64,000 bases of DNA from positions 26,254,343 through 26,318,342 of the forward strand of contig OZ037766.1 of assembly GCA_964035545.1 (NCBI GenBank), in the 5' to 3' direction. This document shows positions 1 to 64,000 of the stretch, in pieces (positions within the stretch are counted from its first letter, which is position 1; each line of letters opens with the position of its first letter). The position numbers and the translations under genes were made by a program. The notes under the pieces were generated by a model. The model was given only the letters and a program-made list of their open reading frames with translations. It ran no database searches and had not been told where the DNA came from. The DNA comes from Bugula neritina (lineage: Eukaryota; Animalia; Bryozoa).

Positions 1-362
1 CTTAGACAATATACATGTGACATTGTAGACATGTGGTACTATAGATATGTGACACTATAGACATGATACTATAGACATGTGACACTGTAGACATGTGACG
101 CTATAGACATGTGATACTATGGACATGTGTCTATGGACATGTGACACTATAGACATGTGACACTGTAGACATGTGACGCTATAGACATGTGATACTATGG
201 ACATGTGTCTATGGACATGTGACACTATAGACATGTGACACTGTAGACATGTGACGCTATAGACATGTGATACTATGGACATGTGTCTATGGACATGTGA
301 CACTATAGACATGTGACACTATAGACATGTGACACTATGACCATGATACTATAGACATGTGA
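1..362. repeat. Intronic minisatellite, ~16-bp unit (GACACTATAGACATGT variants) with 78-bp higher-order period
   Basis: Directly visible tandem units; the 26-aa periodicity of ORF 55..312 reflects the 78-bp period. Confidence 0.95.
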
Positions 363-630
363 TTTTTGGTCCATCGCCATTGTTGTGTACAGCCAAAGAA
401 GACGATTTCGTTTGAATTCCCTCAAATTTTCTCGTACGAATGTTTTTTCGTGTCAAATAGACAATTTCGTGTGATTCTCACAATCGTGAGGCCAGGCCTT
501 TACATTTATAATGCACTTTCACAAATAAAACACTATTCTATCAGCATATGTATACATTATTATTTGGTTATTATCATATCATTATCCAGTGTGTAGCAAC
601 TTTAAATTAGAAAAAAATTAGTAATTCTAC

Positions 631-3600
631 CTGCACAAGGTTGTGTGTTGCATTCTTTTCGCTGCCATTCCACTGATTCTTTGTCAATATTTTCAGGTAC
701 GCCACCTTCACAAAACCTTCCTCCAAAAGAAGGTGATGGAGCATCACAACTTCTCTTTCTAGCGCTGGTTCCACCTCCACAAGTTTTGGTACAGCTGATC
801 CAAGACTCCCAGGCTTCCCATGCTCCATGAACTGGTTTCATAAGACATAAGCACTCATATATTTAGGCTTTATGTTCATGCAACGCCAGTGAATGGCTTT
901 ACATGCATGCACCACCAACTGTACATATTGATTAGAACTTTCTATTATACACAGCACAAAACTCAAGGATGTGCATCAGCTTTAAAGTAAAGTTCCTTCA
1001 AATTTTTTTCATCACACTTTCAGTGGAGCTAAAAGTGCATCCCAGTTAACTTATACTCTAAAATCAGTCTCGTGTAATGAACAGTACAGCATTATACAAA
1101 TGCTTCGTTTTTTTTTCAATTAAAACTATAATTTGCTACTTGACATAATACAACTTGAGCCTTCCAAACCTAGAAAGAGATTTTCTAGAAAAGACATTGA
1201 GAATATAGCATTAAATCCGTTAACAAATTGAAAATTATACTGGGCATGTGAACTATGCTATAAGTTATAACATATAAAGTTCATTACAAGAAAATTAATT
1301 TACAATGCACTGAAGAAGTAAAAAGAACTTGCTGATACTCTTCAGAAAGTAACAAGGACTTACTTGGACATATGTGACTGTTGCAGTTTCTGTGCTCTGT
1401 TTCACGACCTCCGCCACACACAACCTCATTCAAACAGTCTCTGAATCTGTTCTGGGATCCTCCAGCACACGAGACTGTACAGATACTCCACTTTGACCAG
1501 GGTGTGTGATCTAACTTCTTTTCTGGTGTCACCACGCCTCCTCCACTCTGCCCTCCGTTTAAGTTCAGGTTCTGTGTTTGAACTATTACTGCAAATCAAT
1601 ATTGTGGTAAATCACTTACTTAGTTTGATACTTGGAGCTAAAATGTTTTATTAACTAAACTTTATTTACTTTGATGTAAATTTGCAGTATTTTAAGCTAT
1701 TATAAACCTTAGTTTACAATATATTATGTCATCATCAGTGTATGATATTCTGTGATATGCATAACAAGCATGATTTATCAATGCAATAATGTTATATTTT
1801 ATCAAACAGTATAGGTATTAGGGAGAACTAGCCACATGTTTAATTCCTAGCACTATCAATGTCTAATTAATTCCCTTTTTATATAATATGTGCTTTTATA
1901 CAGGTGTGATCCAACTTCATTTGGATAAAAATAGATCTAATATAATCAAATGGAGACAGTAACTGGATGGTATATACACAGCCACAAGCTAATTTAAGCA
2001 ACAATAATTTATTATAGCTATATATTATATTGGAAGCATATGGGATATTTTATGTGTCTAAAAATAGTTGTTGTAGTTATCACTAATCATTGATACTGAA
2101 TCAATTGAATTTAACTTCAATAATATTGTAATAGTCTTATTGAAAGTCTTATGGAGTTCAAGCCTGTGTTCAAAAATTACTTTATTGTTGTTTTATGGAA
2201 ATAAAGTTTGATGTACATATCTTCATGCTATAGATATGTTTATATTTAGTAAATAATATATTCTTATTGATATAAAACCCGTCATATTTAAATAGAATAA
2301 ACTGCTATAGCTAGGTTTGCCTAAATTAATTTATATAATTTTACATATAGCGTGTACTGATAATTGCTACACAACAATATGTAAAAGGATAGAAATTTTT
2401 TGACTTCAAGTCAATCACAGGATCGAATTTGTACAATGCATGTTTTTTTATAAGTTCTGATTATTTGAAACTCTACAATTTTGGCAGGTTGAGGTATGCA
2501 AGATAAAATACACACCCCTCTTTAAATGTTATGCTAATGTAAAGGGGATTATTATTTTCAAATGGTTTTGACTTGTATAAAGAATTTTCTCATTAGGTTG
2601 AATGACATTGTTTGCATTTGATTTGCATATGTTTATAATTTGCTTTATGCTAATACTAGTAAGTTATAGTAAACATCATAAATGTGAATAAGGAAGCTTT
2701 ATTTGATCAAAAATTATTCAAGTCCTAACCTCTTGTATTGTAAACCATACTTCCACGTTTTTGTGTAACTTGTAATTGATAAAGTTATATATGCAAAAAC
2801 AAATTACGAAATCATAATTTTAAATGCTCTACAATGCTGGAGATCAAATTTCATTGTCCTAGTCAGTGTGGGAACTTTAAAAATTATTAGGATACCTTAC
2901 AAGCATTATTGAAGCTAAAATTTTGCTATTTAAATGTGTTTTCACTTGTGGGGACAAGAATATCATGTCCTGATAAAGCAGGAGATTGTTCAGCACAAGG
3001 GTAACAAACTTCATGAGCACATAGGTTAGGCCTAAGAAATATTTAGCATTATTGACCATAAATAAACTTAATAAAATTAAGAATGCAATGAAGCCTTATA
3101 ACTTTTATTTTCTTTAGTTATTATAATGTTATTTGTATAAATAGATTAAAATGAGACCACCAATTGAACCAAAATTACCTTAGATGCTTTGCACCTTATG
3201 GTAGCTCAAAGCAGTATTATCTATATGCATGTATAGCTACTGGTATTGATACTGGAGCATGTGTATGTGTATTCATATAGCATTGGCATTTTCACATGCA
3301 ATATAACATGTAGCTCATCCAGTCAATTTATTCATGTAGCCAACACCTGGTTACCATGGTTACAGATCAACATTTATGACATAATGGTATCAAGAGGTGT
3401 GTCAATGTGAACACCCTCTAATTGTTGCATGATAGCTTACTGGAAAAATCTTACACTACTCAATTACCATACAAAGGGCCCATTGTTTTATCATATACAT
3501 GTGAAAAAATTTCATGAGTTATAATTTTTCATAGGGTCGTGGCTACAATTTAGCCCACTTGTTGAGTGATTTACTAAAGGTTTGTATAAGTGTCAAATCC

Positions 3601-4055
3601 CAATTTTAATCATGACTGGAATTCTATTAAGAATAATTAAACCAAATTTGTAATTAAGTAATAATAATTTTATGCCGCTTTTAGTTACTGATTTGTTTTA
3701 AATCTATTTTCATATAATATATTACTTTTTATTATTGTGCTTTTTCATTCATTTAATGAACAATATAATATTTGCATGGCCAGCAGACACAACACAGTAT
3801 AAGATTTTGACTTCATTTTTAGTTTATTTTTTATTTACTATATAACCAACACAAAATTGTTTCTTCTACTTCTGTTACTGCTTTTCTAACGCACAGCTCT
3901 GTGATATTAATAAAGCAATTAGCTTGCCAGTTCAATTGAGTAAATGTACACAAATTATATTCTTAAAGACTTGAAGTTTCTTAGATCTTTATATAAACAC
4001 ACAACTTACCACAGAAGGGAAGCAGCCACATAATCACTGCTATAGCACCGTTCAT
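631..4055 (-). CDS. Secreted thrombospondin type-1 (TSP1) repeat protein, 5' part; coding exons 4055-4010, 1588-1364, 831-631; probably continues beyond window start
   Basis: Exon [15 protein letters not shown](V) is signal-peptide-like; phase-1 GT-AG introns; two TSP1 domains ([22 protein letters not shown] and [25 protein letters not shown]). Confidence 0.85.
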
Positions 4056-4211
4056 ACTTGATAAACACTAGCTTCCAGTATTTCTGCAATAATTTATTTT
4101 TAATTGGTAATGTAGTTTATTGGTTAATTAGTTTAGATATTTGCATATACTTCTATAATCTATAGGGTTAAAGTTAAATCTGTCATTTTCATTAATGGGC
4201 AGTATAATCAT

Positions 4212-5000
4212 TATATACACCACACAGTAATATTATATACACTACAGATTAATATTATATACACTACAGAGTAATATTATATACACTACAGAGTAATATT
4301 ATATACACTACAGAGTAATATTATATACACTACAGAGTAATATTATATACACTACAGAGTAATATTATATACACTACAGAGTAATATTATATACACTACA
4401 GAGTAGTATTATATACACTACAGAGTAATATTATATACACTACAGAGTAGTATTATATACACTACAGAGTAATATTATATACACTACAGAGTAGTATTAT
4501 ATACACTATAGAGTAATATTATATACACTATAGAGTAATATTATATACACTACAGAGTAATATTATATACACTACAGAGTAATATTATATACACTACAGA
4601 GTAATATTATATACACTACAGAGTAATATTATATACACTACAGAGTAGTATTATATACACTACAGAGTAGTATTATATACACTACAGAGTAATATTATAT
4701 ACACTACAGAGTAATATTATATACACTACAGAGTAATATTATATACACTACAGAGTAATATTATATACACTACAGAGTAGTATTATATACACTACAGAGT
4801 AATATTATATACACTACAGAGTAATATTATATACACTACAGAGTAATATTATATACACTACAGAGTAATATTATATACACTATAGAGTAATATTATATAC
4901 ACTACAGAGTAGTATTATATACACTATAGAGTAATATTATATACACTACAGAGTAGTATTATATACACTACAGAGTAATATTATATACACTACAGAGTAG
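4212..5000. repeat. 22-bp minisatellite (TATATACACTACAGAGTAATAT)n
   Basis: About 35 near-identical tandem units, with a degenerate tail to about 5140. Confidence 0.97.
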
Positions 5001-7479
5001 TATATGTAGAATCTGTCATTTATATATGACTGAGTTAACTATTGTTAGCATATATACACTACAAAGTAATAATATATTATATACCACAGAGTAGTATTAT
5101 ATTATATACTACAGAATAGTATTATATACACAACAGAGTATTATTATATTCTGTTATTCACTGAGTTAACTATTATCAGCATATTCTGTATACAGTTTTA
5201 TTAGTTCTTACACTTACCTACATAATACTAGCTTGTCATAATTTACTATAGCTTACTTACACTGTTATGAAGGCGATCTAACAATTAAAGACAAATACAA
5301 TCTTTGGTTATCTTGTACAGAGTGTAGAAATTATGCTATTTTTCTTACCAAAACTACTTATCAATATTTATATATAATTATGTTTTGGGTGTTTTATCAT
5401 AGTCGACCAATAGAAATCCATCTACTTAAAATATGTGTGTAGTTATCTTCTCTATTAATATATGCACAAGACTATAATTTATGCACCTACAGAGTATACA
5501 GTGTTGCATTTTCAATTTCTAACATCTATTTCTAAGTCCAAGATAATTCATTACATTATGTTCAATACTTTGTTGTACATTGCAGCTCTACACTCTATTG
5601 TTTCCAGATCGTATACAGGTTAACACAAAAAGATGACAAAATAAAAGCCCCATTTTAAATGATCACAGACATTAATCGGCTATTTCGTACTACTATGCTG
5701 CTATGCTATACCTTAGAGACACATCGCTTTCAATTTATTGCCTGACCCTAAATACATGATATATGGCAGAGAGTCATCAACATTGAACACATGATTTTAA
5801 TACCTTCCTGAATTGCCTTGCTGACAAAAGAACCTATACGTCATCACAATGACCAGTACATCCTTTTAGCATCTCCCTGCTATAAGACACATGCCCTTTT
5901 AAAGAGCTAAATTTACCCCTACAACACCCTATCTCCAAGAAGCTGACATTCACAGGCAGGAACTCCTCAATGCTATCCAAAAAAACTTGCAGGAGCTACT
6001 TCGCTATATATAGCTCTGCTGGATATGCCAGAAGTGTTCCTCAATCCAGGTAGATCCAACAACAGCAGAGAAGTTAGCATATTTAAGAGAATCCATAATA
6101 AAGGTAATTATTAACTTCTATTATAATATATCCGTATAGTGATAATAATATTATAGTGAATGCACCTATAGGAACCAAATATATTATTGCATTTGTAAAT
6201 TGTACAATTAAATACCAACACACTTTACAACAAAGTTACTACAAGATCTCCTTTATCGGGTCACAACTATTAATATTAATTTTACATGCAAGTCAATATA
6301 AGTTAGACCTTTAATTTGTGCCTAATGCATGCACACGCATATAGATATAATTAAAAGTCTGATTTTCAGTTTGATATCTATTAAAAAAGAATAACCTGAT
6401 AATTTAGGTAATTATAAAACTTATATTTACTGCAAAATTTAAATTCAAATAACTAAAGTCACAAAATTGAAACAGTTTGATAAAATAAAGTGGTGGAAGA
6501 GTTTAATGTCCAAAAAATAATTTTTATTGTCCTTGAGAAAACAACTCCAATTAATCTAGCCTACAACTGCAATAATTGACTTTGAAACTACTTGTAGAAA
6601 TAAATGCATCTGCAAGATTTGTCTAAAATATTATACAATCATAAATGCTGGTTACTTTACTATTAGTTTTTCACTGGTTTACAGAATTTAGAGTTGAACT
6701 TTTATAACAGTCTTATGAAAAGTTGCTAAGCACAGTAATCTTGATGTTTATATTAGTTCAAAGCTTGGATTTTATCATAAAGTGTAGTTCAAAATACAAA
6801 TTATTTCGTAGTGGGTCTGTTGTGATTGGAGTTATGTCATCATGGTTTTTGGACAAATAACAAGCCTTGCGATAGCTGAGAACTGAATACACATGTGATC
6901 ACCTGAAGACTTATGATACTGGTTTGAACTTGGTAAGCTGAGCTAATATTAAGATTACTATTACTATATTATAATTGCTGACTCGTGTTACTTATCTGGT
7001 CAGACAGGCCTTGGCCTGCTACTGCAGAAAACAGGAGCTTTAGAAATATTATGTGTAATATAATCTAATTATTGCATTTCATTCTTGAGATATAGGAAGA
7101 TCACAACATTGTAATTTATATTGTCAAAATAGACTATATTTTTTGCACACTGAAATAAAAGAAAATATCATAATTTTATGAAATTTGTAAGCAATTTGGA
7201 GTTGTCTTTCCAGAGACGAACTAAAGCTTCTATGACAAAGTTAATTTATACAATTATGAATGTATAAGTATTTGTGATCAGATCAAATAATAGTATTAGC
7301 TATATAAACACTCATTCTGGTTGTCAGAAATTATGCTTAAATTGCCGATTTGCAACAAAATAATAATTCCTCATGCCCTGAAAAGGATTTTGTGGAACAA
7401 ATAAAAGAACTATTGATATAAAATTTCCTGTCTACACAACACTGCACACATGTGACAATATGCAATCAGTCTGCATAAA

Positions 7480-7945
7480 TTAGAGCAAAATGCATCCGGA
7501 TGAATCAGAACTTGGATATCGAGCCAAGAGGTCTTCAGCGCTGCAGGCACATTTCAATAACAAGATAACTCTTTTGTTATCCATTCCACTATCTTGTCTC
7601 ACTGTGTAGTGGCAGTTAGGGCTGTAATGTACCTCTTCATCGTCACGGAAGTTTTGACAGTAACAATTACGTTTTAAAATGTACTTCCTGTAAAATTTAA
7701 TAAATTTAGTTGACGTTAGAGTAACCTGTTGATAGCAACTGCCTTTTATACATTAAGGGTTTTAACTAAAGTCTCATGATGCTGGTATAAAAGAATAGTG
7801 CTCACCCTCCACGCCTTTCTGGAGCCTCATAGCGACATCTGCTGTCAGTGTGAAATCCTTCAATTTTTTTGTGGCGAGTCACTTGCCCAGAAACTGTAGC
7901 AGGCTCATCAGAGTAAGACTGGAATTTTCGGCCTGGGTTCGCCAT
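7480..7945 (-). CDS. Cluster gene A: 115-aa double H-x4-C...CxC protein ending in CaaX (CILL); coding exons 7945-7806 and 7687-7480; non-coding exon 1 with donor at 8514
   Basis: Hand-spliced: MANPGRKFQSYSDEPATVSGQVTRHKKIEGFHTDSRCRYEAPERRGG|KYILKRNCYCQNFRDDEEVHYSPNCHYTVRQDSGMDNKRVILLLKCACSAEDLLARYPSSDSSGCILL*. Phase-2 GT-AG intron shared by all six paralogs. Confidence 0.88.
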
Positions 7946-8514
7946 TTCTAGATCAATAAGAAAGTTGCTACAAAACTGATGAACCAGGTTCTATACAGCA
8001 GAAGTTATGTAATATTTTTTATTTGAACGACCACCTTAAAAATACTATTGATATGATAGAGATTAGCACTTTAAATTATTGACACAGTTATACCATGTAT
8101 AAAACTTAAACAGAATAAAGCTAAGACTCTACAGTAATAAGCTTTTTATCTACGAAGCTTTGCTGTAGATATAGCTAGTTTTTTGTTAATAAAAACTCCG
8201 ACGTTTCTCATTTATAGCACTAGTTATGGAAGAAATGGAAGAGAGAGCTGTAATTTTTTGTGCTATGCTATGTTGGACTCTAATAAAGATTTTAGCATGC
8301 ACTACTTTATTTTCCACAAAATCACTTGGAGAAAAATTAAAAATCTTACTAAACATGTGTATAGCAACTGTTTCAAAATTTTCTTTCATCAAAAATAACA
8401 AAGTACCATAATCTATTGTATAGTATAACACATAATGCAATACAATTTGCCACCCAAAATTAACATCAATATTTATAGTATTGCAATAACTAGAGCTGAA
8501 GACAAGCCACTTAC

Positions 8515-8770
8515 CTTTAATAGTTAACAGTTAGAACAGTCAAATATAGAAAGACAGAACTGTAACCAGATGCAGGTTAATACTTTTATCACAGATTCTC
8601 TCTAAATGTAGAAGCATAGAAAAGGCAGCTGCTTTTATATGCCATCTTTAGAAAACCAACTCGTATTAAATTTTTTCATGACACATAAATGTTGTGAGTT
8701 GGAATTCCAAACTATAAGCTGATCATTACAAAATCAATTGCAGTTATTTCAGCATGGAATTTCCATTAGA
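8515..8770 (-). promoter_or_regulatory. Gene A promoter and non-coding exon 1: TATAAAA 8633-8639; kB-like sites 8701-8708 and 8756-8764
   Basis: GGAATTCC and GGAATTTCC on the + strand; the proximal site is AGAAAACC (8650) versus GGAAAACC in B; donor AAG|GTAAGT at 8515/8514. Confidence 0.7.
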
Positions 8771-10258
8771 CAATAGAATAATGCATGCAGCAAACTAGAA
8801 TTCAAGTGCAGTATGTGATATACTATTATATCTCTCATGGTTCTAACTACAATCGTCTACCAGTACGCAGCAAACTAATTGCAAGAGTTTAGTATCACTG
8901 CACATTAAGATGCAGGCAATTTCATGTATGTTGGTCTGTGCACATAATCCTCAGTCTTGGTGTATGAAAAATTCATGTGAAAAGTTTCGGATATTTTATT
9001 CTCTATATTGGCTGTGAGTTAAATAGTTCAAAGTTCGATTGATCTCAGTAGTTAAGATTCTTTAAATTTAATAAAAATATTAAATTAACAACACAGTGTA
9101 TAGCCAGCAAGAAGCCAGGGTTTAAGCATTGCTTCTATCTACAGCTCATGTGTATTTTACTGCAGTTTTGCACTACAAACCAATTTCAGCATAACAAAAT
9201 AAACAGATTTTGGTGGTAGGTAGTTTTTGATGATGGCTAAACCCACAGACTAATAAACAGCTATCCTGCATAAGAATAGCATACTGACATAATAGCACTA
9301 TGGCAGACTGGCTCTAGTCAACATCTTATTACCCATCAAATTCAACAATTAGTTGTGGCAGAAAGCTATTGGCTAATCAGGTGATGCTGTGTTAGTCTAA
9401 AATCTAAATGTATTTCTACTGGAGGCGCCTACAAAATGTGAATGGTAATTTTGAGCATTATAAGCTAGACAGTATTCATATTTTGAGTTCAGTTTTTTTT
9501 AGGTAGCAGTTAAGGCATTGGGCCAAACTATATATAGCTGAATTGCACCGTAAAAAAGAAATTGTAATTGCCGTTGTTAAGTTTTGTGTTAGAATGTTAA
9601 AGATCTGTATATAGCACATTCAACATAAGTTAATTGTTGATGATTAAAGTAATTTCTATCTATAAAAAAATATAAAAGGGAAAAGTACTTTAATACAGTA
9701 AGCATATATTAGGCAGTAAAAGTTTTAAATGTTGAGGTTGCACAATTTTGAAAGTAAAATACTCTTTTATTATTCTTTTGAATAATTATACTTCAAAATG
9801 CAGTTTTTAGGTTCATCTCCACCTAGGACAGAAAACAGGATCTTTAGAAATATTATGTGTAAATTGTCCAATCTAATTATTGCATTTCAATCTTGAAATA
9901 TAGAATGGTCACAATTGCAATTTATACTGTCAAAATAGACTACATTTTTGCACATTGAAATACAAAACTACCATAACTTTATGACACTTGGAAGCAATTT
10001 GGAGTTGTTTCTACGAAGACAAACTGAAACTTCCATGACAAGGTTTGTTTAAACAAATATATTATGCATAAATAAATATTTGTGATAAGATCAAAATAAT
10101 AGCATCAGCTATATATAAGCACCCATTCTGGTGGTCAGTATTTACCCTTAAATTACTTATTTACAACTAAATAAAAACCTCCTAATTTGAAAAGGATTTT
10201 AAAGAACGAATAAAAGAAGTATTGATATAAAGTTTGCTGTCAATATGAAATCAGCCTG

Positions 10259-10757
10259 CTAGGAGATAATGCATCCACATTGATCAGGGGTTTCGGCCCC
10301 CCTGAGTGGCTTTGGATAGCGACTTAAGAGGTTTTCAGTGTAACAGGCACATTTCAATAAAAGGATCACTCTTTGGTTCTCCATCCCACTATCTTGTCTC
10401 ACTGTGTAGTGACAGTTAGGGCTGTAATGTACCTCTTCACCATCATCAAATAGTTCACAGTAACAGTCACGTTTTAAAATGTATTTCCTGTAAAATTGAA
10501 TAAATTCAGTAGACACTAGAGTAACATCCTAATAGTAACTGTTATAAATTCTACATTACTTGTTGCAAATTAGTATATAAGAGTTTTGTGCTATTGGCAT
10601 TAAAGAATAGTACTTACTCGCCACGCCTTTCTGGAGACTTATAGTGACATTTGCTGTCCATGTGAAATCCTTCAATCTTTTTGTGACGAGTCACTTGCTC
10701 AGAAGATGTAGCAGGCTCAATGGAATAGTTTGAGAACTTGCAGCCAGGATTTGTCAT
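10259..10757 (-). CDS. Cluster gene B: 122 aa, ends QCGCIIS (CaaX); coding exons 10757-10618 and 10487-10259; exon 1 donor at 11325
   Basis: MTNPGCKFSNYSIEPATSSEQVTRHKKIEGFHMDSKCHYKSPERRGE|KYILKRDCYCELFDDGEEVHYSPNCHYTVRQDSGMENQRVILLLKCACYTENLLSRYPKPLRGAETPDQCGCIIS*. Confidence 0.88.
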
Positions 10758-11325
10758 TTCTAAATCGATAAGAATATTGTTCCAAAACTGTTGACTCTAA
10801 TTCAAAACAAAAAAATATGTAACATTTTGTTATTTGAATGACTAGCTAAAAATAATATTGGGTTGATAGAGATTAGCACTTTAAAATGATGATGAAGTTA
10901 TCCCATATATAAAACTTAAAAAAATAAAGCTAAGACTCTACAGTAATAAGCTTTAACTTATCTACAAAGCATTGTTGTGGGCAATGCTAGCTTTTTGTTA
11001 ATGTAAAAGCCATTGTTTTGAATTTATAGTAATAGTTATGAGAGAAATGGTAAAGGGTTGTAATATTTATGCTATGTTAGATTCTAATTAATATTTGATC
11101 ATTTTTCACTATATTACTCAGAGAAAAATTTAAGATATTACTAAACATGTGTAAAGCAACTGTTTCAAAATCTCCCTTCATCACAAAAGTAACAAAGTAG
11201 CGTAATCGAACATAGTTATAGTATAACATATACAAGTTATATATAATGCAACACAAATGGTCACTCAAAATTAGCATCAATATTTATAGTATTGCAATAA
11301 CTAGAACTGAATACAAGCCACTTAC

Positions 11326-11570
11326 CTTTAATAGTTAGTAGGTAGAACAGTCAAATATAGAAAGAGAGGACTATAACTGAATAATTTTATCACAAATTCT
11401 CTCCATGTGCAGAAACATAGAAAAGGCAGCTGCTTTTATATGCCATCTTTGGAAAACCAACTCGTATTAGATTTTTTCATGACACATAAATAATAAGAAT
11501 TGGAATTCCAAACTATAAGCTGATCCTTACATGATCAGTTGCTGGTATTTCAGCATGGAATTTCCAGTAG
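11326..11570 (-). promoter_or_regulatory. Gene B promoter: TATAAAA 11434-11440; kB-like sites at 11451, 11502, 11557
   Basis: GGAAAACC, GGAATTCC, GGAATTTCC; homologous to the promoter of A. Confidence 0.7.
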
Positions 11571-12599
11571 GCAATAAAACAATGCATGCAGCAAACTGGA
11601 ATTTAATCCTGGGTATGCGATATACTATTGTAATATCTCTCACAGTTCTAACTACAAATACAGTATCCACCAGTACGCAACAAACTAATTGCAAGCGTTT
11701 AGTATCACTGCACATTAAGATGCAAGCAGTTTTGTTTATGTTTGTTTGATGTGCACAAATATAATTCTTAATCTTAGTCCATGAAAAATGTATGTGAAAA
11801 GTTTTGGATATTTTATTTTTTAAATTGGCTTTGAGTTAAATAGTTCCAAGTTCGATTGATCTCAGAGATTCTTTCAATTAAAAAGAAACATAAAGCTCAC
11901 AAAATTATAGTGTATAGCTGGTAAGAAGCCAAAGCTGACCCATTGCTTCTATCTACAGCTCAGCTTATGTGTATTTTGCAGTTTTGCACAGCAAATCTTT
12001 CAGCATAACAAAACAAACACTTCAAGTGATTATAGTAGGTAGTTTTTGATGATGGCTAAACCCACAGACTATTAAACAGCTATAATATTGCATAAGAATA
12101 TATAATCATAGCATACTGGCTATACTTAGAACCTTTCAACTATAGTCAGCATTTTGTAGCCAATCAAATTGTGGTGGAAAGCTGTTGGCTAATCATGCTG
12201 GCCATACAATGGGAATAGGAATTTTTGAGCATTATAAGCTAGACAGTATTCTTGATTTCAGTTCAGTTTTCCTTTAAGTAAAAGCTAAAGCATTGGGCCA
12301 AACTATAGCTGAATTGCACTGTAAAAAACAAATTTCGACTACCAATACTGAGTTTTAAGTTAGAGTGTTGGAGATCTGTTTGGAATATGGCACATTCAAC
12401 ATGAGTTCATTATTGTCTATAATTAAAGTTATTTCTAGCCATAGAAAAAAGTTAAAAGCAGTAAGTAAGTTAATATAGTCAGCATATATTATGCAGTAGA
12501 AAATGTTGAAAATTGAGGTTGTACACAATTGTAAACTTCAACTGCTCTTCTATCATTCATTCGAATAATTATATTTCAAAAATAATATGTTGGAATATA

Positions 12600-12870
12600 T
12601 TTTATGAGAATTCCCAAATGTAAAGCAAGATCTGCAGCTATTTTTAGATTAATGCAAAACATAATAGCCTGCATTTTCTGAAAGGCAGGCTTGGAAATCC
12701 AACTTGGAACATAACTTTTTGCTTGCATGTACAATATTCCATTATTGCTTGATGGAATTCCCATTGAATGATTTATGCAAGAAAATGGAAATTCCAATGC
12801 TCAAGTTCCCAATAACAACAATGACTCATCACATACAGCGCTATTCCTAATTATCACACGTGATGTTTTA
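12600..12870. promoter_or_regulatory. Distal kB/AP-1-like enhancer block, copy 1
   Basis: GAGAATTCCC 12606, GGAAATCC 12693, GGAATTCCC 12754, GGAAATTCC 12787, TGACTCA 12822; homologous to 18220-18430. Confidence 0.55.
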
Positions 12871-13516
12871 ACACTTCACAACAAACTATACTGAGATGTG
12901 AAATGTAAGGCTTGAGTTGATGCTTTACCTTTGTACATTTTTCGGTGCTTTTAGTCAATAAAAGTATTTATAGAAAACATAAACATGATTATATTTGTAT
13001 TCAAACATGGAACTATGTAACCACGTTTGTATTTTTTCAGATCAAGGCAGCCTCATGCTGCCAATAAATTTGTGGCTGAACGCTATTGGCTAACCACGTC
13101 ATGCCGTATTAGTCTAAACGAATTTTGTAGTTTATTAGTAATTTTTCTAGAATGATTATCAGCAACTTTTTGCCATTTGATATATAAATGTGTAGTCTTG
13201 AGTTTAGTAGAAGAAACATAAGGTGTTATTTTTTGTTTAACTTGTGAATAATTATTGTCTCTAATTTAATTTTAAAACCAGAAATGAGGTTTGAAAAGAG
13301 TAATCTGGTATAAGTGAATAAATTTATTGATGGTAATCAGTAATTGTAACTGTGAATGTAATTTTAAGTAATTAAAATTGACAAAACAAATTTTATAAAT
13401 GAAATCTGTACCTCTTTCATTGGCCACTCAGCATAATGCAGAATAAATGCACAATAAAGTAAATATTTTGTAGTCAAATGACATTCAAAAACAGAACACT
13501 AGGTATATTGTTATAA

Positions 13517-14237
13517 CTAATATCCTGGTTTTGGAGATCGACTCAGCAGTCTTGGATTCACACAATAGCATTTCAGCAGTAAGACAACATTATTAGTACC
13601 AGTGTCTTGCCTCACGGTATAGTGACACTGATCACTGCCATGTACTTCATCACCAGCATCAAATCTTCCACAATAACATTTACGGCGTAGAGTGTAGTTC
13701 CTACAAAATCGTACACATAGATTATATATAACACTGAAGACTAGAATACTTGTACTATTAGCACATAATTGTTAAAAGATCTTCATGATTTCAGTAACTT
13801 AATTAATCATTAGAAGGGAAATATATAGAAGCTAAAACCCGCCTAGTATATGAATGAAAAAAAATAAAAGAAATGTTATTTCAAGTGGTTGAGTTTTTGA
13901 GCCAAATGCTCAAAATATTATTTTAATAAGTATTCATATAAAAAAACACTCCTAACTTAGAATTTTTATAATTAAAGTTTAGGTTGAACAAATATTTTTA
14001 CTATTTACAGTAGTATCTGCACAATAATTATTCTATATCACATCACCTGTTGCAAATAATATTATTGAGATCTCATTTTATAGCATAGAATACTTACCGC
14101 CCATTCCACTGTGCCGGCCCATAGCAACAATTGCTGTCAGTGTGAAATCCTTCAATCTTTTTGTGTGACACAACTTGCCCAGAAACTGTGGCAGGCTCGT
14201 TAGAATAAGATGAGAAGGTGCGACCACGATTTGCCAT
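13517..14237 (-). CDS. Cluster gene C: 107 aa, no CaaX; coding exons 14237-14098 and 13700-13517; exon 1 donor about 14729
   Basis: MANRGRTFSSYSNEPATVSGQVVSHKKIEGFHTDSNCCYGPAQWNGR|NYTLRRKCYCGRFDAGDEVHGSDQCHYTVRQDTGTNNVVLLLKCYCVNPRLLSRSPKPGY*. Confidence 0.86.
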
Positions 14238-14729
14238 GTCTAAATAAGAAACAAGGTACAGCTATTTTAAAATTGATGACCATGACTTTATGCAAAAGTT
14301 TATGAAATATTTGTTTATTTATTTCAACAGCAAATATCTAAATAATTAATAAATGCTTCTTAACTTTAGTTTTGCATGATTATTTCTATTCTAAAAAAAT
14401 TACCAGTTAATGGTAATTAGCAAAATAAATGTAATTTCAAGAGCAAGCTGTTTTATTCTAAAGTAGCTTTGACTTTAAATTTCTTTGAAACAGTAACATA
14501 TAACTTGGTTGATGATGACTATCGGTAAAGTGAACTTATAAAATTATTAAAAGTTTGTGTTTCTAGAAAAAGATATATCAATATACTAGGTAGGTAATTA
14601 ACAATACAGAGATAACTAACTTAGCTAGTGTTTTCCGTATACATTGACACACATTTTTGCAACCTCATCTAAATGCAATACTTCTGCTTATACAAAATTC
14701 AATATCGCAGTGCATAGAAAGACACCTAC

Positions 14730-14960
14730 CTTCGTATGCAATACTTGTGCTTACACAGAGTTCAATATCACTGATTCTCTCCAAATGCAAGGACATTGAA
14801 AGTGCAGCTGCTTTTATATGTCCAGTTTGGAAACCCAACATGTATTAGATTTTTTATTATTATTCAAAAAGATCTGGAATTCCAATATTACTATCCTGAA
14901 TTGCATCACTTAGCCAATGCAAAGCTATTGTGACGTATTAGCATGGAATTCCCAATTAGT
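14730..14960 (-). promoter_or_regulatory. Gene C promoter: TATAAAA 14812-14818; kB-like sites at 14829, 14876, 14945
   Basis: GGAAACCC, GGAATTCC, GGAATTCCC; same order as in A and B although the spacers have diverged. Confidence 0.7.
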
Positions 14961-15504
14961 CTACAATAGAGCAATCAATGCATGCGGCAACCTATTATGT
15001 GAATAGAAGCACATATAATAGCATGACTGATGCATTGCAGTAACAGCTCCCTGAGTGCCCTGTATATGTATATTAGAAACGAATGAATTTCTACCTACTG
15101 CGGGCCATATTACCTTCATCTGCTGCTCTAACCATACATCAAATGCCAGGTTTTATAATCAGATCATATAACAACTGGTATACAGTTTTTTGCCCGCGAG
15201 TTGAAGGCCTGTATATAATACTATATATATAATACATTCAACATAAGTGAATATATTTCTAACTGTAACAAAAAACAAGAGTTATAAGTAGTTTATTACA
15301 GTCAGATTATGCTGTTAAAATTTTGAAAGTTAAGGTTACACAATTTCGAAATTAAAACCCTCCTTTATCACTCATTTGAATAGTTATACAAATAAAAATG
15401 CAGCTTTAGGTTTATATTTAGAGTTGGAAGTGTCGGCGAAGTGAATGAAATTCTGCTTTTAAATCATTTAACTTAAGAAGGATTCAGTTACGGGTACACC
15501 TGAA

Positions 15505-16425
15505 CTACATTATTTCACATCTGCTCTGTTCAGGATCGGCATCTATCAATATTGGATGATTACAGTAACATTTTAGCAGCAAGAATGTGCGATTATTCCC
15601 TGTGTCCTTGATAGTGACATAGTGACATTGTGGGCTATAATGCAACTCGTTGGCGTCATAAAAATTCCCACAATAGCAGTAACGTTCAAGATAGTAACCC
15701 CTGTAAACAGTAAAGACAGTAGAAATACGATACATATTATTACCGTTTTTTTCTATAAGCAGAAGGAGGTAGGTTGGGGTGGGAGATCAGCAGATTTAGA
15801 TAATGGCTGTGTAATTGCTATATACTCACTAAAAGGCACCAAGTTATATGAATTACTAAAAGGTCTGTTATGCAATTACAGCAATACTCATTGAGATTAT
15901 GTTGCTCTGTAGCTATAGTTGCTGTTCGGAAATTTAATATAACATTTTATTCTGCTAACCAGGTCAAAGTTCAAATGAGTAAATTAATTTTATAAGTTAC
16001 CTACAGAGTTTACTTGTTTTGTCAATTAGCGGAGAGCATTTTTTGTAGGCACTTAAAACGTTATAATTGACATAAACTTGCTTGCTAAAAAGAATTTTGT
16101 TGCTTTTTAAATTTGTATTGTCATGAAGCAAAATAAATTTGTTCTTTTTTTCTGTTGTCTCATAAATAGTATTTCAGACAGAAATTATGAAAAAATATTG
16201 AATTATTATTAATAATTTAACAAACATGGGATTAAGTTGCTTAGTCCATCAAAATGCATGGTGACTGAGCATTGGCCTATATACATACCCGCCAGGGCTC
16301 ATCCATTTTTTGTAGCAACAATTATTATTAGTGTGGAAAGTTTCAATCTTTTTGTACTTTGTAGGTGAACAGGTGTCCAGACCATCTTTATAATGTTTAC
16401 ATTCTTTAGGTCCAGGATTTGCCAT
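15505..16425 (-). CDS. Cluster gene D: 110 aa, ends RCEIM (CaaX-like); coding exons 16425-16289 and 15700-15505; exon 1 donor at 17653
   Basis: MANPGPKECKHYKDGLDTCSPTKYKKIETFHTNNNCCYKKWMSPGG|GYYLERYCYCGNFYDANELHYSPQCHYVTIKDTGNNRTFLLLKCYCNHPILIDADPEQSRCEIM*. Confidence 0.87.
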
Positions 16426-17653
16426 GATATCTAAATCAATGTAAATGGTCCATGTTGTCATACTAATAGTAATCAATAATTTGTAGTTCTGTAGAGTACT
16501 ATACTGGAAAAAATAATTGACAGCTTAGTTATCTAGTAGGTTCAAGAAATTGGTAGCCACATCACTTATGGAGTATTCTAAGTTAAATTAAAAACATATT
16601 TATATGTATTATGTACTGTTCTGCAACCATTTTACAGTTAGCATGCTTTAGTGTATGAAATTGAGTAATTGATGTGCATGCAAGTATTTATTATTGTTAC
16701 AGACTTATTACAATATATTACATCAAAAGTTTTGTAATTGTACATGTATCTACTATCTATATAACACAGCAATATATAAAACAGTTTATACATATACATT
16801 ATACATTTATATATAATACAGTTTATTAAGCAAAACATTGTGCTAGAAGTGTATTAGCTTTCTCTTCTATAGACATATCAGCAAAATGTTGTATTAGATT
16901 AAACAAATGAATATTTTTTAAAGGTGTAGTGTATTGTTTTGCTATAAATAATGCTGATGATAATATAAGTTTGGCTTTGGTCTTGCTGTTTGATTTAGTT
17001 GGAAATGAGATGAGCAAATAATAATTTTGAAAGCAAAATATTCAAACAAATTGATAATAATAAGAATACATGACTATATTTTAAAAAATATAGAAGCTTT
17101 TAGCTGATAGGCTAGCATTTTGTTTAACTTTTGGTTGATTATTATATGCATCAAAACTTCCATGTCAATTACTCAAATTATATGTATATATATGTAAACA
17201 AATCCATTATAAAAATTAAATTAATTTGTTCTCATCTCATTATTTATAACTGGCTAAGTCACAGCCTCGTTCAAAAAGTTGTATTAAACAAACATGCTTA
17301 TGGTATTCTAAGAACTCCACTGGTAACATGCTAGATATTGAAACAATATTATGTCAAAGGTGCTGACTATAATGTTAACATACTCATTATATAGAGACAA
17401 ACATAAAAAGTTATTTGAGTTTTACAGATTGGTGCATAAAAACTAAAAACCTGCATGTATATTATATAGATTGCAAGTTAATATAAATATTAGTAAATAA
17501 CATACAAAATAATTTGTTTTTACCACAAAATTGTCACTGTATTTTCTTTTTTATATTATTATATATATAATAGTGCGAGATTAAATGTAGTAAACAATAG
17601 GTTTGGTAGCTAATTTGATAGACATATATGCTAAGATATAAAGTATTACTTAC

Positions 17654-17830
17654 TGAATCAGTTAGCTACTTGTTCTAAGCAAGATATACTCCAACAAAAA
17701 TTTTTTTTCATAAACTTAGAAGCAATAGGAAGATGTTGCTTTTATACTACGCTGTTGGAAATCCAGTTTGTAAAAAAAGTTTCCACTGATTAACTTTGGA
17801 AATGGGAAATTGCTTACTTGGGATTTCCAA
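17654..17830 (-). promoter_or_regulatory. Gene D promoter: TATAAAA 17740-17746; kB-like sites at 17757, about 17777, 17820
   Basis: GGAAATCC, AAAGTTTCC, GGGATTTCC; closely similar to the promoter of E. Confidence 0.7.
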
Positions 17831-18219
17831 TAACAGCCGTTAGAATTGCATGTTTCATGGATTTTTAAATTTTCATTAGTAATAACAATAATAGTATTCT
17901 GTTTTGTTGTACAACACGCACGCTCATAACACATTTATTAGAGTTTACAATTTTCGATAAGTTGCAGCTGATAGGAATAAAAAACTCATAAATAGATTGA
18001 AAAACTTTTATCACACATTGGCATTTGCAAATTTACACTGCTTCAGCTATAAATAACGTGGTTCAGGTAACAATATAAGAGTAACATTGTGTCAACCTGC
18101 ATTTAATATAATTATGTATTTATAAACGTTCCATTATCACTGTAATTTTATGTCATTATTATGGTATAAACTATGATATTACTCTAGAATTGTTTTTTAT
18201 ATTAAACGCACGTTTACCA

Positions 18220-18430
18220 CCATGCTTTTCTGAAAGGCAGGCTTGAAAATCCAACTTGTAACATAAGATTTTGCTGGCATGTGCAATATGCAATTATAGC
18301 TGGATGGAATTCCCATTAAATGCTTTATGCAAGAAAATGGAAATTCCCATGCTCAAGTTCCCAATAACAATCATGACTCATCATAAACTAAGCTATTCCT
18401 AATTATCACATGTGATGTTTTAACAGTTCA
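18220..18430. promoter_or_regulatory. Distal kB/AP-1-like enhancer block, copy 2
   Basis: GGAATTCCC 18306; GGAAATTCCC 18339 (GGGAATTTCC on the - strand, full kB consensus); TGACTCA 18374. Confidence 0.55.
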
Positions 18431-19359
18431 CTGCATACAGTGTTAAAGCACAAATAATATATAAGAATTATATTGCTTTAATTGTGAACATTAATGTTAC
18501 TTAACTAATTAATAATGGCAATAAACATGTGCATCCATCAGTTATTCGGTAAAAACTCATTTTGAAAATAACTTTTGTATTCTTATTGCAACTTACAAAT
18601 ATTTATAAATATGTTTCTAATCTTTGTTCAAACATAAAAACTGATAGCCATGTAGATGTTAATAGCAGTTAAACTCTCATAACTGCGTTATAAAAGTTAT
18701 TTTAATTCTTATGAAATAATATTACAAAGCATAGCTCATAAAACTAGTCCTTTAGTAAAAAGATAACAACATCTGATGTATGTAATCAGCAATTAAACTT
18801 CTTCTGCTTTGCTAATGCTAACAAGGGATCAAAGGTCAGACTATTTTATACTTGAAAAAATTATAATATGCACATAAATTCTGTGTGCTTGAAGTGTGTG
18901 GACTGTCCCATTTAATCAATGTGTTGCAGCTTTCAGTTGTAAGTAATAACTGGTAGGAAAAGTGTTGATTATATCATGTATGTAGGGGACACTGAAACTT
19001 TTATTGAATTATATATAATCATATTATAATATGCAAGGCATTTATAACAGTAAACTTCAAAAAATCAATGTGTGGATTTCAAATACAGTTTATTTGGCTA
19101 ATATATTATTCCATATTTAGTTTTTTGCAATATTTTAAATGCTGTTAACTTGCTTTTGTTATCAATTTAACATGCTATGTATTTTGCAGTTAAAATGATA
19201 TTTTCCAAAAAGTGTATACATTTAAAGATTTAATAATGTTTTAAAAACTAGCAAAAATTTATGAAAACACATTCAAAATTACAATTTATAACTTGATATA
19301 TCACATATTTTAAACAAAATTTTTTAAAGAATCAAGAGGAAACGTTAGATGAATATGCT

Positions 19360-20165
19360 TTAGACAAAGTCCGTAGTCTGGCATTTGCAATTTGAAACAA
19401 AGTAGGTTTGGCCAGTGCGGCGATCTTTATATCCAATGTAGTTACAATCTGGGTGGTAATGTTGCTCTTCAGCCCCATTAGTATAATTCCAGCATTCACA
19501 TCTCCTCACCAGGTAATATACTTTACCATACCATGGGCTAGAATTTTAGAAACTAACTTTTTAAACCATCTTGTGTTTTACATGATTCTAAGACTGCATA
19601 CATGACACAAAGTTTTTGGCACATCAAATGTTCACTAGTATCCTAATATACAAACTTGTGGCAACATCTAATTTTATTAACAAACAGAAGTGTTCGATGT
19701 TATTGGCCGAGAGCATAAACTTATCAAAATCTTTAATATTTGAATATAATTAATCTGATACCAAATAATCAGAATATGACAAGCTTAATATATATCATGT
19801 TTTGCATTGAATAAGAAATTACCTTAAATATTATTTATATCTTATATTTATTATCTCATTATCTTAATTAGGATTCAGAAGTTAAATCTTAGCCTTCCTA
19901 TACTAGATAGGAAATACACTTCTCAATAAAATTTATTATCTGGCAAAAAATCATTTAAATATATTATAAGATAGTTATAGTTAAAATAAGGGTATTCTGT
20001 AACAGCATTATTGAGTTCTACTCACTCGTCAACAGACTTTGATTCGTAAGAGCAGCTGGAAGCAGTGTGGGGTCCTTCAACCTTCTTTCTGGGATGAATA
20101 GTTGATTCTTTGCTTTCACGGGTGTTAACATAATAGTTGCTTGGCAAGGTGGGTGTGAAAGCCAT
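19360..20165 (-). CDS. Cluster gene E: 105 aa, ends TTDFV; coding exons 20165-20026 and 19537-19360; exon 1 donor at 21096
   Basis: MAFTPTLPSNYYVNTRESKESTIHPRKKVEGPHTASSCSYESKSVDD|PWYGKVYYLVRRCECWNYTNGAEEQHYHPDCNYIGYKDRRTGQTYFVSNCKCQTTDFV*. Confidence 0.86.
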
Positions 20166-20188
20166 ATCTCTGGGTTAACTGTAATAAT

Positions 20189-20190
<2 letters not shown>

Positions 20191-20266
<76 letters not shown>
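20191..20266. repeat. (TA)n microsatellite just inside intron 1 of gene E
   Basis: Direct observation. Confidence 0.97.
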
Positions 20267-20269
<3 letters not shown>

Positions 20270-21096
20270 TACTATAAAGCTTTGTTTTCATGTGTAAATT
20301 TATTTGTATTTTAACTTAGAAATGTAAACTTACTTTTCATGCAAAAAATACTATTTTGATAGAAATGATTTTTTTAGATATAATATCAATATGAAAAAAT
20401 AGAAATGCTTCTGCAATTATTTTTATATATGCATCTTCACAATTAGTTAATTTTTCATTGTGACTAACTAAATTTATTGCCACCATTCCTAACCGAATTT
20501 TATTACAGCTTACAGCTGAAGATTTTTTTACAACCATAACATCACGATTCAAGTATATAAAAATAGTAACTACATTGTAAATTAGTAAATATAACTTTTT
20601 ATGTAATAACTTCTAATCTCTATATTGCTCAAACGATAATATGTATTTCAACCTATGAACATTATTATACATTATAAAGTTACATTAGGATTCAATAATC
20701 TTAGAGCTGCCAAAGAAGCAGCTGCATGCTCTCAACAACTTATATCAAGCTGAAAGTTTTCTATTTCCTTCTAATAACTTCACTTCATTATATACGAGGC
20801 ATTTAAATAATATGTTCACTGTGATCATTATCAGGATGACCGTAAGATAACACATAACTTGAGTTTCATGAATTAGTGCATCCTGCTGGGATACCACATG
20901 CCCACAGATTAAACAGAGTAGTATAGTGAAATATATATTAGATACTGCTACATATTATGCAAAACAAATATTGATTTACTATATATTTTAGTTAAATTTA
21001 CCAGAGTATGACATAACATATGTTTAAGAATAAGCAGAGTTTTAATAAACAAGTATTAAACCCTAATTTAATGTAGAGATATAAAATATTACTTAC

Positions 21097-21340
21097 TGAA
21101 TGAGTTATAGCTACTTGTTCTAGGCAAGATACTTTAGCAAACTTTTTTTCATAAATTAAGAAGCAATGAGAAGATGCTACTTTTATACTACGCTGTTGGA
21201 AATCCAGTTTGTATAAAAAAGTTTCCACTGAAATTTGTTGACTTGGGATTTCCAACAACAGCCATTGCATCATAGCTTGATGGAATTCCTAATAAATGTT
21301 TTATGCAGGAAATGGAAATTCCAATGCTCAGGTTGCCAAT
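21097..21340 (-). promoter_or_regulatory. Gene E promoter: TATAAAA 21181-21187; kB-like sites at 21198, about 21218, 21245, 21282, 21314
   Basis: GGAAATCC, AAAGTTTCC, GGGATTTCC, GGAATTCC, GGAAATTCC; the last two are the distal enhancer block joined directly to the core promoter. Confidence 0.7.
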
Positions 21341-21831
21341 AGCAACAATGGCAGAACATACTCAACTTTTTCCAAGTTGAGCTCCCATTGAGTAACTGAG
21401 TTACAGCTTTCAGTTGTAAGTAATAACTAGTTATATTTATGAAATGTGCTGATCAAGTCATCTATGTTATAGTGGACATTGAAAACTTTATTGAGTTATA
21501 TATGCATAATCATAATATTATTATGCAAGGCCTTCATAACAGTAGGTAAATTTAGAAAAAATCATGTATAGATTTCAAATACAGTTTCTTTGGCTATAAT
21601 AGATCATTTAAATTCTTGTATTAGGCTATTATAAATTACTTTAAATTGCTTTTATCAATAATCTAATACATTCTATATTTTCAGTTAAAGCTCTGTGTTT
21701 CAAAAAATTATATACATGATAAGCTGGCAAATTACTTTTTATGAAAACATATACAAGTAGGTGACAAGTTAAGAAAGTGCATCTTTTATACTTTAAAAAA
21801 ACGTCAAGAGACAATATTAAATGAATATGTT

Positions 21832-22618
21832 TTACACAAAGCTTTTAGCCTGGCATTGGCAATTCAAAACAAAAAAGGTATGTCCGGAGCGGCCATCTTT
21901 ATATCCGGTGTAGTGACAACCAGTGTCGCCGTGCTGCTCTTGAGCCTCGTCGGTATATCTCCCGCAGCCACATCTTCTCACCAGATAGAACTTCTGATTG
22001 TAGCATGGACTAAAAGTTATGAGAATAGCTTTTTTAATAATCTTGTGATTTACGTAACTATATAAGCAGCACACTTGACACAGAATGTTACTGGCACATC
22101 AAATGGTCACTATAGATGTATGCTAATATCGTGCTAACTCCTGGCAGTTTGTTAAATATTGCGGTAGTTATTTGCATTAACTTGTCAAAATTCTCAATAC
22201 TTGAAGAGAATTAAGCTAACACCAAATAAACGGCATATGAAACGTTTATGTTTTCATTGAATAAAAAATTATCTTATAAAATATGATACAAGTTTTATAT
22301 CATTTACAGTTTACACAAATTTATGATTCAGGCAGAAGTTAGATTTTAGCTTTTTAGTGTAGATAGAAGATAAATTCCTCATTAAAATTTAGTATGTGGC
22401 ATAAAAAAACATTCAACTATTTTATAAAGTAGTTATAATAGTTGAAATACAACATCATAATTGAGTTCTACTCACCCGCCAATAAGCTTTGATTCATAAG
22501 AGCAGCTGGCAGCAGTGTGGGGCCCTTCAACCTTTTTCCGGGAATGAATATTTGACGACTTTGCGCTGTCGAGGGTGTCAACGTAATAGTTATTTCTCAA
22601 ACTGGGTGTGTAAGCCAT
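21832..22618 (-). CDS. Cluster gene F: 106 aa, ends AKSFV; coding exons 22618-22476 and 22009-21832; exon 1 donor about 23254
   Basis: MAYTPSLRNNYYVDTLDSAKSSNIHSRKKVEGPHTAASCSYESKLIGG|PCYNQKFYLVRRCGCGRYTDEAQEQHGDTGCHYTGYKDGRSGHTFFVLNCQCQAKSFV*. Confidence 0.86.
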
Positions 22619-23254
22619 TTCTGTGCCGTAACTGTAATAAATGACAGCCATGCTTACTTGAGAGTTTGATTAACATATGTAATTTTATTTGTAATTTATA
22701 CCCATGTATAACACATGTGGTAAGTTATTTTTATATTATAACTCAGTATTTTAAACTTTCTGCGCAGATAAAAATAAGAATTTAATACAAAGCAAAACTT
22801 AAAAATTATTATTGAAAACAAAAATAGTATGGTATTACAAATATTAAAATGAATATATTATTTAGAATTTGCCATGTTAACACTATTAGCTAAACAGTGT
22901 ATCTGTTTTTAACTGAATTTTTTCTACTTGTTTATAGTCTTAGTTTATATTAAAGCTGTAAAGGTTTACTAATTAAAAAATTTTGAACATACAAAAATAA
23001 TATTCACAGTTGCAGAGCAACAGAAATGATTTTCTTTTGTAAAAAGCTGCAACCTCTTCAATTTAACTCAAAAAATTGTAAGTGACTATTTAATATCATG
23101 TCTTAATGTAGCTGACAATTTGTTTGCTATACAAGATACTTAGATAATAATACATGTTAACACTACGAGCTGCATACTGCAGTGTTGAAAATATTTTTCA
23201 GAAAAAGTAAATCAGTCATTGAAAGTCTAAAAATAATACAATTATTTTACTCAC

Positions 23255-23400
23255 TGTGTTGTTCAAGACTCTGATGCTGGATAGAAACACTCTATTTTCA
23301 GTTATGGCGTAGCAACACATCATCTCCTCCTTATATACTCGCCTGTTGGAAAACCAGTTTCAAATCCCACAAACTTTTTTTGCCGTTCTGGATTTTCCAG
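23255..23400 (-). promoter_or_regulatory. Gene F promoter: TATATAA 23331-23337; kB-like sites at 23348 and 23390
   Basis: GGAAAACC 10 nt from the TATA box; GGATTTTCC. Confidence 0.65.
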
Positions 23401-24699
23401 AAAAACAATGATGTAGTCTTTTAGCAACTATGCGAGCATCTGATTGGATAAATTAAAAATTATCAGTAATTAATGTTTCACATATGCACATCAGCTTTAT
23501 TTTCTTATGAACATGTGGTGTTCATAACTAAGCGTTTTACTGCGGAACATATTCAGTTCCTGTCTTGCTAATAATGTAGATTAGATATTAGGCCAAGTGT
23601 TATATTGTATAGTGTGTATCTACATTATGTCATAATTACATGTAATGTTATTGCATCAATAAGTACGAGTATATAAAATGATTGTATGAGACATGCATAT
23701 ACTAGTGTCAATGAGTTCAATTAATAAGTGAATAGTTGTTTAGATTCAAGCTCGAGGCCAATTATTACTCAAGTATTCAAATTTATAGTGATATTTTATT
23801 CCTTGTGATTAATACATAAGTGCCGGACACAAATTTCATCTAGGCGTATATTAAATACTCATACATATCTAAGCAATCATCTATACATACTGTTTGAGTG
23901 TTGCATACTCAACAATGTTGATTTATAATAGATCTTGTACTCATGCTGCTGGTTTCTTAAGTTGATGTTTAAACTTTTAGGCCAGCTCAATGATTAGCAG
24001 CCAAGAGTAGTCAGCACTAGTTACCTACTAGTTCTGTACTACTACGAACTGCTGAATGAAAACATCATTGACATGGGTGCAAAAAGTTATCATCTCAAAC
24101 AATCTGTAGATAATAGCTTATAAAATATATGGGGATATTTTATTACTGCATAAGTGAAGTGTGTCGGGGATTCCTCAACAGTCAGCTAAGTATAAAGGTT
24201 TCTATGCATATTGACACTGAAATCAAAACACTTAAAAAGCTAGAGTTATATATATTTCACTACATATTCTTAAATAGCCAACACCCGTTGCTACTAAACA
24301 TTTATCAGGTAGCTTTGCTAAATTTAGGTGATGCCAACAAGCAGTGGATCACATATCAGATATTTATAGGGACTGGCTGGCAAAGCTGTAGCTGCTGCTG
24401 CTATGTCAGGTCATACAACCTTCAAACAGTCTGTAGATGATAGCTAAGGTATATAGGGTTATTTTATTACTGCATAAGTGAAGTGTGTCAGGGATTCTTA
24501 GATGTTTATTGGAAAGTACTATAGATGTATTATTTTCATTTCAGGAACTAAAAATTGTATATATTAGCTAGAAAAACAGTTTTACTAACTAAATATGCAC
24601 ACTATCAATCACAAACAGTATGTAAGATTGTATTTTGGTATGTTTTATATATACTTAATGTTGACCTTAAAAAATTCAATTGCCAAAAGATAATACATA

Positions 24700-24769
24700 G
24701 TAAAGTGAGCGCAGTTCTATTTCTTGGACAATAGCTGCGTTCTTTGCTATTGTTGAGGGTGAAAGCCAT
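24700..24769 (-). pseudogene. Possible decayed seventh paralog (E/F-type exon 2 remnant)
   Basis: An AG acceptor is followed by ATG GCT TTC ACC CTC AAC AAT AGC AAA GAA (MAFTLNNSKERSYCPR), resembling E/F MAF/MAY..TLDSAK/SKE..PR with an internal deletion; the H-x4-C motif is lost and I found no exon 3. Confidence 0.3.
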
Positions 24770-24938
24770 TCATATCTAATTTAATTTCGTTATCTGATAT
24801 ACCAGGTACGTGCTTATAAAATTTTATTCACAAATAACCATATTCATTTTGTTATTTTCTGTGTTATTTTCTCATAATATAGATGGTAATTTTACACGAT
24901 TCAAAAAGTTGAAATTTAATGCAGCAATGATATATATT

Positions 24939-25389
24939 TGTATCGGTTTGTGTTTGTGTCTGGTTGCAAGATATGCTTTAACTACTAGCCAACTTGGCAA
25001 CAGGTTTTCGAGTTTATTAACTGTCAAATCGTACCCTATAAAATGGGAAACATTAGAAATTGTATAAATAAGTAGTCACAATATAAATCAAAATTCAGAG
25101 GAACACTATGAATATTACAGAACCAAAAAATTGACATGAACTATTGTAATTCTAATAAACTTACAATATTGATGCGTGGATAAAAATCTTAGCCATCACA
25201 ATACCGAAACCGATAGTTTGTCCATACAAAGTGTGTAAATATGGCGGTTTGATCATGATACACTGACTCATGCAGTACAGTGAATGAACTAGCTCTGCCA
25301 GCTAATAGTAGCTTTGGTGAAAGCTTTTGAAGCTTGAAAGCTTTAATGATTGGCTGCCTGCCAATACTTCTGGGTGGCATACCAATACA
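24939..25389 (-). repeat. 3' LTR (451 bp)
   Basis: No differences from 31345-31795 seen by eye; AATAAA near its 3' end on the - strand. Confidence 0.96.
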
Positions 25390-25690
25390 TCGGTGGGGTC
25401 GAATTGTTTGGCAGATACTATTCTGACAAATATTGATAAATTATGTAAATCAAAACAAACAAAACAAACAAAACAAAATAGGATCAGTCACAGACCATGA
25501 AATTCTTGCACCAATCCGCTGACCCCTCCGCGCACCAGCCCGTCCCCCGAAAAACGGTTGAACGCAAACCCCTCCAGCGACACGAGCGTACACGCGGCCA
25601 AGAAGGTAGATCAGTCATTTATGGGTTCACTTCAGTTAATAAAGCCAACCTATGCACGCTGCGGGTTATGATAGTGTCTTTACAGCCTAC

Positions 25691-28600
25691 CTAGTCCCTC
25701 AGTTTCCCTGCTACCTTATAGTTTTTGTAGGAAAGGGCTACTTTCCTTACTACGCCATCCTTGCTCGGATATACTTGATGTACTCGAGCTAGTTTATACT
25801 GATTACGCAGCTGACTTGGATCCATAACAACTACAACATCTCCCACCTGAAAGTTCCGTCTTGGGGTATGCCACTTTTGGTGATGAATCAGTGTGGGTGC
25901 ATACAATTCGGTCCACTTCCGCCAGAAGTCATCTGAGACCGTATTTACCAGAGCCAGTCGCCCGCCACGAATGTTGACAAATCGAGTTAATGCCAACAGG
26001 AAAGAATCACTGTCATATCCGAAAACTGCTTCGATGTGTGCTGCTCGTAAACTGATGTCTGTGAACATTCCTCCATAAGCTTTGCTCGAAGTTCTAGTCT
26101 GTTTTTCTCCTCTCACAATATTTGGACCAAAAAGATCTATCATTACATTGTTGAACGGCGGTCCGGTCGTTAGTCGTTCTGTAGGTAGACTTCCCATCAG
26201 TTGATCAGTAAAGCGAGGTTGTTTGAGTCGACACATTTGGCATGATGTTACTATGCCCCTAGCAACCTTAGATCCCTGCATAGTCCAAAACTCTTCTCGG
26301 AATCTTGCGAGTGTTGCATCTCGGCCATGGTGATAGCTGTCTGTATGTGCCTGCCGCATTGCCAAGTAGGTAAAGTAGTGAGTGGTGGGAAGGATTGATT
26401 GCGTGTGCGTTTTAATCGCTGTCATGGGGTTATGCCTTAGGAGTCTACTGCCTACTATCCATAATCCACTCTCTGTCTTGATGGGGTGAAGTCTTGTATA
26501 TTTCCCTTTAATCTTGTTCAACTCGGAATCTATAGTATGTTGTACCTGCTTCAGTAAGTAGAGTTTGGTCTGCCGTAGATCTTCCACGGTGATGAGATCA
26601 GATCGGATTCCCTTAAAACTTTTGTACTTGAAGATGTTGCGAACTCGAGCTATTGTCCATGTTAGACTCTTGAGACTGCTGAAATTTTCATATTTAACAA
26701 ATGATTGGACTTCTGTTGAAGCAGTGACGGTGTAAACTATTTTCTTCTCTCCAAAGACAAGCTCATTCGAGTCAGATGGCGATTTTATATCCCACTGATC
26801 CTCAGGCAGATAGAGAAAATTTGGGCCTCTCCACCATTCACTCGCAGGTCCAATGTCATTGACAGGCTTCCCTCTTGTAAGCCAATCTGCTGTGTTTTCC
26901 TTGCCACTTACCCAGTGCCAGCAGCTCATATCTCCATTGGTTGCTCCCTGAATTTCTCCAACGCGTACACCCTCGTAAACATGAAACCTTGTTGACTTCT
27001 TTTGGAGCATCTTGAGCACTGTTTCAGAATCTATAAGCTGATAAACTTTCTCAAACTTATAGCGCATTTCAGTCTCGATAACTCGTCTGCCTCTCTTTGA
27101 CAATACGGCCGCATTGAGTTCTAGTTGAGGAATCTTTAGTTGTTGTTTCATGGGTGCTATACGACATTTAGCTAAAATCAATGCACACCAGTATGTTCCA
27201 TCCTGCCTTTTCCATCGCACATATGCACTGAATCCATAGGCTATTGCGCTGGCGTCAGAGAATATCACTAGGATAGGTAATCCCACAGCATCCTTAGGAC
27301 GCAGACATCTAGGATATTGATGCTCAGTAAGGGAGAAGATATCTCTAAAGACTTGTATCCATTTCCTGCTCATCTCTGTAGGCAGTTGATCATCCCACTC
27401 AAGTTTTTGTTCCCATGTGTCTCTCAGCAGAAGTTTTGCCTTCAAAGTAAATGGTGAGAGAATGCCAAGTGGGTCGTAGATTTTCATTGTCTGCTCTAAT
27501 ACCATCCTTCGGGTGAGTATGTCTGGAATTGATTCGGGTATTTGGGCTATGGTTAAATCTGGCTGTGTGTAAGCTCCTTTCTTTTTGACAGAAAAATTTA
27601 TTCTAGCCGGGAATGAGAGAACATCTGTTTGGGGCATCCATTTAACACCAAGTACATGGGTGTTGTAGTCTTCATATTGATTTTCAGCATCTGTACTGTT
27701 GTTATTATCCCCACTGAAGAGCCAACCTTTAACTTTGAATCCGCATCTCTTCAGTACAGAGTCGGTATCTGCCGCTACCTGCAGGGCATCATCCTTGAGT
27801 GGAAAAGAGTCCACTATATCATCTACATATGTTGACCTCTTCAAAAGTTTTGCTACTCTTGGAAAATCCTTGTGAAACAGATCTGCTGTTTTGTAAAGAG
27901 CCTCTGTACTAATTGCTGCAGCAGGTCGATCCCCCATATTGACCCTCAGAATAGTATAGACATCTGGCTTTCTGTCTTCCATATTCCGCCACAAGAAACG
28001 ATGAGTGTGTTGCTCAATCTCCCTTATAAATATTGAATTGTACATCTTCTTAATGTCAGCTACTAGTGCTACAGGTTCCTCTCGCCAGCGAAGCAAAATG
28101 CCTAACAAATCATTGAGATAGGAATCTGGACCTTTGGCTAAACAAGAATTCAAGGATGTTCCTTTGTATGTTTGGCTGGAATTGAACACTATTCGCACTG
28201 GTGTTGATGTTGATTTGGGATTCTGAACGGCTAAATGGCTGAGATAGTAAATAGGTCCATTCCAACTTCTCAGCTCCTCCTCATCCAGTTTATGAGCTAC
28301 TCCGCGATCCACCATGTCTTCGATCTGGTTATTGTATCTCTTGCTCCATTCAGGGTCCTTTCGGAGAGTTCGTTCAGTGTTGCGTAAAGTGGACAATGCG
28401 GCTTGGTAGTTATTTGGTAGAGTAGAAGGATCCCTTATCCATGGATAGGCTGTAATCCACCTTTCGTTGCTCTCATCATATTCTAGGTTAGAACGTATCA
28501 TCTGAAGTTCTTGCTCCTCTTTGAATGAATAGGTATGTCCCACTACTGGACATTTTCCACATTGGCAAGCTCCACATTGTGGCTGAATTTCTATGCCCAA

Positions 28601-31321
28601 CTCCTCACCCTGAATAAATCTTTCAAGAGAACTACTTTTCGTCTTGGTGAGATAAGAATGAATTTTCTTATTAAATTCCCAATGAGGCTCGAGACGCTCA
28701 TCCAACTTCGCATGCATCATGGTAGCCTGTACATGGAAAGATGAGGATGGAAGTGTAGAAATGTTGCTAAGGGCAGGGTGTGATCCCTGCACACACAGTC
28801 CAAAGGGTCCGGAATATACATAGAGGTGCGGTCCTGCTTGATCAACTTGGTGTCTTGGATGCAATCCAAGAAGATCGTTACCCATTAGCAGGTCGATAGG
28901 TCCCGTCTTCTTCAATAGCTTGCTAGTGTCTACTTTTGGGAACAGAGATCCGAGGATGTTTGCATCAAGTGGCTTGTTGATAGCCCCTGTGAGTTTCCGA
29001 AGACTGTAAGCTAAAATCGTAAAGGTCTTTCCCTTTGGAGTTTGTAACTTTACTTCGTAAATAGTAGAAGTTTCGCTAACTTCATGTTCACCAAGTGTGT
29101 TCATTTCTAAATTCACCTTATCTATTTGTCGCGCACCCCACGCTTTAGCGGCTCTCTCCGATATGAATGAAGCATTGGATCCGCCGTCAAAGAATATAAT
29201 AGCTGTATGAGATGTACCCACTACTTGGGCCTGCTGAATGGCAAATACTGTAGCATTTCCTGGATGATTGTGCGCTCCATGATTGGGAGACACACGGACC
29301 GTGGTGCTAACAGCAGACGCTTCAGAATTCTCGTTACTCTTGTGCTTAATTTGATCAGCCTTTACTTTATTCTTGTTGGTATTACAATTGGTATGTGTAT
29401 TAGTTTCAGCTGATTTGATGCACAATAATACATGGTGGGTTGTTTTATCACAGACTGAACAAAGGGTTCGGAAATTTGGACAGCGCTTAGGCTCATGGGC
29501 ACCCAAGCACCTAACACATAGAGAATTAGTTTTTATTAACTTGTATCTTTCATCTACAGACAACGCCAAGAAATTTCTGCACTCAACAAGACAATGGCGC
29601 TCACTGCGATGAATAAAACAGTAATTCTCACTATCAATGATTTTGCTATTATTAGTAGACCTGTTACTACTAGACTTTGGGCCACTACTTTCAGCGTGGA
29701 ACGCTTTCACCTTCTGTTTATGCATACTGGAGGACTGCGGGTTTACGGTTTCTGTGCGTCTGAGGGCTATCTGCCGTTCCTGCTCTAGAAACCTCATAAG
29801 GTGTGGGAATGGCTTGATTCTCTCCTCGTGAGTAAGTGAGTGAAAGTGTCTATCCCAGTCCCGTCTAATGCTTGTAGGTAATAGGTTTGCAAGAGTATCG
29901 ACTTGTGGCAGCGTAACAGTTTGCAAAAGTCCCACTTCACCGAGTTGGCTGTACGAGCTTTCCACTGCATTGGCCATTTTGACGAGTTCTCGTGCATCTC
30001 CTTCCTTTACTGGCTTTAGTTCTTGTAGATTGTTGAAGACTGCTTGCACACTCATGCTAGGATCATTGTAGACCTCTTCTAATCTACACATCATTCTCTC
30101 GTAAGCTTGAGGCTGAGTTGCGAAGATTGGCTGAACCATCTCCAGAGCTTCGCCTGTGAGAAATTTTTTTAATTCACAAGCCCTATCGACATCATCGTAA
30201 AACATAGTGGCATATCTTAGCCATACTGACCTAAATTCCGGCCAATGGTATCTGGTGCCGTTAAATGGCTTGGGTTGTGAATGAGTTTTATGTATAGATG
30301 AATTGAAGTTATTTCCACCTGTATGTCTAGAGTCATAACTTATTTGACTAGTTCCATTAGGGTAGCTATCATATGCATTGACAACCGAGGAAGTTGCACC
30401 GCGAATTAAAGATTCAGAATGAGCTGCACGATCAGGACTACCATGTAGATCACGTACTGAGAATGTAGAAGAACGAACATCTCTGACATTGGTACTTGCT
30501 ATGACACCTGGATTTGACGCCAAAGCTTCACCCGATGTGTGATCTTCCCGTAGTACCTGCCTATCACTACCACTTGCTGTGATACCTGGATTTGGTGCAA
30601 GAGTAGCCTCATGTGTGCTAGGGTGTGATCTAGGAGGAAACAACCGACTCGACGCGACCATAGTCGGTGCATGACTCGCGCCGTCTGGAGGTGAACCCCC
30701 ACTCATACCGCTTTCCGCGAGACCGGACCGGACTACGGACGGATCAGATTCACGGTGTTCGAAATTCATGTTCTGTGACTGAGCCTTTGACATAAGAGTA
30801 AACTTAGACATACAATAATCTAAAGATAAAATAACTTCATCTAGTTCTAATAATAAATCAGAAAAACCTATGGTATCTGCCAAACTTTCTGAAAGAGCTA
30901 CACATTTCCTATGATGTTCAGTGATAAGAGTATTGTCAGTACAATCAGTGACTAATCCATTGGCTTTCTTAATCGCTAAAATAAGGCTGTGCTTGATTTT
31001 ATAGAATTTGCTATGCCAAGTATTACAGTCAGAAATAGCTTTGTCATAACTAGCCTTTACAGTTTGATAGTACTCTACTGGACTCATCTTATTAACATAA
31101 GCAATGTCTTCCATAGACTCATCTGATGAAACGTATTCCAAAAAGTCATAATGGATAGTTAGAAACTCTTGATATGTAGATTCAAGCTGAGATCGCAGGC
31201 ATTCCACTTGTGTAGAGTTGCTACTAGAGATTGCTGATTCTATGAGATTAGTTAGCATTGTTACCTTAGACCTCAGAGTAGTACGTTGCTTCTTGAGATT
31301 AACTATGTCCTGTCGGTCCAT
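25691..31321 (-). CDS. BEL/Pao gag-pol polyprotein (Gag with 3 Zn knuckles, aspartic protease, RT, RNase H, internally deleted integrase)
   Basis: CVRCLGAHEPKRC and CSVCDKTTHHVLLC knuckles; FFDGGSN protease; YVDD RT; FSDAS RNase H; HHCC integrase N-terminus; FWRKW C-terminal BEL domain. First ATG at 31321. Confidence 0.95.
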   Translation of the reverse strand: MDRQDIVNLKKQRTTLRSKVTMLTNLIESAISSSNSTQVECLRSQLESTYQEFLTIHYDFLEYVSSDESMEDIAYVNKMSPVEYYQTVKASYDKAISDCNTWHSKFYKIKHSLILAIKKANGLVTDCTDNTLITEHHRKCVALSESLADTIGFSDLLLELDEVILSLDYCMSKFTLMSKAQSQNMNFEHRESDPSVVRSGLAESGMSGGSPPDGASHAPTMVASSRLFPPRSHPSTHEATLAPNPGITASGSDRQVLREDHTSGEALASNPGVIASTNVRDVRSSTFSVRDLHGSPDRAAHSESLIRGATSSVVNAYDSYPNGTSQISYDSRHTGGNNFNSSIHKTHSQPKPFNGTRYHWPEFRSVWLRYATMFYDDVDRACELKKFLTGEALEMVQPIFATQPQAYERMMCRLEEVYNDPSMSVQAVFNNLQELKPVKEGDARELVKMANAVESSYSQLGEVGLLQTVTLPQVDTLANLLPTSIRRDWDRHFHSLTHEERIKPFPHLMRFLEQERQIALRRTETVNPQSSSMHKQKVKAFHAESSGPKSSSNRSTNNSKIIDSENYCFIHRSERHCLVECRNFLALSVDERYKLIKTNSLCVRCLGAHEPKRCPNFRTLCSVCDKTTHHVLLCIKSAETNTHTNCNTNKNKVKADQIKHKSNENSEASAVSTTVRVSPNHGAHNHPGNATVFAIQQAQVVGTSHTAIIFFDGGSNASFISERAAKAWGARQIDKVNLEMNTLGEHEVSETSTIYEVKLQTPKGKTFTILAYSLRKLTGAINKPLDANILGSLFPKVDTSKLLKKTGPIDLLMGNDLLGLHPRHQVDQAGPHLYVYSGPFGLCVQGSHPALSNISTLPSSSFHVQATMMHAKLDERLEPHWEFNKKIHSYLTKTKSSSLERFIQGEELGIEIQPQCGACQCGKCPVVGHTYSFKEEQELQMIRSNLEYDESNERWITAYPWIRDPSTLPNNYQAALSTLRNTERTLRKDPEWSKRYNNQIEDMVDRGVAHKLDEEELRSWNGPIYYLSHLAVQNPKSTSTPVRIVFNSSQTYKGTSLNSCLAKGPDSYLNDLLGILLRWREEPVALVADIKKMYNSIFIREIEQHTHRFLWRNMEDRKPDVYTILRVNMGDRPAAAISTEALYKTADLFHKDFPRVAKLLKRSTYVDDIVDSFPLKDDALQVAADTDSVLKRCGFKVKGWLFSGDNNNSTDAENQYEDYNTHVLGVKWMPQTDVLSFPARINFSVKKKGAYTQPDLTIAQIPESIPDILTRRMVLEQTMKIYDPLGILSPFTLKAKLLLRDTWEQKLEWDDQLPTEMSRKWIQVFRDIFSLTEHQYPRCLRPKDAVGLPILVIFSDASAIAYGFSAYVRWKRQDGTYWCALILAKCRIAPMKQQLKIPQLELNAAVLSKRGRRVIETEMRYKFEKVYQLIDSETVLKMLQKKSTRFHVYEGVRVGEIQGATNGDMSCWHWVSGKENTADWLTRGKPVNDIGPASEWWRGPNFLYLPEDQWDIKSPSDSNELVFGEKKIVYTVTASTEVQSFVKYENFSSLKSLTWTIARVRNIFKYKSFKGIRSDLITVEDLRQTKLYLLKQVQHTIDSELNKIKGKYTRLHPIKTESGLWIVGSRLLRHNPMTAIKTHTQSILPTTHYFTYLAMRQAHTDSYHHGRDATLARFREEFWTMQGSKVARGIVTSCQMCRLKQPRFTDQLMGSLPTERLTTGPPFNNVMIDLFGPNIVRGEKQTRTSSKAYGGMFTDISLRAAHIEAVFGYDSDSFLLALTRFVNIRGGRLALVNTVSDDFWRKWTELYAPTLIHHQKWHTPRRNFQVGDVVVVMDPSQLRNQYKLARVHQVYPSKDGVVRKVALSYKNYKVAGKLRD

Positions 31322-31344
31322 GTCAGCCTCAGCAATATTGGTAC

Positions 31345-31795
31345 TGTATCGGTTTGTGTTTGTGTCTGGTTGCAAGATATGCTTTAACTACTAGCCAACT
31401 TGGCAACAGGTTTTCGAGTTTATTAACTGTCAAATCGTACCCTATAAAATGGGAAACATTAGAAATTGTATAAATAAGTAGTCACAATATAAATCAAAAT
31501 TCAGAGGAACACTATGAATATTACAGAACCAAAAAATTGACATGAACTATTGTAATTCTAATAAACTTACAATATTGATGCGTGGATAAAAATCTTAGCC
31601 ATCACAATACCGAAACCGATAGTTTGTCCATACAAAGTGTGTAAATATGGCGGTTTGATCATGATACACTGACTCATGCAGTACAGTGAATGAACTAGCT
31701 CTGCCAGCTAATAGTAGCTTTGGTGAAAGCTTTTGAAGCTTGAAAGCTTTAATGATTGGCTGCCTGCCAATACTTCTGGGTGGCATACCAATACA
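31345..31795 (-). repeat. 5' LTR (451 bp)
   Basis: Direct repeat of 24939-25389. Confidence 0.96.
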
Positions 31796-32924
31796 ATATT
31801 TAACTTCATTACTTTAAACGAAGCAGATCACCCCATATATCTAGCACCGGAAAGCTAACTAATATTCCAACTTATTAAAATATGTTGCCGTATTTCCTTT
31901 TTATCTCAAAACCATTTAAGGAAGCCTGGTGATCGTTAATTTTTTAAAATAACATTCAAATGATGCTAAGATATGTTTAAGAAAACATCTACCGTAGGAT
32001 AAAATATCACAAGGTACATTTTAAGAGGCATCATAGAACTATTAACTTGCTCTTCATGTGGTTTTCTCAAACATGCGTGTGAAGTTTTCTGCCTATTTAT
32101 GAGTACCTATGGCAGCAGCTGCATATTTTATCCAAACATCAAAATGACAACCAAAACCGTAGATTAATCAAAAATATAAATGCTTCAATTTTGATTGTTG
32201 GCTACTTCGAGCAGTTAAAACAATTTATTTTATTTATAAATTTATAGTGTACTACAGCTACTTATAAACAAGAATGAAAGAATAAAGTTTATAAACTTAT
32301 AACGGAAAAATTGTGCTGCTTTCCTGAAACAAAAAACTGCAATAAACAATAACATAATAGAGTATTTCTGCAGAGAAACGTGAGTTTATTTTAAATCAAA
32401 ACTATTATAATAGTTACCTACAAAACTTAGCATGTTCAAAATAAAACCATCTTGCTATATGAGTCATTATAAAACAAAAATTTGAATTGCCTAAAAGCTT
32501 TACAAAAGTGTATGACAGTAAAGAAGTTTTTAAACAGCCTTTTAATCTTGTCAAGAGTTGATCACCTTCAGAGATAAGCCATGTACCAGTGTGTGTTAGT
32601 AAACTAGCTACAATTAGTGTGTGTAGCATGAACAATTTGAAAAACAGCTCTCAAAAATTTTAAAAATAAAAATGACCTATTTTAAGTATAACTCACAACT
32701 GAGTTATTTACGTTAATGTTTATATTGAGTGACAAATGATATCAATACACAATCATGATAATGTCAAAAACAAAATATGTGACATGCTTATTGTATACCC
32801 TTATAATCATAATGATAAATAAAAGGTACTTTGAGACAATCTTTTACTGCATTTTAATATTTTCAGTGATTTCTACCATAACCATATAGTGTATCATAAT
32901 TATTACTGATTGAACAGTGAGTCT

Positions 32925-33580
32925 GCAATAACTAATTATAGAAGCTATGAAACCCTGGCCCAGTAACACACAACACACAAAGATACATAGGCACACACAC
33001 AACACACAAAGATACATAGGCACACACACAATACACAAAGATACATAGGCACACACACAATACACAAACACACACACACAATACACAAAGATACACAAGC
33101 ACACACACAATACACAAACACACACACAACACACAAAGATACATAGGCACACACACAATACACAAACACACACACACACACACACAATACACAAAGATAC
33201 ACAAGCACACACACAATACACAAACACACACACAATACACAAACACGCACACAATACACAAAGATACATAGGCACCCACACATAGCTAAACTTAATGCCT
33301 GCATTATTTACTAAGGCCACATGTACTGTAGCTGGGCAGCAGGGTATAATCTTCAAGCTTTGTTGATACAAAAGATTCTAGAGAGTTCTTCTTGTAGACA
33401 TTTCAGGCAGCTGTTTAATATGATTATGCTGTTTGTTCAGTAGTGACTGCTAATGATTGGGTATTGGAAATTAGAAATGGAAAATCCCACAAGTCTTGGA
33501 ATTCCAATACCAGTATGCATTCTATTACAAGCATAGTTATCAGCCCTCAGAAATATCATCATAATAATCATATATAACAT
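32925..33580 (-). promoter_or_regulatory. Duplicated block, copy 1: cluster-like promoter with kB sites plus compound CA-rich repeat (32966-33280)
   Basis: GGCAGCTGTTTAATA resembles GGCAGCTGCTTTTATA of A and B; GGAAAATCCC 33479; GGAATTCC 33498. Confidence 0.5.
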
Positions 33581-34249
33581 AATATGTTAACGGTGGCAGA
33601 AGTAGTACCTTGTAATATCATTTAAAATATAAACCAAGGGTACACAAGCAATGAAAATATTAGTGTAATTTTTACCTCAGTCACCTGGCAACATTAATTT
33701 TGAAATTTATAGTTAATTTTTCGAAATTTGAAGTTAAGACAGGATCATCTAAAATTGTCTGTAACTTTAACTGAGCCAAAGTGCTTTGTAATGAGATAAA
33801 ATGTTATTGTTATATATTATAATTTCTAGCCATATATAAAGCATGAAAAATGATAAGTAGTGGTAAATAGTTTGATATCACACAAAGTCCACATATTTCA
33901 TACAGTCAAATATGGTAAAATCTAAGAAATTGAACAAGCTGTGTTATGTTTGAGACTCTATTCTAGCATATACTTGTTGGAGTTGAAAACTGAAAAATGC
34001 ATAGTCCAAAATGTTTATTTAAAAAGGAAATTACATGTATTCACAAGAGTCAATTGAGTATTGAATCTGCAAGAGGTAGCTGGTGCAGTAATGGAGAAAT
34101 TGAGAAAAGCCTGTGTTCTAGATTAGAAATGCAGCATAAGAAGTTATGATCTCGCGAGAATTTGAACCTACGCCACAAACCAAAATTCAATAATAAAATT
34201 AAATAACTTAGGCTATCTCAATTTCTCCACTACTACTTCTAAATAATCT

Positions 34250-35035
<786 letters not shown>

Positions 35036-37009
35036 AGTTCACGATGGTTCCAATTATCAATTACAACATTACTTGAAACTTAAACAAAGGCTTTCTACAA
35101 GCTATGAAACAATAGTGTAACTTTCCGCTTCAGCTACCTAAATACACGAACTGCCCACATTAATCAAAGTTTATCATTGGCCAACAGCTTAAAATCAAAA
35201 TAACTACTACCTTACTACCGGCTTTATGGTCTAAGTAAAAATAAATAAACAGAAATGAAACTCTAAATCTTTATTTTTTCATTGTTGACTTTGTACCATA
35301 ATATGTTTTCAAATTCTTTTAAGCAAGATTCAATCCCTGAGTCTGCTCAACTTTTCACCTTTCTTCAACAAAGTTATTGTATTATTCATTGCACTGACTA
35401 ATGCCTAAAGGGAACATATCAACAGCTTGACATTTCCACATTATAATCTTGTTGTAAGCTTATTCTCATCAAGCCAAGGCCTAGAAACCTAAAGGAACAA
35501 TAAGGTTATTATTTATTATTAATCCCTTTTTGTTTTCAAACATTCCTTTTGTATATGAATGCTTTGTACAAAGATATTAGTAAGTAAGTAAGTAAGACTT
35601 ACTCAGTTGCTTAAATTAAAATTCTACATGTATACAATTAAATTAATCAATAGAAAGCCATTTGATCAGATAAATTCTTTAAGTTTACGTTTGATTAGGG
35701 CGTTGTTGTTACACAGCAGTTAAGATGAAAGGCTATGTAAAGCTTTCAGATAAACAGCTAGTACTTTATCTACATACTGTTATTTGTTAAGGACTATCTC
35801 TTTACTCAACCTACATGAACATATTCTGCACGTGCTCAATAAAACTTATTCACATAATACTACACTTTATACATGATTAGCTTCATTCTTAGATTCATTC
35901 CAGCATCTTCCATTTCCAATTGGAAGTTGGAAATTCCAAGCTACTGGCTCTCAGCTGGCGTCGTGGTAACCATAGACAAGCTGTCATTTGATATCAATAC
36001 CCTCATCAGTTACCATAATAGTATAAATAGCACATTGTTTTGCAATTTACAACATCATGATTCTATTTACATCTATTTAGCTTTCAAGACAAACTTGCCT
36101 GCTAGCAAGTCTATATAACAGCATTTTCTTTTCAGCAACAGACTGGAACTAGAATTTGTTTTGTTCTGATTTTTGTTCTCTACTAAAATCATTTTATGTG
36201 TAATCATATTTATGATTAGCATTGCCTCCAAGAATTTGTATAGATTTTAGGATTGAAATATAATGTACTGCATTGTCACAGATGTTTATTTGCTCATATC
36301 TGTTGTTATCTTTCAACTCACAACTTATCAACTGTGTGATGGGTAGAAATACATTGTTTGACAATCCAATCGATGACTAAGCCAAAATAACAAATAAAGA
36401 GGCAAACTTAGCTGTAAAGTAAAGAAATTGAAAAATATTTTTTGTGTTCAAAACAACATTATGAGGCACTTTTAATAGTTTTAATATTCTATTTCTTAGT
36501 TTATCAACAATTGAAAAACAATTTCATACAGAAAGTAAAAAAAACAATACTCTATGAATATAATATGTCAGAGGTTAGAAGTAAAGTAGCACAAAAACAT
36601 ATCTATAAAATAGTTGCACACTAGATAAGCTAGGAAAACCACAATGGATTTCTATTGTATAAAATCACAGGAATAAGGAAAGAAGTAGAGTGGACATCTA
36701 CCACAGGGAATTCAGCTATGCTTTGTAAGTAAACAAGTAGATCTACTGAAGACCTGAACATCAACTGTAAGCACTACCAACAGCTTAGTTTAAGCTACAT
36801 AACTTGCATCAACGCAGCTGAGAATCCTGGGTAATATTTTACATAAATGGAAAATAAAATTTCCATCATCAGTTTGCAATATAAACTATCCAATACAGTG
36901 TAAGTCAACAATAAACTAATCTAAAAATAGGTATAACAGAGGTAATTATATGGACGGCTGCTAGATGAAAAAGAGGCTGTGTATGGTACAGACTGAGGGA
37001 CAGCAGAAT

Positions 37010-40000
37010 TTAGTCGGTTATTCTGTCAGCAGGAGAGCTTGTTTGTCTGGTCACAGGATGCTGCCAGCTTGTCTCCTGAGTCACATGACTAAAATGAATA
37101 CAAAGAAAGGGACATCAGCTAGCAGTACTTGTAAACCAGCTACTACTAACATAAACAACCAACTCATTTCCCATGTTTATCTCCCAATCTGACAGATAAA
37201 GGTGAGGTTATAGCAGCTGCTACTTCCAAGTTTAGTTTTGAATTTTAATAATAGTAGTAGTACCAGTAGCAGCAGCAGCAATAGTAGAATATTAGTAGAA
37301 GCAGCATCAGCAGTAGTAGTAGCAGCAGCAGCAGCTTAGTGGTCTATCATGTGAATGTAAACATGAAACTCACTAACATAAAGAAACTACTAACTTGATA
37401 AAGTATCTTGCTCCATTTTCATCATAACATTCCTCCCAACCAAAGGGCAGAGCTGAAACAGAAAAATACCCTCTAATATAATGATAATATTGAGATGAAA
37501 AACCTGCCTATAACTATCCGGCCAAATAGGAAATCGAAATCCCAAAAATCAAACAAAATAGTGCTAATGCATGGCTGTAATGATGTTTTAATGTACTGAT
37601 TTATCAGTGTAATGATGAATTAATGTAATGACGTAAAAACAGGATTTAGTTTAATGAGAGACCCAAATAAATTAGCAGTGGAACTGCAGGGTCATGTAAC
37701 TGCACTTACGGTTACGTTCAAGAAGAGCCCTGACTAGATTGACTGTTTCCAATGCCTCGGCAGCTATGTTCTGTGCAGAAGGCTTGCTTTTGGACTGTCC
37801 AGCCATAGTATCATGCACGTTCTGGCAATATTCTACCATAACACAGTTGGTATATAGTATACAGAAAGTATATATTATATACCTAGTAGTTTCTACATAG
37901 TATACAGAGAGTATATATTATATACCTAGTAGTTTCTACATAGTATACAGAGAGTATATATTATCTACCTAATAGTTTCTATATAGTATACAGAGAGTAT
38001 ATATTATATATCCAGTAAATTCTATATAGTATACAGAGGGTATATATTATATACATAGTAGTTTATATATAGTATACAGAGAGTATATATTATCTACCTA
38101 ATAGTTTCTATATAGTATACAGAGAGTATATATTATATATCCAGTAAATTCTATATAGTATACAGAGAGTATATATTATATATCCAGTAAATTCTATATA
38201 GTATACAGAGGGTATATATTATATACATAGTAGTTTATATATAGTATACAGAGAGTATATATTATCTACCTAGTAGTTTCTATATGGTCTACAGAGAGTA
38301 TATATTATCTACCTAATAGTTTCTATATAGTGTACAGAGAGTATATGTTATCTACCTATTAGTTTCTATATAGTACACAGAGAGTATATGTTATTTACCT
38401 GGTAGTTTCTATATAGTATACAGAGAGTATATATTATATACCTAGTAGTTTCTATATAGTATACAGAAAGTATATATTATCTACCTAATAGTTTCTATAT
38501 AGTATACAGAGAGTATATATTATCTACCTAATAGTTTCTATATAGTATACAGAGAGTATATATTATCTACCTATTAGTTTCTATATAGTACACAGAGAGT
38601 ATATGTTATTTACCTGGTAGTTTCTATATAGTATACAGAGAGTATATGTTATTTACTTGGTAGTTTCTATATAGTATACAAAGAGTATATATTATTACCC
38701 ACCTAGTAATTTCTGCACAGCAACTTGATAAATCTTTTTACTATCTTCAGACTTTCTGAGCTGTGAACCCAGAACTGCTAACTTCTTTCTTACCAGACTA
38801 CTTTCCTACAGTATATAATACACTATAGTACTCAATACAGTGTGGACAGTATATAATACACTCAATACAGTGTGGACAGTACATAATACACTCAATACAG
38901 TGTGGACAGTATATAATACACTCAATACAGTGTGGACAGTACATAATACACTCAATACAGTGTAGACAGTATATAATATACTATAGTACTCAATACAGTG
39001 TGGACAGTATATAATACACTCAATACAGTGTGGACAGTATATAATACACTCAATACAGTGTGGACAGTATATAATACACTCAATACAGTGTGGACAGTAT
39101 ATAATACACTCAATACAGTGTAGAGAGTATATAATACACTATAGTACTCAATACAGTGTGGACAGTATATAATACACTCAATACAGTGTGGACAGTATAT
39201 AATATACTCAATACAGTGTGGACAGCATATAATACACTATAGTACTCAATACAGTGTGGACAGTATATAATATACTATAGTACTCAATACAGTGTGGACA
39301 GTATTTAATATACTATAGTACTCATTACAGTGTGGACAGTATATAATATACTATAGTACTCAATACAGTGTGGACAGTATATAATACACTCTAGTACTCA
39401 ATACAGTGTGGACAGTATATAATACACTCTAGTACTCAATACAGTGTGGACAGTATATAATACACTATAGTACTCAATACAGTGTGGACAGTATATAATA
39501 CACTATAGTACTCAATACAGTGTGTACAGTATATAATACACTATAGTACTCAATACAGTGTGGACAGTATATAATACACTCAATACAGTGTGGACAGTAT
39601 ATAATACACTATAGTACTCAATACAGTGTGTACAGTATATCATACACTCTACTAGACATAAGATTCTTGTCAAAGTAAAACTGAAGTTGGAATATATTAT
39701 GTCATGCTGCATGAAACAGCCTACAAAGGAGAAATCAATTTTCCACAAGGGCTAGTAAAGAGAAGATAACAATCAAATGCTATATTCACCGCCTTTAATA
39801 AATGAAACAGGAAACAAACAGCATAACTTGTAGATGATATTTATACTAGAAATTATAAAAACTAGTTGAATATGAATCCTTGGTTGAGAGAGACAACTAA
39901 CAACAAGTTACCAATTGCTTTGCTTCATTCTCCTTAAGAACTCTGTTCTCCTGTTTGAGACCGTCTATAATCCCCTCCAACTCCAACTCCTGATCTCGAG

Positions 40001-43000
40001 CTATTTTCTGACTTTCTGCTGCCAGAAGAAGTTTCTGTTTCAATGATGTCGTCTGCTGTAGAGTTTCTTGTGACTCCTAAAACCAGGTTAGAAATCCAGA
40101 GAAAGACGTTACCATAAACTGAGATACACCGAATTATTCTATAATATAGTATGATGACAGTGTACACTATGTATTATTCACTGTTAACTATACACTGTTG
40201 ACTATGTACTGCTCATTATGTAATGTTGATTATGTACTCTGCATTACTCACTATATACTGTGTATTGTTTACTATATACTATGTACTAAGTACCAATTAC
40301 TATGTACTAAGTACTGTTAACTATGTAATATGTACTGTTTACTATAATATACTATGCACCATTAACTACGTACTATGTACTGTTTAAACTGAGTGATGAA
40401 ATGACATGAATACCACTTTTTACAGCAACTGAGAGGAGACGATTCTAAAAAGAAAGACACTAAAATATCCTAAATATCGGAACATGACCCAACTTAGCAA
40501 AGACCTACTCACAGCTCTGAACCTATGAAGGTCTTTCTCGGCCTTGCATGTCAGCTGCACCTGCTCATTCAACTGTCTGCTTAGACTGTGCACCTGCTTT
40601 CTTAGTGTGAAATTCTCCTTCTGGAGTTGTCTTATTTCATCAACTAAATCGGATTGGTGGTCACCATTGAAAGCAGGGGCTTCAACTAGCTGTAACACAA
40701 AAAATTTACAAAATATAAATATGGGGGAACAATACACAAAAAACGTGACAAACAAGCAGCAGTATCAGTGTATGTGTACAGATTTTTAGGAAAACTGTTT
40801 TAATTAGTTTGCATAAGAGATAATAAAATTCTTATAAAAAGAAAAAAGAAAAGAGAAAGAAACAAATTGGGAATAGGACTACAAGAAGATAGTGTAAATG
40901 ACTAGCATGCAAGTATCATTATACTACTTTGAATGCCCAAAAAATCTAACAAGTAGCTGTCTCGGTACAACTACCTGGGAGTTAGCTACTCCTCAGACTT
41001 GATTACTCATAATCCAGTCATGAATCATGAATTGTTTCCATCCAAGTGCCAATAGATTACTTTTTAATCAATATTATTGATTTATCTTATGTACAACTCC
41101 TTAGTTGCTCTATTTACGCCGTTCTAAAAGTTCCATCTATTTGTACTAATTGACTGAGTGGCTACCAATTAGCTATAAAGAGCTGTAACTACTTCTTATT
41201 AACCTACTACCATCTGGTGATACAATATACACAGGTGAAAATCACTTGAAGCAGCACTGAGTTGGAGGTGACTGAGTGCACTGGTTGGGCAATATCAAGT
41301 ATGAGGTTAGGGGTTTGGAGTCTGAATAACAATGTTTATACAAATATTGTACCCATTCACCCCCAATTCAGTGCTACATCTAGCAATATTTTACACAGGA
41401 AATGCATTGCAGAATTATCAAATAGCCTGTGATCTAGCAAGAAGTTAGAAAGAGCTTCATCTCAAACTGACATAGAAAAAAATCTTTACAAAGAGAAATA
41501 TTATAATGAATCATGTAGGCTTAAATATAATGAAAATTTTACCTTGTGTGAGGATTGAAGAACTGTGAGATTGTTATAGTTGTGGTGACTCGGTTGTGCT
41601 GACATAGTCTGCAACTCTAGCTGCTTGAGGTCACCCTGGAACATCTCTCTCACTGCATGCACGTACTGGTTGTAGCTTATGAGACCCTCTTTATCAACCT
41701 CCATTCTTGACCTCAACGCTTCCTGTGTTATTCAGGAAACAAATAAACTAAATGGAAGTCAACACTTTTAGCTTAAAACCTTCAGAAACCCATGTAGGTG
41801 TAGAGTCGAAGTTATATAAAATAGTTTTAGTTCTAGCAAAACTTGTCGGACTATGAAATGCACATTACAAACCAAAACGATAAACCACAGGCTATCAACA
41901 TAAAGTAAGCAATGCAGGGAAACTCAACCTTTAATGGTAAATCTTTGTGATAGGAGACAAGAGTGAGAGAGAGTATTTACCTGACTATCAGTTAATTATA
42001 ACATAAGTCCAATATATTGAAAGGTAAATCAGAAAGACAAGCAAAGTAGTATTTAACCAACATTACATATTTGTATAATAGATGATTCACTATTGTCATA
42101 TTTCTATACGAATAAACAAAGACAAACCAAAGAGTTTAGATCGAGGGGGGGGACCTGATGTCCCAACTAGATAATCAACTGTTTCAGAGAACCTCACGCT
42201 TGCTAACAAGTCAACTAGTCTTTTTACAAGCATTTTGCCACCAAAATAAACTGAATTACACAATAGAAATGTATCAAAATGCTAAGCAGCATTATAGCCA
42301 GGCTATTCTGACCTCCAGTACTAGAGGAGTTATTAAATTTACAGTGTAGTTCACTCAAATGAAGAGACCAGAGTTTATTTAGGTGCAGCAGTGGAGAAAA
42401 TTTTAATAGTGCAAGTTTGCTATAAATTTTCTTAATAAATTTTGATTTGGGATGAGGACATAACTTCTTTTGCTAAATTTCTAGTCTAGAAAAAAGCTTT
42501 TATTCATTTCCACACTACTGCATTTATCTTCCAGAGTTACATTTTACATAATTTATCAGTGAGAGCCAAAGGCTTGTAAGACACACGTAGCTCTGGTCCA
42601 CATGGTCTACTCTAGCTTAGATTATAACTAAAAGGAAATAACAGACAGACCTTTTGTGTAGGCGATATATCTAGTCCGAGAAACTTCAGTGCTGTGTCCA
42701 GTTTTTCAAACGTACATCTCATATCCGAGTCTAGCAGGAGTGGGCGAGACTGAGCTGAGGCATTCTGATGGAGAGAAGAAAGATGAAAACCTGGAGGAGA
42801 GAAAACTAGAATATTACAGTAAGTGTTGTTCATACCTAGTGCCAGGTAATTGTCCCTTTTGAGTGCTTCAGCTGATGTGAGATTTCTTTAGCAATACTCA
42901 AACTATATAGGATAAGAGAAAGCACCCACTAGCGTAACAAAAGCCAAGCTTCCTCAGAAAAAACGATTACGCACTATAATATCCTACGCAAAACACATAA

Positions 43001-45654
43001 ACTCAAAGATGGTGCATTCATTTTCGTTAAATATAAATTTAAAAATAAAATACATACAAAGAATAAAATACAACAATTTGAGTAACAAAAAATGAAAATG
43101 AGCTTCTATTTGTACCCCCTTTAGCATCCACCTCTAAACCCCTTACAGGTAATCAATGAGTGCCAACTTTGAAACATCTGTTACACATAGCAAGTTCAGG
43201 AGAGTGTGATGAAAGGTTAATGACCAAAAATACAATGTACATTATTTAATGAGCACCATATGAACTAAATCGGAAATAAATATACTTTATTAACTGAAAT
43301 TGCATCGGGAACTAGACCATGTTTTAATTTGAAAATGCTACCCATTATATCTCACAGGTATGTGATGGTGCGTACACACACTTACTCCCCCCCCCCCTCC
43401 ATGTACATAGATTCCAAAAACACCTTCAGTGTGGCTATAGTTTATAGTGATAGCTGCTAATACAAAGAAATGCCACTTGGCAATATATTACATAGTCATA
43501 CAGTCATAATAATCCGTGCAGTAACATAGTACGAGCATAATCTTACCATGATTTCTTCATGAACACACACTGACCTGCATGGATAGATGAAAATAGCCGA
43601 TGTGCAATTGTGTGATCGGTATCTTGCTGTTGTGGTAGCTTGTGATTGGTTGAACTTGAAACTGTCTGCATATCATGCGACTCTACTAAAATATTTGTTG
43701 GGACTTGAGCTGGTGAAAAACTCGAAAATAAATGATAATAGCTTTTACTAATAACTTACAGATATACAACTCTTTCATTGTAAGAACTATTCTATACTCA
43801 TCCTGTAACAAAGGAAACTTCCCAAAAAAAGCTATGCACAATAATCAGGAAATAGATTTCCATATTTTAGAGTTGGCAGTCCAGAGAAAAAATATGCATT
43901 TTATAAGAGCAGGCAGATTGCACCTGGGTCATTTTAGTTAATTTAGTACACACTGGAAATCTCCAGTTTTTAGCTATTTTTTTTACAATTAAGCTGCTAA
44001 TGAACATGGCTTTTTGCCCGAAACTAGTAAAATATGAATGGACACACCTAAATAATCAAGGTTCTTTTTAATTTTGCTTAATTACCCATGCTTTTTCTTA
44101 ATTATTTAGCTACTTTTGATTGCAGAGCGTTATAAAAAAAGCCATAACTCTCCGAAGTCAAAAGTAGCTGAATAATTAGAAAAAACACGGGAAATCAAGC
44201 AAAATTAAAAAGAACCTTGATTATTTAGGTGTGTTCATTCATATTTTACTAGTTTTAGGCAAAAACCCATGTTAATTAGCAGCTAAATTGTAAAAAATAG
44301 CTAAAAACTCGAGATTTCCAGTATGTACTAAATTAAGTAAAATGACCCACCTTTATATCTTAACAAACTCAACAAACTAACCTTTAAGTGGGTTTTGTGG
44401 TGTACTAGCCATCATAGGGTCAATGTTTGGTCTGCGTGTGAAGAAATTAGCGAGTCTTTGAATATCCTGTCTATTTGCGGAGTTGTTGCTGAGTGTGCGA
44501 GTCAGACCTGAGTTGTTTAGAGTCACTGGTGGTTCCCGAGGTGTCACCTCATCTGATTCAGAGTTCCTAGACTGGAGAGATGTGTCAGGTGACATGGAAC
44601 CCTCCTACAACCACATTATCTCATACAGTGTCACTAGTAACTGATATTTAGTATAATAAACTATCTTATGTGTCTGTAGTCTCAAGTTTTGGTAACAGAA
44701 ACAGTGGTTCACTAGTGAGCTTCATCTTTTCTTAAATCCGATGACACTTTATGAATATTAACTCACTTTATTATTTAAATAATTAAAATATGAACAATTA
44801 TATACTATGTAATGAAACAAACATGATAAAATAGTAGCATTAACTGATAACTATTAAAATGTGACAGACACAGTGAGTATAAATTACATTGGCAGGTGTG
44901 GTGGCCTCTGATTGGGCAGATGTGGAGCAAGCAGAAGTTGCAGGAGTGCTGGCTCTAGAACATTCAGAAGCAGACGTGAATTCTTCTTCCATGAGTTCTT
45001 CAAAGCTGTGCTGAGCCTTCTGGTCTCTAGTTATGACCATCGTTATCTGACCTATATAAAATTAATGACATGAATAAATATATTCATTTACAGGAAGGCA
45101 TTGCAACAACAACTAACATAATTCCTCTGAAAATAAACCCGCAAAGATTTGAAATATAAGTTTTATCAAATGATGTCTTGATTTTTTTTATAATATATTA
45201 CGGAAGACAACTCCAAAATTATACAAATTCAACAAGTGTAATCTAAATGTTCAGGTTATCTCTCCACGCTACACTTTTTTATAAAATAATTGTAAGTAAC
45301 GCTCAAAATGACAGCATTCTATGAGTGAGTTTGGTGAGTATCAACTGAGATAGATGATGAATAAGTACCTCTAATCCCATTGGATAATTGAATACGCAAA
45401 TTCTAATGAATACGTTTTATAGCCTTTGTACATTCAATGCCAGTATTTTATTCCATAATTATTTTTAAAAAGTAATTTGACACTGCGAAACGGCAAAACC
45501 CACCTGAGCCACACTTGCATGCAATGTGTTGTGTTTAGGAAAAAACATTTCATAATGTCACAAAAGCAAAAATAACTCTATAACAAATGTACAAGCCTAT
45601 GTGCTGATCAACACCAGTAAGGACAAGTTTCTCCCTACACCCACAGCTGAGAAG

Positions 45655-45692
<38 letters not shown>

Positions 45693-45796
45693 TTTAGTAA
45701 AACTATAAGTTTTACTATTGTGAAGGTGTGGGCCATGGTACTCTGTTCTGTGCTGATGAGGGGACAAATCCCGAAACAGCTGCTGTCCACAGATTG

Positions 45797-45889
<93 letters not shown>

Positions 45890-47212
45890 CTTAACAGACA
45901 TAATAAACTATACACACCAGTAGCTGCAGCTTCCCGGAGTACTAGTAATGAGTCTTCATAAGATATATTCTCAAGTGATCTGCCATTAATTCTCAGTAGT
46001 TGATCTCCAACCATCAGCCTTCCTGCAATGCACAGGTGTTGGACTTATCCAACATAGCAGACCACACAGGTTCTCAACTTATAGTAGCCTATCATTAATA
46101 CAGCTGAAGAGGTAAATGTGAGTTTCGGTAAATGCTACTGAATAAAATAGTATATCAATTGAAAAATAACGAGTAAATACAAAACAAAATAAAATAGTAT
46201 ACTATACAATACAGTAAAAAAGCATGGACGATCATTAATTTTCAATACTGGTCCACTTTACCAATCATATTGTAATAAAACTATATAATCAGTCTGTGTT
46301 GGACTTAGATTTGTTTACTCCTGCACGTAATACTTACCATCAAGTATAGCTTTTTTGTTCGGAAGCAAACGCTTAATAAAAATGCCATTCGCCTCTCCCC
46401 CAATCACTTTGACTCCTTAATTTGTAAAAAACAGAATTACAATAAATTCATGATAATATTATGCATTCTGTCATGATTTACACTAATCGCCATTCAAGCT
46501 GATACAGAAATAAAAAAAAAAGTTAGACAGATTCTTCAAAATCTAACATAAATTAATCAAAATACAAAGTTTAACTTAAAAAATTGTTTTCACATGTCTT
46601 AGTGTGCCTAAAACAAGTAAAATTAGCAATTGATCTTTAATATCGACTCCGGAAAAGCCTGGTGAATATAACTTACCAATACCGCCATGACAGTCTCGGA
46701 ACTGTATAGCTATTGTCTCTCTCGCTTTGACGGGCTTGCTGTAAAAATCATTCAAGTGGTGAAGCAATGTAAGCCAAAATTATAGAAAAAAAGTAGATAT
46801 CATAATTTACAGCAAACTATAGTATATTAAGAAAGAAAATTACATTTTAATTATATTAAGTTTTAGATAGCTTGCCAGTGCTACACACAACTTGTTTTTT
46901 GAAAATTATATTTCAGCACATTTTGTCTTTTGAACTCAGACTAAAAACTAATAAAAAAAATCAAAAAGAAGAAGAGATATAAAAGCATGTAAATAGTAAC
47001 TTCAGAACATTTTGCCTGGACTATTGATAAATATAGCTTCGCTGAAACATGATAAAATATGATGATTTAGTTGGTAGGAAACATGGATACATAGAGAAAA
47101 CGATTAAAAAATATAAAGTAATTTAACTTTATTAATAATACCTGGAGAGATGCAAAGTCTGTCTCACACTGGCTGGCTGCAACGTGATTGTAGAGGAAGG
47201 AACTGTGGCCAT
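37010..47212 (-). CDS. STXBP4: Syntaxin-binding protein 4 (Synip) orthologue: PDZ, EF-hand-like region, coiled coil, WW; about 15 coding exons
   Basis: Probable first exon 47212-47142 (MATVPSS...); [45 protein letters not shown]; coiled coil [14 protein letters not shown]; [21 protein letters not shown]|[12 protein letters not shown] (exons 37452-37395 and 37088-37010), matching the STXBP4 C-terminus as I recall it. Confidence 0.9.
37852..38700. repeat. 39-bp minisatellite filling a STXBP4 intron
   Basis: Unit approximately ATAGTATACAGAGAGTATATATTATCTACCTAATAGTTTCT, about 21 copies. Confidence 0.95.
38807..39650. repeat. 30/39-bp minisatellite (CAGTATATAATACACT[ATAGTA]CTCAATACAGTGTGGA variants) in a STXBP4 intron
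   Basis: Direct observation of two interleaved unit lengths. Confidence 0.95.
43926..44348. mobile_element. Fold-back MITE with ~195-bp inverted arms
   Basis: GGGTCATTTTAGTTAATTTAGTAC... pairs with ...GTACTAAATTAAGTAAAATGACCC; 4-bp flanking direct repeat ACCT (43922-43925 and 44349-44352). Confidence 0.88.
45656..45886. repeat. Two (TA)n tracts flanking a ~105-bp insert (Penelope-like remnant)
   Basis: (TA)n at 45656-45690 and 45797-45886 surrounding the hammerhead motif. Confidence 0.8.
45747..45793 (+). ncRNA. Minimal type I hammerhead ribozyme
   Basis: TCTGTG-CTGATGA-GGGG acaaa TCCC-GAAA-CAGC t GCTG-TC-CACAGA: complete catalytic core, 6-bp stem I, 4-bp stem II, near-palindromic stem III, GUC cleavage triplet ending at 45787. 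Confidence 0.85.
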
Positions 47213-49316
47213 GTTTATTCACTAAATCAAATTTAAATTATCCTACGTAGAATAATGTTAAACATTAATAGAAGACATGATATAATGTGCAGCAAAAGTG
47301 CTGAGAACAGAGAATTATAATGCAATTTAAGCTTCATCAGGTGAAGGTAAAATATTGTCCATCAGTACTTTTATTTCCAACTTTTTAAATAAAATATAGT
47401 TGACTCACTGAATGTTTCATTATGACTACTGCTTATAACACTTAAATTAGCAATTTAATTAAATTAATTTAAGAATGGGTGATCTCTGTGAAAATCTGTT
47501 GTTTTTTATTTGTCGTTTCTGTTTGCGTTTCTACAGCCATAGCTGATATTGACAACCCTATCAATGCCCATAATCTTCTCTACCAATATCACTGACGCTG
47601 TAGTAAATTTCCATTACAAGTAATACTTTACGATGATCTGAAATTCATTCACACTCAAACTCAAAGTCACTGTCAGTCATTATAACAGTAATATTGGCAC
47701 CAAAGTCAAACTGTGACGTTAACAGTGACTGTATAATTAATATTTATTATTAATTATGTTTGCCATAATTGAAACTGACATAACTAATATTGCAAATAGT
47801 GAAATACAACCGTTATGATAATCATAATGATAATGATAATCATTATCCTCATAGTCATGATTATATTTTTATTTTAATAACAATTTGAATCAAAATAAAA
47901 AGTTATACACTAACGCAAGCACTTTTATAAATATCAAAAAACTGCCACAATATGTTGATATAACTTTTAAAGTTGATAAATATGTCCCTTGCTAAAAGCC
48001 ATACCTGTTTACAGGGCTGAAACAAAAATTTATGAAAGTCGCGCATAGTTCAAGCCGCCATTTGTAAACAAACGTTCAACTATAATTTAGCATTGCATCG
48101 TTCGTCGGAAAAATAGCCATAGCGACAAATTACTTGAGTTGTGTGTGCTATCATTGAGTCCACCAAATACAGCTGTCAGCTATTTCCTGTCTGTCAGTAA
48201 ATTGATCAACTTTGTCTCTTGAACTCAGTAGAGTGGAATAAGCATTATAAGTATTTATCACAGGCATATGATTACTCAAATTACACGAATTAAACTCATC
48301 TACAAATAAAAAAGTTTGTGCTTTTAAATTCATTTGTTATTTAGTTGAAATTTAATGTTAGTGTGAGTTTTTTTACGTAAACATCTATCATACCGATACG
48401 AAAAGTGATTTTGGTTAACCGTTAAGTTCAAGCTGGAAGTGGATTGTAGCTGTTGTTGATGTTCCATTTATCTAAATCGATATTGTATTTTGTACAATTC
48501 AAGTTGAATATTTAAATGCTCATCAATATTATTTATGAAAATATTGTATTCTATAGTTTTAGTTACAGTAATTGCTAGGATGATTGCTGATTGGGTTAAG
48601 CACTTAAGCTATAATAATGAAGTCAAAATGAAAATAAACTATCAATTTTTATATTGATATTTTCATATTTTATGTTATCATAATGTTGATTTTAATTTGT
48701 GGCTGATAGTTATGCTTAAAGTTAGGTATTAAGGCTCAATTTTTATTAAATAAGTATTGTAGTAATACTAACAGTAATACTAATAGGCATGGTATTACTA
48801 TTGGTAATCACCCTAGGCAACACATTTATATGAGGTATTAATACACTATGATATTAGTTATAATATATGATGAAATAAAATATATATCATCATCATCATG
48901 AGGTCTGCTTGCAATAGTAATTGTATAGCTACTATTTAAAACATAATGTATGTGTGATCATTGTTCAGTAAAATTAAGGATTTCGAAATCACTGCGGTTT
49001 TATAAAAATGGAGGTTATGTTCTTTATAATTGTTGATTATATCAGTGATAGTTATACTTATAAACCTGTAATTGTAACCTTGCCAAAAAAATATTCATTG
49101 TATCTATTATTTAATATTAGACTGAATTAAAAAAGTTATGATGTTAAAGTGAACCTTTCTATGCCTTATTTATATTTTATGGTTCTATTGTTAATTTCGT
49201 CCAGTTGAACATGACTAATATTGTGCATGTCACATGTTGTAGGTGTGAGTTATTTGGAATTAGTAATGAGTATTTTATTCTTTGATTGAGAGATTTTTGT
49301 GGGAAATAAAAGCAAC

Positions 49317-51262
49317 ATGCAGTCAGATGGATCTACTAAGATACCTAGTGATCAGGTTTGGACCTAATCCTATCATATTTATTTTTATACCCCTCAAAGT
49401 GAAGATGTAATTGTTTCTTTTTAAAATATCCTGTTAAATATTCAAGTCTACTATTACTAAAAACATGAGCTTCGGCTGACCTGCATAAACATCTTCCTGT
49501 GGTCATGTGAATTGTGACTTAAAATATGATGAAATGAAAAAAAAACAGTTATTAAGTTGCATCTTAAGCTCTGGGTGCTTTTAACCTAAATAGTGTTATT
49601 TATTTACCAAATATACTATACAATATGATACAATTATTTACTCTACCCATGTTTTTATATTTGCTAAATCAAGTGCGACTGGTAATGTAATCAGGCCGGT
49701 TGTATCAAACCCAATTAATCAAAGCCCACAGAAAAGTGGCCATACAAGTTTATAAAAATATGTCAGATGCTTGCTTTCAACCTACCGAATCTTAATAATG
49801 TAATTGGGCTCATACTAAATGTACTCTATGTTGATATAATCAAATCTCCTTTTTCTGTATGATTTACTGTTATATGTACATGCAAACTGGTAGCTGGTAG
49901 GCTATCATGATTGGTTTTGTATTTGCTTCAGTTTTGAATGTTTGTAATACGGAGTGACCGCTTAATGAAATTAATGTTGTACTTTCTTTCAAGGCTAAGC
50001 TATCGATGCAATTTTCTATTCATCTCCGCAACCACAACCTCTACAGTGTATCTTCTTTCTGTCAGGTGAATCTGAAGATTATTCTAGTATCTGGAGAAAC
50101 TAGTGAGTTCCTGTTCAACCCGGAAGACTCAGTGTCTGTAATCACTCGGCATATATTTGATAACTGGCCAGACGGTATGTTGATTCCGTTTACTCAGTTA
50201 ATCTGGTGTTCTTTTACTATAACTGGGAGATATGCATGGTCAATAGTTGTGTGTAAAGGGTACCAATTTAGAAATGCTTCTCTCAATGTATTCTATTTCA
50301 GAATAATTTGTTTTCTGAAATATGACAACATATTTATACTGTTTTTATAAAAATACATTCATCATATAATTTAATAAGAAGCAATTTGTATCATGGTGCT
50401 CATACCTTTTACTTGATTTTATTGGAGAATTTATTATTTATTTATTAAATAGAAGGGTAAATTATAAAGTATTTTTTGCAGTAATATAAACATCTATTTC
50501 AGTAAACTACTTGTAGGTTTCATACCGTAATAGACCAGTCAATCTCTTCGCATGCATTGCTATATTTTTGATGGATTTCATTTATTCAGACTATGAGAAC
50601 AGAGAAACAGTTCGATAATGAAATCAGCTACTTCCTAAGTCAATTTTTGTGAGATATAAAACAATATTTTTGAATAGTAATTTTGTGACATGTTTTTATG
50701 TATATGCTGTGGTACAAACGCTGGGAGTATTACGCATTTTTATAGCATGGCCCTCTGAAAGCAAGCCTGAGGAGAACATCATAAGATTAATATATCAAGG
50801 GAGGTTCCTTCACGACTCGGTATCACTGGCAGCGCTGCAGCTAGCTCGAGGTAAAACCACCGTCATGCACCTGGTGTGCCGGGAGAGTTTACCTGCTGCA
50901 AATCATCCAGGTACGCATCTCGTTGCCACCTCTGTCTCGTGGGTTTGTTGTCTACCTTTTTCTACAGACAGTAAATACCACAATACTTCTATCCTATAAG
51001 GAACCACTGTTTTAGCCCTACTCTGTATGGAAAGACTTTGCCCCAACTGGGATTTGAACCCAAAAGCTCCGGCTTGCATACAAGTGTGCTAACCATTACA
51101 CCACAGGGACTGCTTTGTAAACTCAACACTACACTCTGTAGTATTTTTTTATGTCATGTGATGATCCTATTTGCAGGAAATATCAGGAGAGGAAAACCCC
51201 ACAGAGCTTCAAGTGCTCGCCAACAGGAGACGGGCTGCTGTGCAAGCTGCACTGTTCTGTAA
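49317..51262 (+). CDS. UBL3: Ubiquitin-like protein 3 (membrane-anchored ubiquitin fold); exons 49317-49355, 50066-50174, 50746-50910, 51177-51262
   Basis: IPSDQ|VNLKIILVSGETSEFLFNPEDS...IFDNWP, IIRLIYQGRFLH, GKTTVMHLVCRE; C-terminal CCASCTVL CaaX. Confidence 0.95.
51039..51109 (-). other. tRNA-derived fragment (SINE head or tRNA pseudogene) in UBL3 intron
   Basis: A box TGGTGTAATGG and B box GGTTCAAATCC at tRNA-like spacing; anticodon and acceptor stems pair poorly. Confidence 0.6.
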
Positions 51263-52662
51263 TCCAAAAGGATAGGAATCTTATCAATCTACTAGTTTAT
51301 TTTTCAACTGTATCATCATACACCTGCTGAAGAACTCCAAGTCTATATTTTCAGTATTTTCTCAAAAAATTAAATGTGCAATTATTTTATTATGAGCACA
51401 TGTTCAAAATGGAATATCAAAGAGCTGTTGTTTTGCATATTATGTATAAAGATGGTTTTACCAGAAGCTGTTTTATCATGGACTAGGCACACACCACCTG
51501 GCAATGTGGCAACTATTGGTTTCACACCACCATAAATGAGAAAGTAGACGTCATACTCTACACTATTTGGTAATCTACCAGATCAGATGCTGTAAGAGCG
51601 AGTAGTTCTACATTACTTTGTGACTAGCTCTTATGTTTCAATGTATTCTATTATCCTGTTTTATGACCTCTCCTTTAGACCTATTACTTTCTTTTAATTT
51701 TTGTTATAGATTGACATATAATGATATCGAATATGTATATAAGGGTTATTGATGTTCTGCAAAGGCTTTTGCAACTTCTCCTTTTACAGCTGTTGTATAT
51801 ATGAAATAAAAATATTTATTCAACAAAATTTTTATGGCAGTTCATTTCTCATTGCTCTTTTGAATTTTTGTTTTTCACCAATTAGATAAAATTGCAAGTA
51901 ATAGAAACTTGAGAATGTATTTCATACTATTTTGGTTCTAACACTAAATTTACTAGCGTGTTTTAGTGACAGATCACATTGTATACTAGATAGTAGTCAC
52001 TGCACAAACTGCTAATAAAGCACAATACCGCGATTCCTATTTAGTACAATCAACTCAAATATAAGGATTGTAAGAATTTTTAATTATTATAAGAGTTTGG
52101 TCTCATTGTTCTAAACTCTAAAGTCTACAATTAGTGTATGCAAGGTCAAAGGTGAAACTGAAAAGATAAAAAGCAGTCTGATATTTTATTTGGGTTCCAG
52201 ATGACTGCTTTTGATGAGTACAGTATTAAAATTACACACGACTACTGAAGGGAGCTAGGCTGGCTTTAGACAACATACATGCTTGGTGCGAGACAACAGC
52301 TAACAAAAAAAGGCTCAAAGGGCACATGTCATACATATTGCGATTGACACAAAACTCTGTTTAAATTATGATGAAAGCACGTCCGATCAATGTGACTATA
52401 CCGCTACCCAAAGTGACTGAAAAAGATGAAAGTCAAATAACCCCTTTAGCATAGCATTGAGTGTTTGTCTAATCCTGTTGCCTCCTTAGTAATATGCTAT
52501 TTTATAACTTCAAGCAAATCTCTCATTTTCCCCATGAAGCAATTTTACAGGATGGCAATATTCATGTGTAAAGTAATGTTCAATGTACAAGTTCACAGTG
52601 TCGCATCTTTGTATTTACATCTGCATGTAAACAAGAAGTCTTCAAGTAAATAGGGGTTCTGC

Positions 52663-55600
52663 TCACACGCCCAGCTTTCCTTTCTTACCCCGTTTACCTA
52701 AAAATACACAAAGTATATAAGGCTACATTTTTTATTAAGGTAAAATTTTGCTACAGTTTTAGAATGCACGCACTCAGAAAGACTAAGCAAATCTCTGGTG
52801 ACAAGTTGACTTGTCCATGTTGAAAAACACATTACTTTTTGCACATATCACTTGGTGGAAGCTTTCACTGCATCAATACCAGGATTTTAAATTATTTTTA
52901 GCTTCGGCATTTAGTAGATAATAATCATTACAACAAAAACAATGGCAAGAAAATCTTTTACAAAAAACCTATTTTTGAAATAAACTCTTTTATCAATAAT
53001 CTATACTAAACTAAAAACAAACATTAGAGTTTTAGCTTAGTACACCATAGATTGAAAGAGCTAGAATTGTTAGTACTGCACTAGTTTCCAAAACACATTT
53101 CATAAGACAGTCTTACATAACTTGAAATATTGCTGTCTTGGGTGTCTAGTCACATAATGAATGACTTAGTTCAAGTGTGACCTTATTAAATAATTACCAA
53201 TCTTACATAATGGCAATAATGATAACCAAAGTTAAATAATATATGACAATAATATAATTACATGTTATGGGTTACATGTTGAAGCTGCCGTACTCACTTA
53301 TAGCCAGTGAACTGCAAGTTTTGGGCTATCAACTACATATTTTGGCATTAATATGTTATGTATTCTATAAATAACTGACAATTCTACAAAAATAGACGGG
53401 AAAGGGGGTGTGTGTGTACATACCAGGCTCGGCTACGTATTCTGTGTCATCAACTTCGCCAACCTCCTCCACTGGTTTGCCAGTTCGTAGTAAGGCTAGA
53501 GATATTTCATTCTGCTTTTCAAAATAGTTCAACAGTTCTTCTTTTTCTGTAAGTTCCTTAATCTTTTCATCCAATAGTTGTTGCTTGCCTTTGAGAGAGA
53601 AGGCCCGCTCTTGTAGTTTAATATTTTGCTACAGAATAAAGAACTTCTTCTAATAATCAAGCCCATGTCACATGGTATTATATAATACAAATTTCAGTAA
53701 TATTAGAGTAAAAATATACAGTTTATCCTAAATGCCAAAAAATGTGTTTCAAATAAAAAAATTACTCTTAATTTGAAAGGCTGAAACAGTTTATTAGTAT
53801 TCTAACGATAAAGCTAATACCGAAAAGGAAAAATTGGCAGTTCAATAAATTTTTTTAGCCGCTTGGACAATTTAAAAACCAATCTCTTTGGGTGAAATTT
53901 TACAGCAAATAAGGGGCCATATAACAAAGTCAGAACACCCCCTCCACCCTTTTGTCTAAACAAAACCTCAAATACGGTTCAAGTTATCCAACCTTTCTGA
54001 TTTCTGACCAGGTATTCAGCTGATCTCTGTATGCTTGAATGTCTCCTTGCAGACTGTCTTGCAGTCCTTTAGTAACTAACTCTTGTGTATCTGATAATAA
54101 GTTCACATCTATTAAAGGAGTTTCATCCAGTCTAACTTTCATCTCCTACACAAAATAACCGCTATGTAACCCAACATGTGAAACACGTAGACTGCATTGG
54201 CAGTGAATACCAAAAATATGTTTATGCCTAAATAAATGTATTAAATACTATTTTAAAGCTATAGCTCTCATATTGCTAGGATTTTAAAGTCACTTAGCAT
54301 TAATTCAAGCCATCCATTCATCTTAATTGTCACAAGTCATAATAACGATAGAACCGCATGTCATAATCTTCGTAAGAACCTCAAACCATGCTGATAACGA
54401 GACTTGGGGGATTTCAAAGTAACGCAAGAGCTATTATGATGGGAGACCTTTCCATCACCTATGACGCTGTGGGGATTAGTAGCCATGGTAACCTGTAAAT
54501 ACTAACCTGGGCCATGATTGCCTCCTGATAATAATAAAAATAACCTAATCTTTTAAATCTAAATACCTAGACTAAATGTCAAACCAAATAATGGAAAAAA
54601 ATCTGTGAATGAACAACTCTTGATTATCTCTCACTCAAAAACTCACACAAGTTTATAGTCACCACCCCTGTGAGAACCCCTGATGAAAAGGGATTTTTAA
54701 AGCAGGCTAAGGAATTATTCATATGTGGCACAGGAGCAATTATGACTGAATGCTCTTCCCAACATCACCAGTGGCCTCTAGGCCGGGTTTACTAAGCAAA
54801 TACTTTAACCCCTAGATGACAGCTGCTCCCTCCTAATCATCTCTCACTACTTTGGTCATTTAAAAATCTACAACAGCTTGAGAATAATGTGTTCGTAAAA
54901 TGGCGAAAAAATGTAAGGGCTAATTTAGAAATGTTTTAATATGACAGAACTATTCAAATAAACGAAGCTGTGGGACATACTTGATACTTGGCGATATAAA
55001 ACTCTTTTTCCTCCAGCGAGTGTCTAGCATTATATTCCGAGTCCTCCTTCAGTTCACTGCCAGGCTCTCTGACTATAGTCTCAGTCTTGAATCTGCATGC
55101 GGCTAGACTCAGTTCTATTACGCTAAGCTACAAAAACACGGGCAGGCTACATTCAGCGAGGCTGGGTATTAGTGCTGGTGATGGGCAGGCAGCATCCAAT
55201 GTACCTTGATTCTCTAACTTCTCAGTCACTAGATAACTTCATTTTAATTTAAAGTTTCAAACTTATAGCTTGATTTCAACAACCACCCGTTCACATTCTA
55301 GCTAACAACTTAGCTTTTATTTCATATTTCAATGTCCAATTTCTGTTTTAGTTATCGATGAACTGCTCAAAATGATCGGACATAATGTGAGTAGAGAAAA
55401 TGCATTACTCACCACTGCTCTATAAAATTGCTGGCAGTTTTCAGGATTTTCTATATATGCTTCTAAAAGACCAAACAGCTTATCAAAGTCTTCGTGTAAA
55501 GCAAGTCCTATGAGGAGATAACTCTGATGTATAGGACAACCAGGGCCATGTCTTCCAATCAAATCTATAGAACAGTTGTAAGTAATGGGATGGCATCCAA

Positions 55601-58600
55601 GTTACGTATAGTACACAGATTATTCTATAAGCAGCTTTGAGTTGGGGGTGACTGAGTGCAGTAGTTTGGGGTTATGCAAGTTTGGAGTTGGGGACCCCTA
55701 AACTACTGCATTCAGTCACCCCCACCTCAGAGCTGCTTTTAGAACAATTCATTGTACACTCAACACAACAGGGCTTAGCTACATCATATCAATGTTGAGG
55801 TAAAGTGAAAACATATAACATCACATTCTTCAAAAGTGTAAAATATGTTAAGAGATCGTGGGGGCAACATACCCAGTGTTCTGCCAAACAAACGCTTTTC
55901 ATCTGTGATATCAAAATGATCATCAAAGTTGTGCATGGGTATAAACCTCTGGACCTGTAACAAAGCAAAGCAAACTGCAGCTGAATCACTTCCTTATTTC
56001 ACTCCTAATACCCACTTTCACTGCTGCTGACATGATGACCTTCTCAAAATAACTTTTGCAGGATCAGGGATAACAAACTGACCCATATACATAAGCAATG
56101 GTTTTCCTCATCAGAAAATAATTCCAGAGAAAACAACTCTACTCATCATACCAACAGCTGATTTACATCTTGAATAAATATGTAAATAACGGACAAATGG
56201 AACTAATAAATATTCAAACATGATTATAAATCTCATTTGCATAAATCTTGTGTAAATCCTTTATGATTAAATTTAACTATGATAGCACCTACCACATAAT
56301 CGTCTTCGTCGTCGTCTAACTGAGGTTTGTTGTCGTCTGTGAATGCAGCCAATAAGCTTTCTTTGTTCTCCTCCAAGTACTTGGAGCAGGCGTAGAGGGA
56401 AAGAAGGCGACCAGCATTGTGGGTCATGTCATCTTGCAGCATCATCTCAATAGAGATCTTAACGGCACCTGTGCGTAGAGTATACAACGTATACTATGAT
56501 ACAGTAACAGAGTATACAGTGTATACCATGATATAGTAATAGAGTATACAATGTATACTATGATACAGTAACAGAGTATATAGCATATATCATAATGTAG
56601 CAACATAGTATACAATGTATATCTTGATATATTATTTTATATGGAAAGAAATAATAAAATGGGGAAGCAAATTATGCTAAACTATTGTCTTCCCCTGTCT
56701 TACTATCATTATTTCACTAAAGGCTATTAACTGAAGCAAAGAATTATTTACGCATAAAGCTACTGTTTTATAAACCTAATAGAAGTTTAAACTTCAAGTC
56801 TGCATGAAGTAGAATGTGATTGTGTGAAAATTGGAATAGCTTTTTAACTTAATTTATAAAACGTTATAATTCTACAAATACATTAGGCTATGTATTAATA
56901 TTTCGATTCTAAATGTCACTGAAACCAACATGTATCTGGTTTGAAGCTTTATATTATCTGCCATTGCAGTGATTTCATCGCAATCATCATAATTTTCAAT
57001 CACATTAAAGCTCATGCATTCCATAGCATTAGAGATTTAAAATATCAAAATAATCAACCTTGCAATTTATTACTACATAATTTTGCAGTTATTTACATGC
57101 TGAATCTGGGAGACGTATATTAAACTGTGTAGGTGCTAGAGAAAGAGGGAGATATATAGAATATGTACTTGCATACAATATCTGCAACACGAAGGAATTG
57201 TCACTGCTATATCATTATATCAAATAAATAAACATATCATCATTAAAACATACTCTCTAAATCTCCCTTCTCAATAAAATGGTCTAATAGTAGGCAAAAA
57301 GATGTGTCATCAGGAAAGATCCCGTAATTCAGCTGCAAAATAAACCATAAATGAATAATTAGTTCACATAAAACATGACAAAGCTCAATAATAATAACAA
57401 ACAAAAAATCTAGTAGTTTAAATTTCGAACTAAAGAAAACTTGGATGCTATCTAAGGTGCAATATAATACAGAAAATATAATAGCTACTAGTTATTTATT
57501 CACTAGTTGAGACATTAATTGTATTGGAGCGCAATGGGGCATTAAACAACACCAAGTCTCCGTACTTCTAAGAGGTGAGTATATAAGGTAACACAGTAAT
57601 AATATCACATGAATTACATATATATAAGACCTTGATTTGTTTACTATATGCAAAAATAGGAGCTGCACATGAATGAGTAGGGTGACAACTCCTAACACTG
57701 TGTAAGTATGAGATATATTGCATAAAAAGCAGGTTAAAAGTTTATAATTAAATGTTGTATATAGAAGCATCTTTAGCTGTATTAAAGTATATTCAATTTA
57801 TTTTTCAACACGGTATAATATTATTATGAAACTAAAAGCCAGTAAAAAAAGGGCTGTTCACCCACCAAACATCACATTAGACAGGCCCCCCCTCCCCACT
57901 CTTACCTTGTCCTGTAAAATTGGTAAAAGCCTTTCAGCTTGATTTAGCTGCAGATATCCTCTTATTACACCATGTGACATGGATTCTATCGCCGATACCC
58001 CTTGCGAACACTTTCTGAACCTTGAATACAATAAAAATGTTGCATATATATTTACGCACACACACGCATGGATACACACATGCATGCACACACACACATG
58101 CACACATAATAGCGCTAGAAAAAGTGTCATACTTCTGCAGCAATGTCTCGACCAGGTAGAGTTGAGTGGCGTGCACATCTGCAATCTTGCTTGAGAACTA
58201 AAATGTAAAAATAAAAGCCTAAAATAAAACTGAACAAGATGTATTGTTTATGCAGGACAGGAAAACCATCATTACTGCATTACATAATGCGTGTGGGTAG
58301 TCGTATTTATGTATTTATTCAAACATATATGTTGAAGAAGCCTGGAAGTTCAAACAGACATTCAAAGTTACAAACGCTAGTCTTGGGTTAAAGATCAAAG
58401 CATCTCTCACAAACCAAAATTATATTAAAAAAACAAATACAAAATTTGAGAACGTACAGCTTCCATGTCAACCGCAGTGGCTGCTCCATTCTTCTCAAAT
58501 TGAATGAACAGTTGTGACATGAGCACGTCTGTGTTAATCTTCGACAACACTGGTTCAGACAGTCGACTTTCCCACTCCTTATTACAGGAGAATGCTGGCG

Positions 58601-59317
58601 ACAGCAAACATCTCTTCTGTATGACTACAAGGTAAATTTCACAAAACTAAATTTCAAAAAACTGGGGAATTTACGCTATAAAAAGTATGAATTAGTTATG
58701 AAAATGCGATGTGTTGCTACTAAAAACACTTCTGTTGAGATTCTTGCAAACAGAAAAAAAGCAAATGACTGTAGGTCAATTAAACTAAAAGTTTGCAGCA
58801 ACTACATTATTCGTATTGAATTTAATATTTTTAATATTAAAGACAAATTTTGTATAATAAAAATTATAATATTAATAATCTGATTATGATAATCATAATG
58901 CAATTGATAATCATCACTGTGCCAACATAATTTAAATTATAGTACCTATTATTTATGAGTTCTTAAAATTGTCCACAGCTTTTATTTCATGAGAACCTTT
59001 TATTGTAAATGTTTCATAGTCATAGTGGTCTGTGCCGAGTGTGCAAAGAAGCAAATTGAAATTGAAATTTTACAAGTGCATTTTGAATTAGACACTATGC
59101 CCAAAATCAGCTATAAATATATTGTCAATATTTAGATTTATGGCCTAGAGCACAAAAATTACTAGGCCCGCGCTCTAGTTGCTAAAGTACAACTATTACC
59201 AAAAGTAAAATTAAAATTTAAACTAGACTAACCTTTAGCGACCTTCCACAAGTTGGAGTTAGGACAACTCAAATCTTTCATTTTAGAAAAGACATGTCTT
59301 GAAATTGTAGCAGCCAT
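52663..59317 (-). CDS. MRPS27: Mitochondrial ribosomal protein mS27 (PPR protein), multi-exon
   Basis: Exon 1 59317-59233 (MAATISRHVFSK, transit-peptide-like); RCLLSPAFSCNKEWESRL; KFRKCS...HGVIRGYL; ILQDK|LNYGIFPDDTSFCLLLDHFI; last exon GKRGKKGKLGV*. Confidence 0.88.
55611..55757. mobile_element. Short hairpin/MITE-like inverted repeat; related partial copy near 41250-41320
   Basis: AAGCAGCTTTGAGTTGGGGGTGACTGAGTGCAGTAGTTTGGGG pairs with CCCCTAAACTACTGCATTCAGTCACCCCCACCTCAGAGCTGCTT. Confidence 0.7.
56478..56625. repeat. Short 32-bp degenerate minisatellite next to an MRPS27 acceptor
   Basis: GAGTATACAATGTATACTATGATACAGTAACA-like unit, 4-5 copies. Confidence 0.8.
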
Positions 59318-60470
59318 TTTTATTAACACAAACTAATAAAAAATATATTATTCTAAAACAAATTATTTGTTATTTGATATTCGGTAATAGTAAAAATTGA
59401 ATTTTATTTACTGATTGAGCATTGCTAATGCTAAACGTGAAAATTTTCTTTTGACGGAAACGATTACGAGAAGTTAATTAGTTTGCCTCACTAAAATAAT
59501 GCGTTTAGCCTACTCTTCTGGCAAACTGTTCAAAAATAGTCTTATTACCTGACTCATTCGAGTGAAGCTGAGCGTGTATTTCAAGATCCAAGTCTAATAA
59601 AAAGTTGGTATTGTAACAAAATGAATACACCTTACTCGCTAGTTTTCAAGTTGTTTCTCAGGCAACCAAGCATTTCAATGAGACTAAATCGACTGAGCAC
59701 GCTCAATTTGAGCTTCTACAATTTTGCTTATAAACTAGTAAAAAGAGCATGTAATTTAAGCAGCTCACTAATCTATGACTAATGTAAATCTTTAAACAGT
59801 AAAATTAAAATAAAATTTTGCTAATATATTGCTTATTTGTCTTAAGCCTAGCCATTACATTTACTATAACTATAAGTATAAGTATAACTCTTAGTCTTAG
59901 TCTTACAGTTACTATTACTATTAGTATTAAATAGTATTAGACTTAGTATTAGCATTACTGTAACTTTAAATCATAAGTGTATTACTATTACTATAAGTAT
60001 AACTATAAGTATAAGACTAAGAGTAATTATTACTATTGCTACTACTACTAGTACTAGTACTTATACTACGGGTGCACACTTTAACTTTTAAATTTTAAGA
60101 CAGGGTGATAGTCAATTTCATACTCATAGTCATGGTGATACTGATAGACTAAAAGTAAGAGTGAATAGTTATCATTATTGCTGTTACTATTATCACTAGT
60201 AATGGGCAAAAAAGGGATATTTAACATCAACATGAAGTTGAACGTTAAATGATAAGCTTTAAAGTTGATAAATGTAAACCTATATTTTAATTTTCATCAG
60301 TAATTTCATAACCAATAGGCAATGAAGTTCAAACAGACATTTAAAAAAGCCCATTACTATTATGGTTTAATGTTAATAACTATGGATGCTGAAATTTTTA
60401 TATATGTAAACTATTAGTAATAGTGTAGTAGTTTTGTGGATATAATGCAATTAAGTGGGGAGCATAACTC

Positions 60471-60809
60471 TGTAATATAAGAAAAAAGATGGGTTGTCCG
60501 TGTTGAGAAGAATAATCTTTATTATCAGGTATAAGAGTGTATATGTGTGTGTGTGTCTTGATCCGGCGAGCTCCAGTGGTAGACCGATCTACTCTGTGAG
60601 CTCGCCTTCTTATATACTGAAAAAAGTCCCTCCGAGAAACTTCTGCCGATTGCGTTCGAAAATCGGGGTTCTCCTGAAGATGTCGGAATCACCGAAATGT
60701 CTGATCGCATTCGATTGAGTCTGATCGAATCCGACAACCGAATGCCCCGAACCCAGTCGAAGATCCTGACATCCTCACACTTCCGATTCTCGGCCGAGAT
60801 CGGCTTACA
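60471..60809 (-). mobile_element. Solo-LTR-like element (339 bp)
   Basis: TGTAA...TTACA termini; CpG-rich body in an AT-rich context; TATATAAG followed by AATAAA on the - strand; no TSD found. Confidence 0.6.
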
Positions 60810-61214
60810 TGATTGCACAAAAATTATTATATTAAATGGAAAATTGGAAATACAAATTTAAATAATTGTACGCTAAGTTTCACCACAATAGTACACATAT
60901 ATAAAAATTTTAGCATTAATAGTATTACTAATAGCTATGACCATAGTGATAATGATTAAATTTAACTCAATTTTTTTAGTCTATCTTGATAAAACTATGT
61001 TACTATACTAGAAAGTGCCTTTCACTTAAATTATGCTAGTAATTTTTTATTTATATTGTGAAATGAGCAATAAAAGGATTTCATTTGTTACAGTAGCATG
61101 TATATTGTATTAATATATTGATATTCTTTTTAAAAGCACCAATGGTAACTGTGACCTTTCACTCAATGTTAGCTCTTCTTTATTACTTGTAGTCAGCGTA
61201 AGTAATACACAAAA

Positions 61215-63916
61215 ATGTCAGCTGATATCATTGAAGCACTAAAGAGAAACCCAGTTGCCAATATTTTAAGGCAGATAGAGCAAAATACAAGATCAGAAAA
61301 GACAGCTGTGCTTTATGAAAGTCGAAAAGAACGTGGAGCACACAAAGTATGTTTTTTGCTATTTGTTTAATTTCTGTTCAATTTAAAGTTGGGGTTGGAA
61401 ATTTAGAGCAAATAATGTAATGCAGTTGATTAGATTCAAAATGATAAAAAGTATTTCAATGTGTTGGTTATCTCATTATAACATTGCTAGGTATTGTTAT
61501 TTGCTTCTGCTGGAACTTACAATATATGTTTAATAAAGAAACCAGTTATATATATTTTTTAAAATTCATTTTTAAATGTATAAATGATTTTCAACTTTTG
61601 TATTACACAATTAATTTTCATTTTTTAGGTTCAAGTAAAGATCCGCGCATTAGTGTATGCGATAACAGACATTGACAATGAGAAGCAAGAGTTTACAGCT
61701 AACTTATCAGTTAGAGCTCGGTGGAAAGAACCACTGTTGCAAGGTAACACTACTGCTTGGTAACATCATACATTTATGATTTGAGAATTGTGGCTTCATA
61801 AATCATGAAAGATGGCATTGCATTCTACTCATTCTAGAAGATAGACTATGATTTACTGTTTGTGAGAAAATGACTCCCAAAATTAAATCTGCTACAGATT
61901 TAATTTGTAATGCATGGTCAAATTAGTATCCAAAGCATTCAATCTAAAGCTGATTTTTATCAATATAGTGATTTGTGTATGGAAACTGGTTTTGTATTAC
62001 ATCTACTAAAAGTAATTTCTTACTATTGAAACTAAATACAAAAGGTGTAATTTATTATGAGTGGATCGTTAATACTGCTGAGCATCACTAGAGAATGCTA
62101 AAGTACACTTACTACGTCTTGTGTAAAGAAATTGTTTATAGTCAAAAGATTATTTTCTATTTTAAATTATTGTCTTTGCATTGCCATGTTTCTATTTATT
62201 TCCCACATCACAAAAGGTCTCACAAGTAAATCTGACATTGACTGGGACGATCAATGGAACCCCCGTATTGAGCTGGAGAATGCTGTGAGCATAAGAAACT
62301 TTGACAGGAAGTATGAGATTTGTTACTTTCACACTGACCTGGGAGATAACATTCCTCACGTCTGCTTAAGTAAGTCTGCATAATAACCAAAGTTATTTCC
62401 TGTTCTATGAACAGCACTGGCGAGTGTTTTATTCTTTGTGAAAGTTTATTTTTGTGTACTTATATGGCCTGATGTTTACCTCTTTGCTCTCTGTTAATAA
62501 TGCACTTTCCAACACATGTTTATATGCAGCTAGCATTATAAAGTTTTATGCACTGTAAACCCATGTTTTTCATTAAAAAAAAAATTAGCATAATGTTATA
62601 TAATATAACGCAAATCAATAAGATTTTAAAATGCAATTATGTTTTTTGAAATTGTTTGCTAAACTAACGCCATGTTGCTTTCAACAAGTTCTGAATCTTC
62701 TGCTGTACACAAATTGAGCATATATATATAGTATAAATACACATATTATTGTATTTGTTGGTATGGGATACATTCAATGTCTATAAATCTTTACACGGAA
62801 GTTATGCAAACCTGTATGTGAACAGTAAATTTGAACAGTAACTGTCTAATAACCTTATTTTTTATGACTAAAGTATTTTAGAGAGTAGTATTTTATGAAT
62901 CTGGACACATTTTTTATGTTTGGCTCTTTTCAGATAATCTAATTTTTTTATTACAGCTATGAACATATCAGCCACATTCAAGGAGATGTTTGAGCTTGAT
63001 GAGTTTCCATTGGACTACCAGGCACTGAATATTTGGTTGATCTCTGAGTGGTCGTACAGCGAGTTGGATCTTGTGAAAGATGACGAGTACATGGATAGAC
63101 TTGCCGTCAACACATTTACTGGTGAGCTGTAGAAACAACATTATATTGCAGATTGTTGGTTACTCTCTGCAGCAATTTGGTGGTGTTCAATGTTCAACTT
63201 TTTTGGTTGAATTCTAATTAGGTAATTTGCTTATTGATTGTTGAACATATGTGAGTAATTTAATGATTTAGCCTATCTTGGTTTTTAGAAATTTCAAAAA
63301 TATTAAACTGAATTCCAGTTAATGTAATATATGTAACATATTTTAGATTGTATAGTGCCCTATATCTTCTTTTTTGGAGGTTTCATGGCATTAAAGTATC
63401 AGATTGCATGCTTGAATTTTTGTAATAGTATTAGTTTTGTCTGAGAAAACTCATAGTACAAAGTGTTATCAATTTTCAGCACATTCTTCAATGGAATGTT
63501 ATTGGTTTCTAATCAAAGCTTAGTTGCATGTATGGAATAACTTCTTTTAAGTTAGTAGCTTAAATTTACTCTTTATAATTGTCTTAATTATATTATTCTG
63601 CAGTACTTTTATTATCTCTATATGATATTATGTTTATTATACAAAAATATGTGGAACAGACAGTCATAGGCATTTGCAATAAATAATTTCTAGCTAAACT
63701 AATTGTCAGGGTCTCAATTTACACATAATATAACTGGAAATCATTTTAGAATCGAAGGAGTGGTTTCTCTACCCACAGCTGATTGGGGAACCAGTTGGAG
63801 AGGAAGAGGAAATAGATGAGGTTTCTGGGTCAACTTCTCAATACCCACTTTACACAATAACAGCTCAAGTAAAGAGAATACATCAGTTCTACATGTGGAA
63901 TCATGTTCTCTATATG
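61215..63916 (+). CDS. Cys-less (Pro-loop) pentameric ligand-gated ion channel subunit, 5' part; exons 61215-61346, 61629-61743, 62217-about 62369, 62957-63121, 63750-63916
   Basis: VQVKIRALVYAITDIDNEKQEFTANLSVRARWKEPLL; WNPRIELEN; loop ATFKEMFELDEFPLDYQALNI without cysteines; pre-M1 QVKRIHQFYMWNHV. Confidence 0.88.
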
Positions 63917-64000
63917 GTAAGTTACTATTTGTTTAGCAATTGATATTCACTATTAAAACAATGCTAATGCTCTGCTAAACATTTGTGGTAAAAAGAGTAC

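What the first reader, a model, noticed from the sequence alone, without database searches (positions are those of the whole stretch)
7480..23400. Six-gene tandem family of small double His/Cys-module proteins that I cannot assign to any known family
Seen: six same-strand units share one architecture (non-coding exon 1, ATG exon with 137-143 coding nt, phase-2 intron, terminal exon). They give intact 105-122 aa proteins. All contain KK[IV]E-x-x-H-x4-C-x-Y-x(15-19)-C-x-C, a 9-10 aa linker, then a second H-x4-C-x-Y-x(16-18)-C-x-C. The 8 His/Cys and the 2 Tyr are invariant, while residues between them vary widely between the A-D and E/F subgroups. There is no signal peptide. Inference: two HCCC zinc-binding modules, each with a variable hairpin, in a cytosolic protein. 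Tandem expansion, surface divergence and kB-rich promoters together fit a lineage-specific inducible defence or stress effector family. The six-frame track misses it because the ORFs are split.
Basis: partly seen in the sequence, partly recalled or inferred. Interest (0 to 1): 0.93.

Follow-up and report, generated by a model that had tools for sequence, protein, structure and literature searches.

The report
Bryozoan two-hairpin His/Cys mini-protein genes
Six neighbouring genes in the bryozoan Bugula neritina encode small intracellular proteins made of two copies of a short hairpin that probably holds a zinc ion. They belong to a larger family that matches no described protein family or fold, and their function is untested.

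Summary
Six minus-strand genes (7480-23400) each have an ATG exon of 137-143 coding nt, a phase-2 GT..AG intron and a terminal exon, and give intact 105-122 aa proteins. All carry KK[IV]E-x-x-H and two H-x4-C-x-Y...C-x-C modules. The unsplit module occurs six times in the window and never in shuffles.

The two modules are homologous (hhalign E 1.3e-5). Across 36 modules only H, C, C and C are invariant. The genes are syntenic with a divergent Bugula assembly, have indel-free exons, and show dN/dS of 0.2-0.5 in most pairs (0.8-1.0 for gene C against its orthologues).

The family is larger than six: the genome gives 22 profile matches at E ≤ 1, 16 of them at E ≤ 1e-4, on four chromosomes. One subfamily also occurs in another, unidentified species. 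The scan had already noted this family elsewhere in this genome.

Pfam, PDB sequence profiles, a 1.8-billion-protein HMMER scan, Foldseek, VIA-align and the ESM Atlas gave no credible relative.

The proteins have no signal peptide. Three of the six end in CaaX boxes that are conserved in the orthologues. Rel/NF-kB-like sites are about 20-fold enriched in the promoters.

Not shown: transcripts (no RNA run was available), metal binding, induction, or any function. The reading "two zinc clasps in a cytosolic protein" is well supported as an inference. "Defence effector" is speculation.

The parts
7480..7945 (-). Gene A coding part: ATG exon 7945-7806, intron 7805-7688, terminal exon 7687-7480. 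115 aa, ends in CILL (a geranylgeranyl-type CaaX box).
   Evidence: The orthologue in L001 is 89-90% identical in the exons with no indels. dN/dS is 0.33.
10259..10757 (-). Gene B coding part: ATG exon 10757-10618, terminal exon 10487-10259. 122 aa, ends in C-G-C-I-I-S (a farnesyl-type CaaX box with a further Cys upstream).
   Evidence: Orthologue P0001 is 81% identical over the terminal exon. dN/dS is 0.49.
13517..14237 (-). Gene C coding part: ATG exon 14237-14098, terminal exon 13700-13517. 107 aa, no CaaX box.
   Evidence: There are two orthologous copies in L001, with dN/dS 0.80 and 0.99.
15505..16425 (-). Gene D coding part: ATG exon 16425-16289 (137 nt), terminal exon 15700-15505. 110 aa, ends in CEIM (a farnesyl-type CaaX box).
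   Evidence: P0004 and P0010, from Bugula-associated JGI contigs, keep CEIM.
19360..20165 (-). Gene E coding part: ATG exon 20165-20026, terminal exon 19537-19360. 105 aa, ends in ..TDFV.
   Evidence: E-F paralogue dN/dS is 0.31.
21832..22618 (-). Gene F coding part: ATG exon 22618-22476 (143 nt from the second Met of the open frame), terminal exon 22009-21832. 106 aa, ends in ..KSFV.
8515..8766 (-). Gene A promoter and predicted non-coding exon 1: GGAAATTCC (8764), GGAATTCC (8708-8701), a proximal TGGTTTTCT site, TATAAAA at 8639, and an exon-1 donor GTAAGT at 8514.
   Evidence: This is a prediction only; there is no RNA evidence.
11326..11567 (-). Gene B promoter and predicted exon 1, with the same grammar as A: proximal TGGTTTTCCAA at 11459-11449, TATAAAA at 11440, donor at 11325.
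14730..14955 (-). Gene C promoter and predicted exon 1: GGGAATTCC, GGAATTCC, proximal TGGGTTTCCAA at 14837-14827, TATAAAA at 14818.
17654..17765 (-). Gene D proximal site TGGATTTCCAA (17765-17755) and predicted exon 1, which ends at the GTAAGT donor at 17653. Intron 1 is about 1.2 kb.
21097..21324 (-). Gene E promoter and predicted exon 1: GGAATTTCC, GGAATTCC, GGAAATCCC, proximal TGGATTTCCAA at 21206-21196, TATAAAA at 21187, donor at 21096.
23254..23400 (-). Gene F promoter and predicted exon 1: GGAAAATCC at 23398, proximal TGGTTTTCCAA at 23356-23346, TATATAAGG, donor GTGAGT at 23253.

Best explanation
These are six intact, tandemly duplicated members of a larger, so far bryozoan-only gene family. 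Each gene encodes a hydrophilic protein of about 110 aa with no signal peptide. The protein has a disordered N-terminal tail of about 25-30 residues that ends in KK[IV]E. This is followed by two homologous modules of about 30 residues joined by a short acidic linker, and then a variable C-terminal tail.

Each module is a beta-hairpin. Its base is most likely clasped by one zinc ion, bound by the His and Cys of H-x4-C on the incoming side and by the C-x-C at the end of the returning strand. That would give two Zn per protein.

Three paralogues (A, B, D) are probably prenylated at a conserved CaaX box and so tethered to the cytosolic face of membranes. C, E and F are not.

All six share a promoter with Rel/NF-kB-like sites next to the TATA box, so they are probably co-regulated by a Rel-family factor, which the genome encodes.

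Shown: gene integrity, selection, internal duplication, the ligand-only invariance, motif enrichment, and the absence of any known relative. Inferred: zinc binding, prenylation, Rel control. Speculative: a role as inducible intracellular adaptors or effectors in defence or stress.
For: - Gene models and intact frames.
- Synteny: an orthologous cluster in a second Bugula assembly is followed by the same TSP1-repeat gene.
- Exons have no indels against A and B orthologues, while introns have 9-35 gap columns.
- dN/dS is 0.22-0.49 for most pairs and 0.30-0.41 in the modules.
- The module pattern occurs 6 times against 0 in shuffles.
- Module 1 and module 2 profiles align in register, with probability 80% and E 1.3e-5.
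- In 36 aligned modules from both positions and all subfamilies, the only invariant columns are H, C, C and C.
- The AlphaFold model is all-beta. In the whole-protein model the hairpin turns lie midway between the second and third ligand, and in the single-module model the strands are 12-19 and 26-33, starting and ending on those ligands.
- No hydrophobic N-terminal segment; proteins are hydrophilic with pI 6.5-8.5.
- CaaX ends CILL, CIIS/CTIS and CEIM are kept in the orthologues even though C-tail dN/dS is 1.16.
- GGAA(N)TTCC occurs 15 times against 0.67 expected, 12 of them in the cluster. TGGDTTTCCAA occurs 6 times against 0.08 expected, five of them about 10 nt upstream of a TATA box.
- Rel homology domain exons are present in the genome on C9 and C1.
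Against: - No transcript evidence could be obtained.
- Model confidence is only moderate (mean pLDDT 56.6 for the whole protein, 70-84 in the core, 71.8 for one module), and I could not inspect side-chain geometry.
- No metal-binding family or fold was matched, so zinc is inferred from the conservation pattern alone.
- In the more distant C7 subfamily, the first module as annotated in P0018 has Tyr where the His should be.
- Rel-like sites are short AT-rich palindromes. No bryozoan Rel binding specificity is known to me.
- dN/dS of 0.8-1.0 for gene C suggests relaxed constraint there.
Confidence: 0.55

Rival explanations
1. They are metal-handling proteins rather than metal-stabilised ones. 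The His/Cys sites would bind and release Cu, Zn or Cd reversibly, making these cytosolic or membrane-tethered buffers or chaperones. This would be analogous to the plant heavy-metal-associated isoprenylated proteins, in an animal known (from my own knowledge) to foul copper-treated surfaces.
For: C-x-C and His/Cys ligands, a cytosolic location, prenyl tails on three paralogues, and tandem expansion. My knowledge of HIPPs and of copper tolerance in Bugula comes from memory and was not tested here.
Against: There are only 6-10 Cys per ~110 aa. The ligands sit at fixed structural positions at hairpin bases, which is typical of structural sites. No metal-response-element analysis was done. The promoters carry Rel-like sites, with no obvious metal-responsive grammar.
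Confidence: 0.12
2. They are small nucleic-acid-binding zinc fingers of the WRKY-GCM1 structural type. Each module would be a beta-sheet finger with ligand spacing like C-x4-5-C...H-x-H, and the proteins would act in the nucleus.
For: The spacing H-x4-C-x17-21-C-x-C parallels the WRKY pattern, with the last two ligands two apart on an extended strand (my knowledge of WRKY structures). Two WRKY domains appear among weak Foldseek rows (2ayd E 1.3, 5w3x E 2.2). pI is mildly basic in several members.
Against: The Foldseek probabilities are 0.07-0.09 and TM about 0.2, which is noise. VIA-align gives no WRKY, GCM or FLYWCH row. No Pfam hit appears even at E 10 for 19 members. There is no WRKYGQK-like strand. 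CaaX tails point to membranes, not chromatin.
Confidence: 0.1
3. They are disulfide-stabilised peptides exported without a classical signal peptide, acting as extracellular antimicrobial or signalling molecules.
For: The family is Cys-rich, small, tandemly expanded and has Rel-like promoters, which resembles many secreted immune peptide families.
Against: There is no signal peptide or hydrophobic segment. The invariant His in each module is not explained by disulfides. CaaX processing is cytosolic. The Cys count differs between paralogues (6-10).
Confidence: 0.07
4. They are gene-prediction artefacts or decaying pseudogenes: conserved-looking open frames with no product.
For: No RNA evidence is available. 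dN/dS is near 1 for gene C against its orthologues. One C6 relative carries stop codons.
Against: Six of six frames are intact with canonical splice sites in the same phase. Exons are indel-free against indel-bearing introns. dN/dS is 0.2-0.5 in most comparisons, across saturated dS. The ligands are invariant. An independent annotation of another assembly calls the same spliced proteins.
Confidence: 0.03

Closest known systems
WRKY-GCM1-type beta-sheet zinc fingers
   Same: Four ligands are arranged as a pair four residues apart, then a beta-hairpin of about 20 residues, then a pair two apart at the end of the returning strand. The metal site sits at one end of a small antiparallel sheet. This is a pattern-level comparison from my knowledge plus the models.
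   Different: The ligands are H,C / C,C rather than C,C / H,H(C). There is no WRKYGQK or equivalent DNA-contact strand. No sequence, profile or fold match reaches significance. There are two modules per protein and lipid-anchor tails.
Heavy-metal-associated isoprenylated plant proteins (HIPPs)
   Same: Both are small cytosolic metal-binding proteins that end in a CaaX prenylation box and are expanded into multigene families.
   Different: HIPPs use a ferredoxin-like HMA domain with a CxxC site. Nothing here matches HMA. Only three of the six genes have CaaX. This is an analogy only.
Rel/NF-kB-driven tandem families of small immune-induced genes in insects (for example Bomanins)
   Same: Both are clusters of short, fast-diverging paralogues that share promoter-proximal Rel-type sites.
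   Different: The insect families are secreted peptides with signal peptides. These proteins have none and appear intracellular. Induction has not been tested here.
Ras-type C-terminal membrane-targeting signals
   Same: CaaX ends with X = L, S or M. Gene B has a further Cys two residues upstream, like a palmitoylation second signal. These are read directly from the sequence and are conserved in orthologues.
   Different: There is no GTPase domain. The tail is attached to a His/Cys hairpin protein.

Membership tests
Any Pfam family | A hit above or near the gathering score | tested here: not met
   The exon peptides of the window, five full-length orthologues and 19 family members were scanned at E up to 10. 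This gave only scattered single hits with E ≥ 0.018, and no family was hit by more than one member.
WRKY-GCM1 zinc fingers | Ligand pattern C-x4-5-C ... H-x-H/C on a four-stranded sheet | tested here: inconclusive
   The spacing is similar but the ligand identities differ (H-x4-C ... C-x-C). The models show a hairpin with ligands at its base. Coordinates could not be inspected.
WRKY-GCM1 zinc fingers | A significant sequence or fold match to a member | tested here: not met
   Foldseek gives WRKY rows at E 1.3-2.2, probability 0.07-0.09. There are none in VIA-align and no Pfam WRKY, FLYWCH or GCM hit.
WRKY-GCM1 zinc fingers | A conserved N-terminal DNA-contact strand (WRKYGQK or equivalent) | tested here: not met
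   The strand before the first ligand reads KK[IV]E-x-x-H in module 1 and is acidic (..EE-x-H) in module 2.
Zinc ribbon | Two CxxC knuckles at the turns of two hairpins | tested here: not met
   There is no CxxC in any member. The ligand pairs are H-x4-C and C-x-C.
Metallothionein | About 30% Cys, few or no aromatic residues, clustered C-x-C/C-C/C-x-x-C | tested here: not met
   There are 6-10 Cys in 105-122 aa, an invariant aromatic residue two after the second ligand, and predicted regular beta structure.
NHL/PD40 beta-propeller repeats | Profile similarity to a propeller blade | tested here: not met
   The single-sequence phmmer hits P0006 and P0007 (E about 1e-6, summed over 4 repeats) vanish with the family profile, where hhalign probability is 0.3%.
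CaaX-prenylated proteins (a feature, not a family) | Cys at -4, aliphatic at -2, and a terminal residue that selects FTase or GGTase-I | tested here: met
   A ends in CILL, B in CIIS and D in CEIM. The orthologues end in CILL, CTIS and CEIM. The modification itself cannot be tested with these tools.

The most novel reading that the evidence does not exclude
The family is a previously undescribed zinc-clasped double-hairpin fold. It would form a Rel/NF-kB-inducible set of intracellular effectors or adaptors in bryozoans, with paralogues sent to different compartments by different C-terminal tags (geranylgeranyl, farnesyl plus palmitoyl, or none). That would be an intracellular counterpart to the secreted immune-peptide clusters of insects.
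Probability: 0.2. Interest if true: 0.8.

Novelty: new variant of a known kind. Interest (0 to 1): 0.55.

Why it matters
Bryozoan innate immunity and stress biology are almost unstudied at the molecular level. This family has three features that make it experimentally approachable:
- a compact repeated module in which only four His/Cys ligands are invariant;
- lipid-anchor tags that differ between paralogues;
- a shared promoter that is statistically strongly enriched in Rel-type sites.

If zinc binding and induction are shown, the family would add a new small metal-binding fold and a first candidate Rel-controlled effector set in the phylum. If not, it remains one of many orphan families in a poorly sampled lineage.

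Tried and rejected
Sequence searches that found nothing outside the family:
- Pfam on exon peptides, full-length orthologues and 19 members at E up to 10 gave nothing recurrent.
- PDB sequence profiles of the whole protein and of the single module gave 0 hits at E up to 10.
- phmmer of D's terminal exon against 1.8 billion representatives found only Bugula relatives, plus NHL-repeat proteins. These proved spurious with the family profile.
- Two profile searches of 5.8 billion proteins found only Bugula neritina proteins and unnamed JGI/ENA/Logan contigs.
- The ESM Atlas by features gave no usable hit for P0001 or P0018.
- A JGI metagenome scan with an A-D profile matched six patterns, none confirmed.

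Fold searches that found nothing credible:
- Foldseek PDB: best E 0.37 for the whole model and 7.0 for the single module.
- Atlas by shape: TM ≤ 0.39.
- BFVD: best E 0.18.

RNA evidence:
- The run search returned one DNA-like run.
- Laying that run showed contiguous genomic contigs. The only joints came from a contig of the paralogous gene, not from splicing.

Literature:
- Two full-text searches identified the genome papers but nothing on this family.

Full report
**What is in the sequence**

The region is AT-rich eukaryotic DNA (about 30% GC). All six units are on the minus strand.

For each unit, an open frame starting with ATG ends at a GT[AG]AG or GTATG donor in phase 2. Downstream, a pyrimidine-rich AG acceptor opens the frame that runs to the stop. 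The ATG exons carry 140, 140, 140, 137, 140 and 143 coding nt. Total coding lengths are 348, 369, 324, 333, 318 and 321 nt, giving products of 115, 122, 107, 110, 105 and 106 aa.

Every product contains KK[IV]E-x-x-H-x4-C-x-Y, then 15 (A-D) or 19 (E/F) residues, then C-x-C. A linker of 9-10 residues follows, and then H-x4-C-x-Y-x16-18-C-x-C. The first module is split by the intron and the second is not.

The unsplit pattern occurs exactly six times in the six-frame translation of the 64 kb window, once per gene. It occurs in none of 50 shuffles.

**Which organism, and are the genes real?**

The terminal exon of gene B finds only hypothetical proteins of Bugula neritina, at 78-81% identity. The window's assembly is 216,009,554 bases, which matches the 216.00 Mb chromosome-level B. 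neritina genome described in PMC11480708.

The database proteins come from the older draft, GCA_010799875.2. Its contig (L001) holds an orthologous cluster: A-like, B-like, two C-like and D-like genes, followed by a TSP1-repeat gene. A TSP1-repeat exon also lies downstream of gene A in the window, near 1499 on the minus strand. The cluster is therefore syntenic.

Synonymous divergence between the two assemblies is 0.13-0.24, so they are different lineages of the species complex. That makes the comparison informative:
- A and B exons have no indels against their orthologues, whereas introns have 9-35 gap columns.
- dN/dS is 0.33 (A), 0.49 (B), and 0.80 and 0.99 (C against its two orthologues).
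- dN/dS is 0.22-0.32 for the paralogue pairs whose dS is not saturated.
- By region, dN/dS is 0.44 (N-tail), 0.41 (module 1), 0.36 (linker), 0.30 (module 2) and 1.16 (C-tail).

These are coding genes under moderate purifying selection. I see no sign of diversifying selection on the hairpins. The large differences between A-D and E/F reflect age, since their dS is saturated.

**Transcripts**

The run search returned a single run with 97% of the sampled words, which means genomic DNA. Laid on 15450-21449, it gave contiguous genomic contigs. Its only joints came from a contig of the paralogous gene laid on the wrong copy. The splice junctions and the non-coding exon 1 therefore remain predictions.

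Several things support them indirectly:
- The splice phase is conserved in all six genes.
- The independent annotation of the draft genome calls the same spliced proteins.
- A conserved block upstream consists of Rel-like sites, a TATA box, about 70-110 nt, and then a GTAAGT-type donor.

The acceptor of the ATG exon is ambiguous in A and B, where two candidate AGs exist. In gene A, either choice puts a TAA in frame upstream, so the ATG at 7945 stands as the start (sequence).

Every predicted exon 1 contains an upstream ATG. In gene C this ATG would be in frame and would add 23 acidic residues that do not look like a signal peptide. This matches the longer model P0009 in the draft annotation.

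**The family is larger than six**

A profile of the terminal exon finds 22 matches at E ≤ 1 in this genome, 16 of them at E ≤ 1e-4:
- the six genes here;
- one gene on C5 at 6.04 Mb;
- three on C6 at 14.53 Mb, with in-frame TAA codons inside two of the matches;
- two on C5 at 3.67 Mb;
- two on C7 at 14.73 Mb;
- five on C7 at 11.38-11.43 Mb;
- one on C2, 0.25 Mb from the window;
- two weak hits.

The distant members keep C-x-C ... H-x4-C-x-[YW] ... C-x-C, with longer linkers.

The C7-type subfamily also occurs on short ENA metagenome contigs. These match this genome only across the exon, at 74-82% nucleotide identity. They therefore come from another species that I could not identify.

The scan's earlier notes s1-456749 and s1-451063 describe members of this same family in other windows of this genome. 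I treated them as leads only. My own genome search independently shows those copies.

**Anatomy of the module**

Profiles of module 1 and module 2 align in register, ligand on ligand, with probability 80% and E 1.3e-5. MAFFT also spontaneously placed exon-1 module halves on module 2. The protein is therefore an internal duplication.

In an alignment of 36 modules, covering both positions, all subfamilies and three sources, the only invariant columns are H, C, C and C. An aromatic residue (Y or W) two after the second ligand and a hydrophobic residue in the returning strand are nearly invariant.

AlphaFold2 gave two models:
- Orthologue P0001, with a 19-row alignment, has mean pLDDT 56.6 but 70-84 in the core. 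It shows seven beta-strands and disordered tails.
- Module 2 of gene B, with the 36-row alignment, has pLDDT 71.8. It shows a single hairpin with strands at 12-19 and 26-33, starting on the second ligand and ending on the third.

This puts the second and third ligands opposite each other at the hairpin base, with the His five residues before and the last Cys two after on the same face. It is the geometry expected for one tetrahedral His+3Cys site per module.

This is an inference. The tools do not expose coordinates, AlphaFold does not model zinc, and nothing was measured. The invariant His argues against a purely disulfide-based design.

**Where the proteins act**

There is no hydrophobic N-terminal stretch. 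The maximum 12-residue hydropathy in the exon-1 peptides is 0.22. The proteins are hydrophilic, with pI 6.5-8.5 in the orthologues.

A, B and D end in CILL, CIIS and CEIM. Their orthologues end in CILL, CTIS and CEIM, even though the C-tails otherwise evolve at dN/dS of about 1.2. From established CaaX rules, which I hold from memory, A would be geranylgeranylated and B and D farnesylated. B has an extra Cys two residues upstream, like a palmitoylation signal. C, E and F lack CaaX.

Taken together, this argues for cytosolic proteins, some of them membrane-tethered.

**Promoters**

GGAA(N0-1)TTCC occurs 15 times in the window against 0.67 expected, with no shuffle above 3. Twelve of these are in the cluster.

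TGGDTTTCCAA occurs six times against 0.08 expected. Five of these lie about 10 nt upstream of the TATA box of genes B-F. Gene A has a one-mismatch version.

This grammar is shared by subgroups whose coding dS is saturated, so it is conserved by selection. The genome encodes Rel homology domains on C9 and C1. Control by a Rel factor is a reasonable hypothesis, but induction by infection or stress is untested.

**Comparison with known families**

Nothing was found:
- No Pfam family at E up to 10 recurs among members.
- No PDB chain matches either profile.
- The exhaustive HMMER scan found only Bugula relatives and NHL-repeat proteins. The family profile rejects the NHL proteins, with hhalign probability 0.3%.
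- Foldseek against PDB: best E 0.37 for the whole model and 7.0 for the single module.
- Atlas by shape: TM ≤ 0.39.
- BFVD: best E 0.18.
- Atlas by features: no usable hit.

The nearest resemblance I can name is geometric. The WRKY-GCM1 type of beta-sheet zinc finger has a ligand pair four residues apart, a hairpin of about 20 residues, and a pair two apart at the strand end. Two WRKY domains appear among the noise-level Foldseek rows. However, the ligand identities differ, the DNA-contact strand is absent, and no test reaches significance. I therefore do not file the family there.

By function, the closest analogies are the prenylated metal-binding HIPPs of plants and the Rel-driven clusters of small immune genes in insects. 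Neither is homologous.

**Verdict**

The finding is a real, intact, selected gene cluster of an undescribed family. The structural reading (two zinc-clasped hairpins in a cytosolic protein) is well founded but unmeasured. The promoter signal is statistically strong.

The functional reading (defence or stress effector) is a hypothesis.
- Orphan families are common in poorly sampled phyla.
- There is no expression or functional evidence.
- The scan has already reported the same family elsewhere in this genome.

I score it 0.55.

The window's exons were never joined for a search or a fold. Exon references and full-length database orthologues were used instead.

Noticed in passing
window 25691-31375 (-): An uninterrupted 1894-aa open frame carries Pao retrotransposon peptidase, DUF1759, DUF5641 and an integrase zinc-binding domain. 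It looks like an apparently intact BEL/Pao LTR retrotransposon, about 2.3 kb beyond gene F's promoter.
   Followed up: partly
window 12691-12795 and 18250-18347 (-): Two further clusters carry the same Rel-like grammar (GGAATTTCC, GGGAATTCC, TTGGATTT[CT]CAAGCC) but have no TATA box and no family exon downstream. They lie about 1.2 kb upstream of B's promoter and 0.5 kb upstream of D's. They could be relics of lost paralogues or upstream enhancers.
   Followed up: partly
window 8617, 11418, 14796, 17711, 21152, 23323 (-): Every predicted exon 1 holds an upstream ATG. In A-C the short upstream frame begins with a conserved M-x-L-H-[LM]-E-R-I. In C it would be in frame with the main ORF, adding 23 residues, as in the draft-genome model P0009.
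   Followed up: partly
G000 C7:11.38-11.43 Mb, C7:14.73 Mb, C5:3.67 Mb, C2:26.56 Mb (L004-L008); L009-L011: More distant family members have longer linkers and Trp in place of the module Tyr. The C7-type is highly conserved and also occurs on ENA metagenome contigs (ERZ1740059, ERZ1740068, ERZ1740070). Those contigs match this genome only in the exon, at 74-82% identity, so they come from another unidentified species.
   Followed up: partly
L001 versus window 7480-14237: The two assemblies labelled Bugula neritina differ by dS 0.13-0.24 in these genes, and the draft has two C-like copies. This fits distinct cryptic lineages of the species complex.
   Followed up: partly
window 32966-33262 and 34283-34736: There is an AC-rich minisatellite (periods 29-156) and a pure (AC)n array of about 227 units. 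These explain the strong GC skew at 34-36 kb.
   Followed up: no
window 50006-50999 (+): Two open frames match the ubiquitin-like Rad60-SLD_2 domain. They are probably exons of a ubiquitin-fold gene.
   Followed up: no
window 33498, 34952, 35929: Three further GGAA(N)TTCC palindromes lie outside the cluster, around the microsatellite region. Their significance is unknown.
   Followed up: no
window ~1499 (-): A thrombospondin type-1 repeat exon (W-S-x-W-S-x-C) lies downstream of gene A. This matches the TSP1-repeat gene that follows the cluster in the draft assembly.
   Followed up: partly
window 15450-17650: The only public run that could be laid shows almost no contig cover over gene D and its intron 1, against about 130-fold further on. 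The tool warns that such holes prove nothing.
   Followed up: no

What the first reader, a model, noticed from the sequence alone, without database searches (positions are those of the whole stretch)
7480..21850. Paralogs carry different C-terminal address tags: predicted geranylgeranyl, farnesyl(+palmitoyl), none, or PDZ ligand
Seen: A ends GCILL, B QCGCIIS, D RCEIM, C KPGY, E TTDFV, F AKSFV. The tails of A, B and D differ in length and sequence, yet keep Cys at -4. Established: CaaX with X=L favours GGTase-I and X=S/M favours FTase; an upstream Cys (as in B) is often palmitoylated, as in H-Ras and N-Ras; S-x-V is a class I and D-x-V a class III PDZ ligand. Inference: one core domain is delivered to different membranes or scaffolds by tail switching, as occurs among prenylated versus unprenylated GBP or OAS1 forms.
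Basis: partly seen in the sequence, partly recalled or inferred. Interest (0 to 1): 0.8.

Follow-up and report, generated by a model that had tools for sequence, protein, structure and literature searches.

The report
Prenyl-tagged paralogues of a bryozoan zinc protein
Six tandem genes of a bugulid bryozoan encode a small, uncharacterised zinc-type protein; three copies carry a conserved C-terminal lipid-anchor (CaaX) signal of three different kinds, while the proposed PDZ-ligand tags on two other copies are not supported.

Summary
Six minus-strand paralogues end exactly as written: GCILL, QCGCIIS, KPGY, RCEIM, TTDFV and AKSFV.

- **Gene and protein.** Each gene has two coding exons split by a phase-2 intron. 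The proteins are 105-122 aa, have no signal peptide, and carry two His/Cys3 modules.
- **Family.** It matches no Pfam family or PDB sequence, and fold searches gave no convincing match. I found it only in the bryozoans Bugula and Watersipora, with one weak amphioxus hit.
- **CaaX reading: supported in silico.**
  - Only the A-D clade has a long disordered tail of 14-27 aa. At least nine other paralogues in the genome stop 0-8 aa after the last CxC.
  - In seven A, B and D-type sequences from three Bugula lineages, Cys, a2 (L/I) and X (L, S or M by paralogue) never change. The a1 position and 36% of linker positions do.
  - CIIS, CTIS and CAIM are experimentally proven boxes. The genome encodes prenyltransferase beta subunits, ICMT and Rce1.
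  - C looks like a secondary loss of the anchor.
- **PDZ reading: not supported.** The motif is common by chance, and the hydrophobic end of E and F aligns with an internal LL or IL in A-D.
- **Untested.** No RNA data exist, so expression, the true 3' ends and lipidation remain untested.

The scan's earlier notes concern this same stretch only.

The parts
7483..7686 (-). Gene A terminal coding exon (68 aa). The CaaX box CILL is at 7483-7494 and the stop codon at 7480-7482.
   Evidence: The B. neritina orthologue P0001 also ends CILL.
7808..7945 (-). Gene A first coding exon (whole codons; ATG at 7945). The phase-2 donor follows two further bases.
   Evidence: The N-terminus is hydrophilic, with no signal peptide.
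8632..8639 (-). Putative TATA box of gene A. A putative non-coding exon 1 follows, down to a GT donor near 8516.
   Evidence: Conserved in A, B and C. Inferred from sequence only.
10262..10486 (-). Gene B terminal coding exon (75 aa). The CaaX box CIIS is at 10262-10273, with a second Cys two residues upstream (10277-10279).
   Evidence: The B. neritina orthologue P0003 ends CSCTIS.
10620..10757 (-). Gene B first coding exon.
13520..13699 (-). Gene C terminal coding exon (60 aa). The tail stops after ...SPKPGY and has no Cys.
   Evidence: Both B. neritina copies end ...SPKPGF. dN/dS is 0.8-0.9.
14100..14237 (-). Gene C first coding exon.
15508..15699 (-). Gene D terminal coding exon (64 aa). 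The CaaX box CEIM is at 15508-15519.
   Evidence: A JGI Bugula contig (L008, 90% identical DNA) ends SSCEIM. The B. neritina D-like paralogue ends NCAIM.
16291..16425 (-). Gene D first coding exon.
   Evidence: The donor was read by eye.
19363..19536 (-). Gene E terminal coding exon (58 aa). Its tail is 6 aa long and ends DFV.
   Evidence: B. neritina P0010 ends SDFV.
20028..20165 (-). Gene E first coding exon.
21835..22008 (-). Gene F terminal coding exon (58 aa). Its tail is 6 aa long and ends SFV.
22478..22618 (-). Gene F first coding exon.

Best explanation
**The family (shown).** The six genes are a tandem family in a bugulid bryozoan. They encode small cytosolic proteins with three parts:
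- a disordered N-terminus;
- a six-stranded beta core holding two His-x4-Cys...Cys-x-Cys modules;
- a C-terminal tail.

That the two modules are zinc sites is inferred, not shown.

**The tail and its CaaX box (inferred from the tree and alignments).**
- The ancestral protein ended a few residues after the last CxC.
- In the ancestor of the A-D clade the tail was lengthened to a flexible hydrophilic linker of 14 or more residues ending in a CaaX box.
- A kept or acquired X = Leu.
- B has X = Ser, plus a second Cys two residues upstream.
- D has X = Met.
- C lost the distal tail.

**Predicted lipidation (inferred from established enzyme rules; no lipid was observed).**
- A is geranylgeranylated by GGTase-I.
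- B is farnesylated and may be palmitoylated on the neighbouring Cys. That is a two-signal anchor of the Ras2/H-Ras type, expected at Golgi and plasma membrane.
- D is farnesylated, with possible cross-geranylgeranylation as for other C-x-I-M boxes.
- All three would then be trimmed by Rce1 and methylated by ICMT.

**Consequence (inferred).** One core domain would exist in three differently lipid-anchored forms and in soluble forms (C, E, F and the other paralogues).

**E and F.** Their FV ends are the family's ordinary hydrophobic C-terminal dipeptide, not PDZ ligands.
For: **Gene models**
- The six window genes, and four further paralogues that were modelled, have two coding exons and a conserved phase-2 intron.
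- These models match the database proteins of B. neritina.

**Cytosolic location**
- Exon-2 products are hydrophilic. The highest 12-residue Kyte-Doolittle window is 0.24 or lower.
- The upstream exon of A holds only a short ORF that stops before the donor.

**Tail length and flexibility**
- Only A-D have tails of 14-27 aa. At least nine other paralogues in the genome end 0-8 aa after the last CxC, and none has CaaX.
- AlphaFold gives pLDDT 87-91 for the core and below 50 for the last 12 residues.
- This fits the roughly 11-residue flexible linker that PrePS found to be required upstream of CaaX (PMC1175975).

**Conservation of the box**
- In seven A, B and D-type sequences the residues are: C invariant; a1 I, I, I, T, E, A, E; a2 L, L, I, I, I, I, I; X L, L, S, S, M, M, M.
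- Between close homologues the linker differs at 19 of 53 positions. None of the 9 C, a2 or X positions differs (P about 0.02).
- Neutral divergence is dS 0.12-0.24, and dN/dS is 0.33 for A and 0.49 for B.
- The A and B boxes are homologous at the DNA level and differ only in the last two codons.

**Tree**
- The terminal-exon core gives (D, D', (C, (A, B))), with support 86/74 for the A-D clade and 97/93 for A+B+C.

**Validated boxes**
- CIIS is yeast Ras2. It is farnesylated, is not cross-prenylated, and has a palmitoylated neighbouring Cys (PMC11152559).
- CTIS is human GBP-1. It is prenylated in vivo and is enough to send GFP to the Golgi (PMC2998424).
- CAIM is lamin B. It is fully modified by FTase and partly by GGTase-I.
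- CEIM has a Ydj1 heat-map score of 4.59, above that paper's cut-off of 3, and a Ras score of 16.2, against 19.9 for CAIM (PMC10320760).
- CaaL boxes are GGTase-I substrates.

**Enzymes in the genome**
- Three or more PF00432 loci, plus ICMT and an Rce1-like gene.
Against: - No transcript, protein or lipid evidence exists. No RNA run holds this stretch, so expression and use of these terminal exons are unproven.
- The species compared are close (noncoding identity 86-93%). The conservation test therefore has modest power, and the sequences are paralogues descended from one origin.
- PrePS states that negative charge at a1 or a2 is disfavoured. D has Glu at a1, although the yeast screen tolerates it.
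- A and D have no second membrane signal, neither a polybasic stretch nor a Cys, so stable membrane binding is uncertain.
- The B. neritina reference has lost the terminal exon of its collinear D copy. C evolves almost neutrally. Parts of the family may therefore be dispensable.
- CILL itself was not found as a tested box in the papers read.
Confidence: 0.58

Rival explanations
1. The Cys at -4 is a passenger. The long tail of A-D arose once and happened to end in C-x-aliphatic-x. It persists only because the paralogues and species are young, and the proteins are not prenylated.
For: - The species are close (noncoding identity 86-93%).
- All CaaX boxes trace to one origin.
- There is no experimental evidence and no RNA run.
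- The family evolves fast, and C evolves almost neutrally.
Against: - D and the A/B pair are only about 50% identical in the core. Their tails differ in length and cannot be aligned, yet all end in C-x-[IL]-x at exactly -4.
- The substitution pattern is position-specific in the way the enzymes require.
- Canonical boxes occur at only 0.56% of random frame ends here.
Confidence: 0.2
2. E and F are targeted to PDZ scaffolds through class III (D-F-V) and class I (S-F-V) ligands.
For: - The last three residues fit the textbook patterns.
- E's DFV is kept in B. neritina P0010.
Against: - The patterns occur at 6.4% (class I or III) to about 20% (any class) of random ends in this window.
- The related short-tailed paralogues end QLV, QLA, QLI or SAY, or have no tail at all. 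Only the hydrophobic last two residues are shared, and -2 is not.
- The same pair aligns with an internal LL or IL in A-D, where it cannot be a free C-terminus.
- The tail is only 6 residues beyond the last putative metal ligand.
Confidence: 0.07
3. The quoted tails are not the real protein ends. Either the transcripts splice from within the last exon to other terminal exons, or some copies are unexpressed pseudogenes.
For: - No RNA data are available.
- A has no AATAAA or ATTAAA within 800 nt after its stop.
- B. neritina has a D copy without its terminal exon.
Against: - Frames and stop positions are kept between species without indels in the A and B tails.
- Independent database gene models of B. 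neritina end at the same residues.
- dN/dS is below 0.5 for A and B.
Confidence: 0.1
4. The tail cysteines serve as extra metal or redox ligands that fold back on the zinc core, not as lipidation sites.
For: The protein is rich in conserved Cys and His. B has a CxC in its tail resembling the core CxC motifs.
Against: - The tail is predicted to be disordered.
- This idea does not explain a fixed distance of exactly four residues from the C-terminus despite variable linker length, nor the conservation of a2 and X.
- A and D have a single tail Cys.
Confidence: 0.05

Closest known systems
Ras/Rho-type hypervariable region with CaaX box (yeast Ras2 CCIIS, H-Ras CKCVLS, CaaL boxes of Rho proteins)
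   Same: - A disordered hydrophilic linker followed by C-a-a-X at the very C-terminus.
- B's box is identical to that of Ras2 and has a Cys close upstream, as in Ras2 and H-Ras.
- X = L, S or M distinguishes the paralogues.
   Different: - The cargo is not a GTPase. It is a roughly 70-residue beta domain with two His/Cys3 modules and no known family.
- No polybasic second signal is present.
- Lipidation is not demonstrated.
[quoted passage not shown]
   Same: - Paralogues of one family differ in having a farnesyl box, a geranylgeranyl box or no box.
- The B. neritina orthologue of B carries exactly CTIS.
- The promoters carry kappaB-like sites, which hints at inducible expression.
   Different: - The proteins are unrelated: small zinc-type beta domains versus large dynamin-like GTPases.
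- No immune function has been tested.
OAS1 p46 (CaaX-bearing isoform) versus p42 (recalled from memory, not checked here)
   Same: The presence or absence of a C-terminal CaaX re-addresses the same catalytic or binding core.
   Different: In OAS1 the switch is made by alternative splicing of one gene. Here it is made by duplicated genes with diverged last codons.
TRIM proteins with a variable C-terminal recognition domain (Watersipora subatra XP_067948808.1, annotated TRIM5-like)
   Same: The same double His/Cys3 domain forms the C-terminus of a RING plus coiled-coil protein in Watersipora. This suggests it is a binding module.
   Different: - The window's genes encode the domain alone.
- No RING hit adjacent to a domain hit was found in this genome.

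Membership tests
CaaX substrates of FTase / GGTase-I | Cys exactly four residues from the C-terminus | tested here: met
   - A, B and D meet it.
- It is kept in the B. neritina A and B orthologues, in a D-like paralogue, and in a third-lineage D orthologue.
- C, E and F do not meet it.
CaaX substrates of FTase / GGTase-I | An uncharged, preferably aliphatic a2, and an X residue of an accepted class (L for GGTase-I; S, M, Q or A for FTase) | tested here: met
   - a2 is L, I and I; X is L, S and M.
- The rules come from PMC1175975 and PMC11152559.
- CEIM has a heat-map score of 4.59, above the cut-off of 3.
CaaX substrates of FTase / GGTase-I | A flexible hydrophilic linker of about 11 residues before the Cys | tested here: met
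   - There are 14-23 residues between the last core Cys and the CaaX Cys.
- pLDDT is below 50 for the last 12 residues of the B orthologue model.
- Between the last CxC and the CaaX box the tails hold few hydrophobic residues apart from the LL or IL pair.
CaaX substrates of FTase / GGTase-I | Cytosolic exposure: no signal peptide and no transmembrane segment | tested here: met
   Hydropathy of the exon-2 products. The start codon is conserved across ten paralogues. No dedicated signal-peptide predictor was available.
CaaX substrates of FTase / GGTase-I | The modifying enzymes are present in the organism | tested here: met
   PF00432 at three or more loci, PF04140 (ICMT) and PF02517 (Rce1-like) in the window's genome.
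CaaX substrates of FTase / GGTase-I | Covalent isoprenoid on the Cys | not testable with these tools
   Needs metabolic labelling, mass spectrometry or an in vitro enzyme assay.
Dual prenyl + palmitoyl anchors (H-Ras, N-Ras, Ras2 type) | A further Cys within a few residues upstream of the prenylated Cys | tested here: met
   B has C-G-C-I-I-S, and the B. neritina orthologue has C-S-C-T-I-S. Acylation itself cannot be tested here.
PDZ-binding C-terminal ligands (class I and class III) | A class-defining residue at -2 and a hydrophobic residue at 0 on a free, accessible C-terminus, conserved as such | tested here: inconclusive
   - E and F fit the pattern.
- The pattern is frequent by chance.
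- The -2 residue is not conserved across the short-tailed paralogues.
- The hydrophobic pair is internal in A-D.
Any described protein family or fold for the core domain | A significant match to Pfam, PDB sequences or known structures | tested here: not met
   - Pfam: none.
- PDB sequence and profile searches: none.
- ESM Atlas search by sequence: no usable hit.
- Foldseek against PDB: E at or above 0.45.
- VIA-align: best Z 4.3, to the vaccinia A46 N-terminal beta-sandwich.
- ESM Atlas: TM at or below 0.40.

The most novel reading that the evidence does not exclude
The family is a bryozoan-specific class of small zinc-stabilised binding domains used in inducible cell-autonomous defence. The supporting hints are:
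- all examined promoters carry kappaB-like sites next to the TATA box;
- the proteins evolve fast;
- the same domain is the C-terminal module of a TRIM-like E3 ligase in Watersipora.

The A, B and D paralogues would have diversified their lipid anchors (geranylgeranyl, farnesyl plus palmitoyl, farnesyl) to patrol different membranes. This would be a convergent parallel to the prenylated and unprenylated GBPs of vertebrates.
Probability: 0.12. Interest if true: 0.75.

Novelty: new member of a known kind. Interest (0 to 1): 0.45.

Why it matters
**If the tails are lipidated.** This would be a clean natural experiment. Very similar copies of one small domain would be sent to different membranes by changes in one or two terminal codons, in a phylum (Bryozoa) with almost no cell-biological annotation.

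**What the analysis also yields.** It defines a previously undescribed domain of about 70 residues with eight conserved His/Cys. The domain is restricted to cheilostome bryozoans, apart from one weak amphioxus hit, and is fused to a RING/coiled-coil protein in another bryozoan.

**If the tails are not lipidated.** The finding reduces to a lineage-specific orphan gene family with a curious tail.

Tried and rejected
- **Secreted cystine-knot protein (IL-17 or TGF-beta type).** This was my first guess from the CxC pattern. I rejected it because the models have no signal peptide and a hydrophilic N-terminus.
- **Family and fold searches.** No significant match came from any of these:
  - Pfam on exons and on full-length relatives;
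  - PDB sequence and profile searches;
  - ESM Atlas by sequence and by fold;
  - Foldseek and VIA-align on two models.

  A WRKY-like reading of the H-x4-C...C-x-C spacing was considered. It rests on a rank-40 Foldseek row only and was dropped.
- **RNA evidence.** The run search returned only one DNA run. Laying it confirmed the assembly at the B, C and D tails but says nothing about expression.
- **Metagenome scans for further Bugula lineages.** The other found nothing.
- **Aligning exon-2 pieces with full-length proteins.** MAFFT put the first H-x4-C-x-Y module onto the second. I left these rows out of the profiles. The error itself shows the internal repeat.
- **Literature check that CILL is a tested box.** I recalled it for RhoG, but the search found no paper, so the claim is not used.
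- **RING/TRIM fusion in this genome.** I found no RING hit next to a domain hit.
- **CaaX remnant after C's stop codon.** None is recognisable.
- **Joined spliced proteins.** I did not make or search any. Exons were searched apart by reference, and B. neritina database proteins served as full-length proxies.


Full report
**What is there**

The window is AT-rich eukaryotic DNA from a 216-Mb genome. It is not human-like.

A six-frame search finds each of the six quoted tails once, directly before a stop codon on the minus strand. They lie in paralogous stop-to-stop segments that share the pattern CxC...H-x4-C-x-Y...CxC. Self-comparison shows the region is a tandem array of diverged units.

**Gene models**

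I read the minus strand of unit A and compared ten paralogues. Each gene has:
- a TATA box;
- a short upstream exon without a usable start (its only ATG opens a frame that stops before the donor);
- a first coding exon that starts at a conserved Met;
- an intron in phase 2 at a conserved position;
- a terminal coding exon.

The window's six products are 105-122 aa, and the other modelled paralogues are as short as 101 aa.

All searches used the exons apart, by reference. Database proteins of a relative served as full-length proxies.

**Relatives**

- **Word search.** A search with A's last exon found only hypothetical proteins of the bryozoan Bugula neritina, at about 80% identity. Their sequences confirm the exon junction and the start codon.
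- **Profile search.** A search of 1.84 billion representatives found 18 proteins. They come from Bugula and from the bryozoan Watersipora subatra, plus one weak amphioxus protein.
- **A fusion.** One Watersipora protein is annotated TRIM5-like. It has a RING finger and carries the domain at its C-terminus.
- **Known families and folds.** Nothing matched Pfam, PDB sequences or the ESM Atlas.
- **Structure prediction.** With 27 aligned sequences AlphaFold gives a six-stranded all-beta core at pLDDT 87-91. The first 23 and last 12 residues are disordered. Fold searches give no convincing match. The best is VIA-align Z 4.3 to a small viral beta-sandwich.
- **Conserved residues.** The invariant residues are six Cys/His in the terminal exon plus a His and a Cys in the first coding exon. 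They form two H-x4-C...C-x-C modules. That these bind zinc is inference.

**The tails in family context**

The genome holds further paralogues on other chromosomes. They end 0-8 residues after the last CxC, and none has a CaaX box. Only A, B, C and D have tails of 14-27 residues.

A tree of the terminal-exon core groups D-type, C, A and B together (support 86/74). Within that group A+B+C has support 97/93. The tree rests on few columns, so it is indicative only.

The A-D tails share a leucine or isoleucine pair followed by a proline. This argues for one tail extension. Parsimony then gives one gain of tail plus CaaX and one loss in C.

The A and B boxes are homologous at the DNA level and differ only in the last two codons, which give Leu-Leu in A and Ile-Ser in B.

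**Conservation**

The syntenic B. neritina contig was fetched and is collinear at 86-93% noncoding identity.
- Its A copy ends CILL.
- Its B copy ends CSCTIS.
- Both of its C copies end PKPGF.
- A D-like paralogue ends CAIM.
- Its collinear D copy has lost the terminal exon.

A third Bugula lineage, on a JGI metagenome contig 90% identical to the window, keeps that exon and ends CEIM.

Over the seven CaaX sequences, Cys, a2 and X never change within a paralogue type. The a1 position varies. The linker differs at 19 of 53 positions between close homologues, which gives P about 0.02 for no change at the nine constrained positions.

dN/dS is 0.33 for A, 0.49 for B and 0.8-0.9 for C.

**Fit to enzyme rules**

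- X = Leu directs to GGTase-I, and X = Ser or Met to FTase. A flexible linker of about 11 residues is part of the motif (PMC1175975).
- CIIS is the box of yeast Ras2, which has a palmitoylated neighbouring Cys. It is farnesylated only. CAIM, the lamin B box, is farnesylated and partly cross-prenylated (PMC11152559).
- CTIS is the box of human GBP-1 and is enough to send GFP to the Golgi (PMC2998424).
- CEIM scores above the cut-off in the exhaustive yeast screen. That screen finds a1 permissive and charge intolerable only at a2 (PMC10320760).
- The genome encodes prenyltransferase beta subunits, ICMT and an Rce1-like protease.

**PDZ reading**

The class I and class III patterns occur at 6.4% of random frame ends in this window, and any PDZ class at about 20%.

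Among the short-tailed paralogues only the final hydrophobic pair is shared. The residue at -2 is D, S or Q. That pair aligns with an internal pair in A-D. I read it as part of the domain, not as a ligand.

**Limits**

- No RNA run holds the stretch.
- The single DNA run confirms the assembly at the B, C and D tails, but it may be the assembly's own source.
- Expression, the true 3' ends, lipidation and localisation are all untested.
- The function of the core domain is unknown. The TRIM fusion and the kappaB-like promoter sites are hints only.

**Verdict**

- The CaaX interpretation is well supported in silico.
- The PDZ interpretation is not supported.
- The mechanism is a known kind, CaaX tail diversification among paralogues, on a new and uncharacterised protein family.

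Noticed in passing
window 8701-8708 and 8650-8657 (gene A); equivalent sites upstream of B (about 11400-11520) and C (about 14770-14900): A palindromic GGAATTCC and a second kappaB-like site (GGTTTTCT, GGTTTTCC or GGGTTTCC) sit about 10 nt upstream of the TATAAAAG box in A, B and C. This matches the scan's separate promoter note.
   Followed up: partly
window 25694-31387, minus strand: A single open frame of 1898 aa with Pao retrotransposon peptidase, DUF1759, DUF5641 and integrase zinc-binding domains. It is a BEL/Pao-type LTR retrotransposon next to the gene array. I observed it only.
   Followed up: partly
window 34283-34736: An (AC) microsatellite of about 227 units. It accounts for the strong GC skew in that bin.
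   Followed up: yes
L007 about 5443 (B. neritina VXIV02003349.1) versus window 15501-16096 and L008 402-1000: The B. neritina reference lacks about 600 bp that hold the terminal exon of its collinear D copy, and it carries a duplicated C unit. A third Bugula lineage keeps the exon.
   Followed up: partly
window 13490-13522 versus L007 2451 and 7370: Relative to B. neritina, the window has about 32 extra bases exactly at gene C's stop codon. Even so, the protein length is unchanged (last residue Tyr instead of Phe).
   Followed up: no
L007 1741-2453 versus 6629-7372: The two B. neritina C copies differ with dN/dS about 2.1 (small counts: 21 nonsynonymous against 3 synonymous differences). This could be positive selection or relaxed constraint in the anchor-less paralogue.
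   Followed up: no
window exon pairs, e.g. 7808-7945 and 7483-7686: The protein is an internal duplication. MAFFT repeatedly placed the first H-x4-C-x-Y module (first coding exon) onto the second module (terminal exon).
   Followed up: partly
G000:C6:14531979-14536148 (L001), C5:6040512 (L002), C5:3669446 (L003), C7 (L004, L005), C2:26563258 (L006): At least nine further family members lie elsewhere in the genome, including a second tandem trio on C6. All have short tails without CaaX.
   Followed up: partly

Follow-up and report, generated by a model that had tools for sequence, protein, structure and literature searches.

Six neighbouring orphan genes on the minus strand of a 64-kb stretch of DNA (the whole stretch analysed, hereafter the window) from the Bugula neritina complex, together with four copies elsewhere in the genome, probably share one inducible switch, to judge from their promoter sequences. 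Its core is a compact and strongly conserved composite, in which 10 nt separate an 8-bp site from a TATA box. The pairing of site and TATA box is private to this gene family, and the sites resemble those of Rel-homology-domain proteins.

Promoter core of the six genes

Read in gene sense, the promoters of genes A-F carry GGNTTTCC, ten nucleotides, and TATAWAA, copy A of the site being GGTTTTCT. On the plus strand, the same element appears as TTTTATA (TTATATA in F), 10 nt, and GGAAA[A/C/T]CC, or AGAAAACC in copy A. The cores are as follows.

8633-8657, minus strand: gene A, TATAAAA (8633-8639), 10 nt, degenerate proximal site GGTTTTCT (8650-8657)
11434-11458, minus strand: gene B, TATAAAA, 10 nt, GGTTTTCC (11451-11458)
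14812-14836, minus strand: gene C, TATAAAA, 10 nt, GGGTTTCC (14829-14836)
17740-17764, minus strand: gene D, TATAAAA, 10 nt, GGATTTCC (17757-17764)
21181-21205, minus strand: gene E, TATAAAA, 10 nt, GGATTTCC (21198-21205)
23331-23355, minus strand: gene F, TATATAA, 10 nt, GGTTTTCC (23348-23355)

An earlier note on this DNA had placed a Rel-type site exactly 10 nt upstream of the TATA box in every copy, and all six pairs of positions are as it gave them. It was also correct that the site of copy A is mutated; in the sister lineage described below, this site is damaged in a different way. The orientation of the composite relative to the gene is identical in six of the six genes. When one mismatch is allowed, seven matches occur in the window, against 0.12 expected from shuffles, and six of the seven are the sites listed above. 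The proximal 8-mer has the spacing GG-N4-CC, one base less than a canonical kB site, and is directly followed by AA. The description of the gap as about one helical turn applies to the edge-to-edge distance only, whereas the centres of the 8-mer and the TATA box lie 18 bp, or ~1.7 turns, apart. That the promoters hardly align outside the composite is true of comparisons between three groups, {A,B,C}, {D,E}, and {F}, but not within them: around the site, identity is 81-91% among A, B, and C and 90% between D and E. Some of the repetition across the six genes thus simply reflects paralogy, and the six copies amount to about three independent observations.

The genes and their products

Consensus splice donors lie 80-125 nt after the TATA box in nine of the ten family promoters, as expected for a short first exon. 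The donors equivalent to that of gene B (11325) are at 8514 (A), 17653 (D), 21096 (E), and 23254 (F).

11325-11410, minus strand: predicted non-coding exon 1 of gene B, reaching from a putative transcription start ~30 nt beyond the TATA box as far as the GTAAGT donor (11325)
10259-10757, minus strand: gene B coding region, exon 2 at 10618-10757 (from the ATG), an intron, and exon 3 at 10259-10487 (including the stop)
7510-7945, minus strand: gene A coding region, ATG at 7945, last-exon match 7510-7686
13523-14237, minus strand: gene C coding region, ATG at 14237, last-exon match 13523-13696
15523-16476, minus strand: gene D coding region, ATG-bearing open frame ending at 16476, last-exon match 15523-15696
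19366-20165, minus strand: gene E coding region, ATG at 20165, last-exon match 19366-19518
21838-22651, minus strand: gene F coding region, ATG-bearing open frame ending at 22651, last-exon match 21838-21993

The splice pattern of gene B agrees with the annotated B. neritina proteins P0001 and P0003. Protein searches were performed with single exons, and annotated B. neritina proteins stood in for the full-length sequences. Neither the exons nor the full-length homologues matched Pfam, no signal peptide was found in the family proteins, and the ESM Atlas gave no match. An AlphaFold model is all-beta with a mean pLDDT of 57, and Foldseek against the PDB returned nothing below E 0.37. An exhaustive HMMER search recovered only proteins of the Bugula complex, a weak relative in amphioxus (C3YCW5, E 5e-5), and two long matches that look unrelated; with the last exon of gene F as the query, no annotated homologue was found. 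The proteins are Cys/His-rich, some with CaaX-like tails, and look like small, cytosolic orphans. Lacking a signal peptide, a Pfam family, and a fold match, they bear no mark of immune effectors.

Additional sites and promoter copies without a TATA box

Further sites of the GGAA(N)TTCC type lie up to 135 nt upstream of the TATA box, numbering 2, 2, 2, 1, 3, and 1 in A-F. Additional sites are present in all six promoters, as had been claimed, but by the pattern used here they number one to three rather than one to four. The pattern GGRAWTYCC matches 11 times in the window, against 0.46 expected, and 10 of these matches lie between 8.7 and 21.4 kb.

8701-8708, minus strand: gene A, GGAATTCC at -69
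8756-8764, minus strand: gene A, 9-mer GGAAATTCC at -125
11502-11509, minus strand: gene B, GGAATTCC at -69, a 12-bp palindrome with its flanks
11557-11565, minus strand: gene B, 9-mer GGAAATTCC at -125
14876-14883, minus strand: gene C, GGAATTCC at -65
14945-14953, minus strand: gene C, 9-mer GGGAATTCC at -135
17820-17828, minus strand: gene D, 9-mer GGAAATCCC at -82
21245-21322, minus strand: gene E, GGAAATCCC (21245-21253), GGAATTCC (21282-21289), and GGAATTTCC (21314-21322)
23390-23398, minus strand: gene F, 9-mer GGAAAATCC at -61
12674-12886, minus strand: promoter fossil 1, ~1.2 kb upstream of gene B
18226-18438, minus strand: promoter fossil 2, 0.5-0.7 kb upstream of gene D, the same module as fossil 1

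The GGAATTCC sites share the spacing GG-N4-CC and likewise fall one base short of every canonical kB site; that of gene A is broken by an insertion in the B. neritina contig L001. The two extra site clusters are, on the evidence of alignment, fossil promoter copies that have lost the TATA box. Fossil 1 aligns with the gene E promoter and keeps the proximal 8-mer (12693-12700) and two 9-mers (12754-12762 and 12787-12795), with TTTCAGAAAA in place of the TATA box; it is conserved in B. neritina (L001 7921-8134) and is a candidate enhancer. Fossil 2, also conserved (L001 3002-3215) and without a TATA box, has a degenerate proximal 8-mer (18245-18252, GAAAATCC on the plus strand) and 9-mers at 18306-18314 and 18339-18347.

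Confinement of the pairing to one gene family

In 216 Mb of genome, the strict composite pattern occurs six times, always within the gene family (the reversed control gives one match). It is therefore a family-private promoter core and not a general immune grammar. The looser pattern GGNTTTCC-N{4,16}-TATAAAA has 63 matches genome-wide, against 47 for the reversed control; a gap of 10 accounts for 11 of them, five in the family. The opposite orientation gives 65 matches against 64. Because no enrichment is seen outside the family, a genome-wide site-TATA grammar is rejected.

The classical consensus quoted for these sites, GGGRNWYYCC, has no match in the ten 200-nt family promoters; its only match in the cluster, at 18339-18348, lies inside fossil 2. 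The Rel-homodimer class HGGARNYYCC has nine matches in these 2 kb of promoter against 0.32 expected, a 28-fold enrichment that paralogy inflates. Paralogy also inflates the enrichment of WGGAAA (~10-fold) and of the full TonE, TGGAAANNYNY (7-fold, from three complete matches where 0.41 would be expected in 2 kb). The same promoters show no enrichment of STAT, ETS, or control words, and readings of the motif as a STAT, ETS, HSF, NFI, EBF, TEAD, or Su(H) element do not fit all the sites.

Across the genome, paired 9-mers outnumber the control more than 10-fold (47 to 4), and elsewhere in the genome the 9-mers cluster with canonical GGG-type kB 10-mers. One cluster lies upstream of RIG-I-like helicase exons. 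The gene content around 13 other site clusters is mixed (LTR elements, an intron, a GPCR, and one RIG-I-like helicase), which does not decide between factors. In two LTR retroelement families, GGAAWTTCC lies 3 nt before TATATAA within identical LTRs; the pairing of a kB-type site with a TATA box has thus been used independently in this genome.

Candidate factors

Comparison with characterized sites supports the view that these are of the kind bound by Rel-homology-domain dimers. Rel dimers bind 9-11 bp, and 9-mers of the form 4+1+4 are the site type of RelA and c-Rel homodimers (PMC9991059), which GGAATTTCC and GGAAATTCC fit. The earlier identification as Rel-type sites can be kept for the homodimer class, but the proximal 8-mers are shorter than a canonical kB site. 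The genome encodes a Rel/Dorsal-type protein (contig 9, 4.686-4.690 Mb; loop RFRYECEGRFAGS), a divergent Rel (contig 9, 3.730-3.736 Mb), and a p105/p50-type protein with the His form of the loop (contig 1, 16.853-16.856 Mb). The Rel/Dorsal type appears to be the best candidate, the alanine of its recognition loop being typical of binders of 4-bp half-sites.

It was nevertheless right to keep NFAT5 in view. An NFAT5-type exon (contig 1, 3554192-3554368) has its closest match in human NFAT5 (1imh, E 2e-7), and its gene has the loop RARYMTEGSRG; GGAATTTCC is a proven site of NFAT dimers, namely of NFAT1 (PMC5855827). The orthologue of NFAT5 (TonEBP) might bind the sites, and the family would then be an osmotic or ionic stress regulon of a harbour-dwelling animal and not an immune one. 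Nearly every site begins with TGGAA, the antisense strand of the proximal sites reads TGGAAANCCAA and agrees with TonE at 10 of 11 positions, the WGGAAA and TonE enrichments point the same way, GGAAA repeats lie just upstream in the contig-6 promoters, and a stress role suits small cytosolic proteins at least as well as an immune one. We nonetheless consider this reading unlikely, for several features of the sites argue against it: the invariant CC four bases after GG is needed by a Rel dimer with two half-sites but not by TonE, the palindromic GGAATTCC sites have no GGAAA core, the final pyrimidine of TonE is absent from every proximal site, and the same 9-mers cluster elsewhere with canonical kB 10-mers.

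It seems quite unlikely that a different dimeric factor reads an extended palindrome, TTGG-N4/5-CCAA, the likeness to kB being coincidental. The flanking T and A bases are indeed conserved in most sites, the GG-N4-CC spacing is non-canonical for dimers that bind 9-11 bp, and no site meets GGGRNWYYCC. On the other hand, the 9-mers are textbook Rel-homodimer sites, and STAT, ETS, HSF, and EBF patterns do not fit. NFI needs TTGGC-N5-GCCAA, and we know of no factor family with the TTGG-N4/5-CCAA specificity.

Conservation of site, orientation, and spacing

The studied genome falls within the B. neritina complex, and the sister lineage is represented by B. neritina contigs ~15% diverged from it, a second contig providing the orthologous promoters of E and F. 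Between the two, 133 of 135 site bases (98.5%) and all TATA bases are identical, compared with 84.4% of the other promoter bases, and 15 of 16 sites are kept in full, compared with 35% of background 8-mers. The TT..AA flanks of the 8-mers are more strongly conserved than is usually needed for a kB site.

The composite is also present in four further paralogues, which lie on two other chromosomes. An ungapped block, G[GA]NTTTC[CT]AA-N8-TATAWAA, is common to the ten promoters on three chromosomes, with TATAWAA present in all ten, and blastn-short between subfamilies detected nothing else of significance at equivalent positions of the DNA, even in the coding exons. On contig 5 (3.68 Mb), a more distant relative lacks such a site in the 1.5 kb upstream. 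The conservation among paralogues and between lineages indicates that site, orientation, and spacing are under selection; the sites described in the earlier note are real, enriched, and conserved. It is very unlikely that the composite has no function of its own and reflects common descent or gene conversion among duplicated promoters, for although the within-group identity and the conserved spacer (58 of 60 bases between sister lineages) would suit this, the composite persists in ten promoters where nothing else aligns between subfamilies, its site bases exceed the flanking 84%, and conversion between chromosomes would have to be confined to 26 nt, which is implausible.

Comparison with known promoters

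The kB/pseudo-palindromic NFAT element of the IL-8 (CXCL8) promoter, 5'-GGAATTTCC-3', is identical to a 9-mer of the family, and this 9-mer or its mirror GGAAATTCC precedes genes A, B, and E and also occurs in both fossils. In the human IL-8 promoter, the distance to the TATA box is ~50 bp greater and the site acts together with AP-1 and C/EBP, whereas the best-conserved element here is the 8-mer fixed 10 nt from the TATA box.

The insect Cecropin A1, Diptericin, and Attacin promoters are driven by Dif, Dorsal, and Relish. Like the bryozoan family, insect antimicrobial-peptide genes form duplicated clusters and have TATA promoters with several kB-like sites within ~150 bp; the insect genes are induced together, as the bryozoan ones may be. 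The insect sites are, however, of the GGG type (GGGRAYYYYY) and their products are secreted, whereas the bryozoan products have no signal peptide; to our knowledge, no rule fixes insect kB sites 10 nt from the TATA box. The TonE/ORE of osmoprotective genes, bound by NFAT5/TonEBP, shares the TGGAAA core found in nearly all family sites, and the genome has an NFAT5 orthologue, but TonE elements are asymmetric, usually distal, and need no second CC half-site, whereas CC is invariant here. Retroviral and retrotransposon LTRs, such as the HIV-1 LTR, also have kB sites adjoining a TATA box; the Bugula LTR elements are mobile with a 3-nt spacing, in contrast to 10 nt in these host genes. Our literature searches found no cis-regulatory work on Bryozoa and nothing relevant on bryozoan Rel/NF-kB or immune regulation.

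A possible mechanism and its significance

On balance, we favour the reading in which a signal-activated dimer of a Rel-homology-domain protein occupies the sites of these TATA promoters. We infer the transcription start, the binding factor, the inducibility, and the direction of effect from the DNA. A TATA-box promoter would drive each gene of the orphan family, and the only deeply conserved upstream element is the 8-bp Rel-homology-type site in fixed orientation 10 nt before the TATA box, at roughly -48 to -41 from the putative start. Between about -60 and -135, a further one to three palindromes of the GGAA(N)TTCC type would serve as backup, and genes B and D may receive further support from the fossils upstream. 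The proximal dimer would sit at a fixed position beside TBP, TFIIA, and TFIIB; on this reading, all members of the family would switch on together.

A bolder version seems to us a long shot: that the products are bryozoan-specific, Rel-induced intracellular effectors, that the spacing is mechanically required, and that the TATA-less promoter copies are re-used as enhancers. If the spacing were so required, the Rel dimer might dock directly on TBP, TFIIA, or TFIIB, and two elements would make up a minimal inducible core promoter. Bryostatins, which activate PKC, are made by the animal's own symbiont, and such a switch could also respond to them.

No new kind of regulation is revealed here. The ten natural variants, including the damaged ones (gene A and contig-6 genes 2 and 3), and the two TATA-less fossils are naturally suited to testing how strict factor-to-TATA spacing must be and which DNA sequences lophotrochozoan Rel and NFAT5 proteins prefer. 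The candidate switch also offers a first way into the biology of this orphan family of Cys/His-rich proteins.

The gene cluster and its relatives

The window corresponds to positions 26,254,343-26,318,342 of contig 2 in a 216-Mb genome, and six tandem genes (A to F) of an orphan family occupy the minus strand between 7.4 and 23.4 kb. In a protein search, the only relatives of these genes were hypothetical proteins of Bugula neritina, and at the DNA level the locus shares 85-89% identity with two contigs from the B. neritina assembly GCA_010799875.2 (L001 and L032). The window's genome is therefore that of a sister lineage in the B. neritina complex.

Features of the window (minus-strand promoters given as end of the TATA box/start of the proximal site)
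8639/8650, minus strand: promoter of gene A
11440/11451, minus strand: promoter of gene B
14818/14829, minus strand: promoter of gene C
17746/17757, minus strand: promoter of gene D
21187/21198, minus strand: promoter of gene E
23337/23348, minus strand: promoter of gene F
25691-31375, minus strand: a single 1894-codon open frame bearing motifs of gag, protease, reverse transcriptase, RNase H, and integrase; this LTR retrotransposon polyprotein appears intact and by eye resembles Bel/Pao, and the frame lies immediately upstream of gene F and accounts for the GC-rich block at 26-30 kb
32.9-33.3 and 34.2-34.8 kb: (CA)n tracts
37716-39683: long arrays of minisatellites (periods 43, 38, and 30 nt)

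The predicted layout of each gene is a TATA box, then a short first exon without coding sequence, an intron, an ATG exon of about 46 codons, and a last exon of about 50-75 codons. In every gene but C, which has the weaker GTAGGT, a consensus donor closes the first exon 83-125 nt past the TATA box, and the predicted splicing is consistent with the annotated B. neritina homologues P0001 and P0003. The exons were used as separate queries, with the annotated homologues as full-length stand-ins. The last exon of gene B retrieved ten family members: the six in the window, a single gene on contig 5, and a tandem of three on contig 6, whose second gene has a stop codon within its last exon.

The copy number of the cluster, compared over 5569-24193 of the window, varies among assemblies. 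L032 carries five genes, including a B/A fusion in which the B promoter stands on the gene A body, and L001 carries an additional C-like and D-like pair; the cluster is still gaining and losing copies.

A fixed distance between site and TATA box

The earlier note had placed a Rel/NF-kB-like site exactly 10 nt from the TATA box in all six genes, and its coordinates and the fixed gap are correct throughout: in the gene sense, the promoters read GGNTTTCC, 10 nt, TATAWAA, with GGTTTTCT as the proximal site of gene A. When at most one mismatch is allowed, this composite occurs seven times in the window against 0.12 expected (six of the seven are the promoters already named), and GGRAWTYCC occurs 11 times against 0.46 expected. 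Additional sites, put at one to four per promoter within about 150 bp, are present, but number one to three (8 or 9 bp) within 135 nt of the TATA box. Because genes A, B, and C are close copies, as are D and E, the six promoters represent about three independent cases.

The strict pattern TGGNTTTCCAA-N8-TATAWAA has six matches genome-wide, five at genes B-F and the sixth in front of a further family member on contig 6, and its reversed control has one. The promoter of the contig-5 gene reads GGTTTTCC-N10-TATATAA and that of contig-6 gene 1 reads GGATTTCC-N10-TATAAAA, while contig-6 genes 2 and 3 have GAATTTCC at an unchanged distance from the TATA box. In an ungapped alignment, the ten promoters have G[GA]NTTTC[CT]AA-N8-TATAWAA in common and nothing else, and blastn-short between the subfamilies found no further significant match in corresponding places, exons included. 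The family promoters are old duplicates, saturated at neutral sites, in which the site has been retained along with its orientation and its spacing from the TATA box.

Two other observations concern the surroundings of the TATA box. An E-box-like word, CAGCTG or the related AGCTG, lies within about 15 nt past it in genes A-C (8617-8632, 11418-11433, and 14796-14811) and likewise in the three contig-6 genes (stretch L012, after 3171, 4902, and 7180); D, E, F, and the contig-5 gene lack it there. In the more distant B. neritina family member P0009 (L023 5655-5691, VXIV02001775.1), the gap between a perfect canonical GGGATTTTCC and the TATAAAA that follows it is 20 nt instead of 10, and this TATAAAA is about 310 nt upstream of the ATG; the closest relative within the window's genome (contig 5, 3.68 Mb) has no such site within 1.5 kb upstream.

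Conservation in the sister lineage

Promoters B-F were aligned with L032 and promoter A with L001.

Promoter bases identical between the two lineages
Site bases: 133/135 (98.5%)
TATA bases: 42/42 (100%)
Other promoter bases: 1679/1989 (84.4%)

Fifteen of the 16 sites are fully conserved, compared with 35% of background 8-mers, and of the eleven proximal composites examined in the two B. neritina contigs, every one but that of gene A has its gap unchanged at 10 nt. The spacing between site and TATA box is unusually strict and well conserved. In gene A, the proximal site is GGTTTTCT in the window and GGTTTCTCC in B. neritina, where the -69 site is also disrupted by an insertion, and the promoter as a whole is 72% conserved. 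Since it is damaged in both lineages, this promoter looks to be drifting out of shared control.

Promoter fossils

Two stretches of the window align with the gene E promoter through both upstream 9-mers (GGAA(N)TTCC-type sites) and the proximal 8-mer:
12674-12886: copy of the gene E promoter
18226-18438: copy of the gene E promoter

Both have TTTCAGAAAA at the position of the TATA box of E, both are conserved in B. neritina, and among the matches to the last exon of gene B no family exon follows either of them. They are promoter fossils, and may plausibly now be enhancers for genes B and D.

A family-private arrangement

The shared promoter grammar holds for the family, but not as a general grammar, because relaxed searches in either orientation and at any spacing gave no enrichment beyond the family. 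The genome nevertheless clearly uses sites of this type, to judge from 9-mer pairs 10-40 nt apart (47 genome-wide, compared with 4 in the control). Some of these clusters are canonical GGG-type 10-mers, and several others lie within LTR retroelements.

Sites elsewhere in the genome
Contig 6, 15537500-15545500 (L027): five canonical GGG-type kB 10-mers in a stretch of 80 nt, period 15-19 nt
Contig 3, 9989500-9997500 (L028): three GGG-type kB 10-mers, period 40 nt
Contig 6, 11667000-11676999 (L036): three GGG-type kB 10-mers, period 21-22 nt
Contig 7, 12895700-12903700 (L031): four 9-mer-type sites (3988, 4019, 4217, and 4253) upstream, on the same strand, of RIG-I-like exons, the helicase part being closest to RIG-I (4a2p, E 1e-10)
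Contig 1, 8558000-8567999 (L021) and contig 4, 6565500-6575000 (L022): two LTR retroelement families with about 25 further copies (one at contig 2 13582036); direct repeats 100% identical, 7487 and 6391 nt apart; GGAATTTCC or GGAAATTCC merely 3 nt before TATATAA, within the repeat in L021
Contig 2, 17722000-17730000 (L020): one of about 40 genome copies of the 32-nt word GGAATTTCC-N16-TATAAAA, inside a 542-codon retroelement frame; by eye the element is Penelope-like, its inverted arms are perfect over 1344 nt, and its tail is GIY-YIG-like

The LTR elements are a separate use of the pairing of a kB-type site with a TATA box. The 32-nt word was ruled out as evidence for a promoter class because it lies inside a retroelement open frame.

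Further kB-like sites lie in the window outside the gene cluster (33479-33505, 34933-34959, and 35929-35937), with no family exons nearby. A 1454-nt direct repeat (33256-33555 and 34710-35009; 92% identical) carries the pair GGAAAATCCC and GGAATTCC in both copies, with TATATAA 66 nt past the first pair, and a lone GGAAATTCC is found at 35929-35937.

Candidate factors

The earlier note had fitted the sites to the Rel/NF-kB consensus GGGRNWYYCC, which none of the family promoter sites matches; the enrichment P-values of the site classes in these promoters are inflated by paralogy. The 9-mers GGAATTTCC and GGAAATTCC belong to the 4+1+4 class, to which homodimers of RelA and c-Rel bind (PMC9991059), and NFAT1 dimers bind the same 9-mer sequence (PMC5855827). 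The 8-mers GGAATTCC and GGAAANCC are GG-N4-CC, one base under any canonical kB site, and are read best as one good GGAA half-site with a partial second. Four Rel-homology-domain genes are present in the genome.

Rel-homology-domain genes
Contig 9, 4.69 Mb: Rel/Dorsal type; loop RFRYECEGRFAGS, alanine form; closest solved structures Gambif1 and p65
Contig 9, 3.73 Mb: divergent Rel; loop RYRYSSEAGRA
Contig 1, 16.85 Mb: p105/p50 type; loop RFRYEVEGKAHGG, histidine form
Contig 1, 3.55 Mb: NFAT5 type; loop RARYMTEGSRG

The alanine form of the Rel recognition loop goes with 4-bp half-sites. Nearly all Rel proteins have a redox-sensitive Cys in the RFRYxCEG loop; in the p105-type domain (L011 1501-1680, contig 1 from 16852769), Val replaces it, so that the loop reads RFRYEVEG, and the exon is preceded, at 1.2 kb, by a perfect GGGATTTCCC.

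Given the site types and the four encoded genes, sequence alone does not settle between Rel and NFAT5, and NFAT5 is, as had been proposed, a real alternative: both classes are encoded and either would be compatible with the sites. NFAT5 is favoured by the TGGAAA core, by the contig-6 promoters with their GGAAA repeats, and by family products that are not secreted; Rel is favoured by a second CC that never varies, the GGAATTCC palindromes without a GGAAA core, the co-occurrence of canonical kB 10-mers with this site type elsewhere in the genome, and the site cluster near the RIG-I-like gene.

Products and a possible mechanism

The family proteins, of about 100-125 residues, have two His/Cys modules, without a signal peptide or a Pfam family, and some have CaaX-like ends (CILL, CIIS, and CEIM). 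The predicted structure is all-beta at low confidence, and no fold match was found for it. The immune-gene character suggested earlier is not borne out by these products, on which signal peptide, Pfam, and fold give no immune-effector mark. The promoter observation itself is confirmed and extended, and the Rel/immune interpretation is supported in part.

In the proposed mechanism, a signal-activated Rel-homology dimer would bind both the palindromic sites upstream and the proximal site, which is the weaker one. With its centre fixed 18 bp from that of the TATA box, the dimer at the proximal site could help or gate the assembly of TBP, TFIIA, and TFIIB, and the family would consequently fire together. 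The analysis shows the sequence facts; from them we infer that a dimer binds, where transcription starts, that the genes are inducible, and in which direction the effect goes. The family promoters are predicted to be Rel-type-site-driven TATA promoters in an orphan gene family; promoters of this kind are known, and the unusual feature is the strict, conserved spacing in such a family.
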